Assembly: GCA_964640955.1 (NCBI GenBank)
Contig: CAZXJI010000005.1
Location: forward strand, 65,768-129,767
DNA from: an uncultured Oscillospiraceae bacterium
GTDB lineage: Bacteria > Bacillota > Clostridia > Christensenellales > Aristaeellaceae
Length of the DNA stretch: 64,000 bases
Reading direction: 5' to 3'
Numbering within the stretch: position 1 is the stretch's first letter; the number at the start of each line of letters is the position of its first letter. A program made the translations under genes and the position numbers. Under the pieces are notes generated by a model. That model did no database searches. It was not told the DNA's origin and worked only from the letters and a program-made list of their open reading frames with translations. Positions 1 to 64,000 of this stretch are shown one piece after another.

Positions 1-169
1 ACGATGCTCCCCTTCCGCCCGTCGATGCGGATTCCGCATACTCAACTACATATAATACGGGAGACCGGCGCGGCTGTCAAGGGGGCGGGCGGGAAAATTT
101 GCGGCCGCCGTTTCCGGGGAACGGAGCGGGGGGCGTGCCGCGGGCGGGAAAAGAAATCTGAAAAAAACC

Positions 170-198
170 TTGCATTTTCGCTCGCCCCATGGTACAAT
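170..198 (+). promoter_or_regulatory. SigA-type promoter upstream of rpsT
   Basis: TTGCAT (170-175), 17-nt spacer, TACAAT (193-198). TG at 190-191 gives an extended -10. AAGGAGG RBS follows at 222-228. Confidence 0.6.
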
Positions 199-237
199 CA
201 ACTTCGCGATTTATGAAAGCCAAGGAGGTGACAAACG

Positions 238-501
238 TTGCCCAACATCAAATCCGCCATTAAGCGCGTCAAGGTCAGCGAGAAGAAGAACCTTCGCAAC
301 CGGATCGTCAAGACGAAGGTGAAAACCGCGATGAAGAAGTTTGACGCGGAGATCGCGGCCAACCCCGCGAACGCCGGCGCGCAGTACAGCGCAACCGCCT
401 CCGCTATCGATAAGGCCGCCGCCAAGGGCGTCATGCACAAGAACACCGCGAACCGCAAGAAGGCCCGTCTGGCAAAGCAGCTGGCCAACGCCGCGCAGTA
501 A
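238..501 (+). CDS. rpsT: 30S ribosomal protein S20
   Basis: 87-aa basic product MPNIKSAIKRVKVSEKKNLRNR... is typical of S20. TTG start at 238 lies 9 nt after AAGGAGG. Confidence 0.93.
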   Translation: MPNIKSAIKRVKVSEKKNLRNRIVKTKVKTAMKKFDAEIAANPANAGAQYSATASAIDKAAAKGVMHKNTANRKKARLAKQLANAAQ

Positions 502-526
502 CGCAAGGCAGCCCAACAAGAAAGTC

Positions 527-553
527 GGAAGGCGAAAGCCTTCCTATTTCTTT
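527..553 (+). terminator. intrinsic terminator after rpsT
   Basis: GGAAGGC-GAAA-GCCTTCC hairpin followed by TATTTCTTT. Confidence 0.7.
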
Positions 554-592
554 ACCCAAAAATCAAAGGGAAACGGAAAGGCGGCGAGCCGC

Positions 593-1120
593 ATGGAACG
601 CCTGACGCTGATCAAGCCCGGCCCGGAGCACGAGGCGGAGGCGCTTGTCTACCGCGGCGAGATGCTCGCGGCCGCAAGCGTCTTAAACGGCATGGGCACG
701 CTTCGGGACATGGTAAGCTACGCGCAGTGGCTCCAGGACTGCCGCCGGATGGAAAACGAGGAGATGCTCCCGCCGGACACGGTAACCGCCGAGCAGTACC
801 TGTACGTGCGGGAGGCGGACGGCCGCGTGGTGGGCATGATTCAGTTCCGGCATACGCTCAACGCCGCGCTGGCGAGCCACGGCGGGCACATCGGCTATTC
901 GGTGCGGCCTTCGGAAAGGCGCAAAGGCTATGCAAAGCGGATGCTGGCCGCCTGCCTTGCCAAATGCCGGGAGCGGGGCCTTACGCGCGTGCTGGTGACC
1001 TGCCTGACCGAAAATGAGGCGAGCCGCCGCACGATCCTCGCAAACGGCGGAAAACTGGAAAACACGGTCTACGCCCCGGAGAAGGGCGCGACCTTCGAGC
1101 GGTACTGGATCGAACCGTAA
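593..1120 (+). CDS. GNAT family N-acetyltransferase
   Basis: Start taken at the internal ATG (MERLTLIKPG...) of ORF 341..1120. The upstream part of that ORF overlaps rpsT and is Pro/Arg-rich. GNAT-like core ...RPSERRKGYAKRML.... Confidence 0.75.
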   Translation: MERLTLIKPGPEHEAEALVYRGEMLAAASVLNGMGTLRDMVSYAQWLQDCRRMENEEMLPPDTVTAEQYLYVREADGRVVGMIQFRHTLNAALASHGGHIGYSVRPSERRKGYAKRMLAACLAKCRERGLTRVLVTCLTENEASRRTILANGGKLENTVYAPEKGATFERYWIEP

Positions 1121-1157
1121 CAACGAACCGTAATACCGTAATAAAGAAATCACGCGC

Positions 1158-1191
1158 AAAGCCCGGCGGCCGTCAGACCGCCGGGCTTTTG
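1158..1191. terminator. bidirectional terminator hairpin between convergent genes
   Basis: AAAGCCCGGCGG-loop-CCGCCGGGCTTTT, flanked by A-run and T-run, between the GNAT stop and the topoisomerase A-subunit stop. Confidence 0.65.
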
Positions 1192-1221
1192 CCGTCCTGT
1201 TGTGCATGCTGCGGAAGGCGG

Positions 1222-3699
1222 TTATTCCTCGTCCCCGCCCGGCACGCCCGGCGCGAAGGGCAGCACGCCCGTCACCACGTCGTCCAGGATCGCCATGACG
1301 CAGGCGCGGCCCTTGTCCTGCTTGCCCTGCAGGGGCACCTCGCCCGCGGGCAGCACGGTGGGCGCGCTCTTGCGCTGGGTCACCAGCGCGTCGCCCGGCT
1401 GGGCGGCCACGGCCAGCGCGCCCGCGATGTAGGCGCCGTTGGAACCGGATTTGTTGAAATAGAAGGCTTTGACGCCCTTGCCGCCGCGCGACTGGGGTTC
1501 GAAATCCATAAACAGGATGCGTTTGGCATAGCCGCGCTCGCTGATCAGCAGCACCTGCCCGCCGGTCGTCGGCTGCGCGGCGAAGATCACCTCGTCGCCG
1601 CGATCCAGCTGCACGCCGCGCACGCCCGCGGTGGCGCGGCCCATGACGGAAATCTGATCCGTATGGACGCGGATGCTCATACCCAGCCGGGTAATGAGCA
1701 GCAGATCGAGCGCCGGGTCCACGGGGAGCACGGTGAGCAGGCTGTCGCCGTCGCGCAGGTTGACGGCGGCGAATTTCTGCCGTCGCACGTCGTACTCCGC
1801 GGCGGCGGTGCGCTTGAGCTGCCCCCCGCGGGTCACGAAGAGCAGGTCGGGCATGGCGGCAAGCTCCTTTTCGGTGAGGCAGAACAGCTGCACGGGCGTC
1901 TCGTTTTCCTCGATCTCCTTGAGGACGCCGGTCAGCATCAGCCCCCGCTGGGTCGGCTTGTTGCTTTCGCCGAGCAGCTCCACCCCGAGGGTGTGGCAGT
2001 TGCCCAGATTGGTAAACAGGTACAGGGTGCGATCGGTGTCCGTTTCGAAGCGCCACAGGGGCAGGTCGTCGAGGTTGTTGTTTTCCACGCTGACCGGCGG
2101 CAGCTTCTGGTAGAACTTCGGGTAGGTGCGCCTGAGGTACCCGGCGCGGGTGAAGGTGACGGTGGCGAGCTCCGCCACCCGTTCCTGTTCGACGCTGGCG
2201 GCCTCCACGACGTTGTTCGGGTGTTCGACGGTCGTGCGGCGGTCGTCGCCGTACTCGGCGGCAACCTGTTTCAGCTCGTCCTTGACGACCTTCATCAGCT
2301 TGCGCTCGTCCGCGAGGATGGCCTCCAGCTTTTTGATCAGGGCGAGCAGCTCGGCGTATTCCTTGCGCAGGGTCTCGATTTCCAGCCCCGTCAGCCGCTG
2401 CAGCCGCAGGTCGAGCACCGCCTGGGCCTGCACGTCGTCCAGGCTGAACCGGTCCATCAGCCCTGCCTTGGCTTCCTTGGGGGTTTTGCTCGCGCGGATC
2501 AGCGCGATGACCGCGTCCAGGTTGTCCACCGCGATCATCAGCCCGGCTAGGATATGCGCGCGGGCTTTGGCGCGTTCCAGCTCGTAGCGGGTGCGCGCCT
2601 CCACCACGTTTCGCTGGTGGCGGATGTAGTGGCGCAGCACGCGCCGAAGGCTCATCAGCCGGGGCTTGCCGTCGGCAATGGCGACCATGTTGACGCCGAA
2701 GGTCACCTGCAGGTCGCTGTACTTGAACAGGTACCCCAGCACCTTCTCCGCGTCGGCCTCCCTGCGCACCTCCACCACGGCGCGCATGCCGGTGCGGTCG
2801 CTCTCGTCGCGGATATCGTAGATGCCGCCCAGCGCGGCCTTCTTCTCCTCGCTGAGCTTGAGGATTTTTTCCAGCATGGCGGCCTTGTTGACCTGATAGG
2901 GCACCTCGGTGATCACAATCAGCTTGCGCCCGGAGGGGCCGTTTTCGATGTGGGTGCGGGCGCGCAGCGTCAGCTTGCCCCGCCCGGTAACGTAGGCCTG
3001 CCGAATCTCCTCCGTGTCCAAAAGCACCCCGCCGGTGGGAAAATCCGGCGCGGGTATGAATTTCATCAGGTCGTCCACGGAGATGTCGGGGTTGTCGATC
3101 TGCGCGACGATGGCGTTGACGCACTCGCGCAGGTTATGCGGGGGGATGTTGGTCGCAAGCCCGATGGCGATGCCGCTGGCGCCGTTGACGAGGAGGTTGG
3201 GGAAGCGGGCGGGGAGCATGTCCGGCTCCTTTAAGGTGTCGTCGAAGTTGAGCCGGAAGGAGACGGTATCCTTTTCGATGTCGCGCAGCATCTGGGTCGC
3301 CAGCGGCGTCATGCGTGCCTCGGTGTAGCGCATGGCGGCGGCGCTGTCGCCGTCGATGGAGCCGAAGTTGCCGTGCCCGTCCACCAGCTGCCCCCGCATG
3401 CTGAAGTCCTGCGCCATGCGCACCAGCGCGTCGTACACGCTGCTGTCGCCGTGGGGGTGGTACTTGCCCAGGCAGTCGCCCACGATGCGGGCGCATTTGC
3501 GGTGCGGGTTCTGGGGCAGGAGGTTCAACTCCATCATGGTGTATAAAATGCGGCGCTGCACGGGCTTCAATCCGTCCTCCACGCGGGGGATGGCGCGCTC
3601 CATGATGATGTGCTCGGCGTAGGGGATCATGCTGTTGTGCATGACCTCCTCCATGGGCATCTGGATGATGTCGGGCGTGAGGTGGGTCGTATCAGGCAC
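1222..3699 (-). CDS. type IIA DNA topoisomerase subunit A (GyrA/ParC family)
   Basis: [27 protein letters not shown] and [10 protein letters not shown] (active-site Tyr region) motifs. GTG start at 3699 overlaps the subunit B stop by 8 nt. I cannot assign gyrase versus topo IV from sequence alone. Confidence 0.92.
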
Positions 3700-5752
3700 G
3701 GTCGTCCCTCGCTTTCAGGGTGTCGCTCAATTCGGTGAAGCTGTCCTCGCGGCTGAAGTTGGCGTTCTGGCTGATGTATTCGCGCCGCGGCTCCACCTTG
3801 TCGCCCATGAGGACGGTCACGCGCTTTTCCACCAGCGCCGCGTCCTCGATGGTGACCTGCAACAGCTTGCGCGCCTCGGGGTCCATGGTGGTGGCCCAGA
3901 GCTGCTCCGGGTTCATCTCGCCCAGGCCCTTATAGCGCTGGATGGTGTAGTTCTTGATGCCCCGCGTCAGGGCTTTGAGCTCCGCGTCGTCGTAGACGTA
4001 TTCCACCTTATTGCCGCGGGCCACGCGGTACAGCGGCGGCATGCCGATGTACACGTGCCCCTCGGTGATCAGCTCGCGCATGTAGCGATAGAAGAACGTG
4101 AGGAGGATCGCGCGGATGTGCGCCCCGTCCTGATCGGCGTCGCTTAGAATGATCACCTTGTGGTACTTGAGGCCCTTGAGGCTGAAGCTCTCGTCGATGT
4201 TGGTGCCCAGCGCCGTGATGATGGAGCGGAACTCCTCGTTGGACAGCACCTGATCCAGCCGCTTCTTTTCGGCGTTTAAGGGCTTGCCCCGAAGCGGCAG
4301 TATGGCCTGAAAGCGCCGGTCGCGCCCCTGCTTGGCGCTGCCGCCCGCGCTGTCCCCCTCGACGATGAACAGCTCGTTCTTTTCCGGCGTGCGCCCCGTG
4401 CAGCTGGAAAGCTTGCCCACCAGCGGCGCCGCTTCCAGCGCCGACTTGGTGCGCGCCACGTCCCGCGCCTTGCGGGCCGCCTCGCGCACGTGCGCCGCGC
4501 GCACGGCCTTCTCGACCAGCTGCTGGGCCAGCTCCTGATGCTTGAGGTCTTCGAAATAGGCGGTCAGCTGCTGGGTGACGATCGCCTCCACGGCGGGCCG
4601 TACCTCGGTGTTGCCCAGCTTGCCCTTGGTCTGCCCCTCGAACTGCGGGTTTTTGACCATGGCGAGCATGACCGCCGTCATGCCCTCGCGGAAATCGTCG
4701 CCGCCCAGGTTGTTGTCCTTGTCCTTAAGCGCGCCCAGTCGGCGGGCAAAATCGTTCATGACGCGGGTGTAGGCGGCGCGGAAGCCCGTTTCGTGCGTGC
4801 CGCCCTCGCCGGTGGGGATGTTGTTGACGTAGGAAAACACGTTTTCGGTGTAGCTGTCGGTGTACTGGATAGCGATGGAGAACAGGATGTCGTCGCGCGC
4901 GCCTTCCAGGTAGATCGGCTCGTCGAACAGGGGAGTCTTGTCGGCGTCCAGATACTTCACGTAGTCCACGATGCCCCCGTCGAAGCGGAACGTCTGCGTT
5001 CCGGCGTGGGTGTGCTCCGGCGCGGCCTGCCCGGAGGAGACATCCTCGTCGCTTTCGTCCAGCTCGTCGGAGGCGTCCGCCACGGTCTGAACGGGCGCGT
5101 TTTCCCGCTCGTCGGTGAAGGTGATGGACACGCCGCGGTTCAAGTAGGCAAGCTCACGCAGACGCCGCGCCACGGCCTCGCCGTTGAACACCGTGGTCTC
5201 GAACACCTTGTCGTCCGGCAGGAAGCGCACCAGCGTTCCGCGCTTGCGCGTGTTGCCCACCGTGACGAGGGGCCCTACGGGCCGCCCCGCGACGACCTTC
5301 TTTTGATCCGGGTCGAAGCGGCTTTCAAAGCGCATCTGGTAATGGCGGAAGTCGCGGAACACGTCCACCGTCATCCAGGCGGAAAGCGCGTTGACCACGC
5401 TGCCGCCCACGCCGTGCAAACCGCCGGAATAGCGGTAGTTTTCGTTGTTGAACTTGCCGCCCGCGTGCAGCCGGGTGTAGATCACTTCCACGCCGGACAG
5501 CTTGAGAGTGGGGTGCTCGTCCACGGGCACGCCGCGGCCGTCGTCCCAGACGCTCGCGGAGCCGTCCTTGTGCAGCGTCACGCGGATGTCGTGGGCAAAG
5601 CCGCCCATGGCTTCGTCCACGGCGTTGTCGACGATCTCCCACAGCATGTGGTGCAGCCCGCGCGAGCCGGTGGAGCCGATGTACATGCCCGGACGCATGC
5701 GCACCGCGTCCAGCCCTTCCAGCACCTGTATGTTCTGCGCCCCGTAGGTCAA
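3692..5752 (-). CDS. type IIA DNA topoisomerase subunit B (GyrB/ParE family)
   Basis: [56 protein letters not shown] (Toprim) and PLRGK motifs. TTG start at 5752 lies 8 nt after AAGGAG. Confidence 0.92.
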
Positions 5753-5951
5753 ACGAATCTCTCCTTATCGCAAAAACAAAAAATGTTCGGTCACGAAAGT
5801 ATAGCATATTTCAAAGCCGTCTCACAAGCAAGCGGTTTTTTTGCCCGGCTCCGCCCGCTTGCCGTCTCCCGTGCCGCCGTGGTATACTGGTACGGTTCGC
5901 CGTAGGAGCGAAACCTTGACGGGTAGCCCGTTCGCGGGCGGGGAGGGCGGT

Positions 5952-7184
5952 ATGACGAAACGCAGGCATTGGAGCCAGTGGCTGGTGACGGCGCTGGCGC
6001 TGGGGGGCTCCTTCCTCCTGTTTTACGCGCTCGTTCAGCGGCCCGCCAGCGACCTGAGCATTCATGCCGCATGGGCGTCCGAGGGGAACTTCGCCGATCC
6101 GACGTCCTTCGTGCACCACGCCGCGCACCCGTTGTGGCATATGATGGTGGCCGCGCTGATGCTGCTGGGCCCGTCGCTCAACGTGAGCGCGGCGCTGATC
6201 ACGGCGCTGTGGAAGGCGGCGGAGGTCTGGCTTATGATCGAGCTGGCGTCACGGCTCACGGGGGAGCGCGGCTGGCTCGTGGCGCTTTGCGGGCTCGTCG
6301 GCGGCGTGGTGTCCGCGATTCTCGTGCCGGGCGTCAACCCGACGGTGTACGTGGGCGCGGGCTCGCCCAACCCCTGGCACAGCCCCACGCAGATCGCCGC
6401 GCTGGCGATGATGCTTTTGTGCGTGCCCAGGACCGCCGCGATCGTTACGGACTTCAAGCGCCGCCTGCCCGCGGAGGGGGAGAAGGCCAACGTGCCCCCG
6501 CGCGAGGCCATCACGCTTTCGGTGCTGCTGGCGGTGAGCCTGCTGGCCAAGCCCACCTTCCTGCAGGCGTTCCTGCCCGCGGCGTGCCTGTATTTTCTGG
6601 TTCTGTGGATCCGCAGGCCCCGCAACTCCCCGTTTTTTCTGCGCATGATGCTGGTGGCCGCGCCGGCGGTCGTGCTGATGATCCTGCAGTTTCTGTACTA
6701 TTTTCTGCTGTTCCCCGATACGCAGGGCAGCATGACGCTGATGGTCACCTGGCAGAAGACCGGCGAGGTGGCGCTCAAGGCCGTCCTCCTGCGCGCCTTC
6801 CCGCTGTTCGCGCTTTTCGCCTTCGTGCCGCGGGAAACGCGGCGCACGCCCCTGTACCGGCTGTCGCTGCTCATGGACGCGATGAGCGTACTGGAACTGC
6901 TGCTGTTCTCGGAAACGGGCCGCCGCGCCTCCGACGGCAATTTCGGCTGGGCGATGATGGGCTCGGCGCTGATGCTGTGGGCGCTCACCCTGCCCGCCTA
7001 CCTGCGCGCCGCGCGGGGATGGCTTATCCGGCGGCGGGCGGCCGCGCAGGGCAGGCCCTACCTGGAGGAGGAGCCCCGCGCCGAAGCGGTGCCGCTGGGC
7101 GTGGGCGGCGGGCTGCTAATGTGGCACTTGGCCGCCGGCATCTATTACATCGTCTATCTGGCTACGACGTTAAACGCGCTGTAG
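5952..7184 (+). CDS. polytopic integral membrane protein, function unknown
   Basis: Internal ATG (MTKRRHWSQWLVTALALGG...) of ORF 5841..7184. About 10 or more hydrophobic segments. I recognise no catalytic motif. Confidence 0.6.
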   Translation: MTKRRHWSQWLVTALALGGSFLLFYALVQRPASDLSIHAAWASEGNFADPTSFVHHAAHPLWHMMVAALMLLGPSLNVSAALITALWKAAEVWLMIELASRLTGERGWLVALCGLVGGVVSAILVPGVNPTVYVGAGSPNPWHSPTQIAALAMMLLCVPRTAAIVTDFKRRLPAEGEKANVPPREAITLSVLLAVSLLAKPTFLQAFLPAACLYFLVLWIRRPRNSPFFLRMMLVAAPAVVLMILQFLYYFLLFPDTQGSMTLMVTWQKTGEVALKAVLLRAFPLFALFAFVPRETRRTPLYRLSLLMDAMSVLELLLFSETGRRASDGNFGWAMMGSALMLWALTLPAYLRAARGWLIRRRAAAQGRPYLEEEPRAEAVPLGVGGGLLMWHLAAGIYYIVYLATTLNAL

Positions 7185-7195
7185 CGTCCCGAAAC

Positions 7196-7240
7196 GCAAA
7201 AGAACCTGTACCGCCCTTTTTGCGGTACAGGTTCTTTTGC
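7196..7240. terminator. bidirectional terminator (19-bp perfect stem)
   Basis: GCAAAAGAACCTGTACCGC-CCTTTTT-GCGGTACAGGTTCTTTTGC between the convergent membrane-protein and permease genes. Confidence 0.75.
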
Positions 7241-7251
7241 ATATCCGGCGA

Positions 7252-9222
7252 TCAGAACTTGACGAGGTTGTAGTAGGTGCGCGCCGTGCGCAGGTAGAAC
7301 AGCCCGTACAGGGCCGCGATGCCCAGCGCCGAGAGGAACGTGTTGGCCGCGATGTAGGGCACGTCCGACAAGCCGAAGATGCGCAGCATCTGGATCATCA
7401 TGTGCAGGGAACCGGCCACGTGGCATACCGCCACCAGCAGCGGCAGGAAGAACACCAGCATGATCTGCCTGCGCACCGTGCCCTTCACTTCCTCCGGGCT
7501 CATGCCCACCTGCTGGAGGATGATGAACCGGTCGTGATCCTGTATTCCTTCGCTGATTTGCTTGAAATAGAGGATCATCGCCGTGCCCATCAGGAAGATC
7601 AGCCCCAGAAAGACGCCCACGAACAGGAAGCCGCCGTAGAGCGCGTACCATTCGTCGTGAATTTCGGCCTTGTCGACGTAGCTGTAGCCGCCGGCTTCCG
7701 ACAGGCTGCCCTTCAGCTGCGCGCGGTACGCCGAAAGCTGCTGCTGTGTTCCTTCCGTGTTCCATTGCAGTACGTAGATTAGCGTCGGGTCGTCCTCGCC
7801 GCACGCGGCTGCGACGGCCTCGGCGGCCGCGTCGTCCGTTACGACCAGGCAGGTGTTGATCAGCGACATGCCGTCGATGCCGGAAACCGGCACCGGCAGG
7901 GAGGCGATGCGGCGCAGGGTGTAGGCCGTGCCGCCGATCGCAAGCGTGTCGGCCATGGTTTTGGCCGTGGTGCAGCAGGCGATTTCCCCGGGGCCGAGGT
8001 TCAGCTCCTCGCCCTCCAGCGCGGCGTACTGGGCCTGCGTCAGCAACGTCAGGCTGTGCCGGTAGGTGTAGTCGCCCATCGTTACGTTCCGCAGGGACGC
8101 GGCGGGGGTCAGCACGCCGTCGCGGATGAACGCTTCGGTCTCGTAGCACCGGAAGGCGCTCTCGTTAACCAGGGTGACGCCCGTGTCGGCCGCCAGCTGG
8201 GCGTTGGCCGCCTCGAGCTGCGTCTGCTCGTCGGCGCTGCCCGCGGTGACGCGCAGGTCGAGGGGGGCGACGGCGTTGATGGCTTTTTCCGTTCCGTTGT
8301 AGAGCGCGGCGGTCGTGCCCAGGGTGACCATGGCCATCGTGCACAGGATGGCGATGCTCGCCAGCCCCGCGGCATTCTGCTTCATGCGGTACAACAGCCC
8401 CGACACCGTTACGAAGTGCTCGGCGCGGTAGTAATAGCGCTTGCGGCGCTTGAGCAGTTTGAGCACCGCGATGCTCCCGGACATGAACAGCAGATACGTG
8501 CCCGCGATGACCAGCACCACCGCCACGAAGAAAAGCGCCAGCGCCGAAAGCGGATTGGACACGCTCTGGGCGATCCAGTACCCGGCGCCCGTGGTCGCGA
8601 TGCCCAGCACGGCCGGCAACCACCGGGCCCTGGGCTCCCGCTCGCCCACCTGCCCGCCGCGCAGCAGCTCCGCGGGGCTTACGGCGCGCACCTGCCAGAT
8701 ATCGTAGAGAATCAACAGCAGAAACAGCGCCGCGAACAGAATCAGGGTCGTCGTCAGCGCCGAAAGGTTGACCGTCCCCACCAGGGGGACGTCCACCTGC
8801 ATCATCAGCCGGATGAGCAGGAACAGCAGCCGCGTCAGCAGCACGCCCAGTCCCAGCCCGGCGAGCATGGAAAGCAGCCAGGTCAGGCTCAGCTCGTGCG
8901 TCAGCACCCGGGCGACGTGCCTTTTCTCCATGCCGAGAACCGCGTACAGCGCCATCTCCTTTTTGCGCCGCTTGATGAGGAAGCTGTTGGCGTAGAAAAG
9001 AAAGACGGCCGCGAACAGCCCCACCACCACCGCGCCGAATTCGAGCACCGCCAGGAACTGCACCCCGCCGGATACTTTGCTCATGCCGGGGTTGAAGCAG
9101 ATCGTCAGAAAGCTGTACACCGTGTAGGTCAGCAGCACCGAGGCGAACAGGAAAGGCAGGTAGGTGCGGCGGTTGCTGCGCAGGTTGGTCAGCGCCAGGC
9201 GCAGGTACGTCAGTCTACTCAT
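7252..9222 (-). CDS. BceB-like FtsX-family ABC transporter permease
   Basis: 656 aa with about 10 TM segments and a large extracellular domain between TM7 and TM8. Starts MSRLTYLRLALTNLRSNRRTYLPF. Overlaps the ATPase gene by 8 nt. Confidence 0.85.
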   Translation of the reverse strand: MSRLTYLRLALTNLRSNRRTYLPFLFASVLLTYTVYSFLTICFNPGMSKVSGGVQFLAVLEFGAVVVGLFAAVFLFYANSFLIKRRKKEMALYAVLGMEKRHVARVLTHELSLTWLLSMLAGLGLGVLLTRLLFLLIRLMMQVDVPLVGTVNLSALTTTLILFAALFLLLILYDIWQVRAVSPAELLRGGQVGEREPRARWLPAVLGIATTGAGYWIAQSVSNPLSALALFFVAVVLVIAGTYLLFMSGSIAVLKLLKRRKRYYYRAEHFVTVSGLLYRMKQNAAGLASIAILCTMAMVTLGTTAALYNGTEKAINAVAPLDLRVTAGSADEQTQLEAANAQLAADTGVTLVNESAFRCYETEAFIRDGVLTPAASLRNVTMGDYTYRHSLTLLTQAQYAALEGEELNLGPGEIACCTTAKTMADTLAIGGTAYTLRRIASLPVPVSGIDGMSLINTCLVVTDDAAAEAVAAACGEDDPTLIYVLQWNTEGTQQQLSAYRAQLKGSLSEAGGYSYVDKAEIHDEWYALYGGFLFVGVFLGLIFLMGTAMILYFKQISEGIQDHDRFIILQQVGMSPEEVKGTVRRQIMLVFFLPLLVAVCHVAGSLHMMIQMLRIFGLSDVPYIAANTFLSALGIAALYGLFYLRTARTYYNLVKF

Positions 9223-9982
9223 CGGGGTTCCCCCCGTCGGTCAGCGCCGTGAGCGCCGCGATAATCTTGCGGCGGAAAGCCTCGCGCGACGCGTCGCCCG
9301 CGTAGAGCTGGTTTTGCACTTCCCCGTCCTTGATGAACAGCACCCGGGAGGCGTAGCCGGCGGCCTGCGCGCTGTGGGTGACCATCACCACCGTCTGTCC
9401 GGCCTGATGAATGTCCGTGAACATCTGCATCAGCCGCGCGGAAGCCTTGCTATCCAGCGCGCCGGTCGGCTCGTCGGCCAGCAGCAGACGGGGGTTGGTG
9501 ATCAGCGCGCGCGCCACAGCGGCGCGCTGCTTCTGCCCGCCGGAAATCTCGTAGGGGAACTTGGTTTCCAGCCCGCTCAGGCCCAGGTGGGCGACCAGCG
9601 GCGTAAGCCGTGCCTCCATTTCGGCCAGCGGACGGTTTTGCAGCACCAGCGGCAGCAGGATATTGTCCCGGACGGAGAAGGTGTCCAGAAGGTTAAAATC
9701 CTGAAAGACGAAACCCAGGTTATCGCGGCGGAAGGCGGCCTTCTCGGCTTCCTTCACGTCGGCCATCGGCTTGCCTTCCAGGCGAATCTCGCCGCCCGTG
9801 GGTTTATCCAGCGCCGCCAGGAGGTTGAGCAGCGTGGTTTTGCCGCTGCCGCTTTCGCCCATCACGGCGACGAACTCGCCCTTTTCCACCGTGAAGGTCA
9901 CGTTGGAAAGGGCCTGCACCCTCTGCGCGCCGAAGCGCGTGGTATAGACCTTCTGCAGGTTTTTGACTTCCAAAAGCGCCAT
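9215..9982 (-). CDS. BceA-like ABC transporter ATP-binding protein
   Basis: Internal ATG (MALLEVKNLQKVY...). Walker A GESGSGKTT, signature ISGGQKQR, Walker B LLLADEPTGALD. Confidence 0.9.
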   Translation of the reverse strand: MALLEVKNLQKVYTTRFGAQRVQALSNVTFTVEKGEFVAVMGESGSGKTTLLNLLAALDKPTGGEIRLEGKPMADVKEAEKAAFRRDNLGFVFQDFNLLDTFSVRDNILLPLVLQNRPLAEMEARLTPLVAHLGLSGLETKFPYEISGGQKQRAAVARALITNPRLLLADEPTGALDSKASARLMQMFTDIHQAGQTVVMVTHSAQAAGYASRVLFIKDGEVQNQLYAGDASREAFRRKIIAALTALTDGGNPDE

Positions 9983-10069
9983 GTTTTCATCCCTTTCGCG
10001 CCTCTTACCGGGCGCAGCCCAAGCATAGCGCGCCGGCGCGCCGCGTGCCATAGCTGCGGCTTACGCCCG

Positions 10070-10087
10070 CCTTACCGTTTTGTAAGG
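10070..10087 (-). promoter_or_regulatory. candidate response-regulator binding site upstream of the bceA-like gene
   Basis: Inverted repeat CCTTAC-6 nt-GTAAGG about 90-105 nt upstream of the ATPase ATG. Further GTAAG copies (as CTTAC on the + strand) at 10060-10064 and 10004-10008. Confidence 0.3.
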
Positions 10088-10113
10088 TGCGGCGGGCGGA
10101 AAAGGGGAAAGGC

Positions 10114-11139
10114 TCAGGAGAAGGATTCAAAGCGTTCGCGGCGCAGGTCGAAGGTGACGGCCGTGCCCTCGCCCGGGTGAGAGGCGATGGAGACGCGGTG
10201 CCCCAGCTTTTCGCAGGCTTCGCGGCACAGGTACAGGCCGATGCCGGTGCTCTTTTCCCCGTCGCGTTCCGCGCGGCCAAGCCGGCCGGTGAAGCCGCGG
10301 TCGAACACCCGGGGCAGGTCCTCCGCGGGGATGCCCGCGCCCGTGTCCCGGATGGTCAGCCTCAGAGGCCCGTCCGTCGTCACGGTCACGGTGCCGCCCG
10401 GCGGCGTGTACTTGAGCGCGTTGGTCATCACCTGGGTGACCGCCATGCCCAGCCACTTCGCGTCGGAGAGCGCCTCGCCATCGAAGGGCTCCATGCGCAG
10501 CGAAATCTTCCGGTACAAAAAGAGCGGGCGCAGCTGTTTGACCACGGAACAGCACAGCGGATAGAGCGGTACGGCGGTCAGCACCAGGTCGCCCGTCAGG
10601 CTTTGCAGGCGCTGGTAGCTCAGCGCCGCGTCCGCGTACTGGCCGATCTGGAACACCTCCTGGCGCAGAAGCGCGCGGTCGACGGGATCATCGCTCTGGG
10701 CCATCAGGTCCAGCGCGGCGATCGGCGTTTTGATTTGGTGCACCCAGAGGGTAAAGTAGTCCAGCCGTTCCCGTTCGGCGGCGGAGGCCGCGGCGGCGTC
10801 CCCGTTGCGGGCCTCGCGGTAGGCGTTGGCGAGCGCCCGGAAGCCCTCCTCCGTGTCGTTTCGGGCCTGCGGCAGCGCGGAGGCGTCCTGCGGCAGGTTG
10901 GCGAGCACCTTGTCAAGCGCCCGCCGCCGCCCGGCGTAACGATACAGCGACACGGCCGCCGCGACGGCGAGGCCCGCGCCGGTAAGCGTAAGCGTGTAAC
11001 CCAGTTCCATTACCGTGCCCCGCCCCAGCGCGTTCATGCCGACGAACGCCGCCGGGATCAGCACCGCGCACAGCGCCGCGCCCCGCACGGTGGAAAGCCA
11101 GGCGGCGAGAAAGCGCAGAGTTCTGCGCGCGGCCTTCAT
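10114..11139 (-). CDS. BceS-like intramembrane-sensing histidine kinase
   Basis: Start at the internal ATG giving an ATGA overlap with the regulator stop. Two N-terminal TM segments with a short loop. H-box WVHQIKTPI and HATPase region DTGAGI...GIGLYL. Confidence 0.85.
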   Translation of the reverse strand: MKAARRTLRFLAAWLSTVRGAALCAVLIPAAFVGMNALGRGTVMELGYTLTLTGAGLAVAAAVSLYRYAGRRRALDKVLANLPQDASALPQARNDTEEGFRALANAYREARNGDAAAASAAERERLDYFTLWVHQIKTPIAALDLMAQSDDPVDRALLRQEVFQIGQYADAALSYQRLQSLTGDLVLTAVPLYPLCCSVVKQLRPLFLYRKISLRMEPFDGEALSDAKWLGMAVTQVMTNALKYTPPGGTVTVTTDGPLRLTIRDTGAGIPAEDLPRVFDRGFTGRLGRAERDGEKSTGIGLYLCREACEKLGHRVSIASHPGEGTAVTFDLRRERFESFS

Positions 11140-11813
11140 GTTTCCTCCACCAGGTAGCCCAACCCCTTGCGCGTGACGATGAAACCGGTCAGGCCGATTT
11201 CGTCCAGCTTTTTGCGCAGGCGGGCGACGTTGACGGTCAGGGTGTTGTCGTCGATGAAGCAATCGCTGTCCCACAGCCGCTGCATGAGCGTGTCGCGGCC
11301 GACCGCCGCGCCCCGGTGCTCCATCAGCGTAAGCAGTATCCGGCACTCGTTTTTGGTCAGTTCCAGCTTTTTGCCTTCATACAACAGCACGCTCTGCCCC
11401 GCGTCCAGCGTCGCCCCGCGGTGCGTAAGCGCGTTCGCGGCGCCCGGGAAGGCGTACGTGCGGCGCAGGAGCGCGCCGATTTTGGCGATCACCACGTCCA
11501 TGTCGAAGGGCTTTGCGATGTAGTCGTCCCCGCCCATGGACATGGCCATGACCATGTCCATGCTGGCCGTATGGGAGGAGATGAACACGATGGGTGCGGT
11601 GGAAAAGCGGCGGATGCGCTCGCACCAGTAGTAGCCGCTGTAACGGGGCAGGGAGACGTCCATCAGTGTAAGCTGCGGCGATGTGCGGCGAAACACGCCC
11701 TCCACGTCGCCGATATCGTCGCAGACGAAGGCGTTGTACCCCCACTTCGTAAGCCCGGCGGTCAGCAGGCGGGCGATGGTCGGATCGTCCTCCACGATCA
11801 TGACGGTGAACAT
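11136..11813 (-). CDS. OmpR-family response regulator (BceR-like)
   Basis: Internal ATG (MFTVMIVEDDPTIARLL...). Receiver Asp region LTLMDVSLP. C-terminal winged-helix region LTVNVARLRKKL...RKGLGY. Confidence 0.9.
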   Translation of the reverse strand: MFTVMIVEDDPTIARLLTAGLTKWGYNAFVCDDIGDVEGVFRRTSPQLTLMDVSLPRYSGYYWCERIRRFSTAPIVFISSHTASMDMVMAMSMGGDDYIAKPFDMDVVIAKIGALLRRTYAFPGAANALTHRGATLDAGQSVLLYEGKKLELTKNECRILLTLMEHRGAAVGRDTLMQRLWDSDCFIDDNTLTVNVARLRKKLDEIGLTGFIVTRKGLGYLVEET

Positions 11814-11887
11814 GCGTTTACCCCCGTTAATGTTAATACAAGATTCTTTTTCATTATAGCCGCGGATGAATTTTTGCGCAACACGAC

Positions 11888-11916
11888 TTGCATGAGGGCG
11901 GTTTTTCGGGTACAAT
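11888..11916 (+). promoter_or_regulatory. SigA-type promoter upstream of mscL
   Basis: TTGCAT-17 nt-TACAAT, the same hexamers as the rpsT promoter. Confidence 0.55.
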
Positions 11917-11953
11917 AAAAAAACCGTAAAAGATGCATAAAGGAATGATACGG

Positions 11954-12406
11954 ATGAAAAAGTTCTTCCAGGATTTCAAGACGTTCGTCATGCGCGGCAG
12001 CATACTCGATCTCGCCGTCGGCGTGATGATCGGCGGCGCTTTCGGCAGCATCGTAAGCTCGCTGGTCAACGATATCTTCATGCCGGTGATCGGGCTGATT
12101 ACGGGCGGTTTCAACGTTTCCGGCGCGTTCCTGGCGCTGGACGGAAACACCTACGCTTCCCAGGAGGCGGCGGCCGCGGCGGGCGTGGGAACGCTCAACT
12201 ACGGCATGTTCATCCAAAAGGTGATCGATTTTCTGCTGATGGCGGTGTGCGTGTTCCTCGTGGTGCGTTTCATGGCCAAGCTGATGCCCAAAAAACCGGC
12301 CCCGCCGACGCGCAAGTGCCCCTTCTGCCTGCAGCCCGTCGAGGAAAAGGCGACCCGCTGCCCGCATTGCACCAGCGAACTGCCCGAGGCGGCGAAAGCC
12401 GACTGA
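11954..12406 (+). CDS. mscL: large-conductance mechanosensitive channel MscL with C-terminal CxxC-x10-CxxC tail
   Basis: MKKFFQDFKTFVMRGSILDLAVGVMIGGAFGSIVSSLVNDIFMPVIG is a canonical MscL TM1. In-frame ATGs also occur at 11933 and 11945, so the start is uncertain by up to 21 nt. Confidence 0.9.
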   Translation: MKKFFQDFKTFVMRGSILDLAVGVMIGGAFGSIVSSLVNDIFMPVIGLITGGFNVSGAFLALDGNTYASQEAAAAAGVGTLNYGMFIQKVIDFLLMAVCVFLVVRFMAKLMPKKPAPPTRKCPFCLQPVEEKATRCPHCTSELPEAAKAD

Positions 12407-12427
12407 CGCGGCGACAACCGATAACCG

Positions 12428-12460
12428 CGCGCCCCGGCGGCCGAATGCCGCCGGGGCGCG
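12428..12460 (+). terminator. GC-rich hairpin after mscL
   Basis: CGCGCCCCGGCGGC-CGAAT-GCCGCCGGGGCGCG, a 14-bp stem with no clear U-tract. Confidence 0.45.
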
Positions 12461-12624
12461 CGGCGCTGGATGGGACCGGTGCCCTCCCCGGGGAAACATC
12501 GCGCCGCTTTCCATTTGGCATCGCCGGGCGGCCGGCCCAAAACCGGCGCATTTCCTCCGCCCGGAAGGCGCGCCGGGCCGGAAACGCGAGCCGGTGCGCG
12601 GGTCTGAGGCTGCCGGCGGCGGAA

Positions 12625-12653
12625 TTGACATTTATCCGGCCCGCGGCTATAAT
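12625..12653 (+). promoter_or_regulatory. consensus SigA-type promoter of the opp operon
   Basis: TTGACA (12625-12630), 17 nt, TATAAT (12648-12653), about 45 nt upstream of the oppB ATG. Confidence 0.7.
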
Positions 12654-12700
12654 GAAATGTATTATCTTTACGGATTCCAATTGTTTCCACTGGGAGGATT

Positions 12701-13630
12701 ATGATGAACTCGAAGCTGCTTGTGTACATGTTCAAACGTTTGGGCATGGCGCTACTGACGATTCTTTTAGTGATTTCGATCACTTTTCTCGTTATGCACG
12801 CCATACCCGCCAGCCCTTTCAGCAGTGAAAAGGCGAAGAGCGACGCGGTGATCAAGGCGTTGGAAATAAAGTACGGTTTCGACAAACCGCTGGGCATACA
12901 ATTTGTGAATTATTTGTGGGGAGTCATTCATTTTGATTTCGGTCTGTCTACCGCGTGGGTCGGTTTCACCGTCAGCGAACTGATCGTGAACGCGTTTTCC
13001 TATTCGGCGCTCATCGGTTTCTCGGCGGCGCTCATCGCCATTTTCCTGGGTGTGATTTTCGGCTGCCTTGCCGCGCTGAACCGTGGCAAATGGATGGACA
13101 AGATCATACAGATCGTTACGACGGCATTGGTGTCGATGCCGTCCTTCGTTGTGGCGACGCTTTTGCTGTTGCTGTTTTCCTACCGGCTGGGATGGCTGCC
13201 GTCGCTGGGCAACCAGCCGGGGGGCATGGTGCTGCCCATCGTGTCCCTGAGCCTTTACCCCATGGCCTACATCACGCGCCTGCAGCGTTCCAGCATGCTG
13301 GACGTGCTCGGCGCGGATTACATCCGCACGGCGCGCGCCAAGGGCGTCAAATCCAACAAGGTCATCTACAAACACGCGCTGAAAAACGCGCTTTCCCCCG
13401 TCATCACCTACGCCGGACCGATGATGGCCTATATTCTCACAGGCAGTATGGTGGTGGAAAACATCTTTTCCGTTCCGGGGCTGGGGCGCCTGTTCACCAA
13501 CAGCATGCTTCGCACCGATTATATGATGATCATGGGCGTGACGATTTTTCTGGCGACGATGATCATCCTGATGAACTTTTTGAGCGACATGCTATACAAG
13601 GTCATGGATCCCCGCATCGATCTGGCCTGA
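12701..13630 (+). CDS. oppB: oligopeptide/dipeptide ABC transporter permease (OppB/DppB type)
   Basis: 309 aa. N-terminal MLKRLG-like segment, 6 TM segments, EAA-loop region YIRTARAKGV. GGGAGG RBS. Confidence 0.88.
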   Translation: MMNSKLLVYMFKRLGMALLTILLVISITFLVMHAIPASPFSSEKAKSDAVIKALEIKYGFDKPLGIQFVNYLWGVIHFDFGLSTAWVGFTVSELIVNAFSYSALIGFSAALIAIFLGVIFGCLAALNRGKWMDKIIQIVTTALVSMPSFVVATLLLLLFSYRLGWLPSLGNQPGGMVLPIVSLSLYPMAYITRLQRSSMLDVLGADYIRTARAKGVKSNKVIYKHALKNALSPVITYAGPMMAYILTGSMVVENIFSVPGLGRLFTNSMLRTDYMMIMGVTIFLATMIILMNFLSDMLYKVMDPRIDLA

Positions 13631-13647
13631 CGGAGGAGAGAAAGTAA

Positions 13648-14694
13648 ATGTCCGAAACGAAGACCACGTTTAAAAACCCTTTTAGCCTCCAGATCGATCC
13701 GGAGCTGTTCAAACCCGCCACCGAGGAGGAAAAGGCGCAGCAGGTTCGCACCCGCGAGTCCGTCTCCTTCATGAAGGACGCGCTGCGCCGGCTGGGCCAC
13801 AACCGTATGGCGATGGCCTGCCTGGCCATCATCGTTTTAGTCGCGATGATCGCCTTCCTCGTGCCCCAGATTTACCCCTACACTTACACCAAGCAGGACG
13901 TAGCCGCCAAATACCTGCATCCGTTCGAATACTCCGCCAAGGAACAGGCCAAGATCGACAAGGGCGAGACGGTGTTCCCGCATATCATGGGCACCGACGC
14001 GCTGGGCCGCGACTACGCGATCCGCGTCATCTACGGCACGCGCATTTCGCTGCTGGTCGGCATTTTCAGCGCGCTGATCGTGGTGGTGGTGGGCATCATA
14101 TACGGTTCCATCTCCGGCTACTTCGGAGGCAGGATCGACAACATCATGATGCGCATCGTCGATATTATCTACGCCCTGCCGGACGTGCTGATCGTGATCC
14201 TTCTGTCCGTCGCCATCAAAGACATGGTAAGCGATTCCCGAAGTGTGCTCATCACGAAGCTGGGAGCCGGGATGGTGAGCATTTTCATCGTGTTCGGGCT
14301 TTTATACTGGGTGAGCATGGCGCGCCAGGTGCGCGGCCAGATTCTTTCCATTAAAGAGCAGGAATACGTGCTCGCGTCCCGCTCCATCGGCGCTTCCCCG
14401 GCGCGCATCATCCGCAAGCACATGATTCCCAACTGCGTTTCCGTGATCATCATCGTCGCCGCCATGCAGATTCCCAGCGCCATCTTTACGGAAAGCTTCC
14501 TTTCCTTCCTGGGGCTGGGCGTGTCCATACCGATGCCTTCGCTGGGCTCGCTGGCGTCCGACGCCCGTGCGGGCCTCAACAGCTATCCTTTCCTGCTCAT
14601 TTTCCCGGCGATGTCCATTTTCCTGATCGTGCTGTCGTTTAACCTCCTGGGCAACGGTTTGCGCGACGCTTTCGACCCCAAGCTTCGCTCTTAA
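13648..14694 (+). CDS. oppC: oligopeptide/dipeptide ABC transporter permease (OppC/DppC type)
   Basis: 348 aa with an OppC-type N-terminal extension. EAA-loop region YVLASRSIGASPARII. Confidence 0.88.
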   Translation: MSETKTTFKNPFSLQIDPELFKPATEEEKAQQVRTRESVSFMKDALRRLGHNRMAMACLAIIVLVAMIAFLVPQIYPYTYTKQDVAAKYLHPFEYSAKEQAKIDKGETVFPHIMGTDALGRDYAIRVIYGTRISLLVGIFSALIVVVVGIIYGSISGYFGGRIDNIMMRIVDIIYALPDVLIVILLSVAIKDMVSDSRSVLITKLGAGMVSIFIVFGLLYWVSMARQVRGQILSIKEQEYVLASRSIGASPARIIRKHMIPNCVSVIIIVAAMQIPSAIFTESFLSFLGLGVSIPMPSLGSLASDARAGLNSYPFLLIFPAMSIFLIVLSFNLLGNGLRDAFDPKLRS

Positions 14695-14706
14695 GGAGGC
14701 CCCGAT

Positions 14707-15759
14707 ATGCAGCATATGCTTGAAGTGAAAGACCTTCGAACGTCCTTTTTCACCCCCAACGGGGAGGTGAAGGCGGTCGGAGGCGTCAGCTTTAACCTCG
14801 ACAAGGGCAAGGTGCTCGGCATCGTGGGTGAGAGCGGAAGCGGTAAAAGCGTTACCGCCTACTCCATTTTGCAGATTCTGACCCATCCGGGCCGCATCGT
14901 GGGCGGCAGCGTGAAGTTCCGCGGCCGGGAGCTGATCGGCCTTTCCGAGGATGAAATGCGCAAGGTGCGCGGCAACAAGATCAGCATGATCTTTCAGGAC
15001 CCCATGACGAGCCTGAACCCGGTGTTCACCATCGGCAACCAGTTGATGGAGGCCATTCTGCTGCACACCAGCCGCAACCGGGAGGAGGCCAGGAGCCGCG
15101 CCGTGGAGATGCTCCAGCTGGTGGGCATCAGCGAGCCGGAAAAGCGCATCCATCAGTACGCCTACGAGCTCAGCGGCGGCATGCGCCAGCGCGCGATGAT
15201 CGCCATGGCGCTGGCCTGCGAGCCGGATATACTGATCGCGGACGAGCCCACCACGGCGCTGGACGTGACCATTCAGGCGCAGATTCTGGAACTGATGATG
15301 GACCTGCAGAAGAACATGGGCATGGCCATCATCATGATTACGCACGACCTGGGCGTGATCGCCAACATGTGCGACGAGGTGATCGTCATGTACGCGGGCC
15401 GCGTGTGCGAACGCGGCACCGCGCCGGAGATTTTCTACAACCCGCGCCACGAGTACACCCGCGGGCTGCTGCGCTCCATTCCCAGCATCGACAACGACGA
15501 CAAGAGCCGCCTGATCCCGATTGCCGGGACGCCGGTCGACCTGCTGAACCTCCCCGAAGGCTGCCCTTTCGCGCCCCGCTGCGAGCGCGCGATGAAGGTG
15601 TGCCTGCGCGATTTTCCCTCCGAATACTGGGTCGCCAAGGATCACATTTCCAGCTGCTGGGTCAACGCGCTGGAAAACGTGGGCGTGCCGCTGGCCGACA
15701 TCGGCGGGCAGGACGCGGCGCAGGGCCTGGCAACCGGGGAAGAGGAGGCGGCGAAATGA
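14707..15759 (+). CDS. oppD: oligopeptide ABC transporter ATP-binding protein (OppD type)
   Basis: Walker [10 protein letters not shown], signature LSGGMRQR, Walker [13 protein letters not shown]. Oligopeptide-type C-terminal Cys motif CPFAPRC. Confidence 0.9.
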
Positions 15760-16745
15760 GCGAACAGAAGGTTTTCCAGCCCGACCCGCAGTACCTGGTG
15801 CAGGTGCGGGGGCTGAAGGAGTATTTTCCCATTTCCACCGGCTTTGCGCAGGTCACCATGCTCAAGGCGGTGGACGACGTAAGCTTCGACATCAAAAAAG
15901 GCGAGACGCTGGGCCTGGTGGGCGAAAGCGGGTGCGGCAAGACCACGGTCGGGCGCACGATGCTGCACCTGTACAAGCCGACGGCCGGCGAGATCTGGTT
16001 TGGCGGCAAGAAGGTGGAAAAGGGCCCCGTTATGACGGAATTCCGCAAAAAGGCGCAGCTTGTGTTTCAGGATCCCTACTCGTCGCTGAACCCCCGCATG
16101 ACGGTGGGCGACATCGTGGCCGAGCCCATCGACGTGCACCATCTGTGCGCCAACAAAAAGGAGCGCAGCGAGCGCATCCAGTCCCTGCTTTCCATGGTGG
16201 GCCTTTCCAGCGAGCAGGCCACCCGTTACGCGCACGAGTTTTCCGGCGGGCAGCGCCAGCGCATCGGCATCGCGCGGGCCCTGGCCAGCAACCCGGAGTT
16301 TATCGTCTGCGACGAGCCCGTGTCCGCGCTGGACGTAAGCATCCAGGCGCAGGTGCTGAACATGATGGAGGACCTGCAAAGCCAGCTGGGGCTTACATAC
16401 CTGTTCATCGCGCACGACCTGAGCGTGGTTAAGCATATTTCCGACCGCATCGCGGTCATGTACCTGGGCCGCATGGTGGAACTGGCTTCCTCCACCGAGC
16501 TGCACCACAACCCCCTGCATCCCTATACCATTTCGCTGCTCAGCGCCGTGCCCGCGCCGGACCCCGACAAGGCCAAAAAGCAGAAGCGCATCGTGCTCAA
16601 GGGCGATATCCCCAGCCCCCTGCACGCGCCCAGCGGCTGCTCCTTCCATACCCGGTGCGACCGGTGCACCGAAATCTGCACGCGCGTGACCCCCGAGTTC
16701 AAGGAGGTGGCACCCCACCATTTCGCGGCCTGCCACCACATATAA
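15756..16745 (+). CDS. oppF: oligopeptide ABC transporter ATP-binding protein (OppF type)
   Basis: ATGA overlap with the oppD stop. Walker [10 protein letters not shown], signature FSGGQRQR, Walker [21 protein letters not shown] tail. Confidence 0.9.
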
Positions 16746-16841
16746 ACGCCGAAAGAACAGGTTATGTTATTGACGTTCACAAATTCCCGTGTTACGATAG
16801 CGCTACACGAGGAGTGTAATAAAAACATGAGGAGGAAAACC

Positions 16842-18611
16842 ATGAAAAAGATCGTCGCTATGATGCTGGCGCTGATGTTGGTGCTCGGCATGGCGTCTTT
16901 CGCGAGCGCGGAAGGCGGCCAGGTGGCAAGCACCATGTTCGGTGGCGGCACGCCCCTGACCATGGACCCGGCGCTCAACAGCGCGTCCGTGAGCGGTAAC
17001 TACATCCGTAATGCCTTCGTAGGCCTGATGGGCCATTCCTACGACGCCGACGGCAACGTCGTTCTTTCTCCCGAACTGGCGGAGAAGGTAGACATGTCCG
17101 ACGACGGCCTGACCTACACCTTCACCCTTCGCCAGGGCCTGAAGTGGAGCGACGGCAGCGATTTCAAAGCCAGCGAAGTGGCCAGCAGCTGGAACCGCGC
17201 CGCCAGCCCTGATCTGGGCGCCGACTACGGTTTCCTGTTCGATTACATTGCCAAGAACGACGACGGCACGCTCAACGTTGTGACGGACGACGAGGCCGGC
17301 ACCGTGGTGGTTACGCTTGCGAACCCCTGCGCGTACTTCCTCGACCTGTGCGCTTTCACCACCTTCTATCCCGTCAAGGTGGAACTGGCGGATTCGCAGG
17401 GCGTGTGGGCGACCGATCCCGCCACCTACATCGGCACCGGTCCCTTCGTGATGACGAAGTATGCCGTGGACGACGTGATTACCTTTGCGAAGAACCCCTA
17501 CTACTGGGATGCCGACAGTGTGAAGCTCGACGGCCTGAACTGCTACCTGTCCGAGGACAACGTGGCCATTCTGACCGCGTATGAGAACGACACCGTGCAG
17601 TATATCCAGTCCATCGATCCGACCGAATACGCGCGCCTGCAGTCCACCTATCCGGGCGAGTTGGTTTTTGCCGACAACCTGGGCACCTGGTACCTGCTGT
17701 TCAACGTCCATAAGGACGTTTCCCCGACCGGCAAGCAGCTGACCGAGCAGGAGCAGAGCAAAGCCCGCTTCGCGCTGGGCCAGATGGTCAACCGTTATGA
17801 CCTCGTCACCTACGTGACCCAGGGCGGTCAGATCCCCGCGACCGGCTTCTATCCGCAGGGCCTGTCCGATGCGCTCAACGCCAACGTCCGCGCTTCCGAC
17901 ACCTACGGCGCCTGGTACACGGAGACCGCCGAAGTGTCCGACGTGAACGAGAACTACACCAAGGACCAGGTGACCGCCGCGCAGACCCTGATCGATCTGG
18001 GCTACGCCTACACCGGCTCTCTTGAGGGCGGCGACCTGACCTTCACCGACTTCCCGGGCATCGACTTCGCCTTCAACAACGCCGGCTCCAACGCGCTGGT
18101 GATCCAGTACGTGCAGGAGACCTGGAACAAGTTCGGCATCTCCAGCACCATCAACACCGAAGCGTGGGCGACCCTGCAGCAGAAGCTGAAGGCCGGTGAC
18201 GCCGAGTCCGCTCGTATGGGCTGGATCGCCGACTTCAACGACGTGGTGAACTTCCTTGAGATCTTCATCAGCGCCAGCGGCAACAACTACCCGCGTCTGG
18301 GCCGCGACCTGGGCGACTACACCAAGGCTACCGACGTGACCAAGGATGCCGGCATGGGCGCCTACTGGGGCCTCGACGGCAACCAGACCTGGGCGGACGC
18401 CTTTGATTCCGTGGTAACCGAGATCAAGGCCGAGACCGACCTGACCAAGCGCGCCGAGCTCGCCGCACAGGCCGAGCAGGTGCTGATGGCGACCGGTGCC
18501 GTGGCGCCGATGTACTACTACACGCAGCCGCAGATGACCAAGCCGAATGTGAAGAACCTCATCTGCCTGGATACCGGCGACGTGATCTGGACCTACGCTT
18601 ACTTCGAGTAA
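16842..18611 (+). CDS. oppA: family-5 extracellular peptide-binding protein (OppA type)
   Basis: ATG preceded by AGGAGG. Signal peptide MKKIVAMMLALMLVLGMASFASA|EGG contains no Cys. About 590 aa, typical of a family-5 SBP. Confidence 0.85.
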   Translation: MKKIVAMMLALMLVLGMASFASAEGGQVASTMFGGGTPLTMDPALNSASVSGNYIRNAFVGLMGHSYDADGNVVLSPELAEKVDMSDDGLTYTFTLRQGLKWSDGSDFKASEVASSWNRAASPDLGADYGFLFDYIAKNDDGTLNVVTDDEAGTVVVTLANPCAYFLDLCAFTTFYPVKVELADSQGVWATDPATYIGTGPFVMTKYAVDDVITFAKNPYYWDADSVKLDGLNCYLSEDNVAILTAYENDTVQYIQSIDPTEYARLQSTYPGELVFADNLGTWYLLFNVHKDVSPTGKQLTEQEQSKARFALGQMVNRYDLVTYVTQGGQIPATGFYPQGLSDALNANVRASDTYGAWYTETAEVSDVNENYTKDQVTAAQTLIDLGYAYTGSLEGGDLTFTDFPGIDFAFNNAGSNALVIQYVQETWNKFGISSTINTEAWATLQQKLKAGDAESARMGWIADFNDVVNFLEIFISASGNNYPRLGRDLGDYTKATDVTKDAGMGAYWGLDGNQTWADAFDSVVTEIKAETDLTKRAELAAQAEQVLMATGAVAPMYYYTQPQMTKPNVKNLICLDTGDVIWTYAYFE

Positions 18612-18631
18612 GAAAACGAATCACAAGTGAA

Positions 18632-18657
18632 GAGGCCGGCCCTTCGGGGCCGGCCTC
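18632..18657 (+). terminator. hairpin after oppA (copy 1 of a repeated hairpin)
   Basis: GAGGCCGGCCC-TTCG-GGGCCGGCCTC, an 11-bp perfect stem with a UUCG loop and no U-tract. Confidence 0.5.
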
Positions 18658-18659
18658 AA

Positions 18660-18779
18660 CTTGCTGAAAAAGGCCCATCTGCTTTGTCGTCGGCGCCGCA
18701 TACGGGCGGGAGCGTACACGGACGTACGTGACCGCCCGTATGCGGCTTGGCTTCGCGCATCCGGACCTTTTTGAGCAAG
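18660..18779. repeat. long imperfect palindrome / structured intergenic element
   Basis: CTTGCTGAAAAAGGCC (18660-18675) pairs with GGACCTTTTTGAGCAAG (18763-18779). GCCGCATACGGGCGG (18695-18709) pairs perfectly with CCGCCCGTATGCGGC (18732-18746). Confidence 0.5.
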
Positions 18780-18819
18780 CTGCGCTTGGGTGCTTGCGGG
18801 AGGTTTGTCAACGGACTAA

Positions 18820-18840
18820 GGCCGGCCCTTCGGGGCCGGC
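18820..18840 (-). terminator. hairpin abutting the stop of the flavin-reductase-like gene (copy 2)
   Basis: GGCCGGCCCTTCGGGGCCGGC, the same 21-nt core as in 18634-18654, immediately next to the TAA at 18842-18844. Confidence 0.5.
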
Positions 18841-18841
18841 T

Positions 18842-19492
18842 TTAGTACTCGTCCCCGTCGCGGAGCTTGCGCAGGACGGCGATGGAATCAAGTGATTTTC
18901 CGTTAAACGTCTCGGGATCGACGGGATAATGCACGTTGTACAGGTATCCGCTCTCGCCGTAGCGGCCCTGCGCCGCTTCGTCCAGATGGGCCTCGTCCAT
19001 GCCGACGTGGACGACCTCCAGGCACATCAACGCGTGGCCGCTGCCCTCGGCGATCTCGCGATCCCACGCGTAGCGGCATTCCAGCGCGAGAAAGCACTCC
19101 CGTATGCGGGGCGCGTTCACCCGGACGGCCGCCTCCACCGTCAGGCCGGAGGCGGTGATTTCGTCCGTCTCCCACTGGTTGTTGGCAATGGTGCGCAGGC
19201 AGCGCTCGTAGACGTCGGCCGACGGGAAGTTGAGCACGCATTCGCCCGTTTCGCGGACGCTTGCGTACAGGTGCCCCGACAGGCTCACGCTGGAGAGAAA
19301 CGCGTACAGGCACCGATCCGTTCCGCTGAAGCACGCCCAGGATTGCAGGCAGGCGTTGGGTTTGCCGTTGGATTTGAAGGAGGTAGCCACGAACAGCGGC
19401 GACGGTATCGCCGTAACGAAGTCCATCCACGAAAAGCCGTAGGTCTCCATGCCCGCCATGGACGGCGGCACGGCGGAGTATTCCTTTTTCAC
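18842..19492 (-). CDS. flavin reductase-like (FMN-binding split-barrel) domain protein
   Basis: Core ...FVTAIPSPLFVATSFKSNGKPNACLQSWACFSG... resembles the flavin reductase-like domain. Start proposed at the GTG (VKKEYS) 6 nt after AGAAGGG. It could instead be the downstream ATG MAGMETYG. Confidence 0.6.
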   Translation of the reverse strand: MKKEYSAVPPSMAGMETYGFSWMDFVTAIPSPLFVATSFKSNGKPNACLQSWACFSGTDRCLYAFLSSVSLSGHLYASVRETGECVLNFPSADVYERCLRTIANNQWETDEITASGLTVEAAVRVNAPRIRECFLALECRYAWDREIAEGSGHALMCLEVVHVGMDEAHLDEAAQGRYGESGYLYNVHYPVDPETFNGKSLDSIAVLRKLRDGDEY

Positions 19493-19791
19493 GTATAACC
19501 CTTCTTTCTTTGCCCGGCGGATTGCGCGCCGTTTCCCGAAAATCGCCGGCGGGAAGCCGTTTGCGGTTCCCGGGTCCTTTTCCCCGGCGCGCTCTGATGG
19601 AGATATGATACCATAACGGCGCCGCGTTCTCAACGTCCGTGGGAAAGCGGCAGGGTTCCGCTGCTTTTTTGTTTCTCGCCGTTCCGCCGCCGCCGCGCGG
19701 CCGGGAAGGCGCAGGAGATAAACCCGCGCGTTCGCGTCCGCGGAACGCCCGGATATGCTATAATGGGTGCATCAAAACCGGGAGGTTTGTT

Positions 19792-20964
19792 ATGGCGACG
19801 GCGTTCTTGCACAAGGGGAAGGAAAAGCGCGTATACGGGGGCCACCCGTGGGTGTTTTTGAGCGATATCGACCGCGTGGAGGGCGAGAACGCCGCGGGCG
19901 GCGTGGTGAAGGTGGTCAGCGACCGGGGGCGGTTCCTGGCCATGGCGGTGTACAACCCCCGTTCGCAGATCGCCCTGCGAATCGTAAGCCGCCGCGAGGA
20001 GTCCGTCGATCGCGCATTCATCTTCGGGCGCGTGGAGCGCGCGCTGGCGTACCGCCGCCGGTTTGCCGATCTCAGGTGCTGCCGGCTGGTCTTCGCCGAG
20101 AGCGACGGCCTGCCCGCGGTCATCGCGGACGCGTTCGGCGACGTGATCGTCCTGCAGGTGCTGTGCCTGGGCATGGAGGCCTTCAAACGGGACATCGTGG
20201 ACGCGCTGGTCGAACAGCTGCATCCGGCGGGCATCTACGAGCGCAACGACGTGCCCGTGCGCGAGCTGGAGGGTCTCGCCCAGCAGACCGGCCTCCTGTA
20301 CGGCACGGTGCCCGAGCGGGTGGAGATCGTCGAAAACGGCGTGCGCTTCCTGGTGGACGTGAAGGAAGGGCAGAAGACCGGTTATTTTCTGGACCAGAAG
20401 GAGAACCGCGCCGCCATCGCGCCTTTCGCGCAGGGCGCGCGAACGCTGGACTGCTTTACCCACACGGGCAGCTTCGCCCTGCACGCCGCGCATTACGGCG
20501 CGGGCGATGTGACGGGTGTGGACATCAGCCAGTTCGCCTGCGACTGCGCTACGGAAAACGCGCGCCTCAACGGCGTCGGCGACCGCGTGCGCTTCGAGTG
20601 CGCCAACGCCTTCGACTACCTGCGCGCCGCGCAGGACCGGCACGAGCAGTACGACCTGGTGGTGCTCGACCCGCCCGCCTTTACCAAAACGCGCTCCGCC
20701 GTACCGGGGGCGTTGCGCGGCTATAAGGAGATCAACCTGCGCGGCATGAAGCTGGTCAAAGACGGCGGATACCTGGTCACCTGCTCGTGCAGCCAGCACG
20801 TGCTGCCGGAAATGTTCAGGCAGATGCTGCTTTCCGCCCAGCAGGACGCGCGGGTGCAGCTCAGGCAGGTGGAGTTCCGCACGCAGGGGCGCGACCACCC
20901 CATCCTGCCTTCGTCGCCGGAGACGGAGTACCTGAAATGCGGCATCTATCAGGTGTTCAAGTAA
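19792..20964 (+). CDS. rlmI: class I SAM-dependent rRNA methyltransferase (RlmI/PUA-domain type)
   Basis: Internal ATG after GGAGG. N-terminal KGKEKRVYGGHPWVF (PUA-like). SAM-binding motif VLDCFTHTGSFALHAA and DLVVLDPPAF. A TGnTATAAT extended -10 lies at 19756-19764. Confidence 0.85.
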   Translation: MATAFLHKGKEKRVYGGHPWVFLSDIDRVEGENAAGGVVKVVSDRGRFLAMAVYNPRSQIALRIVSRREESVDRAFIFGRVERALAYRRRFADLRCCRLVFAESDGLPAVIADAFGDVIVLQVLCLGMEAFKRDIVDALVEQLHPAGIYERNDVPVRELEGLAQQTGLLYGTVPERVEIVENGVRFLVDVKEGQKTGYFLDQKENRAAIAPFAQGARTLDCFTHTGSFALHAAHYGAGDVTGVDISQFACDCATENARLNGVGDRVRFECANAFDYLRAAQDRHEQYDLVVLDPPAFTKTRSAVPGALRGYKEINLRGMKLVKDGGYLVTCSCSQHVLPEMFRQMLLSAQQDARVQLRQVEFRTQGRDHPILPSSPETEYLKCGIYQVFK

Positions 20965-20976
20965 TCTGGGAATATG

Positions 20977-21013
20977 AAAAAAACGGCGGAGCCATACGCG
21001 GCTCCGCCGTTTT
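20977..21013. terminator. bidirectional terminator
   Basis: A-run, CGGCGGAGCC-loop-GGCTCCGCCG, T-run, between the convergent rlmI and GNAT genes. Confidence 0.7.
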
Positions 21014-21023
21014 GTGCGTCCAT

Positions 21024-21467
21024 CTATCTGGATTGCGGATCGGTGTACCTGTGCACCGGATCGCGCACCATCAGCCGGTCGCTCACCTGATAAAAGCCGA
21101 CCTTGGCGTACAGGCCCACGGCCGTCTGCGTAAGCAGCATCCCCTTGCCCCGGCAGACGCGCGTATCCGTAAGGGCATAGCGCACCAGCGCGAGCCCCAG
21201 CCCCTTGCCGCGCTCCTCCTCGGCCACCACGACGTCGGCAATGTAGTACACCGTCGCCAGGTCGGAGGTAACGCGCAGGAAGCCCACCAGCTTTCCCGCG
21301 GGATCGAACACGCCGTAGGGATGGGAGTGGCGCAGGCTCACGCGCGAGGTGCGCCGGTCGCGGTCCTTGGCCCAGTAGGTGAGCTTGAGCAGCTTTTCCA
21401 CCGCGCCGAGCCGGAACCTCCGGCGTCTGCAGCTGAGGGTGTACCCGTTGAAACGTTGATCCTTCAT
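21024..21467 (-). CDS. GNAT family N-acetyltransferase
   Basis: 147 aa. Acetyl-CoA binding region VVVAEEERGKGLGLALVRYAL. Confidence 0.8.
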   Translation of the reverse strand: MKDQRFNGYTLSCRRRRFRLGAVEKLLKLTYWAKDRDRRTSRVSLRHSHPYGVFDPAGKLVGFLRVTSDLATVYYIADVVVAEEERGKGLGLALVRYALTDTRVCRGKGMLLTQTAVGLYAKVGFYQVSDRLMVRDPVHRYTDPQSR

Positions 21468-21493
21468 GCTTGCGTTCCTCTCTTCCCGGGCGT

Positions 21494-22447
21494 TTACGCA
21501 CCGCCGACGCGCTCAACCGTATAGCCCAGCGCCTCCAGATCGTTCAGCACGCTGTCCTCCGGGAGCGCCAGGTGCAAAAGCCCCACCGTCACGAAATACG
21601 TGCCGCCGTCCTCAAGCATCGCGGCAAGCCGTTCGGCCATACGCCTGTTTCGCTCGGTCACCAGCTTTAAGTGGTATTCCGCGCAGACGTCCTCGTGCCC
21701 CGGCGCGAGGTAGGTGGTCAGGTACTGATCGGCGAAGGCGTCCGCGTCGCCGTCCCGCCACCAGTCCGGCCAGCTGCGGATGCTCGCGTCCATGCCGGTC
21801 ACGCTCGCGGGGTCGGCAATGGCGTCGCACTCGCTTTGAAGCAGGTAACGCGTCAGCGCGTCGCTGAAGCCCTCCAGCAGATCCGTCTGCTCCGTCGCCG
21901 TTTCCAGATAGGCGACCGCCTTGCCGCTCTGATCGGCGTAGGCCCGCACCTGCTCCTCCACGCCCAGCGAGATCGCCTCGCTCACGTCGGATACGCCCAG
22001 CTCCGCCGCGGTGGAATAGACCGCGAGGGTGTTGACGACCGCCCAGGGCCGCAGATTGTCCAGTGCGCTTGGGGAAATGCCCAGCGTATCGCAGACCTTC
22101 GCAAGCTCCGCGTACAGATCGGCGCCGATCTCGCCTTCCAGCGTCCGCCCCTGCGGCAGCGCCATGCGGGCCTTCACCGCCGCCACGGCCTCCGCCGAGG
22201 TGGTGTCGCACTCGAACACGAACGTATCCGCCCCGGCCATCGCCTGCCGGATGTCCCCGCCGAAGGGATACATGTCCCGGGAACCGATGTGGATGGAGCC
22301 CAGCAGGTACATCCGCCCCTGCTCCCCGGTCACCCGGTACAGAATGCCCCGGCTCCCCGCGGCCGGATGCGCAAGCGTCCAGGCAAGCGCCCCCGCCGCG
22401 ATCGCGGCCGCGGCGGCGAGCACCCACAGCCACCTTCGTTTCCTCAC
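21494..22447 (-). CDS. TraB/GumN family protein
   Basis: LLGSIHIGSRDMYPFGGDI...ADTFVFECD and a C-terminal YFVTVGLLHL motif. GTG start (VRKRRWLWVL..., one TM) overlaps the helicase TGA as GTGA, after GGAGG. An in-frame ATG at 22504 is an alternative start. Confidence 0.75.
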   Translation of the reverse strand: MRKRRWLWVLAAAAAIAAGALAWTLAHPAAGSRGILYRVTGEQGRMYLLGSIHIGSRDMYPFGGDIRQAMAGADTFVFECDTTSAEAVAAVKARMALPQGRTLEGEIGADLYAELAKVCDTLGISPSALDNLRPWAVVNTLAVYSTAAELGVSDVSEAISLGVEEQVRAYADQSGKAVAYLETATEQTDLLEGFSDALTRYLLQSECDAIADPASVTGMDASIRSWPDWWRDGDADAFADQYLTTYLAPGHEDVCAEYHLKLVTERNRRMAERLAAMLEDGGTYFVTVGLLHLALPEDSVLNDLEALGYTVERVGGA

Positions 22448-24801
22448 GTTTCCTCCAGGCTTTCCAGCGCCCGCACCGCTGCGGGCACGTTTTCGTTGCG
22501 CCATTGCCACTCCGCCGGCAGCAGGCGCACGTAGCGCGGGTCGTAATAGCGGTCGTCCATCAGCAGCACCAGCCCCCGGTCGCTCTCCGTGCGGATTACG
22601 CGGCCCGCCGCCTGCGCCACCTTCTGCATGGCGGGGATCATCCACGCGTAGAGGAAGCCGTCGCCGAAGCGCTCCTCGTAGTACCCTTGCAGGGTCTTAA
22701 GGCGCAGGGAGGGCGTCGGCAGGCCCACGCCCACGATCAGCGCGCCGATCAGTTGCTCGCCGGGCAGATCGACCCCCTCGGAAAACAGGCCGCCCAGCAC
22801 GCACAGCCCCAGCCTCGGGCCTTCGCCCTGTGTGAAGGCGTTAAGGAAGCGGCTGCGCGCCTCCTCGGTCATCTCGCTTTCCTGCACCAGCAGCGGGGGC
22901 AGCGGCCGGGCGACGAGCTGCGCAAGCACCAGCCGCAGGTAGGCGTAGCTGGGGAAATAAGCGATGTACTTGCCCGGCCGCATGGTGACCGCCTGCTCGA
23001 TGCTTTCGGCGATCCGCGCGGCGGTCGCCTCCCGGTAGGCGTAGCGCGTCTGCACGCGCGTGCGCACCACCGCGAGCCTTTCGGCGGGGAAGGGGGAGGG
23101 GAGGGAAAAGCACGCGTCCTCCTCCGTGCCGCCCAGCAGCGCGCGCATGGCGGGCAGCGGCGCGAGCGTGGCCGAGAAGAACACCGATCCGCGAAGCCCT
23201 TTGGTGGCCGCGGCGATCATCTCCGCCGGAGAAAGGCAGAAAAGCGTCAGTTCGCGCTCCCGGCCGTGCAGGGTGAGCAGCGTGGCGTAATGCTCCCCGT
23301 CCTGCTCCGCGGCGTAACCGAAGGTCATCAGCGCCCTGAGCAATTGCCCTGCCTTGGAGCGCAGTTCCGCACCGGGCATCGGCCCGGCCAGCAGTTCCCC
23401 GGTCGCCTCGCACAGCTCCCGCGCCGCCTGCACCGCCGCTTCCGGCGGCGCGGACAGGCGGTATTCCCGGGGTTCGCGGAAGGCTTCGGCATCCGGCTCC
23501 GCCGGGGCGTCCGCTTCGGCGCCGCCTTGCGGCTGCGCTTCCCTCAGCGTGGTGATCAGCGCCGACAGCCGCTTGTAGAAAGGGTGCTTTCGCCCCAGCG
23601 CCTTGCCCGCGTCCGTGCGCAGCGCGCGCAGTTCCCGGCTGTCGAGCGACCCGGTGAGGTTGTCCCGCACGCGGGAAAGCAGGTGGTGCGCCTCGTCCGT
23701 GAGCAGGGTAAAGCCGCGGCGCTGAAACAGGCGTTCCAGCTGGGCGAACGGATCGAAGGCATAGTTGATGTCCATCAGCACCACGTCGGCGAGCTCGGTC
23801 AGCTTCAGCGCCAGCTCGAAGGGGCAGATGTGGAACTCGTCGGCGACGGCGGCGATCACTTCCTCCGACCAGACGCCGTCCGTCCGCAGAAGCTTTTGCA
23901 CGGCTTCCGGCTGGCGGAGATAGTGCCCCTTCGCGCGCGGACAGTCGTCCGGGTGGCATCGGGCCGGGGCGGGGCAAAGCTTTTCCCTGGCCAGCAGGGT
24001 GGAAACCCGCGCCTTCATGCCGTCCCGGCGCATCAATTCCAGCGCGTTCAGCGGGCTCTGCCGGGCGGTGGTGCGCGCCGTGAGGTAGACGATCTTGCGC
24101 GTTTTCCCCTCGCCCAGCGCCTTGAGCGCCGGAAAGAGCACCGCCGCGCTTTTGCCCGTGCCGGTGGGCAGCGAAGCGAACAGCCGCTTCCTGCGCGTAA
24201 TGGCGGTGTACACCTGCGCCGCCAGCTCCCGCTGCCCCTGCCGGTAAGCGGGGTAGGGGAAGGGCAGGGCCGCGAGGCTTTCGTCCCGCTTACGGGCACG
24301 GTTGCGCTCCGCTACGGCGAAGGCCAGCCACGGCGCGAGAAGCGCATCCAGCGTTTGCAGGAGCGCCGCACGGGTTACGCGTTTGGGAAACGCGCGTACG
24401 GGCTCGCCCGCCGTGTCGACGTACACCACGCTGATCTCCGCCGTCTGCAGCGATTCGTCCGCGAGGGCGAGCATCGCGCCGTAGAGCAGCGCCTGCGCGC
24501 GGTGCTCGGGCAGGGGGCATTGCGGCGGACGGGCGCACAGCTTGATCTCCTCCACGCAGGGAAGGTCGCCCGCCCGGTAGGCGTCCATGCGGCCGAACAC
24601 CGTTACGGCCTCGCCGTCCCGCGTAAGCTCCGCGCTCAGCGGTTTTTCGGTTTCGAAATCCTCCGCCTGCGCGCGCTCCCGCGCCTGATGGGCCTTCGTG
24701 CCGGCCTGCATTTCCGCCGGGCCGCCGCCGGGTGTGATATCCGGCGGAAAATAGGTGAAGGCTACCAGGTCGCGTACGGACACCCGCAAAGCGTCGCTCA
24801 T
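22444..24801 (-). CDS. PD-(D/E)xK nuclease domain fused to an XPD/DinG-family Fe-S DNA helicase
   Basis: N-terminal GRMDAY...VEEIKL...QALLYGAM (RecB/Cas4-like motifs II, III and QxxxY). Walker A LPTGTGKS. Four Cys (LCPAPARCHPDDCPR...ICPFE) between motifs I and II. DEAH box LLTDEAHHL. Motif VI QAAGRVIRTESDRG. Confidence 0.85.
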   Translation of the reverse strand: MSDALRVSVRDLVAFTYFPPDITPGGGPAEMQAGTKAHQARERAQAEDFETEKPLSAELTRDGEAVTVFGRMDAYRAGDLPCVEEIKLCARPPQCPLPEHRAQALLYGAMLALADESLQTAEISVVYVDTAGEPVRAFPKRVTRAALLQTLDALLAPWLAFAVAERNRARKRDESLAALPFPYPAYRQGQRELAAQVYTAITRRKRLFASLPTGTGKSAAVLFPALKALGEGKTRKIVYLTARTTARQSPLNALELMRRDGMKARVSTLLAREKLCPAPARCHPDDCPRAKGHYLRQPEAVQKLLRTDGVWSEEVIAAVADEFHICPFELALKLTELADVVLMDINYAFDPFAQLERLFQRRGFTLLTDEAHHLLSRVRDNLTGSLDSRELRALRTDAGKALGRKHPFYKRLSALITTLREAQPQGGAEADAPAEPDAEAFREPREYRLSAPPEAAVQAARELCEATGELLAGPMPGAELRSKAGQLLRALMTFGYAAEQDGEHYATLLTLHGRERELTLFCLSPAEMIAAATKGLRGSVFFSATLAPLPAMRALLGGTEEDACFSLPSPFPAERLAVVRTRVQTRYAYREATAARIAESIEQAVTMRPGKYIAYFPSYAYLRLVLAQLVARPLPPLLVQESEMTEEARSRFLNAFTQGEGPRLGLCVLGGLFSEGVDLPGEQLIGALIVGVGLPTPSLRLKTLQGYYEERFGDGFLYAWMIPAMQKVAQAAGRVIRTESDRGLVLLMDDRYYDPRYVRLLPAEWQWRNENVPAAVRALESLEET

Positions 24802-24811
24802 GGTTCCGCGC

Positions 24812-25495
24812 TCAGCTGCGGCGGTTGCGGGAGATCAGCAAAAGCCTCAGCAGCTGCAAAAGGCTGCTGATGGCCGCCGCCACGTAGGTCAGCGCCGCGG
24901 CGGAGAGCACCGCGCGCACGCCGGAGAGCTCCTCCTCATTCAGGTACCCGCCCTCGGCGAGCGCTTCCATCGCGCGGTGGCTGGCGTTGAACTCCACCGG
25001 CAGGGTGATGAGCGAAAAGACGAGCGTCAGCGAGAAGCACAGGATGCCGACCGTGATCAGCGGCTCCCAGGAGAAGATGATCCCCAGGATAAAGATGGGG
25101 AAATAGAGGTTGCTGCCGATGTTGACCACCGGCACGAAAGCGCTGCGCAGCTTCAGCGGCCCGTAATCGTGCCGCTTCTGCATGGCGTGGCCGCATTCGT
25201 GCGCGGCGATGCCCACGGCCGCGATGCTGTCGGAGCCGTACACGCCCTGCGAAAGATGAAGCACGTTGGAGCGGGGGTCGTAGTTGTCGGTCAGCTCCCC
25301 CTCGATGGGCTCGATGGCGACGCCCGCGTTGCCGTCGCGGGCGAGCAGGTCGCGGGAGACGGCCTCGGCGGTCACGCCGCGCGAAGTGCGGATTCTTCCA
25401 TATTTGGCGTAGGCGGATTTCACCTTGAACTGCGCCCAAAGGCCCAACAGCAGACCGGGCAGGAGCAGCACGATCGTCCAATCCATATAAAACAT
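24812..25495 (-). CDS. YugP-like putative neutral zinc metallopeptidase (membrane)
   Basis: Internal ATG after GGAGG (MFYMDWTIVLLLPGLLLGLWAQFKVKS...). HExxH motif AAHECGHAMQ. C-terminal TM segments. Confidence 0.8.
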   Translation of the reverse strand: MFYMDWTIVLLLPGLLLGLWAQFKVKSAYAKYGRIRTSRGVTAEAVSRDLLARDGNAGVAIEPIEGELTDNYDPRSNVLHLSQGVYGSDSIAAVGIAAHECGHAMQKRHDYGPLKLRSAFVPVVNIGSNLYFPIFILGIIFSWEPLITVGILCFSLTLVFSLITLPVEFNASHRAMEALAEGGYLNEEELSGVRAVLSAAALTYVAAAISSLLQLLRLLLISRNRRS

Positions 25496-25649
25496 GCCCA
25501 AACCTCCACAAAAGGCAGTCGATGTGCTATGATGGTCACGGCCAAAAAGCCGTATGAATAGCATACACTATTTTGGCGGAAATTCAAGCCGCAACGCCCG
25601 AAACGCGGACGGAGGCGGCCGCGCCCGACTGTGGAAAGGAGCCTGTCGT

Positions 25650-26153
25650 ATGCGAGAAATTCCCGTAACCGAAGTGGCGAACATCGTAACCGAGAAAATG
25701 GCCAACGGAGGCGTGTTCCTAACCGTGTCCGACGGCGAACGCAAAAACGTGATGACCATCGGCTGGGGCGGCGTGAATACGTTTTTCGGCGCGCCCTGCT
25801 TTCTGGCGCCGGTGCGGCGCAGCCGCTACTCCTACGGCATCATCCGGAAGAACGGAACGTTCACCGTCAGCGTTCCGCTGCACGACATGCGCAGGGAACT
25901 GGCCTTCGCCGGCAGCAAAAGCGGCCGCGACGTGGACAAGTTTTCCGGCCACGGCATGACGGCCGCGCCCGCGCAGGCCGTGGAGGTGCCGATTGTCAAG
26001 GAATGCGAACTGCAAATCGAATGCACGCCGCTGGGACGGGTGGAAATGAACGCCGAGTTGCTGACCCCGGAGGTGCGCAGCCGCTGCTACGCCGACGGGG
26101 ACATGCACGCGTTCTTCCTGGGGAAGATCGTCCGCTGCTATTACGCGGACTGA
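25650..26153 (+). CDS. flavin reductase-like domain protein
   Basis: Internal ATG (MREIPVTEV...). GGVFLTVSDGERKNVMTIGWGG and TFTVSVP resemble the FMN-binding split-barrel family. The 3' end overlaps the convergent kinase gene by 13 nt. Confidence 0.7.
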   Translation: MREIPVTEVANIVTEKMANGGVFLTVSDGERKNVMTIGWGGVNTFFGAPCFLAPVRRSRYSYGIIRKNGTFTVSVPLHDMRRELAFAGSKSGRDVDKFSGHGMTAAPAQAVEVPIVKECELQIECTPLGRVEMNAELLTPEVRSRCYADGDMHAFFLGKIVRCYYAD

Positions 26154-27589
26154 CCCCCGCCGTCCCAGACAAAACGGAATTCGGTGCCGCGGTCCAGTTC
26201 GCTTTGCACCGTCACGCGCATGCCGTGGCGCTGCGCGATCTGTCTGGCGATCGCGAGGCCAAGCCCGCTGCCCTGCCGGTTGTCCTCCGTGCGCGCCTTG
26301 TGGAACCGGTCGAAGATCAGCGGCAACTCCTCCGGGGCGATGCCCCGACCCTCGTCGCGGATGGAAACGGCGTTTTGCGTGAGCGTAACGGTTACGGCGC
26401 TTCCCTCCGGGGAGAACTTGACCGCGTTGTCCAGAATGATCAAAAACATCTGCCGAAGACGGCCGTAGTCGCCGTTCAGCTCCACCGCCTCGTCGGGAAA
26501 AACCTGCGCGAGGCGGATCTTTTTTTCGCGCGCCAATTGCCCCGCGCCGCGCAGCGCGTCGCCCAGCACTTCGTTTAGGGAAAGCGGGGCGCGCTCGATG
26601 GGAAAGTCCGCGTTCTGCAGGCGGGAGAGGTCCATCAGGTCGTTGACCAGCCGCTGCAGGGCGAGCGTTTCCCCAAGCATCTGCCGGTGGTACTCGTCCA
26701 CCTGCTCCGGCCGGGCCACCACCCCGTCGCACAGCGCCTCCAGCGAACCGCGCAGCACGGTCACGGGCGTGCGCAGCTCGTGGCTTACGTTGGAAAGGAA
26801 GTCCCGCCGCCGCTGCTCCTGCCGCTCGTCGGCTTCCCGGGAGGCTTTCAGCCGCCCGCCGAGGCCGTCCATCACCTGCGCGAGCTTGCCGATCTCGTCG
26901 TTTTGCGTAACGCCGGTGCGGACGTCGTAGTCCCCCTCCGAAAGGCGGGCCGCGGCGGCCTGCATGCGGTTGAGCGGCCGGGCGAAACCGTAGGAGAGGA
27001 GCACCGACAAAAGCACCGCGACCGCCAGGGCCGCCGCGCCGCTGTACAGAAGAATCTTCACGCCCTGCGCCGCCGCGGACTGAATGCCGGAAACCGCGTC
27101 GTTGAGCAGCAGCGCGCCCGCGACCGCGTCCCCGTCGTAGATGGGCGCGCCCACGGTGAGCGTGGGCGTCCCCAAAAGCTCGCTGAAGCCCTCGCTGAAG
27201 GCCGCGTTTCCCTCGTACACGGCTTTGACGAGGGTTTCGGCGTCGGCGGGCAGATCGTCGTAGGTCAGGGTGTTGCCCATCATGTGTCCGGCGGTGAGAA
27301 AGGTCAGGTTCTCGTCCAGCACCCACACGTTCGTTTCCACCAGGCTCAGGATGCGCACGTAGGAGCCGTACCCCGACCCCTGCGCGCCGGACATGCGCCC
27401 GCCGTTTTCGCCCATCGCGTCCGACAGGGTCTGCGCGAGGGCCGTGGCGCGGGCGAGCATTTCGTCCTTTTTGGTTTCCACCGTCCAACGCGTGAAAAAC
27501 GCGTTGAACAGGATGCCGCTGACCAGCGCGAACGCCAGCAGCGCCGCGGCGAAGTAGGCCAGCAGCTTGAGGGCGATCTTATTCTTCAT
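26141..27589 (-). CDS. sensor histidine kinase (extracellular sensor domain, HAMP, HisKA, HATPase_c)
   Basis: Two TM segments flank a periplasmic-type domain of about 150 aa. H-box FLSNVSHELRTP; N, G1 and G2 boxes (NAVKF, DEGRGI, GSGLGLAI). Confidence 0.9.
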   Translation of the reverse strand: MKNKIALKLLAYFAAALLAFALVSGILFNAFFTRWTVETKKDEMLARATALAQTLSDAMGENGGRMSGAQGSGYGSYVRILSLVETNVWVLDENLTFLTAGHMMGNTLTYDDLPADAETLVKAVYEGNAAFSEGFSELLGTPTLTVGAPIYDGDAVAGALLLNDAVSGIQSAAAQGVKILLYSGAAALAVAVLLSVLLSYGFARPLNRMQAAAARLSEGDYDVRTGVTQNDEIGKLAQVMDGLGGRLKASREADERQEQRRRDFLSNVSHELRTPVTVLRGSLEALCDGVVARPEQVDEYHRQMLGETLALQRLVNDLMDLSRLQNADFPIERAPLSLNEVLGDALRGAGQLAREKKIRLAQVFPDEAVELNGDYGRLRQMFLIILDNAVKFSPEGSAVTVTLTQNAVSIRDEGRGIAPEELPLIFDRFHKARTEDNRQGSGLGLAIARQIAQRHGMRVTVQSELDRGTEFRFVWDGGGQSA

Positions 27590-28274
27590 CGGAGCCCACC
27601 TCGAACTTGTACCCCACGCCCCAGAGGGTGCGGATGGTCCAGCCCTCCGGCCCGTGCGCGTCCAGCTTGGCGCGCAGGCGTTTGATGTGGGAGTCCACCG
27701 TGCGCGTGTCGCCGAAGTAGTCGTATCCCCACAGGCTTTCCAGCAGGTTGTCCCGGGAAAAGACTTTGCCGGGGTGCGAGGCCAGGGTGTAGAGGATTTC
27801 CAGCTCCTTTTTGGTCAGCGCCACGGGCTGCCCGCCCACCTGCGCGGCGTAATCCGAAAGCCGCACCGTCAGGTTGCCCATCGCAATCGCACCCTGCGGC
27901 GCGGGCTTGCTCTGCTCAAGCCGCCTGAGCACCGCGCGCAGCCGCGCCATCACCTCGCCGGGGGAGAAGGGCTTGACGATGTAATCGTCCGCGCCGATGT
28001 CCAGCCCCATGATCTTTTCGTAATCCTCGCCCTTCGCGGTGATCATGATGACGGGCACGGCGGACGTGCGCCGTATCTCCCGGCAGACGGAGAAGCCGTC
28101 GATTTTGGGCATCATCACGTCCAGCAGCACCGCGTCGGGCTTGAGGCTGTTAAACAGCCGCAGCGCCTCCTCCCCGTCGGCCGCGACCGCCGGGGTATGC
28201 CCTTCCTTTTTCAGATATTCCTCCAATACGGACGCGATCTGCCGATTGTCGTCCGCGACCAGTACGGTTGCCAT
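27579..28274 (-). CDS. OmpR-family response regulator
   Basis: Internal ATG after AAGGAGG (MATVLVADDNRQI...). Receiver Asp LLDVMMP. Winged-helix region TVDSHIKRLRAKL...WGVGYKF. Confidence 0.9.
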   Translation of the reverse strand: MATVLVADDNRQIASVLEEYLKKEGHTPAVAADGEEALRLFNSLKPDAVLLDVMMPKIDGFSVCREIRRTSAVPVIMITAKGEDYEKIMGLDIGADDYIVKPFSPGEVMARLRAVLRRLEQSKPAPQGAIAMGNLTVRLSDYAAQVGGQPVALTKKELEILYTLASHPGKVFSRDNLLESLWGYDYFGDTRTVDSHIKRLRAKLDAHGPEGWTIRTLWGVGYKFEVGSDEE

Positions 28275-28468
28275 AGGCGCCTCCTTTTCGGTCGGGTGCT
28301 TTACGGGTAAAAGGATACCCGTTTGAAGCGGCGGGGAAGCGGCGTTTTTCGCCGGGGTGAAAATGCCACGAATACGATGCGGAAAAGACACAATTTCGCC
28401 ACGGATGTCGGCTATCTTATAGTCACGGCAAGGGATTGCCGGAGAATGAAAGAAGAGGTGCTTACCCC

Positions 28469-29338
28469 ATGAAGCTCAAGAAGATAACGGCTATCCTGAC
28501 CATGATCCTGATGATGGCGACCCTCCCCGCCCTGGCGATGGCGGAAGACGCGTACGGCTCCGCCGCGGTGGCGGAAGGACAGACCTACACCCTGGAACAG
28601 ATGCTGAACTTCGCCATTCAGGACGAGTACGCGGCCCAGGCCGAATACCGGCTGATTCTGGCAGCCTACGGCGAGAACAACGCCTTCGCCAACATCCTCG
28701 ACGCGGAAGCGACGCACATCGAGGAACTGACCGCCCTGTTCGCGGCTTACGGCTACGCTCTCCCGGCGAACGACGCCGCCGAACGCGTTTCGCTCCCCGC
28801 GACCCTTGAGGAAGCCTACCAGACCGGCGTGAGCGCCGAGAACGCCAACATCGCCATGTACCAGAACTTCCTTGCGCAGACCGACCTGCCGACCGACGTG
28901 CGCGACGTGTTCACGGACCTGCAAAACGCTTCCGAAAGCCACCTGACCGCCTTCACCCGCAACGTTGAGAAGGACGGCAACGGCATGCGCAACGGCGCGA
29001 ACGACGAAACCCGGCAAAACGGCGACGGCAATGGTAACGGCAACGGCCAGAACGACGGCAACGGCCAGAACGACGGCAACGGCCAGAACGACGGCAACGG
29101 CCAGGGCTCGGGCAACAGCGGCAACGCCGAAACCTGCATGGACGGCCAGGGAAAAAACCGCCGCACCGACGTGACGACCGGACAGGGCAAGAATGCCCGC
29201 TACAGCGACAACGACGCGCAGAACAACTGCGGCTCCGGCGATTGCGACGGGGAAGGCAGCGGCACCTGCGACGAAGAGGGCGACGGCAACCAGTACGGCC
29301 GCAGCAGCTCGGGCAACGGCACCGGCAGGAGCCTGTAA
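28469..29338 (+). CDS. secreted ferritin-like (DUF2202-type) protein with Gly/Asn/Asp-rich repeat tail
   Basis: Signal peptide MKLKKITAILTMILMMATLPALAMA|ED. LNFAIQDEYAAQAEY...ATHIEEL...ENANIAMY...SESHL resembles a ferritin-like four-helix diiron-type fold. The C-terminal roughly 110 aa are low complexity. Confidence 0.65.
   Translation: MKLKKITAILTMILMMATLPALAMAEDAYGSAAVAEGQTYTLEQMLNFAIQDEYAAQAEYRLILAAYGENNAFANILDAEATHIEELTALFAAYGYALPANDAAERVSLPATLEEAYQTGVSAENANIAMYQNFLAQTDLPTDVRDVFTDLQNASESHLTAFTRNVEKDGNGMRNGANDETRQNGDGNGNGNGQNDGNGQNDGNGQNDGNGQGSGNSGNAETCMDGQGKNRRTDVTTGQGKNARYSDNDAQNNCGSGDCDGEGSGTCDEEGDGNQYGRSSSGNGTGRSL
29039..29104 (+). repeat. in-frame 18-bp tandem repeat (about 3.7 copies)
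   Basis: GGCAACGGCCAGAACGAC x3 plus a partial copy, encoding (GNGQND)n inside the CDS above. Confidence 0.9.
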
Positions 29339-29407
29339 CCAAAGCAGGCCGGTATGCAAGGCACGGCGGCCGGCGACGGCCAAACCCCCTCCCTACAACT
29401 CCCTATG

Positions 29408-29441
29408 CCGCCGCGGCGGGCCTGCAAACCCGCCGCGGCGG
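29408..29441. terminator. GC-rich hairpin between convergent genes
   Basis: CCGCCGCGGCGGG-CCTGCAAA-CCCGCCGCGGCGG, a 13-bp stem. Confidence 0.5.
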
Positions 29442-29461
29442 TGCTTTGCGTGGCGGGAAGC

Positions 29462-29824
29462 TCAGGCTTTCGGATGGCCGTGGCCCGGCGGCAGCTTGCC
29501 ATCCGTGTAGCACAGCGTCAATTCCGACAGCGACAGATACACGCAGCCGGGCGCGGTTTGGGCGATGCGGGCGATATCGGTGCTGAGCGCGCAGGAAAAG
29601 CGGTCGCAGTCGTCCGCGGTGGCCGCGCCCATTACCCGTACGTCGCAAAAGGCGCAGCCGCCCGGCGCGTCGCCTTTGGTGAGCGTCTGACCGTCCTGAA
29701 TGTGCACCATCACGTGGACGCGGTTTTTATGAAGCAGCGCCGCGGCGTTCAGCGCGCAGGCCTTCAGGCTCTGCTTTTCCCCGTCCGTCAGGGCGCGGGA
29801 AGTGGAAATGTGTATGTAAGGCAA
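29462..29824 (-). CDS. tautomerase superfamily protein (MIF/4-OT-like, N-terminal Pro)
   Basis: TTG start 7 nt after AAGGAGG gives (M)PYIHISTS.... The Pro1-hydrophobic strand and about 120-aa length fit MIF-like tautomerases. Confidence 0.6.
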   Translation of the reverse strand: MPYIHISTSRALTDGEKQSLKACALNAAALLHKNRVHVMVHIQDGQTLTKGDAPGGCAFCDVRVMGAATADDCDRFSCALSTDIARIAQTAPGCVYLSLSELTLCYTDGKLPPGHGHPKA

Positions 29825-29944
29825 GGCTCATCCTCCTTTTTCTTGCGAAGCGCTCTCCCTGTAAGATACTTCGCGGCGAACCTTTCTTCCTGCCCCGGAT
29901 TGTGCTATGATGGGGCGGAAGAAACGTAAACCGGGAGATGCGAC

Positions 29945-31234
29945 ATGGAACGGCAGTTTACCTTCGGCTATGGGGACGGGAACCTTCCGCTTACGATCCG
30001 CGGGGGAGAAATTACGGTGCTGGACGCGGTTACGCCGCCGCCGCTCGGCGATTTGAAGAAGGCGTTCCGCGCCGCCGTGGAGGAGAACGCCGTGGGCGGG
30101 GGGACGCTGAAGGGCGCCGTCGGCCCCGGGGACGAGGTGACGGTCGTCATCAGCGACCTGACGCGGGCCTGGATGCACCAGGAGCGCGTCTGCCCGCTTT
30201 TGCTGGATTATCTGCACGACGTGATCGGCGTGCCGGACGGGAACATCGTTTTTCTGGTGGCGCTGGGCACGCACCGGGAACAGACGGAGGAAGAGCTGCG
30301 AAGGCTGACCACCGATGCGGTGTACGATCGGGTGAAGGTGGTCAACCACCGCATCGACGGACCCCTGCGCTTGGCGGGCGTCACCTCCTTCGGCACGGAG
30401 GTACGGCTGAGCCCGCTGGTGTTCGGGCGCAAGGTGATTCTGATGGGCGGCACCGTGCACCACCTGCTGGCGGGCTACGGCGGCGGCCGCAAGAGCCTCG
30501 TGCCCGGCGTGGCGGGGCGGGAGACCATCCGCCAGAACCACATCCACGCCCTGCACCCCGACCAGCCGCGCTCCAGCGACAGCGTCGGCTGCGGCATGCT
30601 GACCGGCAACCCCGTAAACGAGGACATGCTCGAAGCGCAGGCGATGGTCGCCCCGGCATTCGGCATCAACCTGGTGGTGGACGGAAACGGCGCGCTGATC
30701 GCCCTGCCCAGCGGCGACCCGGAAGCGGCGTGGCGGGAAAGCTGCCGGCTGGTGGACCGCTTTAACGGCGTGCCCATCGAACAGAAGGCGGACGTGGTGG
30801 TGGCGACCTGCGGGGGCTTCCCCAAGGATATCAACCTTTACCAGTCCTCCAAAACCATGATTAACGCCTATCAGGCCATCCGGGAAGGCGGCACGCTCGT
30901 CTTTTTGAGCGAGTGCCGCGAGGGCGGCGGCCCCGCCGCGTTCTTCGACTGGAGCCACGCCCAGAAGGAAGGCACGCTGGACAGGGAGCTGCGGGCGCGC
31001 TTCACCATCGCGGGTTACATTTTCTACGTCTGCTGCGAGATCGCCGCGCACACCGACCTGCACATGCTCACCTCCATCCCCCCGGAAACGCTCAGACCCA
31101 TGCGCATCACCGGGCACGGGTCGCCGGAGGAGCTGCAAACGCTGCTGGATTTTGGGGAAAAGAGCGTGTACGTGATGCCGCACGGGTCGAGCACCGTGCC
31201 GATGCTCGCTGAAAAATCCGCCGCCGGGGGTTGA
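29945..31234 (+). CDS. larA: LarA-family nickel-pincer-dependent 2-hydroxyacid racemase/epimerase
   Basis: 429 aa. LVALGTHRE, GGTVHHLLAGYGGGRKSLVPGV and IRQNH match the LarA catalytic His/His, cofactor-tethering Lys and Ni-binding His regions. DUF2088-type N-terminus. Confidence 0.85.
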   Translation: MERQFTFGYGDGNLPLTIRGGEITVLDAVTPPPLGDLKKAFRAAVEENAVGGGTLKGAVGPGDEVTVVISDLTRAWMHQERVCPLLLDYLHDVIGVPDGNIVFLVALGTHREQTEEELRRLTTDAVYDRVKVVNHRIDGPLRLAGVTSFGTEVRLSPLVFGRKVILMGGTVHHLLAGYGGGRKSLVPGVAGRETIRQNHIHALHPDQPRSSDSVGCGMLTGNPVNEDMLEAQAMVAPAFGINLVVDGNGALIALPSGDPEAAWRESCRLVDRFNGVPIEQKADVVVATCGGFPKDINLYQSSKTMINAYQAIREGGTLVFLSECREGGGPAAFFDWSHAQKEGTLDRELRARFTIAGYIFYVCCEIAAHTDLHMLTSIPPETLRPMRITGHGSPEELQTLLDFGEKSVYVMPHGSSTVPMLAEKSAAGG

Positions 31235-31259
31235 CAAACCCGCTTATCCGTGCTTTAAT
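31231..31259 (+). promoter_or_regulatory. SigA-type promoter of the T-box leader
   Basis: TTGACA (31231-31236, overlapping the larA stop), 17 nt, TTTAAT (31254-31259). Confidence 0.55.
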
Positions 31260-31265
31260 AATCAA

Positions 31266-31527
31266 AACCGTTGAAGCGGAGATCACACCGAAAGCGCACT
31301 TTCAGAGAGCCGGGGCAGCTGAAAACCGGCAGGAAGCGGATCGGCAAATGGACCGCCGAGGGCGCGTTGAAAGGGTGGCAACACCCGAGTATGGCGCGAC
31401 GCAGAACCAGCGTTACGAGGTTGAGGATGTGTCGGCATCCGAGAGAGGCGGACGGGAAACCGTCAAGCAAGGTGGTACCGCAGATGTAACCGCATCTGTC
31501 CTTGAGAAAAGGACAGGTGCGTTTTTT
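31266..31527 (+). promoter_or_regulatory. T-box riboswitch leader, probable Trp (UGG) specifier
   Basis: AGAGAG bulge at about 31303. Specifier-loop 3' side is CAAAUGGA, with UGG at 31349-31351 followed by a purine and the closing helix CCGC/GCGG. Conserved T-box AAGGUGGUACCGC at 31469-31481. Terminator GCATCTGTCCTT-GAGAA-AAGGACAGGTGC plus T6 at 31492-31527. Confidence 0.8.
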
Positions 31528-31593
31528 CGTACCGTACCGCAATGGCAAACCGACGTTACACACCACACCGGAAAAAAGAAAGGACGGATTCCC

Positions 31594-32559
31594 ATGAAAA
31601 AACTGATCGCTCTGGTTTCCGCAATGATGCTGGTATTGTCCTTTGCCGTGTGCGCCAACGCCGAGACGGCCAAAACCTACACCGTGGGCATCATTCAGAT
31701 GGCCGACAACGGCGCCTTCACCGACATGCGCGAGGGCTACATCGCCCGCATGCGCGAGCTGGGCTACGGCGAGGACGTCATGACCTTCGACTATCAGAAC
31801 GCCCAGGGAGACATGACCAACCTGGCCTCCATCTGCCAGGCGATGATCGCCGCCAACGTGGATTACGTCGTCACCATCGCCACGCCACCCTCTCAGGCTT
31901 TCCTCAACATGGACAGCGGCATTCCCCAGTTCTTCATCTCCGTGTCCAACCCCGTGGGCGCGGGCATCATCACCGAAATGGCGCACCCCGACAAGGGCTG
32001 CACCGGCACCAGCAACGCCATCCCCGTGGATGAGATGTTCAAGCTTTCCGACCAGCTCACCCCCGGGTGCGAGACCTACGGCCTCATCTACTGCACCAGC
32101 GAAGTCAACTCCGTGACCACCATCGAAAACGCCAAGGCGTACATGGACGCCAACGGCCTCAAGTACGTCGAGGCGGTGGTCACCAACTCCGGCGAGGTGC
32201 AGCAGGCTGCCCAGTCGCTGGTGGGGCGCGTGGACGCGATGTTCATCCCCAACGACAGCGTGGTGCAGACGGCGCTGACCGCCGTGGCCGAGGTGGCCAA
32301 GGACGCCAAGATTCCCGTGTACGGCTCCTCCGCCGTCATGGTTGCCTCCGGCGCGTTTGCGACCATCTCCATCAGCGATACCGAAATCGGCAGCATGACC
32401 GCCGACATGAGCAACGAATTCCTCACCGGCACCCCGATCGCGGATATCCCCGCCGTGGTGGTCAGCGACTTTACCATGGTCATCAACAAGACGACCGCCG
32501 ACGCCATCGGCGTCACCCTGAGCGACGACGTGCTTGCCCAGGCCACCCTGATCGAATAA
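31594..32559 (+). CDS. ABC transporter substrate-binding protein (ABC_sub_bind/PF04392-like family)
   Basis: Internal ATG (MKKLIALVSAMMLVLSFAVCANAE...). YTVGIIQMADNGAF...NVDYVVTIATPPSQA pattern of this SBP family. The upstream 360 nt of ORF 31231..32559 is the T-box leader, not coding. Confidence 0.8.
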   Translation: MKKLIALVSAMMLVLSFAVCANAETAKTYTVGIIQMADNGAFTDMREGYIARMRELGYGEDVMTFDYQNAQGDMTNLASICQAMIAANVDYVVTIATPPSQAFLNMDSGIPQFFISVSNPVGAGIITEMAHPDKGCTGTSNAIPVDEMFKLSDQLTPGCETYGLIYCTSEVNSVTTIENAKAYMDANGLKYVEAVVTNSGEVQQAAQSLVGRVDAMFIPNDSVVQTALTAVAEVAKDAKIPVYGSSAVMVASGAFATISISDTEIGSMTADMSNEFLTGTPIADIPAVVVSDFTMVINKTTADAIGVTLSDDVLAQATLIE

Positions 32560-32576
32560 CCCTCCTTATCCAAACC

Positions 32577-32618
32577 CCGCCCTTTCCGCGCCGACACCTC
32601 CCGGCGCGGAAAGGGCGG
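32577..32618 (+). other. 17-bp stem-loop between the SBP and permease genes
   Basis: CCGCCCTTTCCGCGCCG-ACACCTC-CGGCGCGGAAAGGGCGG, followed by a T-rich stretch. Confidence 0.6.
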
Positions 32619-32661
32619 GTACGTGCGTTTTGTCATTTTCCGTAAAGAAAGAGGCCGCGCT

Positions 32662-33567
32662 ATGACGCTGATCCTGGGTTCCTTGCAGCTGGGGCTGATG
32701 TACGGGCTGCTCGCGATGGGCATTTTCATCAGCTTTCGCATCCTCAACATCCCCGATCTGACCGCCGAGGGCAGCTTTACCCTCGGCGTGGCCGTGTCCG
32801 CGGTGGTGACGCTGGCGGGCGAGCCGTACCTGGGGCTTGTGGCCGCGTTCGTCTGCGGCATGGCCGCCGGGGCGGTGACGGGGCTTTTGCAGACGAAGGT
32901 GGGCATCCACCCGATACTGGCGGGCATCCTTACAATGAGCGCGCTGTACACCGTGAACCTCGCGGTGATGGGCGCGCGCTCCAACGTGACGCTGATCGGC
33001 TTTGATACCCTCTACCAGCGGCTGTACAAACAGCTGGCCCCGCTTGGCAAGGACGGGGTGAAGCTGCTGGTGGGCGCGGTGCTGGCGGGGGCGGTGCTGC
33101 TGCTGCTCATCTGGTTTTTCAAGACGCATATGGGCCTGTGCATCCGCGCGACCGGCAACAACGAGGCCATGGTGCGCTCCTCCTCCATCAACGCTTCCGC
33201 CATGAAGATCGCGGGGCTCGCGGTGTCCAACGGGTGCATCGCGCTTTCCGGCGCGATCGTGGCGCAGTACCAAGGCTACGCCGACATTTCCAGCGGCATC
33301 GGCATTCTGGTAGTGGGGCTTGCGTCGGTCATCATCGGCGAGGCCCTGTTCGGCCGCCGCAGCGTGACCGTCGGGCTGGTGTCGGCCATCGTCGGGTCGC
33401 TGGTCTACCGCCTCATCATTTCGCTGGCGCTCTCCACCAACGTGTTCCCGACCTACTTCCTCAAGCTGATCTCCGCGGTGATCGTCGCGGTGGCGCTGAG
33501 CATTCCTACGGTCAGGGAAGGGCTTGCGAAGCGGAAGATACGCAGGGAGGGCAGGAACCGTGCTTGA
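32662..33567 (+). CDS. ABC transporter permease (BPD_transp_2 / branched-chain-type)
   Basis: Internal ATG (MTLILGSLQLGLMYGLLAMGIFISFRILNIPDLTAEGSF...), the typical N-terminus of this permease family. Confidence 0.85.
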   Translation: MTLILGSLQLGLMYGLLAMGIFISFRILNIPDLTAEGSFTLGVAVSAVVTLAGEPYLGLVAAFVCGMAAGAVTGLLQTKVGIHPILAGILTMSALYTVNLAVMGARSNVTLIGFDTLYQRLYKQLAPLGKDGVKLLVGAVLAGAVLLLLIWFFKTHMGLCIRATGNNEAMVRSSSINASAMKIAGLAVSNGCIALSGAIVAQYQGYADISSGIGILVVGLASVIIGEALFGRRSVTVGLVSAIVGSLVYRLIISLALSTNVFPTYFLKLISAVIVAVALSIPTVREGLAKRKIRREGRNRA

Positions 33568-34357
33568 ACTGAAAGGACTGGGCAAGACCTTTGCCAGAGG
33601 CACCGTAAACGAACATACGGCGTTGAAAAACATCGATTTTACGCTCCTGAACGGGGATTTCGTGACCATCCTGGGCTCCAACGGCGCGGGGAAAAGCACG
33701 CTGTTCGGGGCCATCGCGGGCACCTTCTGGCCGGATACGGGGCACGTGGTGCTGGACGGGGAGGACATCACCTACCAGCCGGAGCACAGGCGCGCCCGCA
33801 AGATCGGCGTGCTGTTTCAGGACCCCATGAAGGGCACCGCGCCAGACATGACCATCGCGGAAAACCTTGCGCTGGCCTATACCCACGGCCACCGCTTCCC
33901 GCTGTCCCGTGCGCTGCGCAGGCGGGATATCGATACCCTGCGCGACCGGCTGGCGGCCTTCGGCATGGGGCTGGAGGACCGGATGAAAATGAAGGTCGGG
34001 CTTTTGTCCGGCGGGCAGCGGCAGGCCATGACGCTTTTGATGGCGACGGTCGCCAACCCGAAGCTGCTGCTGCTGGACGAGCACACCGCGGCGCTCGACC
34101 CCGCGACGGCGGAAAAGGTGCTTTCAATCACGGTGCAGATCGTGAACGATCAGCACGTGCCCACCATGATGATCACGCACAACATGAAAAACGCCCTGGC
34201 GCTGGGCAACCGCACGATCATGATGGAGCAGGGCGAGATCATTCTGGATATCGCCGGGGAGGAACGCGCCGGCATGCGCGTGGAAGACCTGCTCAAGCGG
34301 TATTCCGGTCGGCAGGGCCGGCAGCTGGACAACGACCGGATGCTGCTGAGCGATTGA
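33560..34357 (+). CDS. ABC transporter ATP-binding protein
   Basis: GTG start overlaps the permease stop by 8 nt. Walker A GSNGAGKST, signature LSGGQRQA, Walker B LLLLDEHTAALD. Confidence 0.88.
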   Translation: MLELKGLGKTFARGTVNEHTALKNIDFTLLNGDFVTILGSNGAGKSTLFGAIAGTFWPDTGHVVLDGEDITYQPEHRRARKIGVLFQDPMKGTAPDMTIAENLALAYTHGHRFPLSRALRRRDIDTLRDRLAAFGMGLEDRMKMKVGLLSGGQRQAMTLLMATVANPKLLLLDEHTAALDPATAEKVLSITVQIVNDQHVPTMMITHNMKNALALGNRTIMMEQGEIILDIAGEERAGMRVEDLLKRYSGRQGRQLDNDRMLLSD

Positions 34358-34376
34358 TTTCTTCTGTTTTCTAAAC

Positions 34377-34433
34377 AAAAGCCGGGCTTTGCCGAAAGGG
34401 AACCCCTCCCTCTTTCGGCGAAGCCCGGCTTTT
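34377..34433. terminator. long bidirectional terminator hairpin
   Basis: AAAAGCCGGGCTT...AAGCCCGGCTTTT outer stem, with an inner GCCGAAAGGGA/TCCCTCTTTCGGC stem. Confidence 0.7.
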
Positions 34434-34466
34434 CCATGTTTTGTTTTGGGGAATGCGGCGAGGCCG

Positions 34467-34940
34467 CTACTGCGGCGGATCGCACTTCTCGCAGGGGCGG
34501 CGGCCCAGGTAGAGCGCCTCCTCGAGCGTTACGGCGACGGCGTCCTTCATGCCGCAGCAAGCCGCCGTTTTGTGGTAGCACTCGTCTCCGACGGAGATAT
34601 ACACGATCACCGAGCCTTCGGGAAGCGTGAAGCTTTCCGGTTCCACGAAGGCGCCCGGGTGGCAGCGGCCGCAGGGGGTGTAGCCGAGGCGGCAGGCTTC
34701 CTCCAGCGAAACGAGGTAGGCGGTCTGCGTGTTGCCGCAGTCGGACTTGGCGTGGTAACGCTTGCCCGTCGCCGTAATGTAGACGAGCGCCGAACCGGTC
34801 AGGTAATAGGGAACGGCTTCCGTTTCCCCGGCTTCCTCCGCGGCTGCGGCGGGGGCGCCGCACGGAGTCGCGGCGAGGCCGCCCAGCGCGAACAGCGCGC
34901 AAAGGAGCAGCGCGGCTGCGATGCGGATGAATCTGAGCAT
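34467..34940 (-). CDS. secreted protein with two tandem His/Cys3 (Ada-like metal-binding) repeats
   Basis: Internal ATG (MLRFIRIAAALLLCALFALGG...). Two repeats of Y(I/V)x3Gx2YHx3-4C...LEEAxxLGxxPCxxCxP. Confidence 0.6.
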   Translation of the reverse strand: MLRFIRIAAALLLCALFALGGLAATPCGAPAAAAEEAGETEAVPYYLTGSALVYITATGKRYHAKSDCGNTQTAYLVSLEEACRLGYTPCGRCHPGAFVEPESFTLPEGSVIVYISVGDECYHKTAACCGMKDAVAVTLEEALYLGRRPCEKCDPPQ

Positions 34941-35130
34941 GGCGGTTTCCCTCTCGCGATGGTCGGTCGGTCGGGGCGAACGCGGTGCGAAAGGCGGGGG
35001 AGGAGAAAAATGGTTAAAATGTATGAAAATGTTCTTTTCGTCATGATAGCACAAAAGGGGAAAGAAGGCAACCGGTTTTCCGGGCGGCGAATGCGCGGCG
35101 GAGAAAACCGGACGGAGAGACCTTGAAATG

Positions 35131-35163
35131 CGCGAAGCGGCCCGCCCTGCGGGCCGCTTCGCG
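35131..35163 (-). terminator. hairpin after the GH127 gene
   Basis: CGCGAAGCGGCCC-loop-GGGCCGCTTCGCG, a 13-bp stem 33 nt past the stop. Confidence 0.55.
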
Positions 35164-35195
35164 ACGATATGGAAGACTTGTTCGTTTTGCTTTCC

Positions 35196-37097
35196 CTAGG
35201 CCTCGGGAAGCCATACGCGCATCTCGTTGAGGCCCCGGTTGCTCCACGCGTAGTAGGGGATCAGGGTGATGGCGCAGGGTTCGGTTTCGGGGCGGCGATA
35301 GGTGTACAGCTCCCCGTCGTCCCGTACCCGGCGGCCTTTCACCGTAAGGAGCGTTATCCCGCCGAGGATATCGGAAGGCGCGGCGGCGACCTCCGCGTCC
35401 GGCTCCGCGAGCAGGTCGAGCACCCGGCCGCCGTTGTCCGCACCCTCGGCGCAGTAGACCAGCGGCCCGCGCGTAAAAGCGACTCTGTGGCTGTCCGCGC
35501 CGACGCGGGTGGAGGGGTACACGCGGCGCGGCGCCATGGAAAGGGTCGCGGTCACCTCGTCCCCGTCCGCGAACGGGCCGGGGAGATAGGCGTAGCCGTC
35601 GCGGTCCTCACGGGCGGCCGGCGCGCCGTTTCGCAGGATCTCGGTATGCTCGCTCCAGGCGGGCAGGCGAAGGGCGAACGCCCTGTCGATCGGCCCGTTC
35701 GGCGCTTCGAAGCGGAGGCGCAGCGTTCCTCCGGCGGGGTAATCGGTCGTGAGCGTAACCGACGCGCCGCCGTCCAGCATCAGCCGCCCGGCCGCGAACA
35801 GGTGCGCGTAAACGGTATCCGCATCCATCCCCCAGGCGTAGCGGCCCAGCGAGGTTAACAGCCGCGCCGCGTTGGGCGGGCAGCAGGCGCAGGTGAACCA
35901 CTTGGGGCGCTGGGGCAGGGCGTGGCGCAGGGGCGCCGCCTCGCCGGAGACGCCCGGCACGGCTTCGAGGGGATTAACGTAGAAGAAGCGTTTGCCATCC
36001 AGCTGGATGCCCGCTAGCACGCAGTTGTACAGCGCGCGTTCCATCACGTCGGCGTATTCGCCGCGCGCTTCCATCTCCAGCATCCGCCGCGCGAAAAAGA
36101 CGAGGCCCACCGCCGCGCAGGTCTCGGCGTAGGCGGTATCGTTGGGCAGATGGTAGTCCCTGGTGAACGCCTCGCCCTCGTAGGCCGAGCCGATGGCGCC
36201 CGTCACGTACATCCTGCGATGCGCGATGCTGTTAAAAAGCGCCCGGCAGGACGCCTTGAGCGATTCGTCGCCGGTTTCCAGCGCCACGTCCGCCATGCCG
36301 GAATACAGGTACACCGCGCGCACCGCGTGGCCCACGGCGTCGCGCTGCTCGCGCACGGGCAGGTGGGTCTGCGCGTATTCGCGGTGGGTGGGGTCCGTGT
36401 TCCACACGCTCCAGGGCGCCAGCTCCCGCTCGTGCACGAAAAAATCCGAACCGCGCCGGTCGACGAAGCGCTTCGCCAACAGATAATAGTCCTTTTCCCC
36501 CGTCAGGCGGTAGAGACGCATCAGCGCCAGCTCCACCTCGGGATGGCCGGGGAAGCCGTCGCGGTCCTCGGTGATGAAATGGCGCACCATATGGTCGGCC
36601 ATTCGTCGCATTACGTTCAGCAGTTCGGTTTTGCCCGTGCATTCGGCGAAAGCCACGGCCGCTTCGATCATATGCCCGGCGCAGTACAGCTCGTGCGCCT
36701 CCTCCAGGTTCGTCCAGCGCTTGCCGGGATCCTTGACGGTGAAGTAGGTGTTCAGGTAACCGTCCGGGTGCTGCGCCCGCCCGATGAGGACGACGGCTTC
36801 GTCCACGCGCCTGTCCAGTCGGGCATCCGGCCGGATACGCAGGGAGTAGGCGGCGGCTTCCAGCCACTTGGCCACGTCGCTGTCCTGGAACACCATGCCG
36901 TAAAAGGTACCCTCGCAGCTTCCGGTGGCCAGCTTCTGCGCGGCCATCTGGAAGTTTTCAAACGCGTGGCTCTTGTCCGCACCTTCGACCCTGTCCCACA
37001 GGATCGCTTCCTGGTAGGGGATCACCTCGCGGATCACGAGATCCTCATAGCGGTTCATAAAGCCGGGGAGGGAGGTAAAGCGGTTCAGCGTATCCAT
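35196..37097 (-). CDS. GH127 beta-L-arabinofuranosidase (DUF1680/HypBA1-like)
   Basis: Internal ATG after AAGGAG (MDTLNRFTSLPG...). HELYCAGHMIEAAVA. Cys-rich Zn/catalytic motif FTCACCPPNAARLL, characteristic of GH127. Confidence 0.85.
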   Translation of the reverse strand: MDTLNRFTSLPGFMNRYEDLVIREVIPYQEAILWDRVEGADKSHAFENFQMAAQKLATGSCEGTFYGMVFQDSDVAKWLEAAAYSLRIRPDARLDRRVDEAVVLIGRAQHPDGYLNTYFTVKDPGKRWTNLEEAHELYCAGHMIEAAVAFAECTGKTELLNVMRRMADHMVRHFITEDRDGFPGHPEVELALMRLYRLTGEKDYYLLAKRFVDRRGSDFFVHERELAPWSVWNTDPTHREYAQTHLPVREQRDAVGHAVRAVYLYSGMADVALETGDESLKASCRALFNSIAHRRMYVTGAIGSAYEGEAFTRDYHLPNDTAYAETCAAVGLVFFARRMLEMEARGEYADVMERALYNCVLAGIQLDGKRFFYVNPLEAVPGVSGEAAPLRHALPQRPKWFTCACCPPNAARLLTSLGRYAWGMDADTVYAHLFAAGRLMLDGGASVTLTTDYPAGGTLRLRFEAPNGPIDRAFALRLPAWSEHTEILRNGAPAAREDRDGYAYLPGPFADGDEVTATLSMAPRRVYPSTRVGADSHRVAFTRGPLVYCAEGADNGGRVLDLLAEPDAEVAAAPSDILGGITLLTVKGRRVRDDGELYTYRRPETEPCAITLIPYYAWSNRGLNEMRVWLPEA

Positions 37098-37162
37098 CCG
37101 AAGTGCTCCTTCTGCTTGTTCATCATGCGGTCGTCGGCCCGCTTTCCGCGGCGCGGCGGCGT

Positions 37163-38179
37163 TTATGCCCGGTCGGGCAGGCGGCAGCTGCCGCGGCACA
37201 CCAGCCGCACCGGGAACACGACCTCCCGCGGGGGCGAATCGTCCCCCAGAATACGGCGGTTCAACAGTGCGAAGGCCTCCCGCGCCAGCTCCCGCATGTT
37301 TCCGTCGATGGTGCAAAGCGGAGAGGGAAAGCCGATGACGCCCTGAATATTATCAAACCCCACCAGGCCGAAATCGCCCTGCAGGCTGCGGGAACGAATG
37401 TATTCGTACAGTTGCCACGCCTCGATATCGCAGAAAACGAAAAGCCCGGTCACGCCCTCGTCCTTCCAGCGAACCAGCTGCCCGGTGGTTTCGGCGGGTG
37501 TTCCGCTCTGGAAAAAGCGTACGTCCGCCTCGGGAATGCCCGCCTCCCGCGCGGCGCGCAGAAACCCGTGGATGCGCCGCTCGCTGCTGTAGCTGACCTC
37601 GAAGGCGTATACGAAGGCCAGCTTGCGGTGACCCGCCTCAAGGAGGTGCCGGCCGGCCAGATAGCCGCCGGTCTCCTCGTCGCAGACGACGTAATCGCAG
37701 GCCGGGTTTTCCATGTGGCGGCTCACCAGCACGAGGGGGATGCCGGCCTGCCTGAGCAGCGCGACGTTATCCTCGTCGTGGGGGCTGGGGAACAGCAATA
37801 CGCCGTCCACCTGGCGGCCGATGGCGGTGATGATCGCCTGGCGCTCCTGGGCGGCCTTATCGCGCGAACATAAAACAAGCACGGTATAGCCGTTCTCTTC
37901 GGCGATATCGTGTATGGTGTCGATCATGATGGCGTAAAAGGGATTGGAGGCCGCGCCGACGATCACCGCCAGGGTGCGGGAACGCCCCGAACGCAGGGAG
38001 CTGGCAATGTTGTTGCGCACGTAGCCCATTTCGTCGGCGACCTTCTGGATGTAGGCGCACGTGCTTTTGGCGATGTCGGGTTTGTTCTGGAGGGCTCTGG
38101 AAACGGTGTTGACGGTGTAGCCCGTCGCGGCCGCGATATCCTGCAACAGCACGCGTTTCGGCCCTGCCTGACGCCCCAT
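37163..38179 (-). CDS. LacI-family transcriptional regulator
   Basis: HTH region LQDIAAATGYTVNTVSRALQNKPDIAKSTCAYIQKVADEMGY plus a periplasmic-binding-protein-like core. Start at ATG 38179, 6 nt after GAGGG. An ATG at 38185 is also in frame. Confidence 0.88.
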   Translation of the reverse strand: MGRQAGPKRVLLQDIAAATGYTVNTVSRALQNKPDIAKSTCAYIQKVADEMGYVRNNIASSLRSGRSRTLAVIVGAASNPFYAIMIDTIHDIAEENGYTVLVLCSRDKAAQERQAIITAIGRQVDGVLLFPSPHDEDNVALLRQAGIPLVLVSRHMENPACDYVVCDEETGGYLAGRHLLEAGHRKLAFVYAFEVSYSSERRIHGFLRAAREAGIPEADVRFFQSGTPAETTGQLVRWKDEGVTGLFVFCDIEAWQLYEYIRSRSLQGDFGLVGFDNIQGVIGFPSPLCTIDGNMRELAREAFALLNRRILGDDSPPREVVFPVRLVCRGSCRLPDRA

Positions 38180-38207
38180 AGGCATCCCTCGTTCCGAGTT
38201 TTTTCCA

Positions 38208-38236
38208 AGTCTACCATATGTTCGGACATTTGTCAA
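38208..38236 (-). promoter_or_regulatory. candidate promoter of the LacI gene
   Basis: Minus strand TTGACA-17 nt-TAGACT, divergent from the ABC operon promoter. Confidence 0.45.
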
Positions 38237-38243
38237 TTTAGTG

Positions 38244-38272
38244 TTGACAAATCCGACAGGATGTGGTATATT
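38244..38272 (+). promoter_or_regulatory. SigA-type promoter of the arabino-oligosaccharide ABC operon
   Basis: TTGACA (38244-38249), 17 nt, TATATT (38267-38272). Confidence 0.65.
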
Positions 38273-38285
38273 TCTATTTAGAGAA

Positions 38286-38303
38286 TACATTAACGTTAAT
38301 GTA
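38286..38303. promoter_or_regulatory. 18-bp perfect palindrome, probable LacI-family operator
   Basis: TACATTAACGTTAATGTA with a central CG, 14 nt downstream of the -10 box. Confidence 0.65.
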
Positions 38304-38428
38304 ACGACCACGACATGGGGAGATGTGCGTAGGTTCTCTTGTCAACGAATAATTTGTACGTACAAAATCTCCATTTATATCCGTACCTGAGGCGCACGTG
38401 CGCTTCCAATATAGAAGGAGGGAAATCC

Positions 38429-39727
38429 ATGAAAAAGTTTCTCGCTCTGGTACTGGCCGTGTGCATGCTGCTCGGATTGATGAGCTTCGCTTCGGCCGAG
38501 GCAACCCCCACCAAGCTGACGCTGTGGACGTTCATCAGCCAACATGACGCCTACTATTACAGCCTGGCCGATTCCTGGAACGCCGAACATCCCGACCAGC
38601 AGATCGACCTTGAGTGCGTGACGCTGGGCTACGACGAAATGCACAACAAACTGAAGGTCGCGCTGCAGTCCGGCGAGGGCGCGCCCGACATCTGCGACGT
38701 GGAAGTCGGCCAGTTCCCCAACATCCTGGCTTACAGCGATCATCTGGTCGAGCTGGAAAGCTACATGGGTGACTACATGAGCGAACTGGTGAAGTCCCGC
38801 CTGGATCTCTATTCCAAAGGCGGCCACCTCTACGGCATCCCCTACCACATCGGCGCGACCGTGACGTTCTACAACGTGCCCATGCTGGAGGCCGCCGGCA
38901 TCGACTACACCACCATCAAGACCTGGGACGACTGGTACAACGCCGGCCTGAAGCTGAAGGAAAGCAATCCCGACGTGTACATGGGCAATGTGGAAACCAG
39001 CACCCAGTGGCAGACCGCTCTGATGATCACCCAGCAGGGCGTCGACTTCGTGGACAATACCGACGAGGACAACCCCGTGGCTACCATCAACACGCCCGAA
39101 ATGCTCAAGGCCGTTGAGACCCAGCAGAGCTGGCTCAACGCCGGGATCGCCATGGTTTGCCCGGGCGGCCAGGTGGATACCGAAGAAGGCAAGGCTTGGC
39201 TGGCCACCAACGTGTGCGCCTCCGTCACCATGCCGCTGTGGTACATGAGCCGCTTCACCGATGAGATCGGCGACGCCTGCAAGGGCATCTACGCCATCTC
39301 CACCTGCCCCGTGTTCGAAGAGGGCCAGAGCCAGTCCGTGGGTCTGGGCGGCACCGGCACCGTGGTCGTGAAGGACAACGAGAATTACGACCTCGCCGCG
39401 CAGTTCGACGTGTACGCCAAGGCCACCAAGGCCGCCGCGGAGAAGATCTGGAGCGAGCTGGGCTTCGATCCCTGCAACATGGAAGTGTGGACCGATACGG
39501 CCGTCACGCACGATCCGACCAACAAGTTCAACCAGTACTTCCTGACCAACGCCTTCGACACGCTGCTGGCGATCAACGAAATCAAGGGCGTTGCCTCCAC
39601 CTCCATCAGCCCGACCATCAACACCTATCTGGACACCACGCTTTGGAACGAAGTGTACGTGGACGGCGCGGATGCCGCCACCGCTTTGGAAGAGGCGCAG
39701 ACCGCCATCGAGGACGAACTGTTCTAA
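38429..39727 (+). CDS. extracellular sugar-binding protein (family 1 SBP)
   Basis: GAAGGAGGG RBS. Signal peptide MKKFLALVLAVCMLLGLMSFASA|EA. About 430 aa, typical of a carbohydrate SBP. Confidence 0.85.
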   Translation: MKKFLALVLAVCMLLGLMSFASAEATPTKLTLWTFISQHDAYYYSLADSWNAEHPDQQIDLECVTLGYDEMHNKLKVALQSGEGAPDICDVEVGQFPNILAYSDHLVELESYMGDYMSELVKSRLDLYSKGGHLYGIPYHIGATVTFYNVPMLEAAGIDYTTIKTWDDWYNAGLKLKESNPDVYMGNVETSTQWQTALMITQQGVDFVDNTDEDNPVATINTPEMLKAVETQQSWLNAGIAMVCPGGQVDTEEGKAWLATNVCASVTMPLWYMSRFTDEIGDACKGIYAISTCPVFEEGQSQSVGLGGTGTVVVKDNENYDLAAQFDVYAKATKAAAEKIWSELGFDPCNMEVWTDTAVTHDPTNKFNQYFLTNAFDTLLAINEIKGVASTSISPTINTYLDTTLWNEVYVDGADAATALEEAQTAIEDELF

Positions 39728-39745
39728 CCTGACCTCCCCTGTACG

Positions 39746-39775
39746 GACCGGGAAGAGGGCGACCTCTTCCCGGTC
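39746..39775 (+). other. 13-bp stem-loop after the SBP gene
   Basis: GACCGGGAAGAGG-GCGA-CCTCTTCCCGGTC, no U-tract. Confidence 0.55.
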
Positions 39776-39795
39776 GATTCCAAAGATTGCGGGTG

Positions 39796-40998
39796 ATGTT
39801 CATGAGCTCGGCATCCATGGTACTTAGGGAACGGACCCGGCAGCGCAAAACCCTCTTTTTGTTCGTCGTCGGGGCGCTGATCCTGCTGGTCGGCGTCGCT
39901 GCGTTCCTGAGCCTGGGCGGCAAGGGCACGAAGTTCGACGCCGCTTACGACGCGAACGGGGACGTTGGCGCCTTTCTGTTCGGAAGCCTTGGGGAAGGGC
40001 AGAGCTTTTCACCGCTGCAGGCCTTCTGGCTGTTTATGGCGCGCACGCGCAACGCGTGGATGCTGGGCGGACTTATACTGATCCTTCTGTACGTGCTCGT
40101 CAACCGCTCGCTGCTCTATTCCAAGTCGATCGCGCCCTACGTGTTCGTGCTTCCCTTCATCCTGACGTTCGTTATCTTCTTTATCTATCCGCTCGTCTCC
40201 ACGACCGTGATGAGCTTCCAGTCCATCAAGTCCAGCTCGTCGGAATGGATCGGGCTTAAAAACTACAACGATCTTTTCAACAACAAAACGTTCTACACCG
40301 CGGTCACCAACTCCCTGAGGTACACGGTGATCACCTGCGCGCTGCTGATACCGTTTCCGTTGTTGTTCGCCTATATGCTCAACGCCAAATCCATGAAGCT
40401 CGGGGGCATGTTCAAGGCCATTCTGTTCGTGCCGGTCCTGAGCTCCGTGGTGGTGGCCGGTATTATTTTCCGCATGATGTTCAGCGAGCTGGACGGCGCG
40501 CTGATGAACCAGGTGCGGGGCCTCTTCGGGCTTTCGCCCATCATCTGGCTCAAGGGCGAATGGACGGCCATGTTCGCCATGGTGCTGTTGTGCTGCTGGC
40601 GCTGGACGGGTATGAACATCCTCTACTACATGGCGGGGCTCAAGTCCATCCCCAACGACCTGTACGAGGCCGCGGATATCGACGGCGCCAACGCCGTGCA
40701 GAAGTTCTGGCACATCGGCTGGCCGCTGCTCAAGCCCACGACCATCTACGTGCTGACCATTTCCATCTACGCGGGCCTTGCGATGTTCACCGAAAGCTAC
40801 ATGATTTTCGGCAACAACTCCTCGCCCAAGAACTACGGCCTGACGATCGTCGGCTATCTGTACCGCTACGGCTTTGAAAAGGTCGACAAGTTCGGCTTCG
40901 CCTCCGCGGTCGGCCTGGTGCTGCTGCTGGGCGCGATGATCATCAACCTCCTGCAGCTGCGCATCACCGGCGTGATCGGCAAAAGGAAGGGGGAATAA
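39796..40998 (+). CDS. sugar ABC transporter permease (MalF/UgpA type) with about 100-aa N-terminal extension
   Basis: Core from about YVFVLPFILTFVIFFIYPLVST onward is a typical CUT1 permease; EAA loop AADIDGANAVQKFWHIGWPLL. Start uncertain (TTG 39787, ATG 39796 or 39802). Confidence 0.8.
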   Translation: MFMSSASMVLRERTRQRKTLFLFVVGALILLVGVAAFLSLGGKGTKFDAAYDANGDVGAFLFGSLGEGQSFSPLQAFWLFMARTRNAWMLGGLILILLYVLVNRSLLYSKSIAPYVFVLPFILTFVIFFIYPLVSTTVMSFQSIKSSSSEWIGLKNYNDLFNNKTFYTAVTNSLRYTVITCALLIPFPLLFAYMLNAKSMKLGGMFKAILFVPVLSSVVVAGIIFRMMFSELDGALMNQVRGLFGLSPIIWLKGEWTAMFAMVLLCCWRWTGMNILYYMAGLKSIPNDLYEAADIDGANAVQKFWHIGWPLLKPTTIYVLTISIYAGLAMFTESYMIFGNNSSPKNYGLTIVGYLYRYGFEKVDKFGFASAVGLVLLLGAMIINLLQLRITGVIGKRKGE

Positions 40999-41000
40999 TC

Positions 41001-43440
<2,440 letters not shown>

Positions 43441-43461
43441 ACGAAAGTTTTACTTTTCACC

Positions 43462-43499
43462 GCAAAGCCCGTCGCGAAACGAAAAGCGGCGGGCTTTGC
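43462..43499 (+). terminator. hairpin after abfA
   Basis: GCAAAGCCCGTCGC-10 nt-GCGGCGGGCTTTGC, a 14-bp stem with one G-U pair and no U-tract. Confidence 0.45.
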
Positions 43500-43658
43500 C
43501 GCCTCTGCGCGCGGACGGGCGCGGCCGCACGGAAAACGCCGGTGCATTTTTCCGGCGGATGCGGTATACTGGTAGCGTTCCCCGTCCGGCAAGACGGCCG
43601 GGGGGACGAAGCGACGCCGGACGCGCGAGCGCGCCCGCCGCAAAAGGAGTTAGAAAAC

Positions 43659-44018
43659 ATGATGGATAACGCTGCCGTGCGAGCGGCGACGGAACAGCTG
43701 GCCGCGGCGATCCGCGCAAGCGACGAGTACCGGCAATACAAGACGCTGCGGGACGCGGTGATGGAAAACGAAACCAACCGCACGCTGCTCAAGGAGTACC
43801 AGCGCACCCAAACCCGGCTGCAGATGGCCGCCGTGGCGGGCAGCGACGCCAGCGCGGACGACGTGGAACGGTTTAACAGGCTCAGCGCGTTATTGTATAT
43901 GAACGCCGACGTGGCGCAGTACCTGATGGCCCAGATGCGCCTGCAGCAGCTGACGGGCGAGGTGTTCCAAAGCGTGGCGCACGCGGCGGAGCTGGAAATG
44001 GATTTGCCCGGCATGTGA
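43659..44018 (+). CDS. YlbF/YmcA-family regulatory protein
   Basis: Only the last 119 codons of ORF 42597..44018 are taken. ATG follows AAAGGAG. ...IRASDEYRQYKTLRDAVMENE...LLKEYQ... is the YlbF-type helical pattern. Confidence 0.7.
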   Translation: MMDNAAVRAATEQLAAAIRASDEYRQYKTLRDAVMENETNRTLLKEYQRTQTRLQMAAVAGSDASADDVERFNRLSALLYMNADVAQYLMAQMRLQQLTGEVFQSVAHAAELEMDLPGM

Positions 44019-44052
44019 CGCCGGCGCGAAGGAGATTACGGGAGGCGGAACG

Positions 44053-45237
44053 ATGGCCGGGCGGAACGTGCATTACGACCACGAATCGTTGCGAGACGAG
44101 CGGCAGTACGGTTTTTACTGGTACAGCGGCCTTTGGCGCATCCTCAGGCCGGTATTGGTGCTGCTGACCGCGCTGGTGCTGCTGTTCGGGCTGGGAACGA
44201 CCGTATACAACGCGATCGACGAGAATTACCTAAGCGCCGTTGACCCGAACGACCAGACGGAAATCCCCTTCAGCGTCGCGAGCGGCCAGAGCCTGACGCG
44301 CGTGTCCAACAACCTGGAGGAGCAGGGCATCATCCGCAACCGTTCGGTGTTCAAGTATTACTGCGATTTTGCCGGCATGGGGCAAAAGATTCAGGCGGGC
44401 GACTACCAGCTGACCAAGAGCATGGACATCTTCCAGATCGCGAGCCTTTTGACCAGCGGCGACGGCAAGCCCATCACCATGAACATCACCGTGATCCCCG
44501 GCTGGACGGTGGAGGACGTGGCGGCTTATCTGGTGGAGCAGGGCGTGTTCAAGGATTCCAGCGAGTTTTTGCAGCTCTGCCGCACCGGCGAGGGCCTGAC
44601 CGGGTATTACTTCATTCAGGACGAGCTGACCACCGACCGCGTGAGCGAGCGCAAATACCTGCTGGAGGGCTACCTGGCCCCCAACACCTACGAAATCTAC
44701 ACCAGCGCCTCGGCCGCCGATATCCTGGGCAAGCTCCTGAGCCAGACCGACGTGGTGCTGACCTACGCCTGGCAGGAGCGGGCCGGCGACATCGGCATGA
44801 CGATGGATCAGGTGCTGGCGCTGGCGTCCCTGATTGAAAAAGAGGCCAAAACCGCCGATTTCGCCAAGGTATCGGCCGTATTCCACAACCGCCTCAAGGC
44901 GGGCATGGCGCTGGGCAGCGACGTGACCATCCACTACATTACGGGCGAAAGGCGCATGTCACTTCGCGACAGCGACCTGGCGATCGATTCGCCCTACAAC
45001 ACCTACCTTTATAAGGGGCTGCCGCTGGGGCCCATCTGCAACCCGTCGCCCAACGCCATCGAGGCGGCGCTCTACCCGGACGAAAGCTTCGTGGCCGAGA
45101 ATTACCTCTACTTCTGCAGCAAAGACCCCAATACCGGCGAATTGGCGTTCAGCAAGACCCTGGAGGAGCACAACGCCGCCGTGGCGATCTACGCGCCGCT
45201 GTGGAAGCAGTTCGACGAGGAGCGCGGCCTGCAATGA
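44053..45237 (+). CDS. mltG: endolytic murein transglycosylase MltG (YceG-like)
   Basis: N-terminal TM segment, LysM-like segment and catalytic region SLIEKEA...SPYNTYLYKGLPLGPICNPS. Confidence 0.88.
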   Translation: MAGRNVHYDHESLRDERQYGFYWYSGLWRILRPVLVLLTALVLLFGLGTTVYNAIDENYLSAVDPNDQTEIPFSVASGQSLTRVSNNLEEQGIIRNRSVFKYYCDFAGMGQKIQAGDYQLTKSMDIFQIASLLTSGDGKPITMNITVIPGWTVEDVAAYLVEQGVFKDSSEFLQLCRTGEGLTGYYFIQDELTTDRVSERKYLLEGYLAPNTYEIYTSASAADILGKLLSQTDVVLTYAWQERAGDIGMTMDQVLALASLIEKEAKTADFAKVSAVFHNRLKAGMALGSDVTIHYITGERRMSLRDSDLAIDSPYNTYLYKGLPLGPICNPSPNAIEAALYPDESFVAENYLYFCSKDPNTGELAFSKTLEEHNAAVAIYAPLWKQFDEERGLQ

Positions 45238-46493
45238 CGCAGCCGGTCAAAAAGCGCATGCCGGAACTGCTGGCGCCCGCGGGGGGCCCGGAGCAGCTTT
45301 CGGCCGCGTTGCGCTACGGCGCGGACGCGGTGTACGGCGGCCTGCCGGCGTACGGGCTGCGCGCCGCCGCGGCCAACTTTACGCCGGAAACGCTGCCCGC
45401 GGCGGTCGCGGAAACGCACCGGCAGGGCGGACGATTCTACGTCACCCTCAACCTGCTGCCCTTCGACCGCGACATGGAAGGCTTCGCGTGGGCGGCCCTG
45501 CAGGCGGCGGAGGCGGGCGCGGACGCACTGATCGTAAGCGACCTGGGCGCGGCGCTTCTGGTGCGCGAGGCGTTGCCGGGGATGGAAATGCACATCAGCA
45601 CCCAGGCGAACGTACTCAACGCCCGAACGGCGCGCCATTATTACGAGGCAATCGGCGCAAAGCGCATCGTGCTTTCGCGGGAAATGAGCCTTGAGGACAT
45701 CCGGACCATGCGCGCGCGCCTGCCCGGGGAGCTGGAACTGGAGGCGTTCGTGCACGGCGCGATGTGCGTGGCCTACAGCGGCCGCTGCCTGCTCAGCGCG
45801 GCGCTCACCGGCCGCAGCGGCAACCGGGGCGAATGCGCCCAGCCCTGCCGCTGGCATTACCGCGTGCAGGAAGAGAAGCGCCCCGGCCAATGGCTGCCCG
45901 TTACGGCGGAGGAGCGGGGCACGGCGCTGTTTTCGGCGTACGACCTGTGCATGCTGCCTCATTTGCCGGCGCTGCTTGCCGCGGGGGTTTCGAGTTTGAA
46001 GATTGAAGGCCGCATGAAAACGGCCTACTACGTGGCAACGGTCGTGTCGGCCTACCGCCACGCGCTGGATACGCTGCTTTCGCAGGGCGAGGCCGCCTTT
46101 GAGGCGCGCGTGCCGGAATGGACGGCGGAGCTTGCCAAGGCCAGCCACCGCGCGTCCGACACCGGCTTTTATTTCGGCCCGCCCACGCCGCCCGCGGGTG
46201 CGGAAGGTTTTACGCAGACTATGGAATACGTGGGCAGGGTAACGAAGGGCGCAGCCACGGGCGAGCCCGCCGAGGTGGAGCTCAAGAACCGCTTCTATGT
46301 GGGCGATACGCTGGAGACGCTCACGCCGACGGGCAGCAAAGCCTTTACGGTGGAGGGCATCACGCTTGCGGATACGGGCGAGACGGTCGATACCGCAAGC
46401 GTCGCGGGCACGCGGCTGCTGCTCCGGTTTCCGTTCGCCGTCGAGGCGGGCGACCTGCTGCGCGGGCCGAACCGGAACCACAACGGGGGATGA
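45234..46493 (+). CDS. peptidase U32 family protein
   Basis: ATGA overlap with the mltG stop. ELLAPAGG N-terminus and U32 signature EAFVHGAMCVAYSGRCLLS. Confidence 0.88.
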   Translation: MTQPVKKRMPELLAPAGGPEQLSAALRYGADAVYGGLPAYGLRAAAANFTPETLPAAVAETHRQGGRFYVTLNLLPFDRDMEGFAWAALQAAEAGADALIVSDLGAALLVREALPGMEMHISTQANVLNARTARHYYEAIGAKRIVLSREMSLEDIRTMRARLPGELELEAFVHGAMCVAYSGRCLLSAALTGRSGNRGECAQPCRWHYRVQEEKRPGQWLPVTAEERGTALFSAYDLCMLPHLPALLAAGVSSLKIEGRMKTAYYVATVVSAYRHALDTLLSQGEAAFEARVPEWTAELAKASHRASDTGFYFGPPTPPAGAEGFTQTMEYVGRVTKGAATGEPAEVELKNRFYVGDTLETLTPTGSKAFTVEGITLADTGETVDTASVAGTRLLLRFPFAVEAGDLLRGPNRNHNGG

Positions 46494-46503
46494 AAAACCA
46501 CCT

Positions 46504-46535
46504 GCGGGCGGCCGCCCGCAGGTGGTTGGGTGTTT
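46504..46535. terminator. bidirectional terminator palindrome
   Basis: AACCACCTGCGGGCGG/CCGCCCGCAGGTGGTT, a 32-nt perfect palindrome between the convergent U32 and pyrG genes. Confidence 0.65.
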
Positions 46536-46566
46536 ATAACGAGAAAATCGGTATTCAATAAGTCCT

Positions 46567-48180
46567 TTACGCTTTGCCGTCCCGGTTTTTCACCGCCGCG
46601 CCCACGAACTCCCTAAACAGCGGATGCGGGCGGTTGGGGCGGCTTTTGAGTTCCGGGTGGAACTGCACGCCCACGAAGAAGGGATGGCCCGGCATCTCCA
46701 CGATCTCCACCAGGTTGCGGTCGGGGTTGCGCCCGGCAATCACCATGCCCCCCGCCATGAAGCGGTCGAGATACTCGTTGTTGAACTCGTAGCGGTGGCG
46801 GTGGCGCTCCCAGATATCGTTTACGCCGTAGGCGCGCTCACTCACCGTGCCCGGCGCGATGAGGCAGCGGTACTTGCCCAGGCGCATGGTGCCGCCCAGG
46901 TTGCCCAGGTCCTGATCGGCCATCAGGTCGATGACGGGATAGGTGGTGTGGGGGTCGACCTCGGTGGTGTGCGCGTCCCGCATTTCCAGCACGTGGCGGG
47001 CAAACTCGATCACCGCCATCTGCATGCCCAGGCACAGGCCCAGGAAGGGCAGCCCGTTCTCCCGCGCGTACTGTATGGCGGTCATCTTGCCTTCCAGCCC
47101 GCGGGCGCCGAAGCCGCCGGGCACGACCAGGCCGTTGACGCCGGAGAGAATCTCCTCCACGTTTTCGGGGGTCACGTCCTCGGCGGGCACCCAGTTGACT
47201 TTCACCTTCACGCCGTGGTGGATGCCCCCGTGGGTCAGCGCTTCCACCACGCTCAGGTAGGCGTCGGGAAGCTCCACGTATTTGCCCACCAGCGCGACGG
47301 TCACGCTGGTCTCGCTTTCCATCTGCCGCTGAACCATGGCTTTCCACTCGGTCAGGTCGGCTTCCCGGGCGGGGAGGTTCAAAAGCTTCACCACCTGCTC
47401 GTCCAGCCCCTCGTTATGCAAAAGCAGGGGCACTTCGTACAGGCAGCGGGCGTTCAGGTTTTGAAAAACGCGCTCCACGGGCAGGTTGCAGAACATACTG
47501 ATCTTGGCGCGCAGCTCGTAGGGCAGCTCGTGGTCGGCGCGGCACACCAGAATATCCGGCGCGATGCCGATGCCGCTCAACTCCTTCACGCTGTGCTGCG
47601 TGGGCTTGGTTTTCAGCTCCCCGGCGGCGTTTAGGTACGGCACGAGGGTCACGTGCAGATAGAGGCAGTTTTCGCGGCCGACCTCGGCGCGCATCTGGCG
47701 GATGGCCTCCAGAAAAGGAAGGCTTTCGATGTCGCCCACCGTGCCGCCGATTTCGGTAATCACGACGTCCGGTGCGTTCTCGGTGCGGCTGACGGCCAGT
47801 ATGTTTCGTTTGATTTCGTTGGTGATGTGCGGAATCACCTGTATGGTGGCGCCCAGGTATTCGCCGCGGCGTTCGCGGTCGATAACGGTCTTGTACACGC
47901 GGCCGCTGGTCACGTTGCTGGCCTGCGTCAGGCTTTCGTCGATGAAGCGCTCGTAGTGGCCCAGGTCGAGGTCGGTTTCGGCGCCGTCGTCGGTGACGAA
48001 CACCTCCCCGTGCTGGTAGGGGTTCATGGTGCCGGGGTCGACGTTCAGGTAGGGGTCGAACTTCTGGATGGAGACCCTTAGCCCCCGGCTTTTGAGCAGC
48101 CGCCCCAGCGACGCGGCCGTGATGCCCTTGCCCAGCGAGGAAACCACGCCGCCCGTGACAAAAATAAATTTCGTGTCCAT
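46567..48180 (-). CDS. pyrG: CTP synthase
   Basis: Internal ATG after AAGGAGG ([26 protein letters not shown]...). Glutamine amidotransferase motif GLCLGMQ...HRHRYE. Confidence 0.95.
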
Positions 48181-48218
48181 ACGAAGTTCCGCCTCCTTCG
48201 TGAAATCAAACAAACTAT

Positions 48219-48247
48219 ATTCTATCAAACCCCCCCTGTTTCGTCAA
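48219..48247 (-). promoter_or_regulatory. SigA-type promoter of pyrG
   Basis: Minus strand TTGACG-17 nt-TAGAAT, about 35 nt upstream of the ATG. Confidence 0.55.
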
Positions 48248-48306
48248 TAACGAATCCATCGACTTTTACGCCGGTCGAGCCGGCGCGGGGTGCCCGAAAC
48301 GATCGC

Positions 48307-48334
48307 GGGCGCGCCGGAAAAGTGCGGCGCGCCC
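48307..48334 (-). terminator. hairpin after the antiporter gene
   Basis: GGGCGCGCCG-8 nt-CGGCGCGCCC, a 10-bp stem 30 nt past the stop. Confidence 0.5.
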
Positions 48335-48364
48335 GTGGAGAGGGTCAAACGGATAGCGGCAGGA

Positions 48365-49588
48365 TTATTTACGCGGCACCGGGCAGCTGGACGGCGGAGG
48401 CATGGCCTGCCCGATCTCGCCGGATTTGGTGAGGGCGTATTTGGTAATCACGGGGCCGACCAGCTCGTAGATCAGCGTTCCGGCCAGGACGATCGCCTGT
48501 ATCTGGTGGCCGTAGGCCGGAAGGCGGATAATGGCCAGCTGCGCCATGCCGATGGCGACGCCGGCCTGCGGGATCAGCGTAAGGCCCAGGTATTTCTGCA
48601 CGTTGGGGTGCGCCTTCACCAGGCGGGAGCCGACCATCGCGCCGGTCCACTTGCCCAAAACGCGCATGATGATGTAGCAAATCCCCACGATGCCCACCGT
48701 GGGCAGCACGCTCAGGTTGAGGTCCATGCCGGAGATGACGAAGAACAGCAGGAACACCGGCGGGGTGAAACGGTCGGTCTGCTCGATGATGACGTTGGAA
48801 GCATGGGAAACGTTGGTCATCACCGCACCCAGCATCATCATGCACAGAAGGCTGGACAGGTTCCAGCGGATGCACAGCGCCAGAGACAGGAAGATGAAAG
48901 CGATCGTCAGCGCCAGTTTGTTGCCGCGCGAGGCGAAGAACCGGGCGAAGAAGCTCAACAGAAAGCCGAACGCCGCGCCCAGCGCCAGCGAGCCGGTAAT
49001 CTCCAGAAGCGGATCCAGAAACATGCTCATGAAGGTCAGGGGCCCGCCGCTGGCGAAGGCCTGGGCGATGTTCATGGACACCGCGAAGGCGATCAGCCCT
49101 ACGGCGTCGTCCATGGCGACCACGGGCAGGAGCATTTCGCTTACGGGACCCTTGGCCTTGTACTGGCGGATCACCATCAGGGTCGCGGCCGGGGCGGTGG
49201 CGGCGGCGATGGAGCCCAGCGCCACGGACATGGGCAGCGAAAAGCCGGGCACGCCCAGAACGGTGCACAGGATCAGCGTCACGTCCACGAAAAGCACGGC
49301 GGTCAGGGACTCGAAAGCCGTGATGGTCAGGGGCTTGGCGCCGATTTTGCGAATGTAGCTCAGCTTGAACTCGGCCCCGATGGAATAGGCGATGAAGCCC
49401 AGGGCGACTTCCGTGATGATGGCGAAGGAATCGGCGGTCCCCTGGGGGATCAGACCCAGCACGGACGGGCCGACCACCAAACCGCCGATCAGGAATCCGG
49501 TTACGTTGGGCAGATGGATGAGCTTGGCGAAGCGGCTGAAAAGCAGGCCCACGCCGATGGCGAGGGCCAGCGCGAGGAGGGTGTTCAT
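48365..49588 (-). CDS. cation:proton antiporter (CPA2 / Na_H_Exchanger family), no RCK domain
   Basis: 407 aa, about 12 TM segments. N-terminus MNTLLALALAIGVGLLFSRFAKLIHLPNVTGFLIGGLVVGPSVLG is typical of Kef/NapA-type antiporters. Confidence 0.85.
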   Translation of the reverse strand: MNTLLALALAIGVGLLFSRFAKLIHLPNVTGFLIGGLVVGPSVLGLIPQGTADSFAIITEVALGFIAYSIGAEFKLSYIRKIGAKPLTITAFESLTAVLFVDVTLILCTVLGVPGFSLPMSVALGSIAAATAPAATLMVIRQYKAKGPVSEMLLPVVAMDDAVGLIAFAVSMNIAQAFASGGPLTFMSMFLDPLLEITGSLALGAAFGFLLSFFARFFASRGNKLALTIAFIFLSLALCIRWNLSSLLCMMMLGAVMTNVSHASNVIIEQTDRFTPPVFLLFFVISGMDLNLSVLPTVGIVGICYIIMRVLGKWTGAMVGSRLVKAHPNVQKYLGLTLIPQAGVAIGMAQLAIIRLPAYGHQIQAIVLAGTLIYELVGPVITKYALTKSGEIGQAMPPPSSCPVPRK

Positions 49589-49932
49589 TGGTGGCAGCCC
49601 TCCATCCCCTCGGCGTATAAAACCGGCATGGCGAACATAACCCCGGTGTCGGGCCTGTCAAGCCCGCCGGTCACTTCGTTTACGATATCGCGCACCTTCT
49701 GGGCCTGATCGTCCTCCAGCACCATCATCAGCGTTTTGCTGCTGCGGCGCTCCGGGTCGAACAGGTGGCGCAGCGCGCCGAACATGGGCGCGTCGTCGCC
49801 CCGCTGGTCGAGCACGCGCATCATGCCGGTGCTCTCCAGAATGGTCGCGCCGTGCGCGCCGCATTCCAGCAGCCTTTCCAGAAGCGGTTCCAGGCATTCC
49901 GTTTTGCTCAATACGAGAAAAAAGACCTGCAT
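49585..49932 (-). CDS. small PII-like protein (putative regulator), translationally coupled to the antiporter
   Basis: 115 aa. The hydrophobic/helical pattern fits a beta-alpha-beta-beta-alpha-beta PII-like fold with a long loop (TGMMRVLDQRGDDAPMFGALRHLFDPERRS). ATGA overlap with the antiporter start. Confidence 0.55.
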   Translation of the reverse strand: MQVFFLVLSKTECLEPLLERLLECGAHGATILESTGMMRVLDQRGDDAPMFGALRHLFDPERRSSKTLMMVLEDDQAQKVRDIVNEVTGGLDRPDTGVMFAMPVLYAEGMEGCHQ

Positions 49933-49993
49933 TCGATCACCTTCATTTTCCTTTTCAATGGGATCCGTATGACGTTCACGTTCTAACTATTTC

Positions 49994-50022
49994 ATCATAG
50001 TCCCGAAACAAGAAAAATGCAA
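49994..50022 (-). promoter_or_regulatory. candidate promoter of the PII-like/antiporter operon
   Basis: Minus strand TTGCAT-17 nt-TATGAT. Confidence 0.5.
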
Positions 50023-50077
50023 GGGCTGGGCGGATTTCCATCCCTCTGGCAGGAAAAAACCGCGGGGGAACTTCGTT

Positions 50078-50106
50078 TTGATTTTTCGCGGTATTCATAG
50101 TATGAT
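50078..50106 (+). promoter_or_regulatory. candidate promoter of the phosphonate operon
   Basis: TTGATT-17 nt-TATGAT, 35 nt upstream of the ppd ATG. Confidence 0.5.
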
Positions 50107-50140
50107 AACCGTATCGAAAGCGGATCAAGAGGTGCGCAGA

Positions 50141-51280
50141 ATGGATGCGAGGGTGTTTCTTGGCGGTCTTTCCCGGCTCGGGGTGGATTTTTATACCGGC
50201 GTGCCGGATTCGCTCCTGCGCCCGCTGAACGACGCGCTGGCCGGCGATTACGGGCTTGGGGGCGCGCACGTCGTGGCGGCGGACGAGGGCGGCGCGGTGG
50301 CGCTGGCGGCGGGGCACTATATCGCCACGGGCCGGCCCGCGCTGGTGTATATGCAAAACAGCGGCCTGGGCAACGCCGTGAACCCCGTGTGCTCGCTGCT
50401 CAACGGCCGGGTGTACGGCATCCCCTGCGTGTTCGTGGTCGGCTGGCGCGGCGAGCCGGGCGCCGGCGACGAGCCCCAGCACGCCTTTCAGGGTGAGATA
50501 ACGCGGGAACAGCTGGCGCTTTTGGAAATCGCCGTGTTCGAGCTGTCCACCCAAACCGACGCGGCCGCGTTCGACGTGATGCTCGCGGATTGCGCGCCGC
50601 TGCTGGCCTCGGGCCGGAGCGTGGCGTTTCTGGTGCACAAGGGCGGCCTCGCGGGGCCAACCGATCCGCCGCCCATAAACGGGCGCGCCCTGCTGAGGGA
50701 AGAGGCGCTTAAAACTCTGCTGGCCGCCATGGGACCGTCGGATATCGCGGTGTCCACCACGGGCAAAACCTCCCGCGAGGTGTACGAGCTGCGCGAGGCG
50801 CTCGGGCAGGGCCATGCGCACGATTTTCTGACCGTCGGCTCCATGGGCCACGCGAACATGATCGCGCTGGGCATGGCCAAGGCCCGGCCGGAGCGCCTTT
50901 TCTGGTGTCTGGACGGGGACGGTGCGGCGCTGATGCACCTGGGCGGGCTGGCCGTGGAGGTGCAGCAGGACTGTCGAAACCTGATCCACGTGGTGCTCAA
51001 CAACGGCGCGCACGAGAGCGTGGGCGGCATGCCGGTGGCGGGGGGCTCGTTTCGCTTTGCGCCGGTGGCGCGGGCCGCGGGCTATCCAAACGTGTTCACC
51101 GCCGAAACGGCGGCCGGGCTGGCCGATGCGGCGCGGGAGGCGCGCGAAGCGGCGACCGGGGGCCCCTGCTTTGTGGAGGCGCTGCTGCGCCAGGGCTCCC
51201 GCGCCGACCTGGGACGACCCGGGCAGACGCCCAAAGAGAACCTGCGCGCTCTGATGGACGAACTCGGCGGGGAGGCGTAA
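50141..51280 (+). CDS. ppd: phosphonopyruvate decarboxylase (Ppd/Fom2/AepY type)
   Basis: Internal ATG (MDARVFLGGLSRLGVDFYTGVPDSLLRPL...). Single-chain TPP enzyme of about 380 aa with TPP motif GDG-x25-NN (LDGDGAALMHLG...VVLNNGAHES). Confidence 0.88.
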   Translation: MDARVFLGGLSRLGVDFYTGVPDSLLRPLNDALAGDYGLGGAHVVAADEGGAVALAAGHYIATGRPALVYMQNSGLGNAVNPVCSLLNGRVYGIPCVFVVGWRGEPGAGDEPQHAFQGEITREQLALLEIAVFELSTQTDAAAFDVMLADCAPLLASGRSVAFLVHKGGLAGPTDPPPINGRALLREEALKTLLAAMGPSDIAVSTTGKTSREVYELREALGQGHAHDFLTVGSMGHANMIALGMAKARPERLFWCLDGDGAALMHLGGLAVEVQQDCRNLIHVVLNNGAHESVGGMPVAGGSFRFAPVARAAGYPNVFTAETAAGLADAAREAREAATGGPCFVEALLRQGSRADLGRPGQTPKENLRALMDELGGEA

Positions 51281-51283
51281 GGG

Positions 51284-52015
51284 ATGCAGGCGCTGATCCT
51301 CAACTCCGGCGTCGGGCGGCGCATGGGAGAGACGACGAAACACAGCCCCAAGGGCATGGTGGAGATCGGCGGGGGGTATACCATCCTGAGCCGCCTGCTC
51401 ACCCAGCTTGCGCGCGCGGGCGTCCGGGACGTGACGATCACCACCGGGCCGTTTTGCGAAAAGCTCCGCGCCCACGCGGAGGGGCTTGGACTGCCCCTGA
51501 CCCTCCGGTACGGACATAACCCCGATTACGAAACCACCAACTACATCGTGAGCATCTGCTGCGCCGCGCCGCTTTTGACCGGGGACGACCTGCTTTTGTT
51601 CCACGGCGATCTGGTGCTGGAGGGCGGCGTGCTGGCCGACCTGATGCGGGCGGAAAACAACGCGGTGGCCGTCGACCGCGCGTTGCCCCTGCCGAAAAAG
51701 GACTTTAAGGCGCGCATCGCGGACGGCCGGGTGACGGCGGTGGGCGTGGCGTTTTTCGGGGCCGACTGCGCGGCCTGCCAGCCGGCCTACCGCTGGCGGC
51801 GGGCGGATTTCGAAACGTGGCTGGACGCCATGCGGGCGTTCGTCGCCCGCGGCGAAACCGGCGTGTATGCCGAAAACGCCTTCAACGCGCTGAACGGCGC
51901 GCTGCCGCTGTACCCGCTGGAACTGAACGGCCGCCTCTGCGCCGAGATCGACGACACGGACGACCTGCGCGCGGTGGGCGCGCGCTTCCTTCAAACGCTC
52001 GCGGCCGAGCCGTAA
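51284..52015 (+). CDS. LicC/PntC-like nucleotidyltransferase
   Basis: N-terminal LILNSGVGRRMGETTKHSPKGMV (GxGxR...K NTP-transferase signature). 243 aa. Starts 3 nt after the ppd stop. Confidence 0.75.
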   Translation: MQALILNSGVGRRMGETTKHSPKGMVEIGGGYTILSRLLTQLARAGVRDVTITTGPFCEKLRAHAEGLGLPLTLRYGHNPDYETTNYIVSICCAAPLLTGDDLLLFHGDLVLEGGVLADLMRAENNAVAVDRALPLPKKDFKARIADGRVTAVGVAFFGADCAACQPAYRWRRADFETWLDAMRAFVARGETGVYAENAFNALNGALPLYPLELNGRLCAEIDDTDDLRAVGARFLQTLAAEP

Positions 52016-52045
52016 GGCCCGTGCCGCGCAAAAGGCAGGGATTTC

Positions 52046-53341
52046 ATGAAAACCGTTTACATGTGCTTCAGCACCGATATTCTGCACAGCGGGCACGTCG
52101 CCATCCTCCGCCGCGCCGCGGCGCTGGGGGAGCTGACCGTGGGGGTGCTGACGGACGAGGCCATCGCCACCTACAAGCGCTATCCGCTCGTACCGCTGGC
52201 CGACCGCATCGCGCTGTTTGAAAGCATCGGCGGCGTGAGCCGGGTGGTGACGCAGGATACGCTCAGCTACCGGGGCGCGATCGAGGCGCTTAAGCCGGAT
52301 ATCGTGGTGCACGGCGACGACTGGCGCACCGGCGTGCAAAGCGGCGTGCGCGCCGAGGTGAAGGCGCTGCTGGCTGCCTACGGCGGGGAACTGGTCGAGT
52401 TTCCCTACACGCACGGCGCGGCCGAGGAGGCCGCCGCAGCGCTCGACTCCCGCCTCAACATGCCGGAGTACCGGCGCGGCAGGCTCAAGCGCCTCATGCA
52501 GCTCAAGCCCTGCCTGAGCGTGATGGAGGCCCACAACGGCCTGACCGGGCTGATTGTGGAAAACGCGCGCGTGGATACGCCGGAGGGCGTCAAGACCTTC
52601 GACGCCATGTGGGTGAGCAGCCTGTGCGATTCGACCGTCAAGGGCCGCCCGGATATCGAACTGGTGGACATCACCAGCCGCATCCATACCCTGGAGGAGA
52701 TCATGGAGGTCACCTCCAAGCCCATCATCCTGGACGGGGACACGGGCGGGCAGACGGAACATTTCGTGTACAACCTGCGCACGCTGGAACGACTGGGCGT
52801 GAGCGCCGTGATCATCGAGGACAAGGTGGGGCTGAAGCGCAACTCGCTGTTCGGCGCCGACGCGGGGCAGACGCAGGCCGACCCGGAGACCTTCTGCGAA
52901 AAGATCGCCGCGGGTAAGAAGGCGCAGCGCAGCAGGGATTTTATGATCTTCGCGCGCTGCGAAAGCCTGATCCTACAAAAAGGCATGGAGGACGCGCTGG
53001 CCCGCTGCCGCGCGTACGTCGAGGCCGGCGCCGACGGCGTGATGATCCACAGCTGCCGCAAAACCCCGGACGAGGTGTACGAGTTTCTGCGTCTTTTCCG
53101 CGAAACGAACCCCGCCGCGCCCGTGGTGGTGGTGCCCACCACCTACAATACGGCCACCGAGGCGGAACTGTGCGCCCGGGGTGCGAACATCGTCATTCAC
53201 GCCAACCACCTGCTGCGCAGCGCCTTCCCCGCCATGGAAAAGACGGCGGAGCTCACGCTGCGCAACGGCCGCACGCTGGAAGCGGACGGGCTGTGCATGC
53301 CCATCCGCGACATCCTCTCGCTGATCCCCACGGAGAAATAA
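52046..53341 (+). CDS. ppm: bifunctional cytidylyltransferase-like domain / phosphoenolpyruvate phosphomutase (Fom1-like)
   Basis: The N-terminal roughly 135 aa carry the HxGH motif (FSTDILHSGHVAILRRAA). The C-terminal isocitrate-lyase-fold domain has DGDTGG and the PEP-mutase-diagnostic EDKX5NS motif (EDKVGLKRNS). Confidence 0.9.
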   Translation: MKTVYMCFSTDILHSGHVAILRRAAALGELTVGVLTDEAIATYKRYPLVPLADRIALFESIGGVSRVVTQDTLSYRGAIEALKPDIVVHGDDWRTGVQSGVRAEVKALLAAYGGELVEFPYTHGAAEEAAAALDSRLNMPEYRRGRLKRLMQLKPCLSVMEAHNGLTGLIVENARVDTPEGVKTFDAMWVSSLCDSTVKGRPDIELVDITSRIHTLEEIMEVTSKPIILDGDTGGQTEHFVYNLRTLERLGVSAVIIEDKVGLKRNSLFGADAGQTQADPETFCEKIAAGKKAQRSRDFMIFARCESLILQKGMEDALARCRAYVEAGADGVMIHSCRKTPDEVYEFLRLFRETNPAAPVVVVPTTYNTATEAELCARGANIVIHANHLLRSAFPAMEKTAELTLRNGRTLEADGLCMPIRDILSLIPTEK

Positions 53342-53406
53342 GGTAAGAGCCGCGGTAAAAACGGCCGTGGCAACGGGCTTTCATTTTTCGCATACGGAGG
53401 AACGCC

Positions 53407-54546
53407 ATGCTGATGCCTTTCTGCCCGGTGGACGTACAAATCCTCGCCGACGGGAACGCCGCCGCGGCCGCCCTGCGGGCGCGGCTGAACCCGAATCAGG
53501 ATATCCTGTTTTTGGCTTCCGACGGCCGTTTTGAGGCGCTCAGGCTGGACCTGTTCGTGAACGCGCTGCAGGAGGACGGCCACAGGGTGCTTCGGTACGC
53601 GGATATCACCCCCAACCCCGCGCTTGCCGACGTGGCAAAGCTGCTTTCTTTCTTGTCGGCCAACGCCTTTGTGCCCACGGCGGTCGTCGCGGCGGGCGGA
53701 GGCAGCTGCATCGATCTGGGCAAGGCCGCCTGCGCGCTGTGCGGCCTGCCGCCTGCGCATACTTCGGCCGCGGTGCGGGAGGCGCTGCGAACGCACGCTT
53801 ACGAGCGGCCGCACGCGCGCCCCGGCCTGTACGCCCTGCCCACCACCGCGGGCACGGGCAGCGAGGTAACGCGCTGGGCCACGCTGTGGGACCCTGAGGA
53901 GAATAAAAAGCTTTCGCTGGATTATGCGGGCGGCTTTCCCAAAGCCGCGCTGCTGGTGCCGGCGTGGATGCGCGGCATGGGCGCGGAGCTTACGCTGGCC
54001 ACCGGGCTGGACGCGCTCTCCCACGCGATGGAGGCGTACTGGGCCGCGGCGCGGGAGCCGCTTTCCCAGGAGCTTGCGCTTGCGGCCGTCGCGAAAATAC
54101 GGGATGCCCTGCCGCTTTCGCTGGCCGACGCGGACGCCCCCGCGCCGCGCCGCGAGCTGGCGATGGGGTCACTGCTGGCGGGGCTGGCCTTTTCCCGCAC
54201 GCGCACGACCGCCTGCCACAGCATCAGCTATCCGCTCACTTTGCTTTTCGGCGTGCCGCACGGCTTCGCCGCGGCGATGGCCCTTTCCTCGGTGTTGCGC
54301 CGCAACCGCGCGGCCGTGCCGGAGCTAAACCGGCTGGACGCGCTTTTTGACGAGTACGAGGGCTTTGACGCGTGGATGGAGCGCGCGGCGCGGGGCGTGC
54401 GCCCGCTTAGGCTGTCCGCCTTCGGCATCGCCGAGGGCGACCTGCCCGCGATCCGCGACCTGGCGAGCACGCCGGGGCGCATGGACAACAATCCCGTGGC
54501 GTTTTCGCCGGACGAACTGCTGGAAATCCTCCGGGAGAACCTTTAG
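53407..54546 (+). CDS. iron-containing (group III) alcohol dehydrogenase, probable phosphonoacetaldehyde reductase (PhpC/FomC-like)
   Basis: GGGSCIDLGKA nucleotide-binding motif. Metal His motifs LDALSHAMEAY and TACHSISYPL. Last gene of the cassette. Confidence 0.8.
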   Translation: MLMPFCPVDVQILADGNAAAAALRARLNPNQDILFLASDGRFEALRLDLFVNALQEDGHRVLRYADITPNPALADVAKLLSFLSANAFVPTAVVAAGGGSCIDLGKAACALCGLPPAHTSAAVREALRTHAYERPHARPGLYALPTTAGTGSEVTRWATLWDPEENKKLSLDYAGGFPKAALLVPAWMRGMGAELTLATGLDALSHAMEAYWAAAREPLSQELALAAVAKIRDALPLSLADADAPAPRRELAMGSLLAGLAFSRTRTTACHSISYPLTLLFGVPHGFAAAMALSSVLRRNRAAVPELNRLDALFDEYEGFDAWMERAARGVRPLRLSAFGIAEGDLPAIRDLASTPGRMDNNPVAFSPDELLEILRENL

Positions 54547-54814
54547 CCGCAGCCTTTCGCACAAGCTAACAAAAAGCTAACAAAATGGGCAAAAACCGAA
54601 AACGGGAGCGAAAAGCGCGTATTTTCGGACGAAACACGACCGAAAACGCGGCGCTTTTCTGCCCCCGTAAAGACCGTTTTCATGGAACGAATGGAAAAAC
54701 AAAGAACAGACAATGCAAAAATGCGCAGATTTTGCTTGACAAACGCTTCTTCCGGATGTTAGGATTAGTAAAGCTAATCGTAAGCTTAACAAACTAACAA
54801 ACGGAGGGAAAAAC

Positions 54815-56173
54815 ATGAAGAAGCTCCTGGGAATCCTGCTGAGCGTCGCGCTCCTGTTCACCATGGCGACCTTCGCGACCGCGGAAGCGTCGCTGCCCAA
54901 CTTCCTCGACCTGACGGTCGGCGAGGATTACACCGACCTGAACGTCACCATCAAGTACATCACCCACCGCACCGACCTGGTTACCAGCAGCACCACCTAT
55001 CAGGATCTCTACATCGCCGAGTTCAACAAGCTCTATCCGGGCATCACCGTGGAGCTGGAAGCCGTTACCGATTTCGCGCAGGACGCGCTCGTGCGCCTGA
55101 CCGGCTCGGACGACTGGGGCGACGTGATGAACATCCCCCAGGTGGAAAACAGCGAGTTCGGCACCTACTTCCTGCCCTACGGCACGGTGGCGGACATGAG
55201 CGCCTACATCAACTTCGCCGACGCCAAGCAGTTCGACGGCCTGTGCTACGGCATCCCCACGACCGCCAACTTCCAGGGCGTGCTTTACAACAAAGCCGTC
55301 TTTGAGGCCGCCGGCGTCACCGACATTCCCCGCACCCCCGAAGCCTTCCTGGAAGCGCTTCAGAAGGTTAAAGACAACACCGACGCCATCCCGCTGTATA
55401 CCAACTACGCCGCCGGCTGGACGATGGGCGCGTGGGACTTCTACGCGGGCGTGGGCGCCACCGGCGACCCGGACTTCGTCAACATCGACATGATCTCCAT
55501 GAAGGATCCTTTCGCCGCGCGCGAGGACGGCGCGGGCCCCTACGCCGTGTACAAGATCCTCTACGACGCGACCGCGCAGGGCCTGATCGAGGACGACTAC
55601 ACCACCACCGACTGGGAAGGCTGCAAGGCGATGCTCAACAACGGCCAGATCGCCACCATGATGCTGGGCTCCTGGGCGTACGTGCAGATGCGCGATGCCG
55701 TGGGCGGCGAGCATCCCGAGGACGTGGCCTACATGCCCTTCCCGCTGACGGTGGACGGCCAGCAGTATGCGCTCTCCGCCGCGGACTACTGCTACGGCAT
55801 CAACGCCAAGACCGATACCGATCACCAGATCGCCTCCATGCTGTTCGTGAAGTTCATGGTGGAAAAGAGCGGCTTTAACGTCAACGAGGGCGGCTCTCCC
55901 GTGCTGATCGGCGAATCCTTCCCGGATTTCGCTTCCTCCTTCGAGGGCGTGACCATGCTTTCCGACACCATGGTGGACGGCGAGCAGGCGCAGCTGGTGG
56001 ACGACATCAACGCCGATTCCACGCTGATGTTCGCCAAAAGCGGCAACGAGAAGATTCAGAAGATCATCGAGCATGCGTTCAACGGCGACATGAGCTACGA
56101 CGACATCATGGCTTCCTGGAACGCGCTGTGGAGCGACGCGCAGGAAAGCCTGGGCGTGACCGTGACGGAATAA
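54815..56173 (+). CDS. extracellular sugar-binding protein (family 1 SBP)
   Basis: GGAGGG RBS. Signal peptide MKKLLGILLSVALLFTMATFATA|EA with no Cys. 452 aa. Confidence 0.85.
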   Translation: MKKLLGILLSVALLFTMATFATAEASLPNFLDLTVGEDYTDLNVTIKYITHRTDLVTSSTTYQDLYIAEFNKLYPGITVELEAVTDFAQDALVRLTGSDDWGDVMNIPQVENSEFGTYFLPYGTVADMSAYINFADAKQFDGLCYGIPTTANFQGVLYNKAVFEAAGVTDIPRTPEAFLEALQKVKDNTDAIPLYTNYAAGWTMGAWDFYAGVGATGDPDFVNIDMISMKDPFAAREDGAGPYAVYKILYDATAQGLIEDDYTTTDWEGCKAMLNNGQIATMMLGSWAYVQMRDAVGGEHPEDVAYMPFPLTVDGQQYALSAADYCYGINAKTDTDHQIASMLFVKFMVEKSGFNVNEGGSPVLIGESFPDFASSFEGVTMLSDTMVDGEQAQLVDDINADSTLMFAKSGNEKIQKIIEHAFNGDMSYDDIMASWNALWSDAQESLGVTVTE

Positions 56174-56209
56174 CCGACCCGCGAACCGACAATACGCGAT
56201 CGAAAGCAG

Positions 56210-56239
56210 AGGCCGGGGGGCTTCCCCCCGGCCTGTTTT
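56210..56239 (+). other. terminator-like stem-loop between the SBP and permease genes
   Basis: AGGCCGGGGGG-CTT-CCCCCCGGCCT followed by GTTTT. Confidence 0.6.
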
Positions 56240-56270
56240 CCCAGAACGGACCGGAAAGGAGCGGCGGGAT

Positions 56271-57260
56271 ATGAACGCAATCCATCCCCCCACGCCCGCG
56301 GACGCCCGGCGGGGCGGTTTCAGCGTATGGTTGCGCAGGCCGGCCACCCAGAAGGGCCTGGTCATCTTCACCTTCGCGGTGGTGCCGGTGTTTCTGCTGG
56401 CGATGTTCACCTATTACCCCTTCGTGAAGATGGTGCAGTACAGCTTTTTCAAGATGAGCTACACCAAGGTGCGGGGCTTCGTGGGGCTTGACAACTACCG
56501 GGACATCTTCAGCAAGCCGGAGCTGCTGGCCACCTTCCGCATCAGCCTCTACTACATGGCGGGGGCGATCGTGCAGATCGCGCTGGCGCTGTACTTCGCC
56601 ACGGTGCTGAGCTTCAAGACCCGGGGCAAGGGGTTTTACAAGGGCGCGATGTTCTTTCCCTACCTCATCAACGGCATCGCCATCGGCTTCATTTTCAAAT
56701 ACTTCTATACCCGCGGCTATGTGCTGGACTCCGTTTTGGGCCTTTTCGGCATTCCGCTGGACAGCCTGCCCTACTGGCTGCGCGACCAGAGCATCAACAA
56801 CTGGTCGCTGGTGGGGACGTCCGTGTGGAAATACATGGGGCAGAACATGGTGCTCTTTTCCGGCGCGATTATGAGCGTCGACCCGAATTTGTACGAAGCC
56901 GCCGCCATCGACGGTGCGAATAAATGGCATCAGTTCAAAAACATCATCCTGCCGAGCATCTCCACGGTGCTGGTGCTCAACGTGATCCTTTCCATCACGG
57001 GCTCGCTGAGCGCGTTCGAGCCGCCCTACGTCATCACCTCCATGGGGGGCAACGGCACGGCGACCTATTTCATCAAAATGCACGAAACGGCGCACACCCT
57101 GCACAAGGTCGGGCTCGCCTCGGCCATGGCGGTGGTGCTGATCCTCATCATCATCCTGGTGACGGTCGTGCAGAAGCTGCTGTTCAAGTACGCTTTCCGC
57201 GACGCGAACACCGACGGCGTGGGCCGTTCGGCCGCGCGCGCGGCCAGGGAGGCGAAATAG
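56271..57260 (+). CDS. sugar ABC transporter permease (MalF/UgpA type)
   Basis: EAA loop EAAAIDGANKWHQFKNIILPSI; 6 TM segments. Confidence 0.87.
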   Translation: MNAIHPPTPADARRGGFSVWLRRPATQKGLVIFTFAVVPVFLLAMFTYYPFVKMVQYSFFKMSYTKVRGFVGLDNYRDIFSKPELLATFRISLYYMAGAIVQIALALYFATVLSFKTRGKGFYKGAMFFPYLINGIAIGFIFKYFYTRGYVLDSVLGLFGIPLDSLPYWLRDQSINNWSLVGTSVWKYMGQNMVLFSGAIMSVDPNLYEAAAIDGANKWHQFKNIILPSISTVLVLNVILSITGSLSAFEPPYVITSMGGNGTATYFIKMHETAHTLHKVGLASAMAVVLILIIILVTVVQKLLFKYAFRDANTDGVGRSAARAAREAK

Positions 57261-57261
57261 G

Positions 57262-58110
57262 ATGGGTGTGGAACGGTCGTTTAAGGATTACGTGCTGAAG
57301 TTCTTCAAGCACCTTTCCCTTCTGTTCATGTCGCTTACGTGCATCCTGCCGGTGGCCTCCTGCGTGATTGGCGCGTTCAAAACCAAGGAGGAGTTCGCCA
57401 CCTCCAGCAAGATCGCCTTTCCGCAGAACTGGGCGAACCTGGACAACTTCGTCAAGTTCTGGAACGAAAGCGGCATCGGGCAGGGCTTCGCGACGTCGCT
57501 ATTGGTGATGCTGGTGACCATCACGCTTTCGGTGATGATGGGCGCGATGCTGGCCTACGTCCTCAACCGCTTCCGCTTTCCCGGCAACCACCTGATTCGC
57601 AACGCCTTCCTGCTGGCGGCGCTCGTGCCGACCATCACCATGCAGGTGACCATCTACAAGCTGATGATCACCTTAAAGCTGGTGGATACGCTGGTCGGCT
57701 ACATCATCCTGCAGACGGGGACGGACGTCATCTCCATCTACATTCTTTTGCAGTATTTCGAAAATCTGTCCATATCGCTGGACGAATCGGCGATCCTGGA
57801 AGGGTGCACGTATTACGGCGTGTTTTTCAAAATCCTGCTGCCCCTGCTCAAGCCCGCGGTGGTCACCTGCATGATCCTCAAGGGCGTGATGATCTACAAC
57901 GAGTATTACAACGCCAACCTGTACCTGCAAAGCAAGGACAAGTACAAGACCGTTTCCACCGCGCTGTACGTGTACCTGGGCCCCACCAAGAGCCAGTACG
58001 AAATGATCTGCGCGGGCGTGCTCATCTGCATCGTGCCGATCCTGCTGATTTTTCTGGTGTTCCAGCGGGAAGTGTACAGCGGCATGACCAACGGCGCGGT
58101 GAAGGGGTAG
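57262..58110 (+). CDS. sugar ABC transporter permease (MalG/UgpE type)
   Basis: EAA loop ESAILEGCTYYGVFFKILLPLL. Starts 1 nt after the upstream stop. Confidence 0.87.
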   Translation: MGVERSFKDYVLKFFKHLSLLFMSLTCILPVASCVIGAFKTKEEFATSSKIAFPQNWANLDNFVKFWNESGIGQGFATSLLVMLVTITLSVMMGAMLAYVLNRFRFPGNHLIRNAFLLAALVPTITMQVTIYKLMITLKLVDTLVGYIILQTGTDVISIYILLQYFENLSISLDESAILEGCTYYGVFFKILLPLLKPAVVTCMILKGVMIYNEYYNANLYLQSKDKYKTVSTALYVYLGPTKSQYEMICAGVLICIVPILLIFLVFQREVYSGMTNGAVKG

Positions 58111-58135
58111 GCGGCCCCGGAGGCGGAAAGGACGG

Positions 58136-59317
58136 ATGCGGATGGACCTGAAACGGGAAGCGCGGGCGCATTTGGAGCAGAAGCTGATCCCCTTCTGGCA
58201 GGCGCTGCGCGACGGGGAGAACGGCGGATATTACGGCCGGGTGGACTTCGACCTGACGGTCGACCCCCGGGCGCCCAAGGGATGCATCCTGAACAGCCGC
58301 ATCCTGTGGTTTTTCGCCCGCGCCTACGAGCTGCTCGGCGACCGGGAGCTGCTGAACTGCGCGCGGCACGCCTACGATTTTCTCGCCCGCTTCCGCGACG
58401 GGGAAAACGGCGGGCTGTACTGGTCGGTCGCCTTCGACGGAACGCCGCTGGACACGCAGAAGCACACCTACGCCCAGGCGTTCGCCATCTACGGCCTCGC
58501 CGCCTACGCGTCGGCCTCGGGGGACGAACGGGCGCTTGCGGAGGCGACGGCACTTTACGAGCTGATCGAAACCCGCATGCGGGACGAGAACGGCTATCTG
58601 GAAGCGTTCGACCGCGCGTTTCGGCCGTTTACCAACGCGAAGCTCAGCGACAACCCCAAGCTGACCGCCCGCGGGGTGATCGCCGAAAAGACGATGAACA
58701 CGCTTCTACACGTACTGGAAGCGTACACCCTGCTCTACCGGGTCGGGCGGGACGCACGCGTGCTGGCGAGCCTGCGCGCGCTCTTGCTGACGCTTATGCA
58801 AATGGTGTATAATCGGGAAGCAAACCGGCTGGAAGTCTTTTTCGACGCGCGGATGCGCTCGATTTTCGACATGCAGAGCTACGGGCACGATATCGAAGCC
58901 TCCTGGTTGATCGACCTGGCGGCGCAAACGGCCCGGAACCCCGCCGAGCGCGCCCACACGGAAGCGGTCACCACGGCGCTGGCCGAGGGCGTCATGGAGC
59001 GCGCCTGGCGGGAGCACAGCCTGCTCAATGAGCGCACGGAGGGCGAGGACGACGGGACCCGCGTGTGGTGGGTGCAGGCGGAGACGATGGTGGGGCTTTG
59101 CAACCTGTGGCAAAAAACGGGCGACGCCCGCTGGCGGAGCGCCATGGAGGACACGTGGGCGTTCATCATGGCCCGGCTGGTCGACCCCCGCGAGGGCGGC
59201 GAGTGGTACTGGTGCCTCACCCCGGGCGGGGAGGTGTGCGCGCGGCCGATCGTGGAGCCGTGGAAATGCCCTTATCACAACGGGCGCATGTGCATGGAAC
59301 TGATGACGCGCCTCTGA
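58136..59317 (+). CDS. N-acylglucosamine 2-epimerase (AGE) superfamily; probable cellobiose/mannobiose 2-epimerase
   Basis: LIPFWQALRDGENGGYYG, RILWFFARAY, KHTYAQAFAIYGL, EKTMNTLLHVLEAY and CPYHNGRMCME patterns of the (alpha/alpha)6 AGE fold. Sits next to GH130 genes. Confidence 0.8.
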   Translation: MRMDLKREARAHLEQKLIPFWQALRDGENGGYYGRVDFDLTVDPRAPKGCILNSRILWFFARAYELLGDRELLNCARHAYDFLARFRDGENGGLYWSVAFDGTPLDTQKHTYAQAFAIYGLAAYASASGDERALAEATALYELIETRMRDENGYLEAFDRAFRPFTNAKLSDNPKLTARGVIAEKTMNTLLHVLEAYTLLYRVGRDARVLASLRALLLTLMQMVYNREANRLEVFFDARMRSIFDMQSYGHDIEASWLIDLAAQTARNPAERAHTEAVTTALAEGVMERAWREHSLLNERTEGEDDGTRVWWVQAETMVGLCNLWQKTGDARWRSAMEDTWAFIMARLVDPREGGEWYWCLTPGGEVCARPIVEPWKCPYHNGRMCMELMTRL

Positions 59318-59343
59318 CGGGCGCATGGGAGGGAACGGAGCGG

Positions 59344-61011
59344 ATGACGGCTCAGAAACGGGCGGCCGAGTGGGCGACGCTTGCGCGCTTCGACGCGGAG
59401 ACGCGCGCCGAGGCGGCGCGGATTGCAAACGACCCGGAGGAACTGGCCCGCGCCTTTGGAAGCGAGCTTTCCTTCGGCACCGGCGGGCTGCGCGGGGTGC
59501 TGGGAACGGGCACCAACCGCATGAACGCCTATACCGTCGCGCGGGCGACGGCGGGGCTCGCGGATACGCTGCGCGCGCGGGGCGGCCGGAGCGTCGCCAT
59601 TTCGTACGATTCACGCCACGGCTCCGCGGCCTTCGCGGGGATCGCGGCGGGGACGCTGGCGGCCTGCGGCCTGCGGGCCTACCTGTTCGACCGGCTCATG
59701 CCCACGCCCGTGCTCTCCTTCGCGACGCGGACGCTTCGCGCGGACGCGGGGGTAATGATCACCGCCAGCCACAACCCCGCCGAATACAACGGCTACAAGG
59801 TATACGGCGCGGACGGCTGCCAGATTACCGACGCGGCGGCGGAGGAGATTACCGCGGCGATCGAAAAGCGGGACTACGCCGGGCTTTCGTGGCTTTCCGA
59901 GGCCGAGGCGCGCGCGGCGGGCCTGCTTGCGGACGTGCCCGCTTCGGTGACGGAAGCATACCTGCAAAAGACGCTCGCCTGCCGGGTGCACCCGGACGCC
60001 TGCGCGCCGGTCACGGTGTGCTACACCCCGCTCAACGGCGCGGGCCTTGTGCCGGTGCGCGAGGCGCTTGGGTCGATGCGCGGCGTAACCGTGGCCGTCG
60101 TGGAAGCGCAGGCCGCGCCGGACGGGGACTTTCCCACCTGCCCCAAGCCCAATCCGGAACTGCTGCCCACGCTGGCGCTGGCCATTCGTACGGCAAAGGA
60201 GGCCGGCGCCGATCTGGTGATCGCCACCGACCCGGACAGCGACCGCATCGGCGTGGCCGTGCGGGACGACCGGGGGGAGTTCGTCCGCCTGACGGGCAAC
60301 GAGGTGGGCCTGCTGCTTCTCGAATCCATCCTCAAGGCCCGGCGGGACGCGGGCACATTGCCCGCGTCGCCCGAAGTGGTCAAGACCATCGTGACCAGCG
60401 ACCTGGCGTTCTCCGTCGCGGCGGCGTACGGCGCTGTGGTCAGGGAAACGCTGACCGGCTTCAAGTATATCGGCGAGGAGATCGGCCGGCTGGAGAAGCG
60501 GGGCGAGGCGGGGCGCTTCGTGTTCGGCTTTGAGGAGAGCTGCGGATATCTGTGCGGCACGCACGTGCGCGACAAGGACGGCGTGCTGGCGGCGGTGCTG
60601 GTATGCGAGTTGGCGCAGGCGGCCGCGGCGGAGGGCCGCACGCTGCTCGACCTGCTGAACGATCTGTACGCGCGCTTCGGGCGGCTGGAAACGCGGCTGC
60701 TCAGTTTCGACCTGACCGGGACCGACCCCATGGCAGACATGCGCCGGTCCATGGAAAAGCTGCGCGCGGTTCCGCCCGAGACCCTCGCGGGCGCGCCCGT
60801 GACCGGGCGCAAGGACTACCGACCGGGCCTGGACGGCCTGCCGCCCGCGGACGTGCTGACCTTCGCGTGTGAACGGGGCAAGGCGATCGTGCGGCCGTCG
60901 GGCACGGAGCCCAAGGTGAAGGTCTATCTGTCCGCGCCGGGCCGGACGGCCGCGCAGGCCGAGGAGGCGCTCGACGCCATGGAGGCGGACGCGCGCGGCT
61001 GGCTTGCGTAA
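59344..61011 (+). CDS. phosphoglucomutase/phosphomannomutase family protein
   Basis: Internal ATG (MTAQKRAAEW...). FGTGGLRG; active-site Ser loop ITASHNPAEYNGYK; Mg loop ATDPDSDR; sugar loop GFEESCGY. Confidence 0.9.
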   Translation: MTAQKRAAEWATLARFDAETRAEAARIANDPEELARAFGSELSFGTGGLRGVLGTGTNRMNAYTVARATAGLADTLRARGGRSVAISYDSRHGSAAFAGIAAGTLAACGLRAYLFDRLMPTPVLSFATRTLRADAGVMITASHNPAEYNGYKVYGADGCQITDAAAEEITAAIEKRDYAGLSWLSEAEARAAGLLADVPASVTEAYLQKTLACRVHPDACAPVTVCYTPLNGAGLVPVREALGSMRGVTVAVVEAQAAPDGDFPTCPKPNPELLPTLALAIRTAKEAGADLVIATDPDSDRIGVAVRDDRGEFVRLTGNEVGLLLLESILKARRDAGTLPASPEVVKTIVTSDLAFSVAAAYGAVVRETLTGFKYIGEEIGRLEKRGEAGRFVFGFEESCGYLCGTHVRDKDGVLAAVLVCELAQAAAAEGRTLLDLLNDLYARFGRLETRLLSFDLTGTDPMADMRRSMEKLRAVPPETLAGAPVTGRKDYRPGLDGLPPADVLTFACERGKAIVRPSGTEPKVKVYLSAPGRTAAQAEEALDAMEADARGWLA

Positions 61012-61050
61012 CCGCGGGGACATCCCCAGTTCAGCAACGGAGAGTGCGGC

Positions 61051-62082
61051 ATGAAACAAAACGTCAACATGAGGGCCATCGGGCGAGCGCTGGGCGTAAG
61101 CGCCGTAACGGTCAGCAAGGCGCTTGCGGGCCGCAGCGGCGTAAGCGAAGCCGTGCGGGAGCGCATCGTGCGCAAGGCGCAGGAGATGGGCTACCGCTAC
61201 GATCTGGTTGCCAAGGCCCCGCGGGAAAGCCGGGGGGACGTGGGTATCCTGATCGCCGACCACTTCCTGGGACAGGGCAACAGCTTTTATGCGTCGCTGT
61301 GCAAAAAGCTGGTGCAACAGCTGGGCGAGCGCAGCTGCTACGGGGTGCTGAGCATCCTCAGCGAGGAGGAGGAGCTGACCGGCGGCTACCCGGATATTCT
61401 GGGCGGCGGCCGGGTGAACGGGCTGGTGATTCTGGGGCAGGTGCACCGGGATTATATCCGCATGCTCGAATCGGTGGGAACGAACGTCCCCTATATTTTC
61501 ATGGATTTTTACGACGAGCGCGCCAACGCCGACGCGGTCGTCAGCGACGGTCTCTACGGCGGTTACCGGCTGGCCAGCCACCTGATCCACATGGGGCATA
61601 CGCGCATCGGCTTCGTGGGCTCCATCAGGGCGACCAGCTCCATTATGGACCGCTATCTGGGCTACTACCGCAGCATGCTCCAGCATGACCTGCCCATCGC
61701 GCCCGAGTGGATCGTCCCCGACCGCGACGAGCACGGCGTGTATAAGGAATTCCCGCTGCCCGATCCGCTGCCCACGGCCTTCGTGTGCAACTGCGACCAG
61801 CTTGCCACCCGGTTCATCCACAGGCTGGAGGGCATGGGGATCGGCGTGCCGGGGGATGTGTCGGTCGTCGGCTTCGACGACTTCGTGGATACGCCTCCCG
61901 GCAAGCCCGCGCTCACCACCTTCGCCGTGGATCAGGACGCGCTGGCCCGCGAGGCGGCGGAGATGATCATTCAGAAGATGCAGGGACGCGGCGAGCGCAT
62001 GGGCCGCGTGGTGACGGGCGGGCACATGGTCTACCGCGACAGCGTGCGCGACCTGCGCCCCGCGGACGCCCGGGACGAATAG
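61051..62082 (+). CDS. LacI-family transcriptional regulator
   Basis: HTH region MRAIGRALGVSAVTVSKALAGRSGVSEAVRERIVRKAQEMGY plus a sugar-binding core. Confidence 0.88.
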   Translation: MKQNVNMRAIGRALGVSAVTVSKALAGRSGVSEAVRERIVRKAQEMGYRYDLVAKAPRESRGDVGILIADHFLGQGNSFYASLCKKLVQQLGERSCYGVLSILSEEEELTGGYPDILGGGRVNGLVILGQVHRDYIRMLESVGTNVPYIFMDFYDERANADAVVSDGLYGGYRLASHLIHMGHTRIGFVGSIRATSSIMDRYLGYYRSMLQHDLPIAPEWIVPDRDEHGVYKEFPLPDPLPTAFVCNCDQLATRFIHRLEGMGIGVPGDVSVVGFDDFVDTPPGKPALTTFAVDQDALAREAAEMIIQKMQGRGERMGRVVTGGHMVYRDSVRDLRPADARDE

Positions 62083-62131
62083 CCGCGGCGGGCCTTCGGG
62101 CTTCGCCGGGGAACGACGAAGGAGAACGACC

Positions 62132-63163
62132 ATGAACCGACCGGTCACCCTCACGGCGGGCGGCAGCCTGCCCGGCATCCCTTGGGAAGAACGCCCCGCC
62201 GGCGACCCACACGACGCGCCGCTGTGGCGCAGCAGCCGAAACCCGATCATCGGCCGTAACCCCGCGCCCGGCGTGGCCCGGGTGTTCAACAGCGCGGTCG
62301 CGCCCTGGGGAGACGGGTATGTCGCCGTGCTGCGCGGCGAACAGACGGACGGCGTGCCGCAGATCTATCTGGGTCGAAGCGCCGACGGCGTGCGCTGGGC
62401 CATCGACCCGGCGCCGATCCCCTTTACGGACGAGAACGGCGCGCCCTTTATGCCGGGCTACGCCTACGACCCCCGGCTGGTGAAGGTGGAAGACACCTAC
62501 TACATCCTCTGGTGCACCGATTTTTACGGCGCGGCCATCGGGGCGGCGAAAACCGCGGATTTCAAAACCTTCACCCGCGTGGAGAACCCCTTTCTCCCCT
62601 TCAACCGCAACGCCGTGCTCTTTCCCCGCAGAATCGGCGGCACGTACCGGCTGCTGAGCCGCCCCAGCGACGGTGGGCACACGCCCTTCGGGGACATTTT
62701 CGTATCCGAAAGCCCGGATATGGTTCACTGGGGCAAGCACCGCCACGTGATGGGCAAGGGCTCCGCCTGGTGGGAAAGCGTGAAGATCGGTGGCGGCGCG
62801 GCCCCCATCGAGACCAGCGAGGGATGGCTTTTGTTCTACCACGGAGTCGCCGGCACGTGCAACGGCTTTGTGTACTCCATCGGCGGGGCGATACTGGACC
62901 GGGACGAGCCCAGCCGCGTATTGTACCGCTGCCGTACCTTTCTGCTGACCCCGGAGGAGGCGTACGAGGAGCGGGGCTTCGTGCCCAACGTGTGCTTCCC
63001 CTGCGCCACCCTGCAGGACGCGGACACGGGCCGCATCGCGCTGTACTACGGCGCGGCGGACACCTGCGTATGTCTGGCCTTCACCACCGTGCAACTGGCG
63101 GTGGACTACATCAAAACCCACAGCGCGCTGACCCCCGCCGATACCGAGTCGGGCGTGCGCTGA
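62132..63163 (+). CDS. GH130 beta-mannoside phosphorylase (mannooligosaccharide-phosphorylase-like)
   Basis: 343 aa. FNSAV...[40 protein letters not shown] and [11 protein letters not shown] five-bladed-propeller motifs of GH130. Confidence 0.85.
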
Positions 63164-63186
63164 GCCGAAGGAGAACCGTAAACGGC

Positions 63187-64000
63187 ATGAAAACCAAAAC
63201 CTTTACCGAGCTGACGGCCGAGTACGAGGCGCTCGTGACGCGCCCCAACGAGGTCAACCCCCGGTTTTACAACGGACTGCTGGAACGCTACCGCTACCCC
63301 GTGCTCACCCGCGAGCACACGCCCCCCTTCTGGATGTACGACCTGAGCCCCGTAACCAACCCCTACGGCATGAAGCGCCTGGACGTGAACGGCGCCTTCA
63401 ACAGCGGCGCGCTGTACCTGAACGGCCGGTACTACCTCGTCGCGCGCGTGGAAGGCGCCGATCGCAAGAGCTTCTTTGCCGTGGCGGAGAGCGGAAGCCC
63501 GACCGAGGGCTTCCGCTACTGGGATTATCCCGTGCGTCTGCCCGACGGCGACGCGGTGGAAACCAACGTGTACGACATGCGCCTCACCCTCCACGAGGAC
63601 GGGTGGATATACGGCGTGTTCTGCTCCGAAAGCAAGGACCCGGCCGATCCCGACCCCACGGCGGCGGTCGCGGCGGCGGGCATCGTGCGCACGCGCGACC
63701 TCAAAACCTGGGAGCGGCTGCCCAACCTCGTTACCTTGCGCTCGCCCCAGCAGCGCAACGTGGTGCTGCACCCGGAGTTCATCCGCGGCCGGTACGCCTT
63801 CTACACCCGGCCGATGGACGGCTTTATTCAAACGGGCTCCGGCGGCGGCATCGGCTTCGGGCTGTGCGACGACGTCACCCGGGCGGTGATCGACGAGGAG
63901 AAGATCATCTCCCCGCGCCGCTACCATACCGTGACCGAGGCGAAAAACGGCGCGGGCGCCGTGCCCATCAAAACGCCCCGCGGGTGGATACACATCGCGC
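63187..64000 (+). CDS. GH130 phosphorylase, 4-O-beta-D-mannosyl-D-glucose-phosphorylase-like (3' truncated by the window edge)
   Basis: Not in the ORF track because no stop is reached. My own translation from ATG 63187 reads [23 protein letters not shown]...[21 protein letters not shown]...[18 protein letters not shown]...NVVLHPEF...PRGWIHIA, open to the end of the window. Confidence 0.8.

Follow-up and report, generated by a model that had tools for sequence, protein, structure and literature searches.

A four-gene operon of an uncultured Oscillospiraceae bacterium with a putative role in supplying CMP-hydroxyethylphosphonate for an envelope glycopolymer

Genes and boundaries of the operon

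Four open reading frames (ORFs) on the + strand were confirmed in the 64-kb stretch of DNA that was analysed (the window), the first being open from 50078 to 51280 and the third, which codes for a fusion protein, extending from 52046 to 53341 (Table 1). They are separated by 3, 30, and 65 nt. The re-check of the ORFs bore out the four co-directional genes that had been given, with the same coordinates and gaps, in a preliminary description of this DNA. The motifs cited there, GDG-x25-NN, HSGH, and EDKVGLKRNS, were all found again, and its four gene identities were all correct by Pfam and NCBIfam profile searches.

Table 1. Features of the operon and the evidence for each
Feature	Position	Strand	Evidence
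Sigma-70-type promoter-like element, TTGATT-17-TATGAT	50078..50106	+	Promoter scan
Phosphonopyruvate decarboxylase (Ppd; Fom2/AepY type), 379 aa	50141..51280	+	TIGR03297, TPP_enzyme_N, TPP_enzyme_C
PntC/LicC-like nucleotidyltransferase, 243 aa	51284..52015	+	NTP_transf_3 (PF12804), E 6.5e-11
Fom1-type cytidylyltransferase (CyTase) domain, aa 1-126	52046..52423	+	PF01467, PDB 5x3d
PEP mutase (Ppm) domain, aa 147-430	52484..53335	+	TIGR02320, PF13714
PhpC/FomC-type group III (Fe/Zn) alcohol dehydrogenase (ADH), 379 aa	53407..54546	+	PF00465 + PF25137
Strong nested hairpin, terminator-like operon end	54602..54668	+	Folding vs shuffles

The first gene, whose product carries the GDG-x25-NN motif, was correctly named as Ppd since it scores 411 bits against TIGR03297, an equivalog model with a cut-off of 312. 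Its start, on the other hand, had to be revised. The open frame reaches upstream to a TTG at 50078, but the promoter-like element begins with this TTG and so overlaps the start listed before, and genes called independently on metagenome contigs of identical sequence have Ppd beginning 63 nt downstream, with 379 aa. The true start is probably the ATG at 50141, which has AAGAGGTG before it.

The promoter-like element sits in a gap of 208 nt between a divergent P-II-like gene and Ppd, and four such sites were found in the scanned region where 0.7 were expected from shuffles. At the other end, inverted repeats form a hairpin that starts 56 nt past the ADH stop codon and has an MFE of -36.8 kcal/mol and a z-score of -7.0; none of 200 shuffles folded equally well. 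The gene after the operon has its own promoter-like site at 54736-54765. The short gaps, the promoter-like site upstream and the hairpin downstream point to a single transcription unit, and thus the four genes are a real operon bounded by these two elements.

In the fusion protein, the CTP_transf_like match (PF01467, aa 11-97) with HSGH at aa 14-17 precedes the PEP mutase domain, which has EDKVGLKRNS at aa 258-267. Its earlier description as a cytidylyltransferase-PEP mutase fusion stands because the Ppm domain exceeds the TIGR02320 equivalog cut-off (386 bits against 319.55) and the CyTase domain is 50% identical to the N-terminal domain of Fom1 (5x3d; 62 of 124 residues, E 3.3e-36). The Ppm domain also matches PF13714 (E 1e-54) and the PDB Ppm structures 5unc (1.6e-43) and 1m1b (1e-35). 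The next-best PDB matches of the CyTase domain are ethanolamine-phosphate cytidylyltransferase (2.8e-11) and TagD (1e-5), so that the ethanolamine-phosphate and glycerol-3-phosphate cytidylyltransferases are far more distant than the Fom1 domain.

The 243-aa protein is a putative second, free-standing cytidylyltransferase. Its AlphaFold2 model (pLDDT 94.1) has PntC (6pd2; TM 0.86, E 2e-16) as the top PDB fold match, followed by LicC (1jyk). Thus, the family to which the label LicC-like had assigned it is right, and the label is refined in that the closest structure is the phosphonate-specific PntC. The invariant motifs are LNSGxGxRMG, HGD (107-109), YAENAFN, and LCxEIDxxxD. Since invariant His107 aligns with Glu104 of PntC, a ligand of the amine of AEP, the enzyme may take a different substrate.

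The ADH, a putative phosphonoacetaldehyde reductase, has the metal and NAD motifs GGGSxxD, D202, H206, H271, and H285. Its best NCBIfam model is TIGR03405 (Phn_Fe-ADH/PsrA) with 223 bits, the second-best scoring 142 bits. As 223 bits is below the TIGR03405 cut-off of 423.7, the PhpC-type assignment leans on gene context. The best PDB match is 6jko, a sister entry to 6jkp, the sulfoacetaldehyde reductase that serves as structural reference for PhpC (PMC13576164).

Pfam and the contig gene calls agree with the flanks described earlier, an antiporter operon and a mannan-utilisation locus: upstream lies a Na+/H+ exchanger with the small P-II-like protein and downstream the mannan locus. Among the genes checked in the window, neither Pfam nor tblastn revealed a LicD, TagF-like, CDP-alcohol, glycosyl- or aminotransferase, a B12/radical-SAM enzyme, or a cupin; one 447-aa ORF (5841-7184) matched no Pfam family, and a few others were read by eye or unscanned. 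Fom3, FomD, and HppE-type domains were not found in the window by Pfam. The earlier statement that tailoring and transferase genes are missing holds for every gene checked in the window.

Occurrence of the cassette in related genomes

Relatives of the fusion protein are encoded by at least 421 species genomes, and gene order was counted over the best 80 of these loci. The trio of Ppd, the LicC-like gene and the fusion gene is present in 75 of the 80 and keeps its order, with the LicC-like gene between Ppd and Ppm, in 70, and because these loci come from different species the arrangement is not due to chance. In five loci the Ppm-bearing ORF is 668-727 aa long and has the LicC-like match within it. 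An Fe-ADH is adjacent to the trio in 49 loci, 40 of them with an orthologue (at least 40% identity) directly 3' of Ppm and nine with a divergent Fe-ADH. No adjacent ADH was found in 21 loci that have room downstream, which suggests that the trio is not tied to 2-hydroxyethylphosphonate (HEP) in every lineage; in ten of these 21 the second gene upstream of Ppd codes for a class I/II aminotransferase. Since any other neighbour family recurs in at most 13 of the 80 loci, the cassette appears to move as a unit.

Envelope-glycopolymer genes lie within 10 kb of the cassette in 32 of the 80 loci. LicD directly adjoins it in four, and a YidC-TagF-like phosphotransferase is directly upstream and co-directional in seven loci and also in L088. 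Further neighbours in other Clostridia are GT2, LytR-CpsA-Psr (LCP), Bac_transf, an ABC-2 exporter, and GDP-sugar enzymes. In its closest relatives, the Limiplasma-type loci, no transferase was found beside the cassette. Judging from the titles of the metagenome-assembled genomes, the carriers seem to be Clostridia of the gut, rumen, and digesters and presumably anaerobes. The cassette is therefore common, with hundreds of related gut bacteria carrying it, and the kind of pathway has already been described: Rice et al. 2019 and Li and Horsman 2022 catalogued this architecture.

Predicted pathway and alternative readings

From these genes we infer the chemical steps, the substrates of both cytidylyltransferases and the acceptor as follows. 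The PEP mutase domain would convert PEP to phosphonopyruvate, Ppd would decarboxylate this irreversibly to phosphonoacetaldehyde, and the PhpC-type dehydrogenase would reduce the aldehyde to HEP. HEP and CTP would give CMP-HEP through the Fom1-type CyTase domain, the PntC-like enzyme, or both. CMP-HEP would be the donor for a LicD/TagF-type phosphotransferase, encoded outside the window, that puts HEP on a cell-envelope glycopolymer with release of CMP. That the enzymes of the operon produce HEP is very likely and that CMP-HEP is produced is probable, while towards an envelope glycopolymer as the destination we lean only slightly. Judged from sequence, our favoured reading, held with some reserve, is a self-contained operon for the HEP branch of "phosphonyl tailoring" that would supply CMP-HEP for such a polymer. 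The earlier proposal that nucleotide-activated HEP feeds a surface modification encoded elsewhere gains support from the LicD, TagF-like, GT2, LCP, Bac_transf, and ABC-2 genes beside orthologous cassettes. Since there is no transferase in the window or in the Limiplasma-type loci, the destination rests on more distant relatives, whose Ppm is 60-72% identical. Two cytidylyltransferases would exceed the need of a HEP pathway, and the proposed model leaves unexplained why both are kept.

It is unlikely that HEP or CMP-HEP feeds a soluble antibiotic-like or signalling phosphonate with CMP as a transient handle and tailoring genes elsewhere. In the sole characterised case of CMP-HEP, Streptomyces fosfomycin, CMP is indeed a transient handle for Fom3 that FomD removes, and a linked transferase is lacking in the window and in the closest relatives. 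However, the Pfam searches of the window turned up no gene of the B12/radical-SAM, DUF402, cupin, ATP-grasp, or NRPS kind and none for resistance; nor do any of these recur beside the 80 cassettes, where envelope-polymer genes do, and the O2-dependent HEP enzymes HppE, HEPD, and MpnS are implausible in presumed anaerobes. The undescribed small phosphonate offered as an alternative in the preliminary description found no positive support. We give equally little credence to a phosphonolipid, in which an unlinked enzyme of the CDP-alcohol-phosphatidyltransferase type would transfer the CMP-HEP head group to diacylglycerol or ceramide. In the classical AEP-lipid pathway CMP-activated phosphonates do donate lipid head groups, a lipid had also been allowed for earlier, and the cassette is not linked to glycan genes in the present lineage, but the families that recur beside the 80 cassettes include no CDP-alcohol phosphatidyltransferase; they are LicD, TagF-like, GT2, LCP, and the ABC-2 exporter, all linked to wall polymers.

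The ADH score below the curated PhpC/PsrA cut-off, the 21 loci with the trio and no adjacent ADH, ten with the aminotransferase, and the preference for AEP of the PntC enzymes characterised to date (PMC6697681) would fit an ADH that is not a phosphonoacetaldehyde reductase and a product other than HEP, for example AEP that an unlinked transaminase forms and the PntC-like enzyme then cytidylylates. We consider this quite improbable because an ADH adjoins the trio in the 49 loci given above, its best family and structure matches are of PhpC type, the fused CyTase is close to the HEP-specific domain of Fom1, Pfam found no aminotransferase in the window, and His replaces the amine ligand of PntC. 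The detachment of the cassette from any transferase here, where elsewhere it is embedded in glycopolymer loci, might also mean that it is what is left of a larger envelope locus, silent or decaying and with no product in the source organism. This is very improbable since the four reading frames are intact and have catalytic motifs, promoter-like and terminator-like signals are present, and an identical protein is found on nine independent metagenome contigs. Moreover, many Limiplasma-type species keep the detached four-gene form, with proteins that are 60-86% identical, and this conservation implies purifying selection.

Comparison with known systems

The cassette has the same enzymes as early fosfomycin biosynthesis in Streptomyces (Fom1 CyTase-Ppm, Fom2 Ppd, and FomC reductase), the same domain order in the fusion as Fom1, and the same predicted chemistry to CMP-HEP. 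The CyTase of Fom1 is described as converting HEP and CTP to CMP-HEP (Cho et al. 2017, as cited in PMC6697681 and PMC9088020). The cassette differs in that Fom3 (B12/radical-SAM methyltransferase), FomD (DUF402), Fom4/HppE, and FomA/B are missing from the window, in its host, a gut Clostridium and not an actinomycete, and in its extra PntC-like transferase, the fom cluster consisting of fom1-4 and fomA-D with no such gene (PMC9088020).

With the Pnt clusters (Rice et al. 2019, PMC6697681) it shares nucleotidyl activation coupled to Ppm, the best fold match of the 243-aa protein being Tde-PntC, and LicD and glycosyltransferases adjoin orthologous cassettes. Among Ppm proteins, PF01467-Ppm fusions account for 23.6% and fusions with both PF12804 and PF01467 for 2.8% (PMC6697681). 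Characterised PntCs use AEP and neighbour an AEP transaminase (PMC6697681), whereas the enzyme at the branch point here is a PhpC-type reductase with no transaminase, His107 stands in place of Glu104, and neither LicD nor a glycosyltransferase is linked in this region of the source genome.

The signature of Ppm, Ppd, and Fe-ADH, which predicts HEP, is common to the cassette and the PhpC-type class, to which 8.5% of ppm neighbourhoods belong (Li and Horsman 2022, PMC8942020). This class includes the HEP-exopolysaccharide of Stackebrandtia nassauensis and the methylphosphonate cluster of Nitrosopumilus; one of its families has yielded a HEP-glycan conjugate, and a product is known for only two of the ten PhpC gene-cluster families (PMC8942020). 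No chemical study of any Clostridia cassette was found in the searchable literature. The cassette has no MpnS or HEPD-type dioxygenase.

The Lic and teichoic-acid systems (LicC/LicD, TagD/TagF, and TarI/TarJ) share with the cassette a logic in which a small alcohol-phosphate or -phosphonate is made, activated with CTP and transferred to a wall polymer with loss of CMP, and the pairing of a reductase with a cytidylyltransferase resembles TarJ/TarI. Orthologous cassettes have LicD and TagF-like genes at their sides, whereas in the window the transferase is unlinked. The Lic and teichoic-acid systems import their groups or use sugar-phosphate-derived ones, whereas that of the cassette would be a C-P phosphonate made de novo from PEP.

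The four-gene operon and its relatives

The four co-directional open reading frames of the preliminary description are present, with intervening gaps of 3, 30 and 65 nt, and the motifs quoted for their products, GDG-x25-NN, HSGH and EDKVGLKRNS, were all found. The frame and stop codon described for the first gene, which encodes phosphonopyruvate decarboxylase (Ppd), also hold, but the TTG start proposed at 50078 is the first base of the promoter-like element. Gene calls from metagenome contigs with the identical protein give Ppd as a product of 379 aa, and the start that matches this length is the ATG at 50141, with AAGAGGTG directly before it. The identical protein is present in samples ERR4539292 and ERR4510095. 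A gap of 208 nt separates Ppd from a divergent 115-aa P-II-like gene and a Na+/H+ exchanger. On the other side, a nested hairpin (-36.8 kcal/mol, z-score -7.0) lies 56 nt past the stop codon of the alcohol dehydrogenase (ADH) gene, and the next gene is preceded by its own promoter-like site. Since the 4.6 kb operon has a promoter-like site and a divergent gap upstream and a hairpin and a separate promoter-like site downstream, the four genes look like one isolated transcription unit. A scan of the whole window against Rfam gave no match and so revealed neither a riboswitch nor a leader RNA. The 928-aa antisense open reading frame that runs across Ppd, the PntC-like gene and part of the PEP mutase (Ppm) was rejected as a high-GC shadow frame and not a gene, its codon-position GC being 0.85/0.47/0.69 compared to about 0.65/0.45/0.87 for the real genes here.

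Features of the window, with positions in window coordinates
Feature	Position	Strand	Family or domain match
447-aa open reading frame	5841-7184	+	
CTP synthase (PyrG)	46567-48228	-	
Na+/H+ exchanger and 115-aa protein	48365-49932	-	
928-aa antisense frame	49976-52762	-	
Promoter-like element TTGATT-17-TATGAT	50078-50106		
Ppd	50078/50141-51280	+	TIGR03297, 411 bits (cut-off 312)
NTP_transf_3 nucleotidyltransferase, PntC-like, 243 aa	51284-52015	+	PF12804
CTP_transf_like (aa 11-97) and Ppm (aa 147-430) fusion	52046-53341	+	PF01467; TIGR02320
Group III alcohol dehydrogenase	53407-54546	+	PF00465 and PF25137
AGCTAACAAA-like direct repeats	54560-54595 and 54788-54812		
Nested hairpin	54602-54668		
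Promoter-like site of the binding-protein gene	54736-54765		
Mannan locus	54815-64000	+	
Phosphomannomutase gene	59266-61011	+	
LacI-family regulator gene	61051-62082	+	LacI

Database relatives of the fusion protein number more than 8000, and the same two Pfam domains are present in each of the 120 best-scoring ones listed. When one genome per species was scanned, at least 421 genomes were found to encode a relative and the best 80 of these were examined as loci (L numbers), with neighbours clustered from our own ORF calls by a BLAST-based single-linkage scheme and organisms assigned from MAG labels. Nearly all of these 80 come from uncultured Clostridia, the closest being labelled Candidatus Limiplasma or Eubacteriales. 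The trio of Ppd, PntC-like enzyme and cytidylyltransferase-Ppm fusion is complete in 75 of the 80 loci and in the same order in 70; the PntC-like gene, which adjoins ppm here, lies between Ppd and Ppm in 70. Two cytidylyltransferases are kept in nearly every locus and are sometimes fused: the Ppm-bearing frame of L074 and L077-L080 is 668-727 aa long with a LicC-like match inside it, and a further related contig, L088, encodes a 672-aa product made up of NTP_transf_3, CTP_transf_like and PEP_mutase domains. Because no other neighbour family occurs in more than 13 of the 80 loci, the cassette is a self-contained module in varied contexts.

Predicted activities of the operon products

The equilibrium of the Ppm reaction is unfavourable and a coupled downstream enzyme, Ppd, pulls it; here Ppd, which scores above the TIGR03297 cut-off, is encoded by the first gene of the same operon. 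The Ppm domain of the fusion scores 386 bits with TIGR02320 (cut-off 319.55) and E 1e-54 with PF13714, and its top PDB matches are the Ppm structures 5unc and 1m1b. At aa 258-267 it carries EDKVGLKRNS, a form of the EDKX5NS motif that separates Ppm from other PF13714 proteins (Rice et al. 2019, PMC6697681). From its sequence, this domain is predicted to convert PEP to phosphonopyruvate. The PF01467 domain fused upstream of it has its HxGH motif as HSGH at aa 14 and, against the sequence of the crystallised Fom1 cytidylyltransferase domain (5x3d), gives E 3.3e-36 with 62 of 124 residues identical. Since this is far ahead of the next-best matches, ethanolamine-phosphate cytidylyltransferase (2.8e-11) and TagD (1e-5), "Fom1-like" denotes a specific relationship beyond a shared fold. 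Thus, the likeness to Fom1 that the preliminary description had put up for checking is borne out, as profile and PDB comparisons place the two domains with Ppm and Fom1. Homology, together with the co-operonic Ppd and PhpC-type dehydrogenase, suggests that the cytidylyltransferase domain would convert 2-hydroxyethylphosphonate (HEP) and CTP to CMP-HEP.

The matches of the PntC-like protein to solved structures are distant, with MurU at 1.5e-9, PntC at 3.4e-6 and LicC at 4e-3. Its AlphaFold2 model (pLDDT 94.1) is closest to PntC 6pd2 (TM 0.86, E 2e-16) and then to LicC 1jyk; as modelled, the protein would have the PF12804 fold of PntC and LicC, although by sequence alone MurU scores better. The structure 6pd2 is that of a phosphonate-specific PntC, and in Tde-PntC the acidic residues Glu104 and Glu196 bind the amine of the aminophosphonate AEP, Glu104 being reported to contact it (Rice et al. 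2019, PMC6697681). The motifs LNSGxGxRMG, HGD, YAENAFN and LCxEIDxxxD are invariant among the PntC-like orthologues. In a low-identity alignment Glu104 falls on His107, which is invariant in 79 orthologues, and this hints that the substrate may not be an amine. Of the features of an AEP-type PntC pathway, Glu104 thus has a His opposite it in that alignment, and an aminotransferase was not found among the Pfam-scanned genes of the window. His107 and all the core motifs are unchanged with or without an adjacent ADH. Positions 113, 204, 213 and 217 do differ between the ADH-containing and ADH-lacking groups, but phylogeny confounds this comparison and therefore no conclusion was drawn on covariation of the pocket with ADH presence.

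The dehydrogenase has the group III fold with its NAD and metal ligands, namely, GGGSCID (GGGSxxD), D202, H206, H271 and H285. Its best family is TIGR03405 (Phn_Fe-ADH/PsrA, the PhpC/PsrA model) at 223 bits, which is below the cut-off of 423.7 and 81 bits over the next family. PhpC-type sequences are very divergent, with an average identity of 39% (2026 study, PMC13576164). The best solved relative is 6jko, whose sister entry 6jkp is a sulfoacetaldehyde reductase that served as the structural reference for PhpC in the same study (PMC13576164). The gene clusters with ppm and ppd, an orthologue of at least 40% identity being adjacent in 40 of the 80 loci; 9 others have a divergent Fe-ADH, 21 have no ADH despite room downstream, and in 10 the contig ends too early. 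In ten ADH-less loci with the trio (L039, L042, L047, L048, L050, L052, L055, L056, L060 and L061) an AsnC-type regulator, a class I/II aminotransferase and a PGA_cap (CapA-like) protein are encoded upstream of Ppd, and in some of them two GT2 genes are nearby. The phosphonate made by these ten loci may be another one, possibly an aminophosphonate.

Neighbouring genes in the window and in related loci

Forty window proteins were searched against Pfam in four batches, and all neighbour families that recur in the related loci served as tblastn queries against the window. Among the Pfam-checked genes of the 64 kb there is no LicD, TagF-like, CDP-alcohol or glycosyl-transferase, no aminotransferase and no B12/radical-SAM, DUF402 or cupin protein, and tblastn with LicD, YidC-TagF, GT2, LCP and Bac_transf sequences from the related loci gave nothing. 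Neither search found a transferase or tailoring gene that had been overlooked, and together they bear out, for the genes checked, the earlier statement that it holds no Fom3-like protein, epoxidase, transaminase or LicD, CDP-alcohol or glycosyl-transferase. Pfam annotation likewise confirmed the flanks as an antiporter operon and a mannan locus. The other genes encode gyrase A and B, several ABC and oligopeptide transporters, two-component systems, a helicase, LarA, arabinofuranosidases, YlbF, YceG, a U32 peptidase, CTP synthase and the antiporter pair. The 447-aa frame matches no Pfam family with E of 0.01 or lower, and its codon-position GC of 0.65/0.50/0.89 is gene-like.

The mannan locus, which encodes an ABC binding protein, two permeases, a GlcNAc-2-epimerase-family protein that is cellobiose/mannobiose epimerase-like, phosphomannomutase, LacI and two GH130 enzymes, is a canonical epimerase/phosphorylase mannan-utilisation locus and is syntenic in the closest relatives. 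The AGCTAACAAA-like direct repeats on either side of the promoter-like site of the binding-protein gene may be an operator for the LacI-family regulator. The closest relatives share the context of the window, with U32 peptidase and PyrG first, in some cases the antiporter pair next, and the cassette and mannan genes last, and they too have no transferase nearby. PyrG is 0-2 genes from the cassette in Limiplasma-type genomes (L001, L002, L008, L010, L011, L013 and L085) and on the opposite side of it in L011. A link to CTP supply was rejected because a single inversion of the antiporter-plus-cassette block accounts for L011; thus the proximity of PyrG looks like retained synteny and not independent functional evidence. 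The exchanger and the 115-aa protein, which is weakly P-II-like, occur beside the cassette in both orientations, co-directional in L009, L012 and L015 and divergent in L001 and L011, and no functional connection of this pair to the cassette is evident in these several genomes.

Lineages further removed have the cassette within loci for envelope polymers. LicD directly adjoins it in L070, L071, L073 and L075, the first two of which also have an ABC-2 exporter pair; L071 is from the cultured Massiliimalia timonensis Marseille-P3753 and L075 from the cultured Clostridiaceae bacterium 1XD21-29. In addition, a YidC-TagF-like protein of 620-700 aa is encoded directly upstream and co-directionally in L020, L024, L035, L036, L038, L041, L058 and L088. 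The other envelope neighbours are sulfatase/LtaS-like proteins, GT2 enzymes, Bac_transf, LytR-CpsA-Psr and GDP-sugar enzymes. Envelope-polymer genes lie within 10 kb in at least 32 of the 80 loci, a lower bound because singleton neighbours are without annotation. The YidC-TagF-like fusion, annotated only as "membrane protein insertase YidC", has an N-terminal YidC (60KD_IMP) and a C-terminal TagF-like glycerophosphotransferase domain. It belongs to a three-gene module with a large sulfatase/LtaS-like protein, the fusion itself (about 623 aa) and a protein of 81-84 aa, located at 5495-10190 in L088, 6244-10142 in L089 and 6164-10143 in L090, and also upstream of Ppd in L020, L024, L035, L036, L038, L041 and L058; the first large protein of the L088 module (818 aa) has no recorded Pfam hit. 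Of these three further contigs only L088 has the fusion beside the cassette, and a constant tie between the two was rejected. Since the module stands apart from the cassette in L089 and L090, it is separable, and unlinking of the kind that an envelope role would require for the window is possible. The YidC-TagF module is a candidate CMP-phosphonate transferase or polymerase. The comparison yields concrete candidate transferases, LicD and the YidC-TagF-like fusion with its LtaS-like partner.

Proposed pathway and comparison with known systems

Decorating the cell surface with phosphonates is regarded as the chief purpose of C-P biosynthesis in bacteria. The best-supported reading of this operon is the HEP branch of phosphonyl tailoring. 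The Ppm domain would convert PEP to phosphonopyruvate, Ppd would convert this to phosphonoacetaldehyde, the PhpC-type reductase would form HEP, and the Fom1-type domain, the PntC-like enzyme or both would activate HEP to CMP-HEP. A hypothetical LicD- or TagF-type enzyme, encoded at an unlinked site, would then move the phosphonyl group onto a polymer of the envelope and release CMP. The first four steps are suggested by homology to characterised enzymes and by the structure of the operon, and the last by the neighbours of orthologous cassettes. The calculated [M-H]- values are 125.0009 for HEP and 430.0422 for CMP-HEP (C11H19N3O11P2).

Other readings have less support. A product other than HEP, such as AEP, might be considered from the aminotransferase loci, and is to be set against His107 and the PhpC-type ADH of the present operon. 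A soluble natural product, for which cytidylylation would be a transient handle, and a phosphonolipid head group would each suit a cassette with no transferase beside it; the recurrent neighbours in related loci include genes for envelope polymers. A silent remnant is likewise less well supported. Within the HEP branch, the free hydroxyl of HEP means that CMP-HEP could serve as a monomer. It seems to us very improbable that the two cytidylyltransferases are kept because the pathway goes beyond capping a glycan and a TagF-like polymerase, for example YidC-TagF with its LtaS-like partner, builds poly(hydroxyethylphosphonate) or a mixed chain, a phosphatase-resistant "phosphonate teichoic acid" of gut Clostridia, with the second transferase activating a primer or co-monomer.

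The HEP branch in this compact four-gene form occurs widely among Christensenellales-like and Oscillospiraceae-like bacteria of the gut and of digesters. Should envelope polymers modified with HEP prove common in gut Clostridia, they would be relevant to phage and immune recognition and to phosphorus cycling in the gut. Our literature search for CMP-HEP outside fosfomycin biosynthesis found no report, only fosfomycin-related papers and two bioinformatic surveys, and that for HEP decoration in Firmicutes found none.

The Streptomyces-type fosfomycin cluster has, in addition to Fom1, Fom2 and FomC, the B12-binding radical-SAM methyltransferase Fom3, the DUF402 protein FomD and the cupin epoxidase Fom4/HppE. 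Domains of the Fom3, FomD and HppE types are absent from the Pfam-scanned genes of the window and none recurs next to the cassettes of the 80 related loci. In 8 loci a B12-binding protein is encoded upstream of Ppd, and this is a methionine synthase of the MetH type. Unlike the Streptomyces system, therefore, the locus is not a fosfomycin cluster, and no complete pathway of which it could be an ordinary fragment, as raised earlier, was found among the scanned genes of the 64 kb. The Pnt (Lic-like) logic was proposed by Rice et al. (2019, PMC6697681), who found a fusion to PF01467 in 23.6% of Ppm proteins and to PF01467 plus PF12804 in 2.8%. A complete tailoring locus of that kind would have a phosphotransferase (LicD, TagF-like or CDP-alcohol type) or glycosyltransferase encoded with the activation genes, a feature seen in 32 of the 80 related loci. 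No transferase was found linked to the activation genes of the window, which thus do not form a complete Pnt locus. HEP-type clusters make up 8.5% of ppm neighbourhoods, and only 2 of 10 PhpC cluster families have a known product (Li and Horsman 2022, PMC8942020). Without adding a new principle, the locus is a new, detached member of this catalogued, chemically uncharacterised class.
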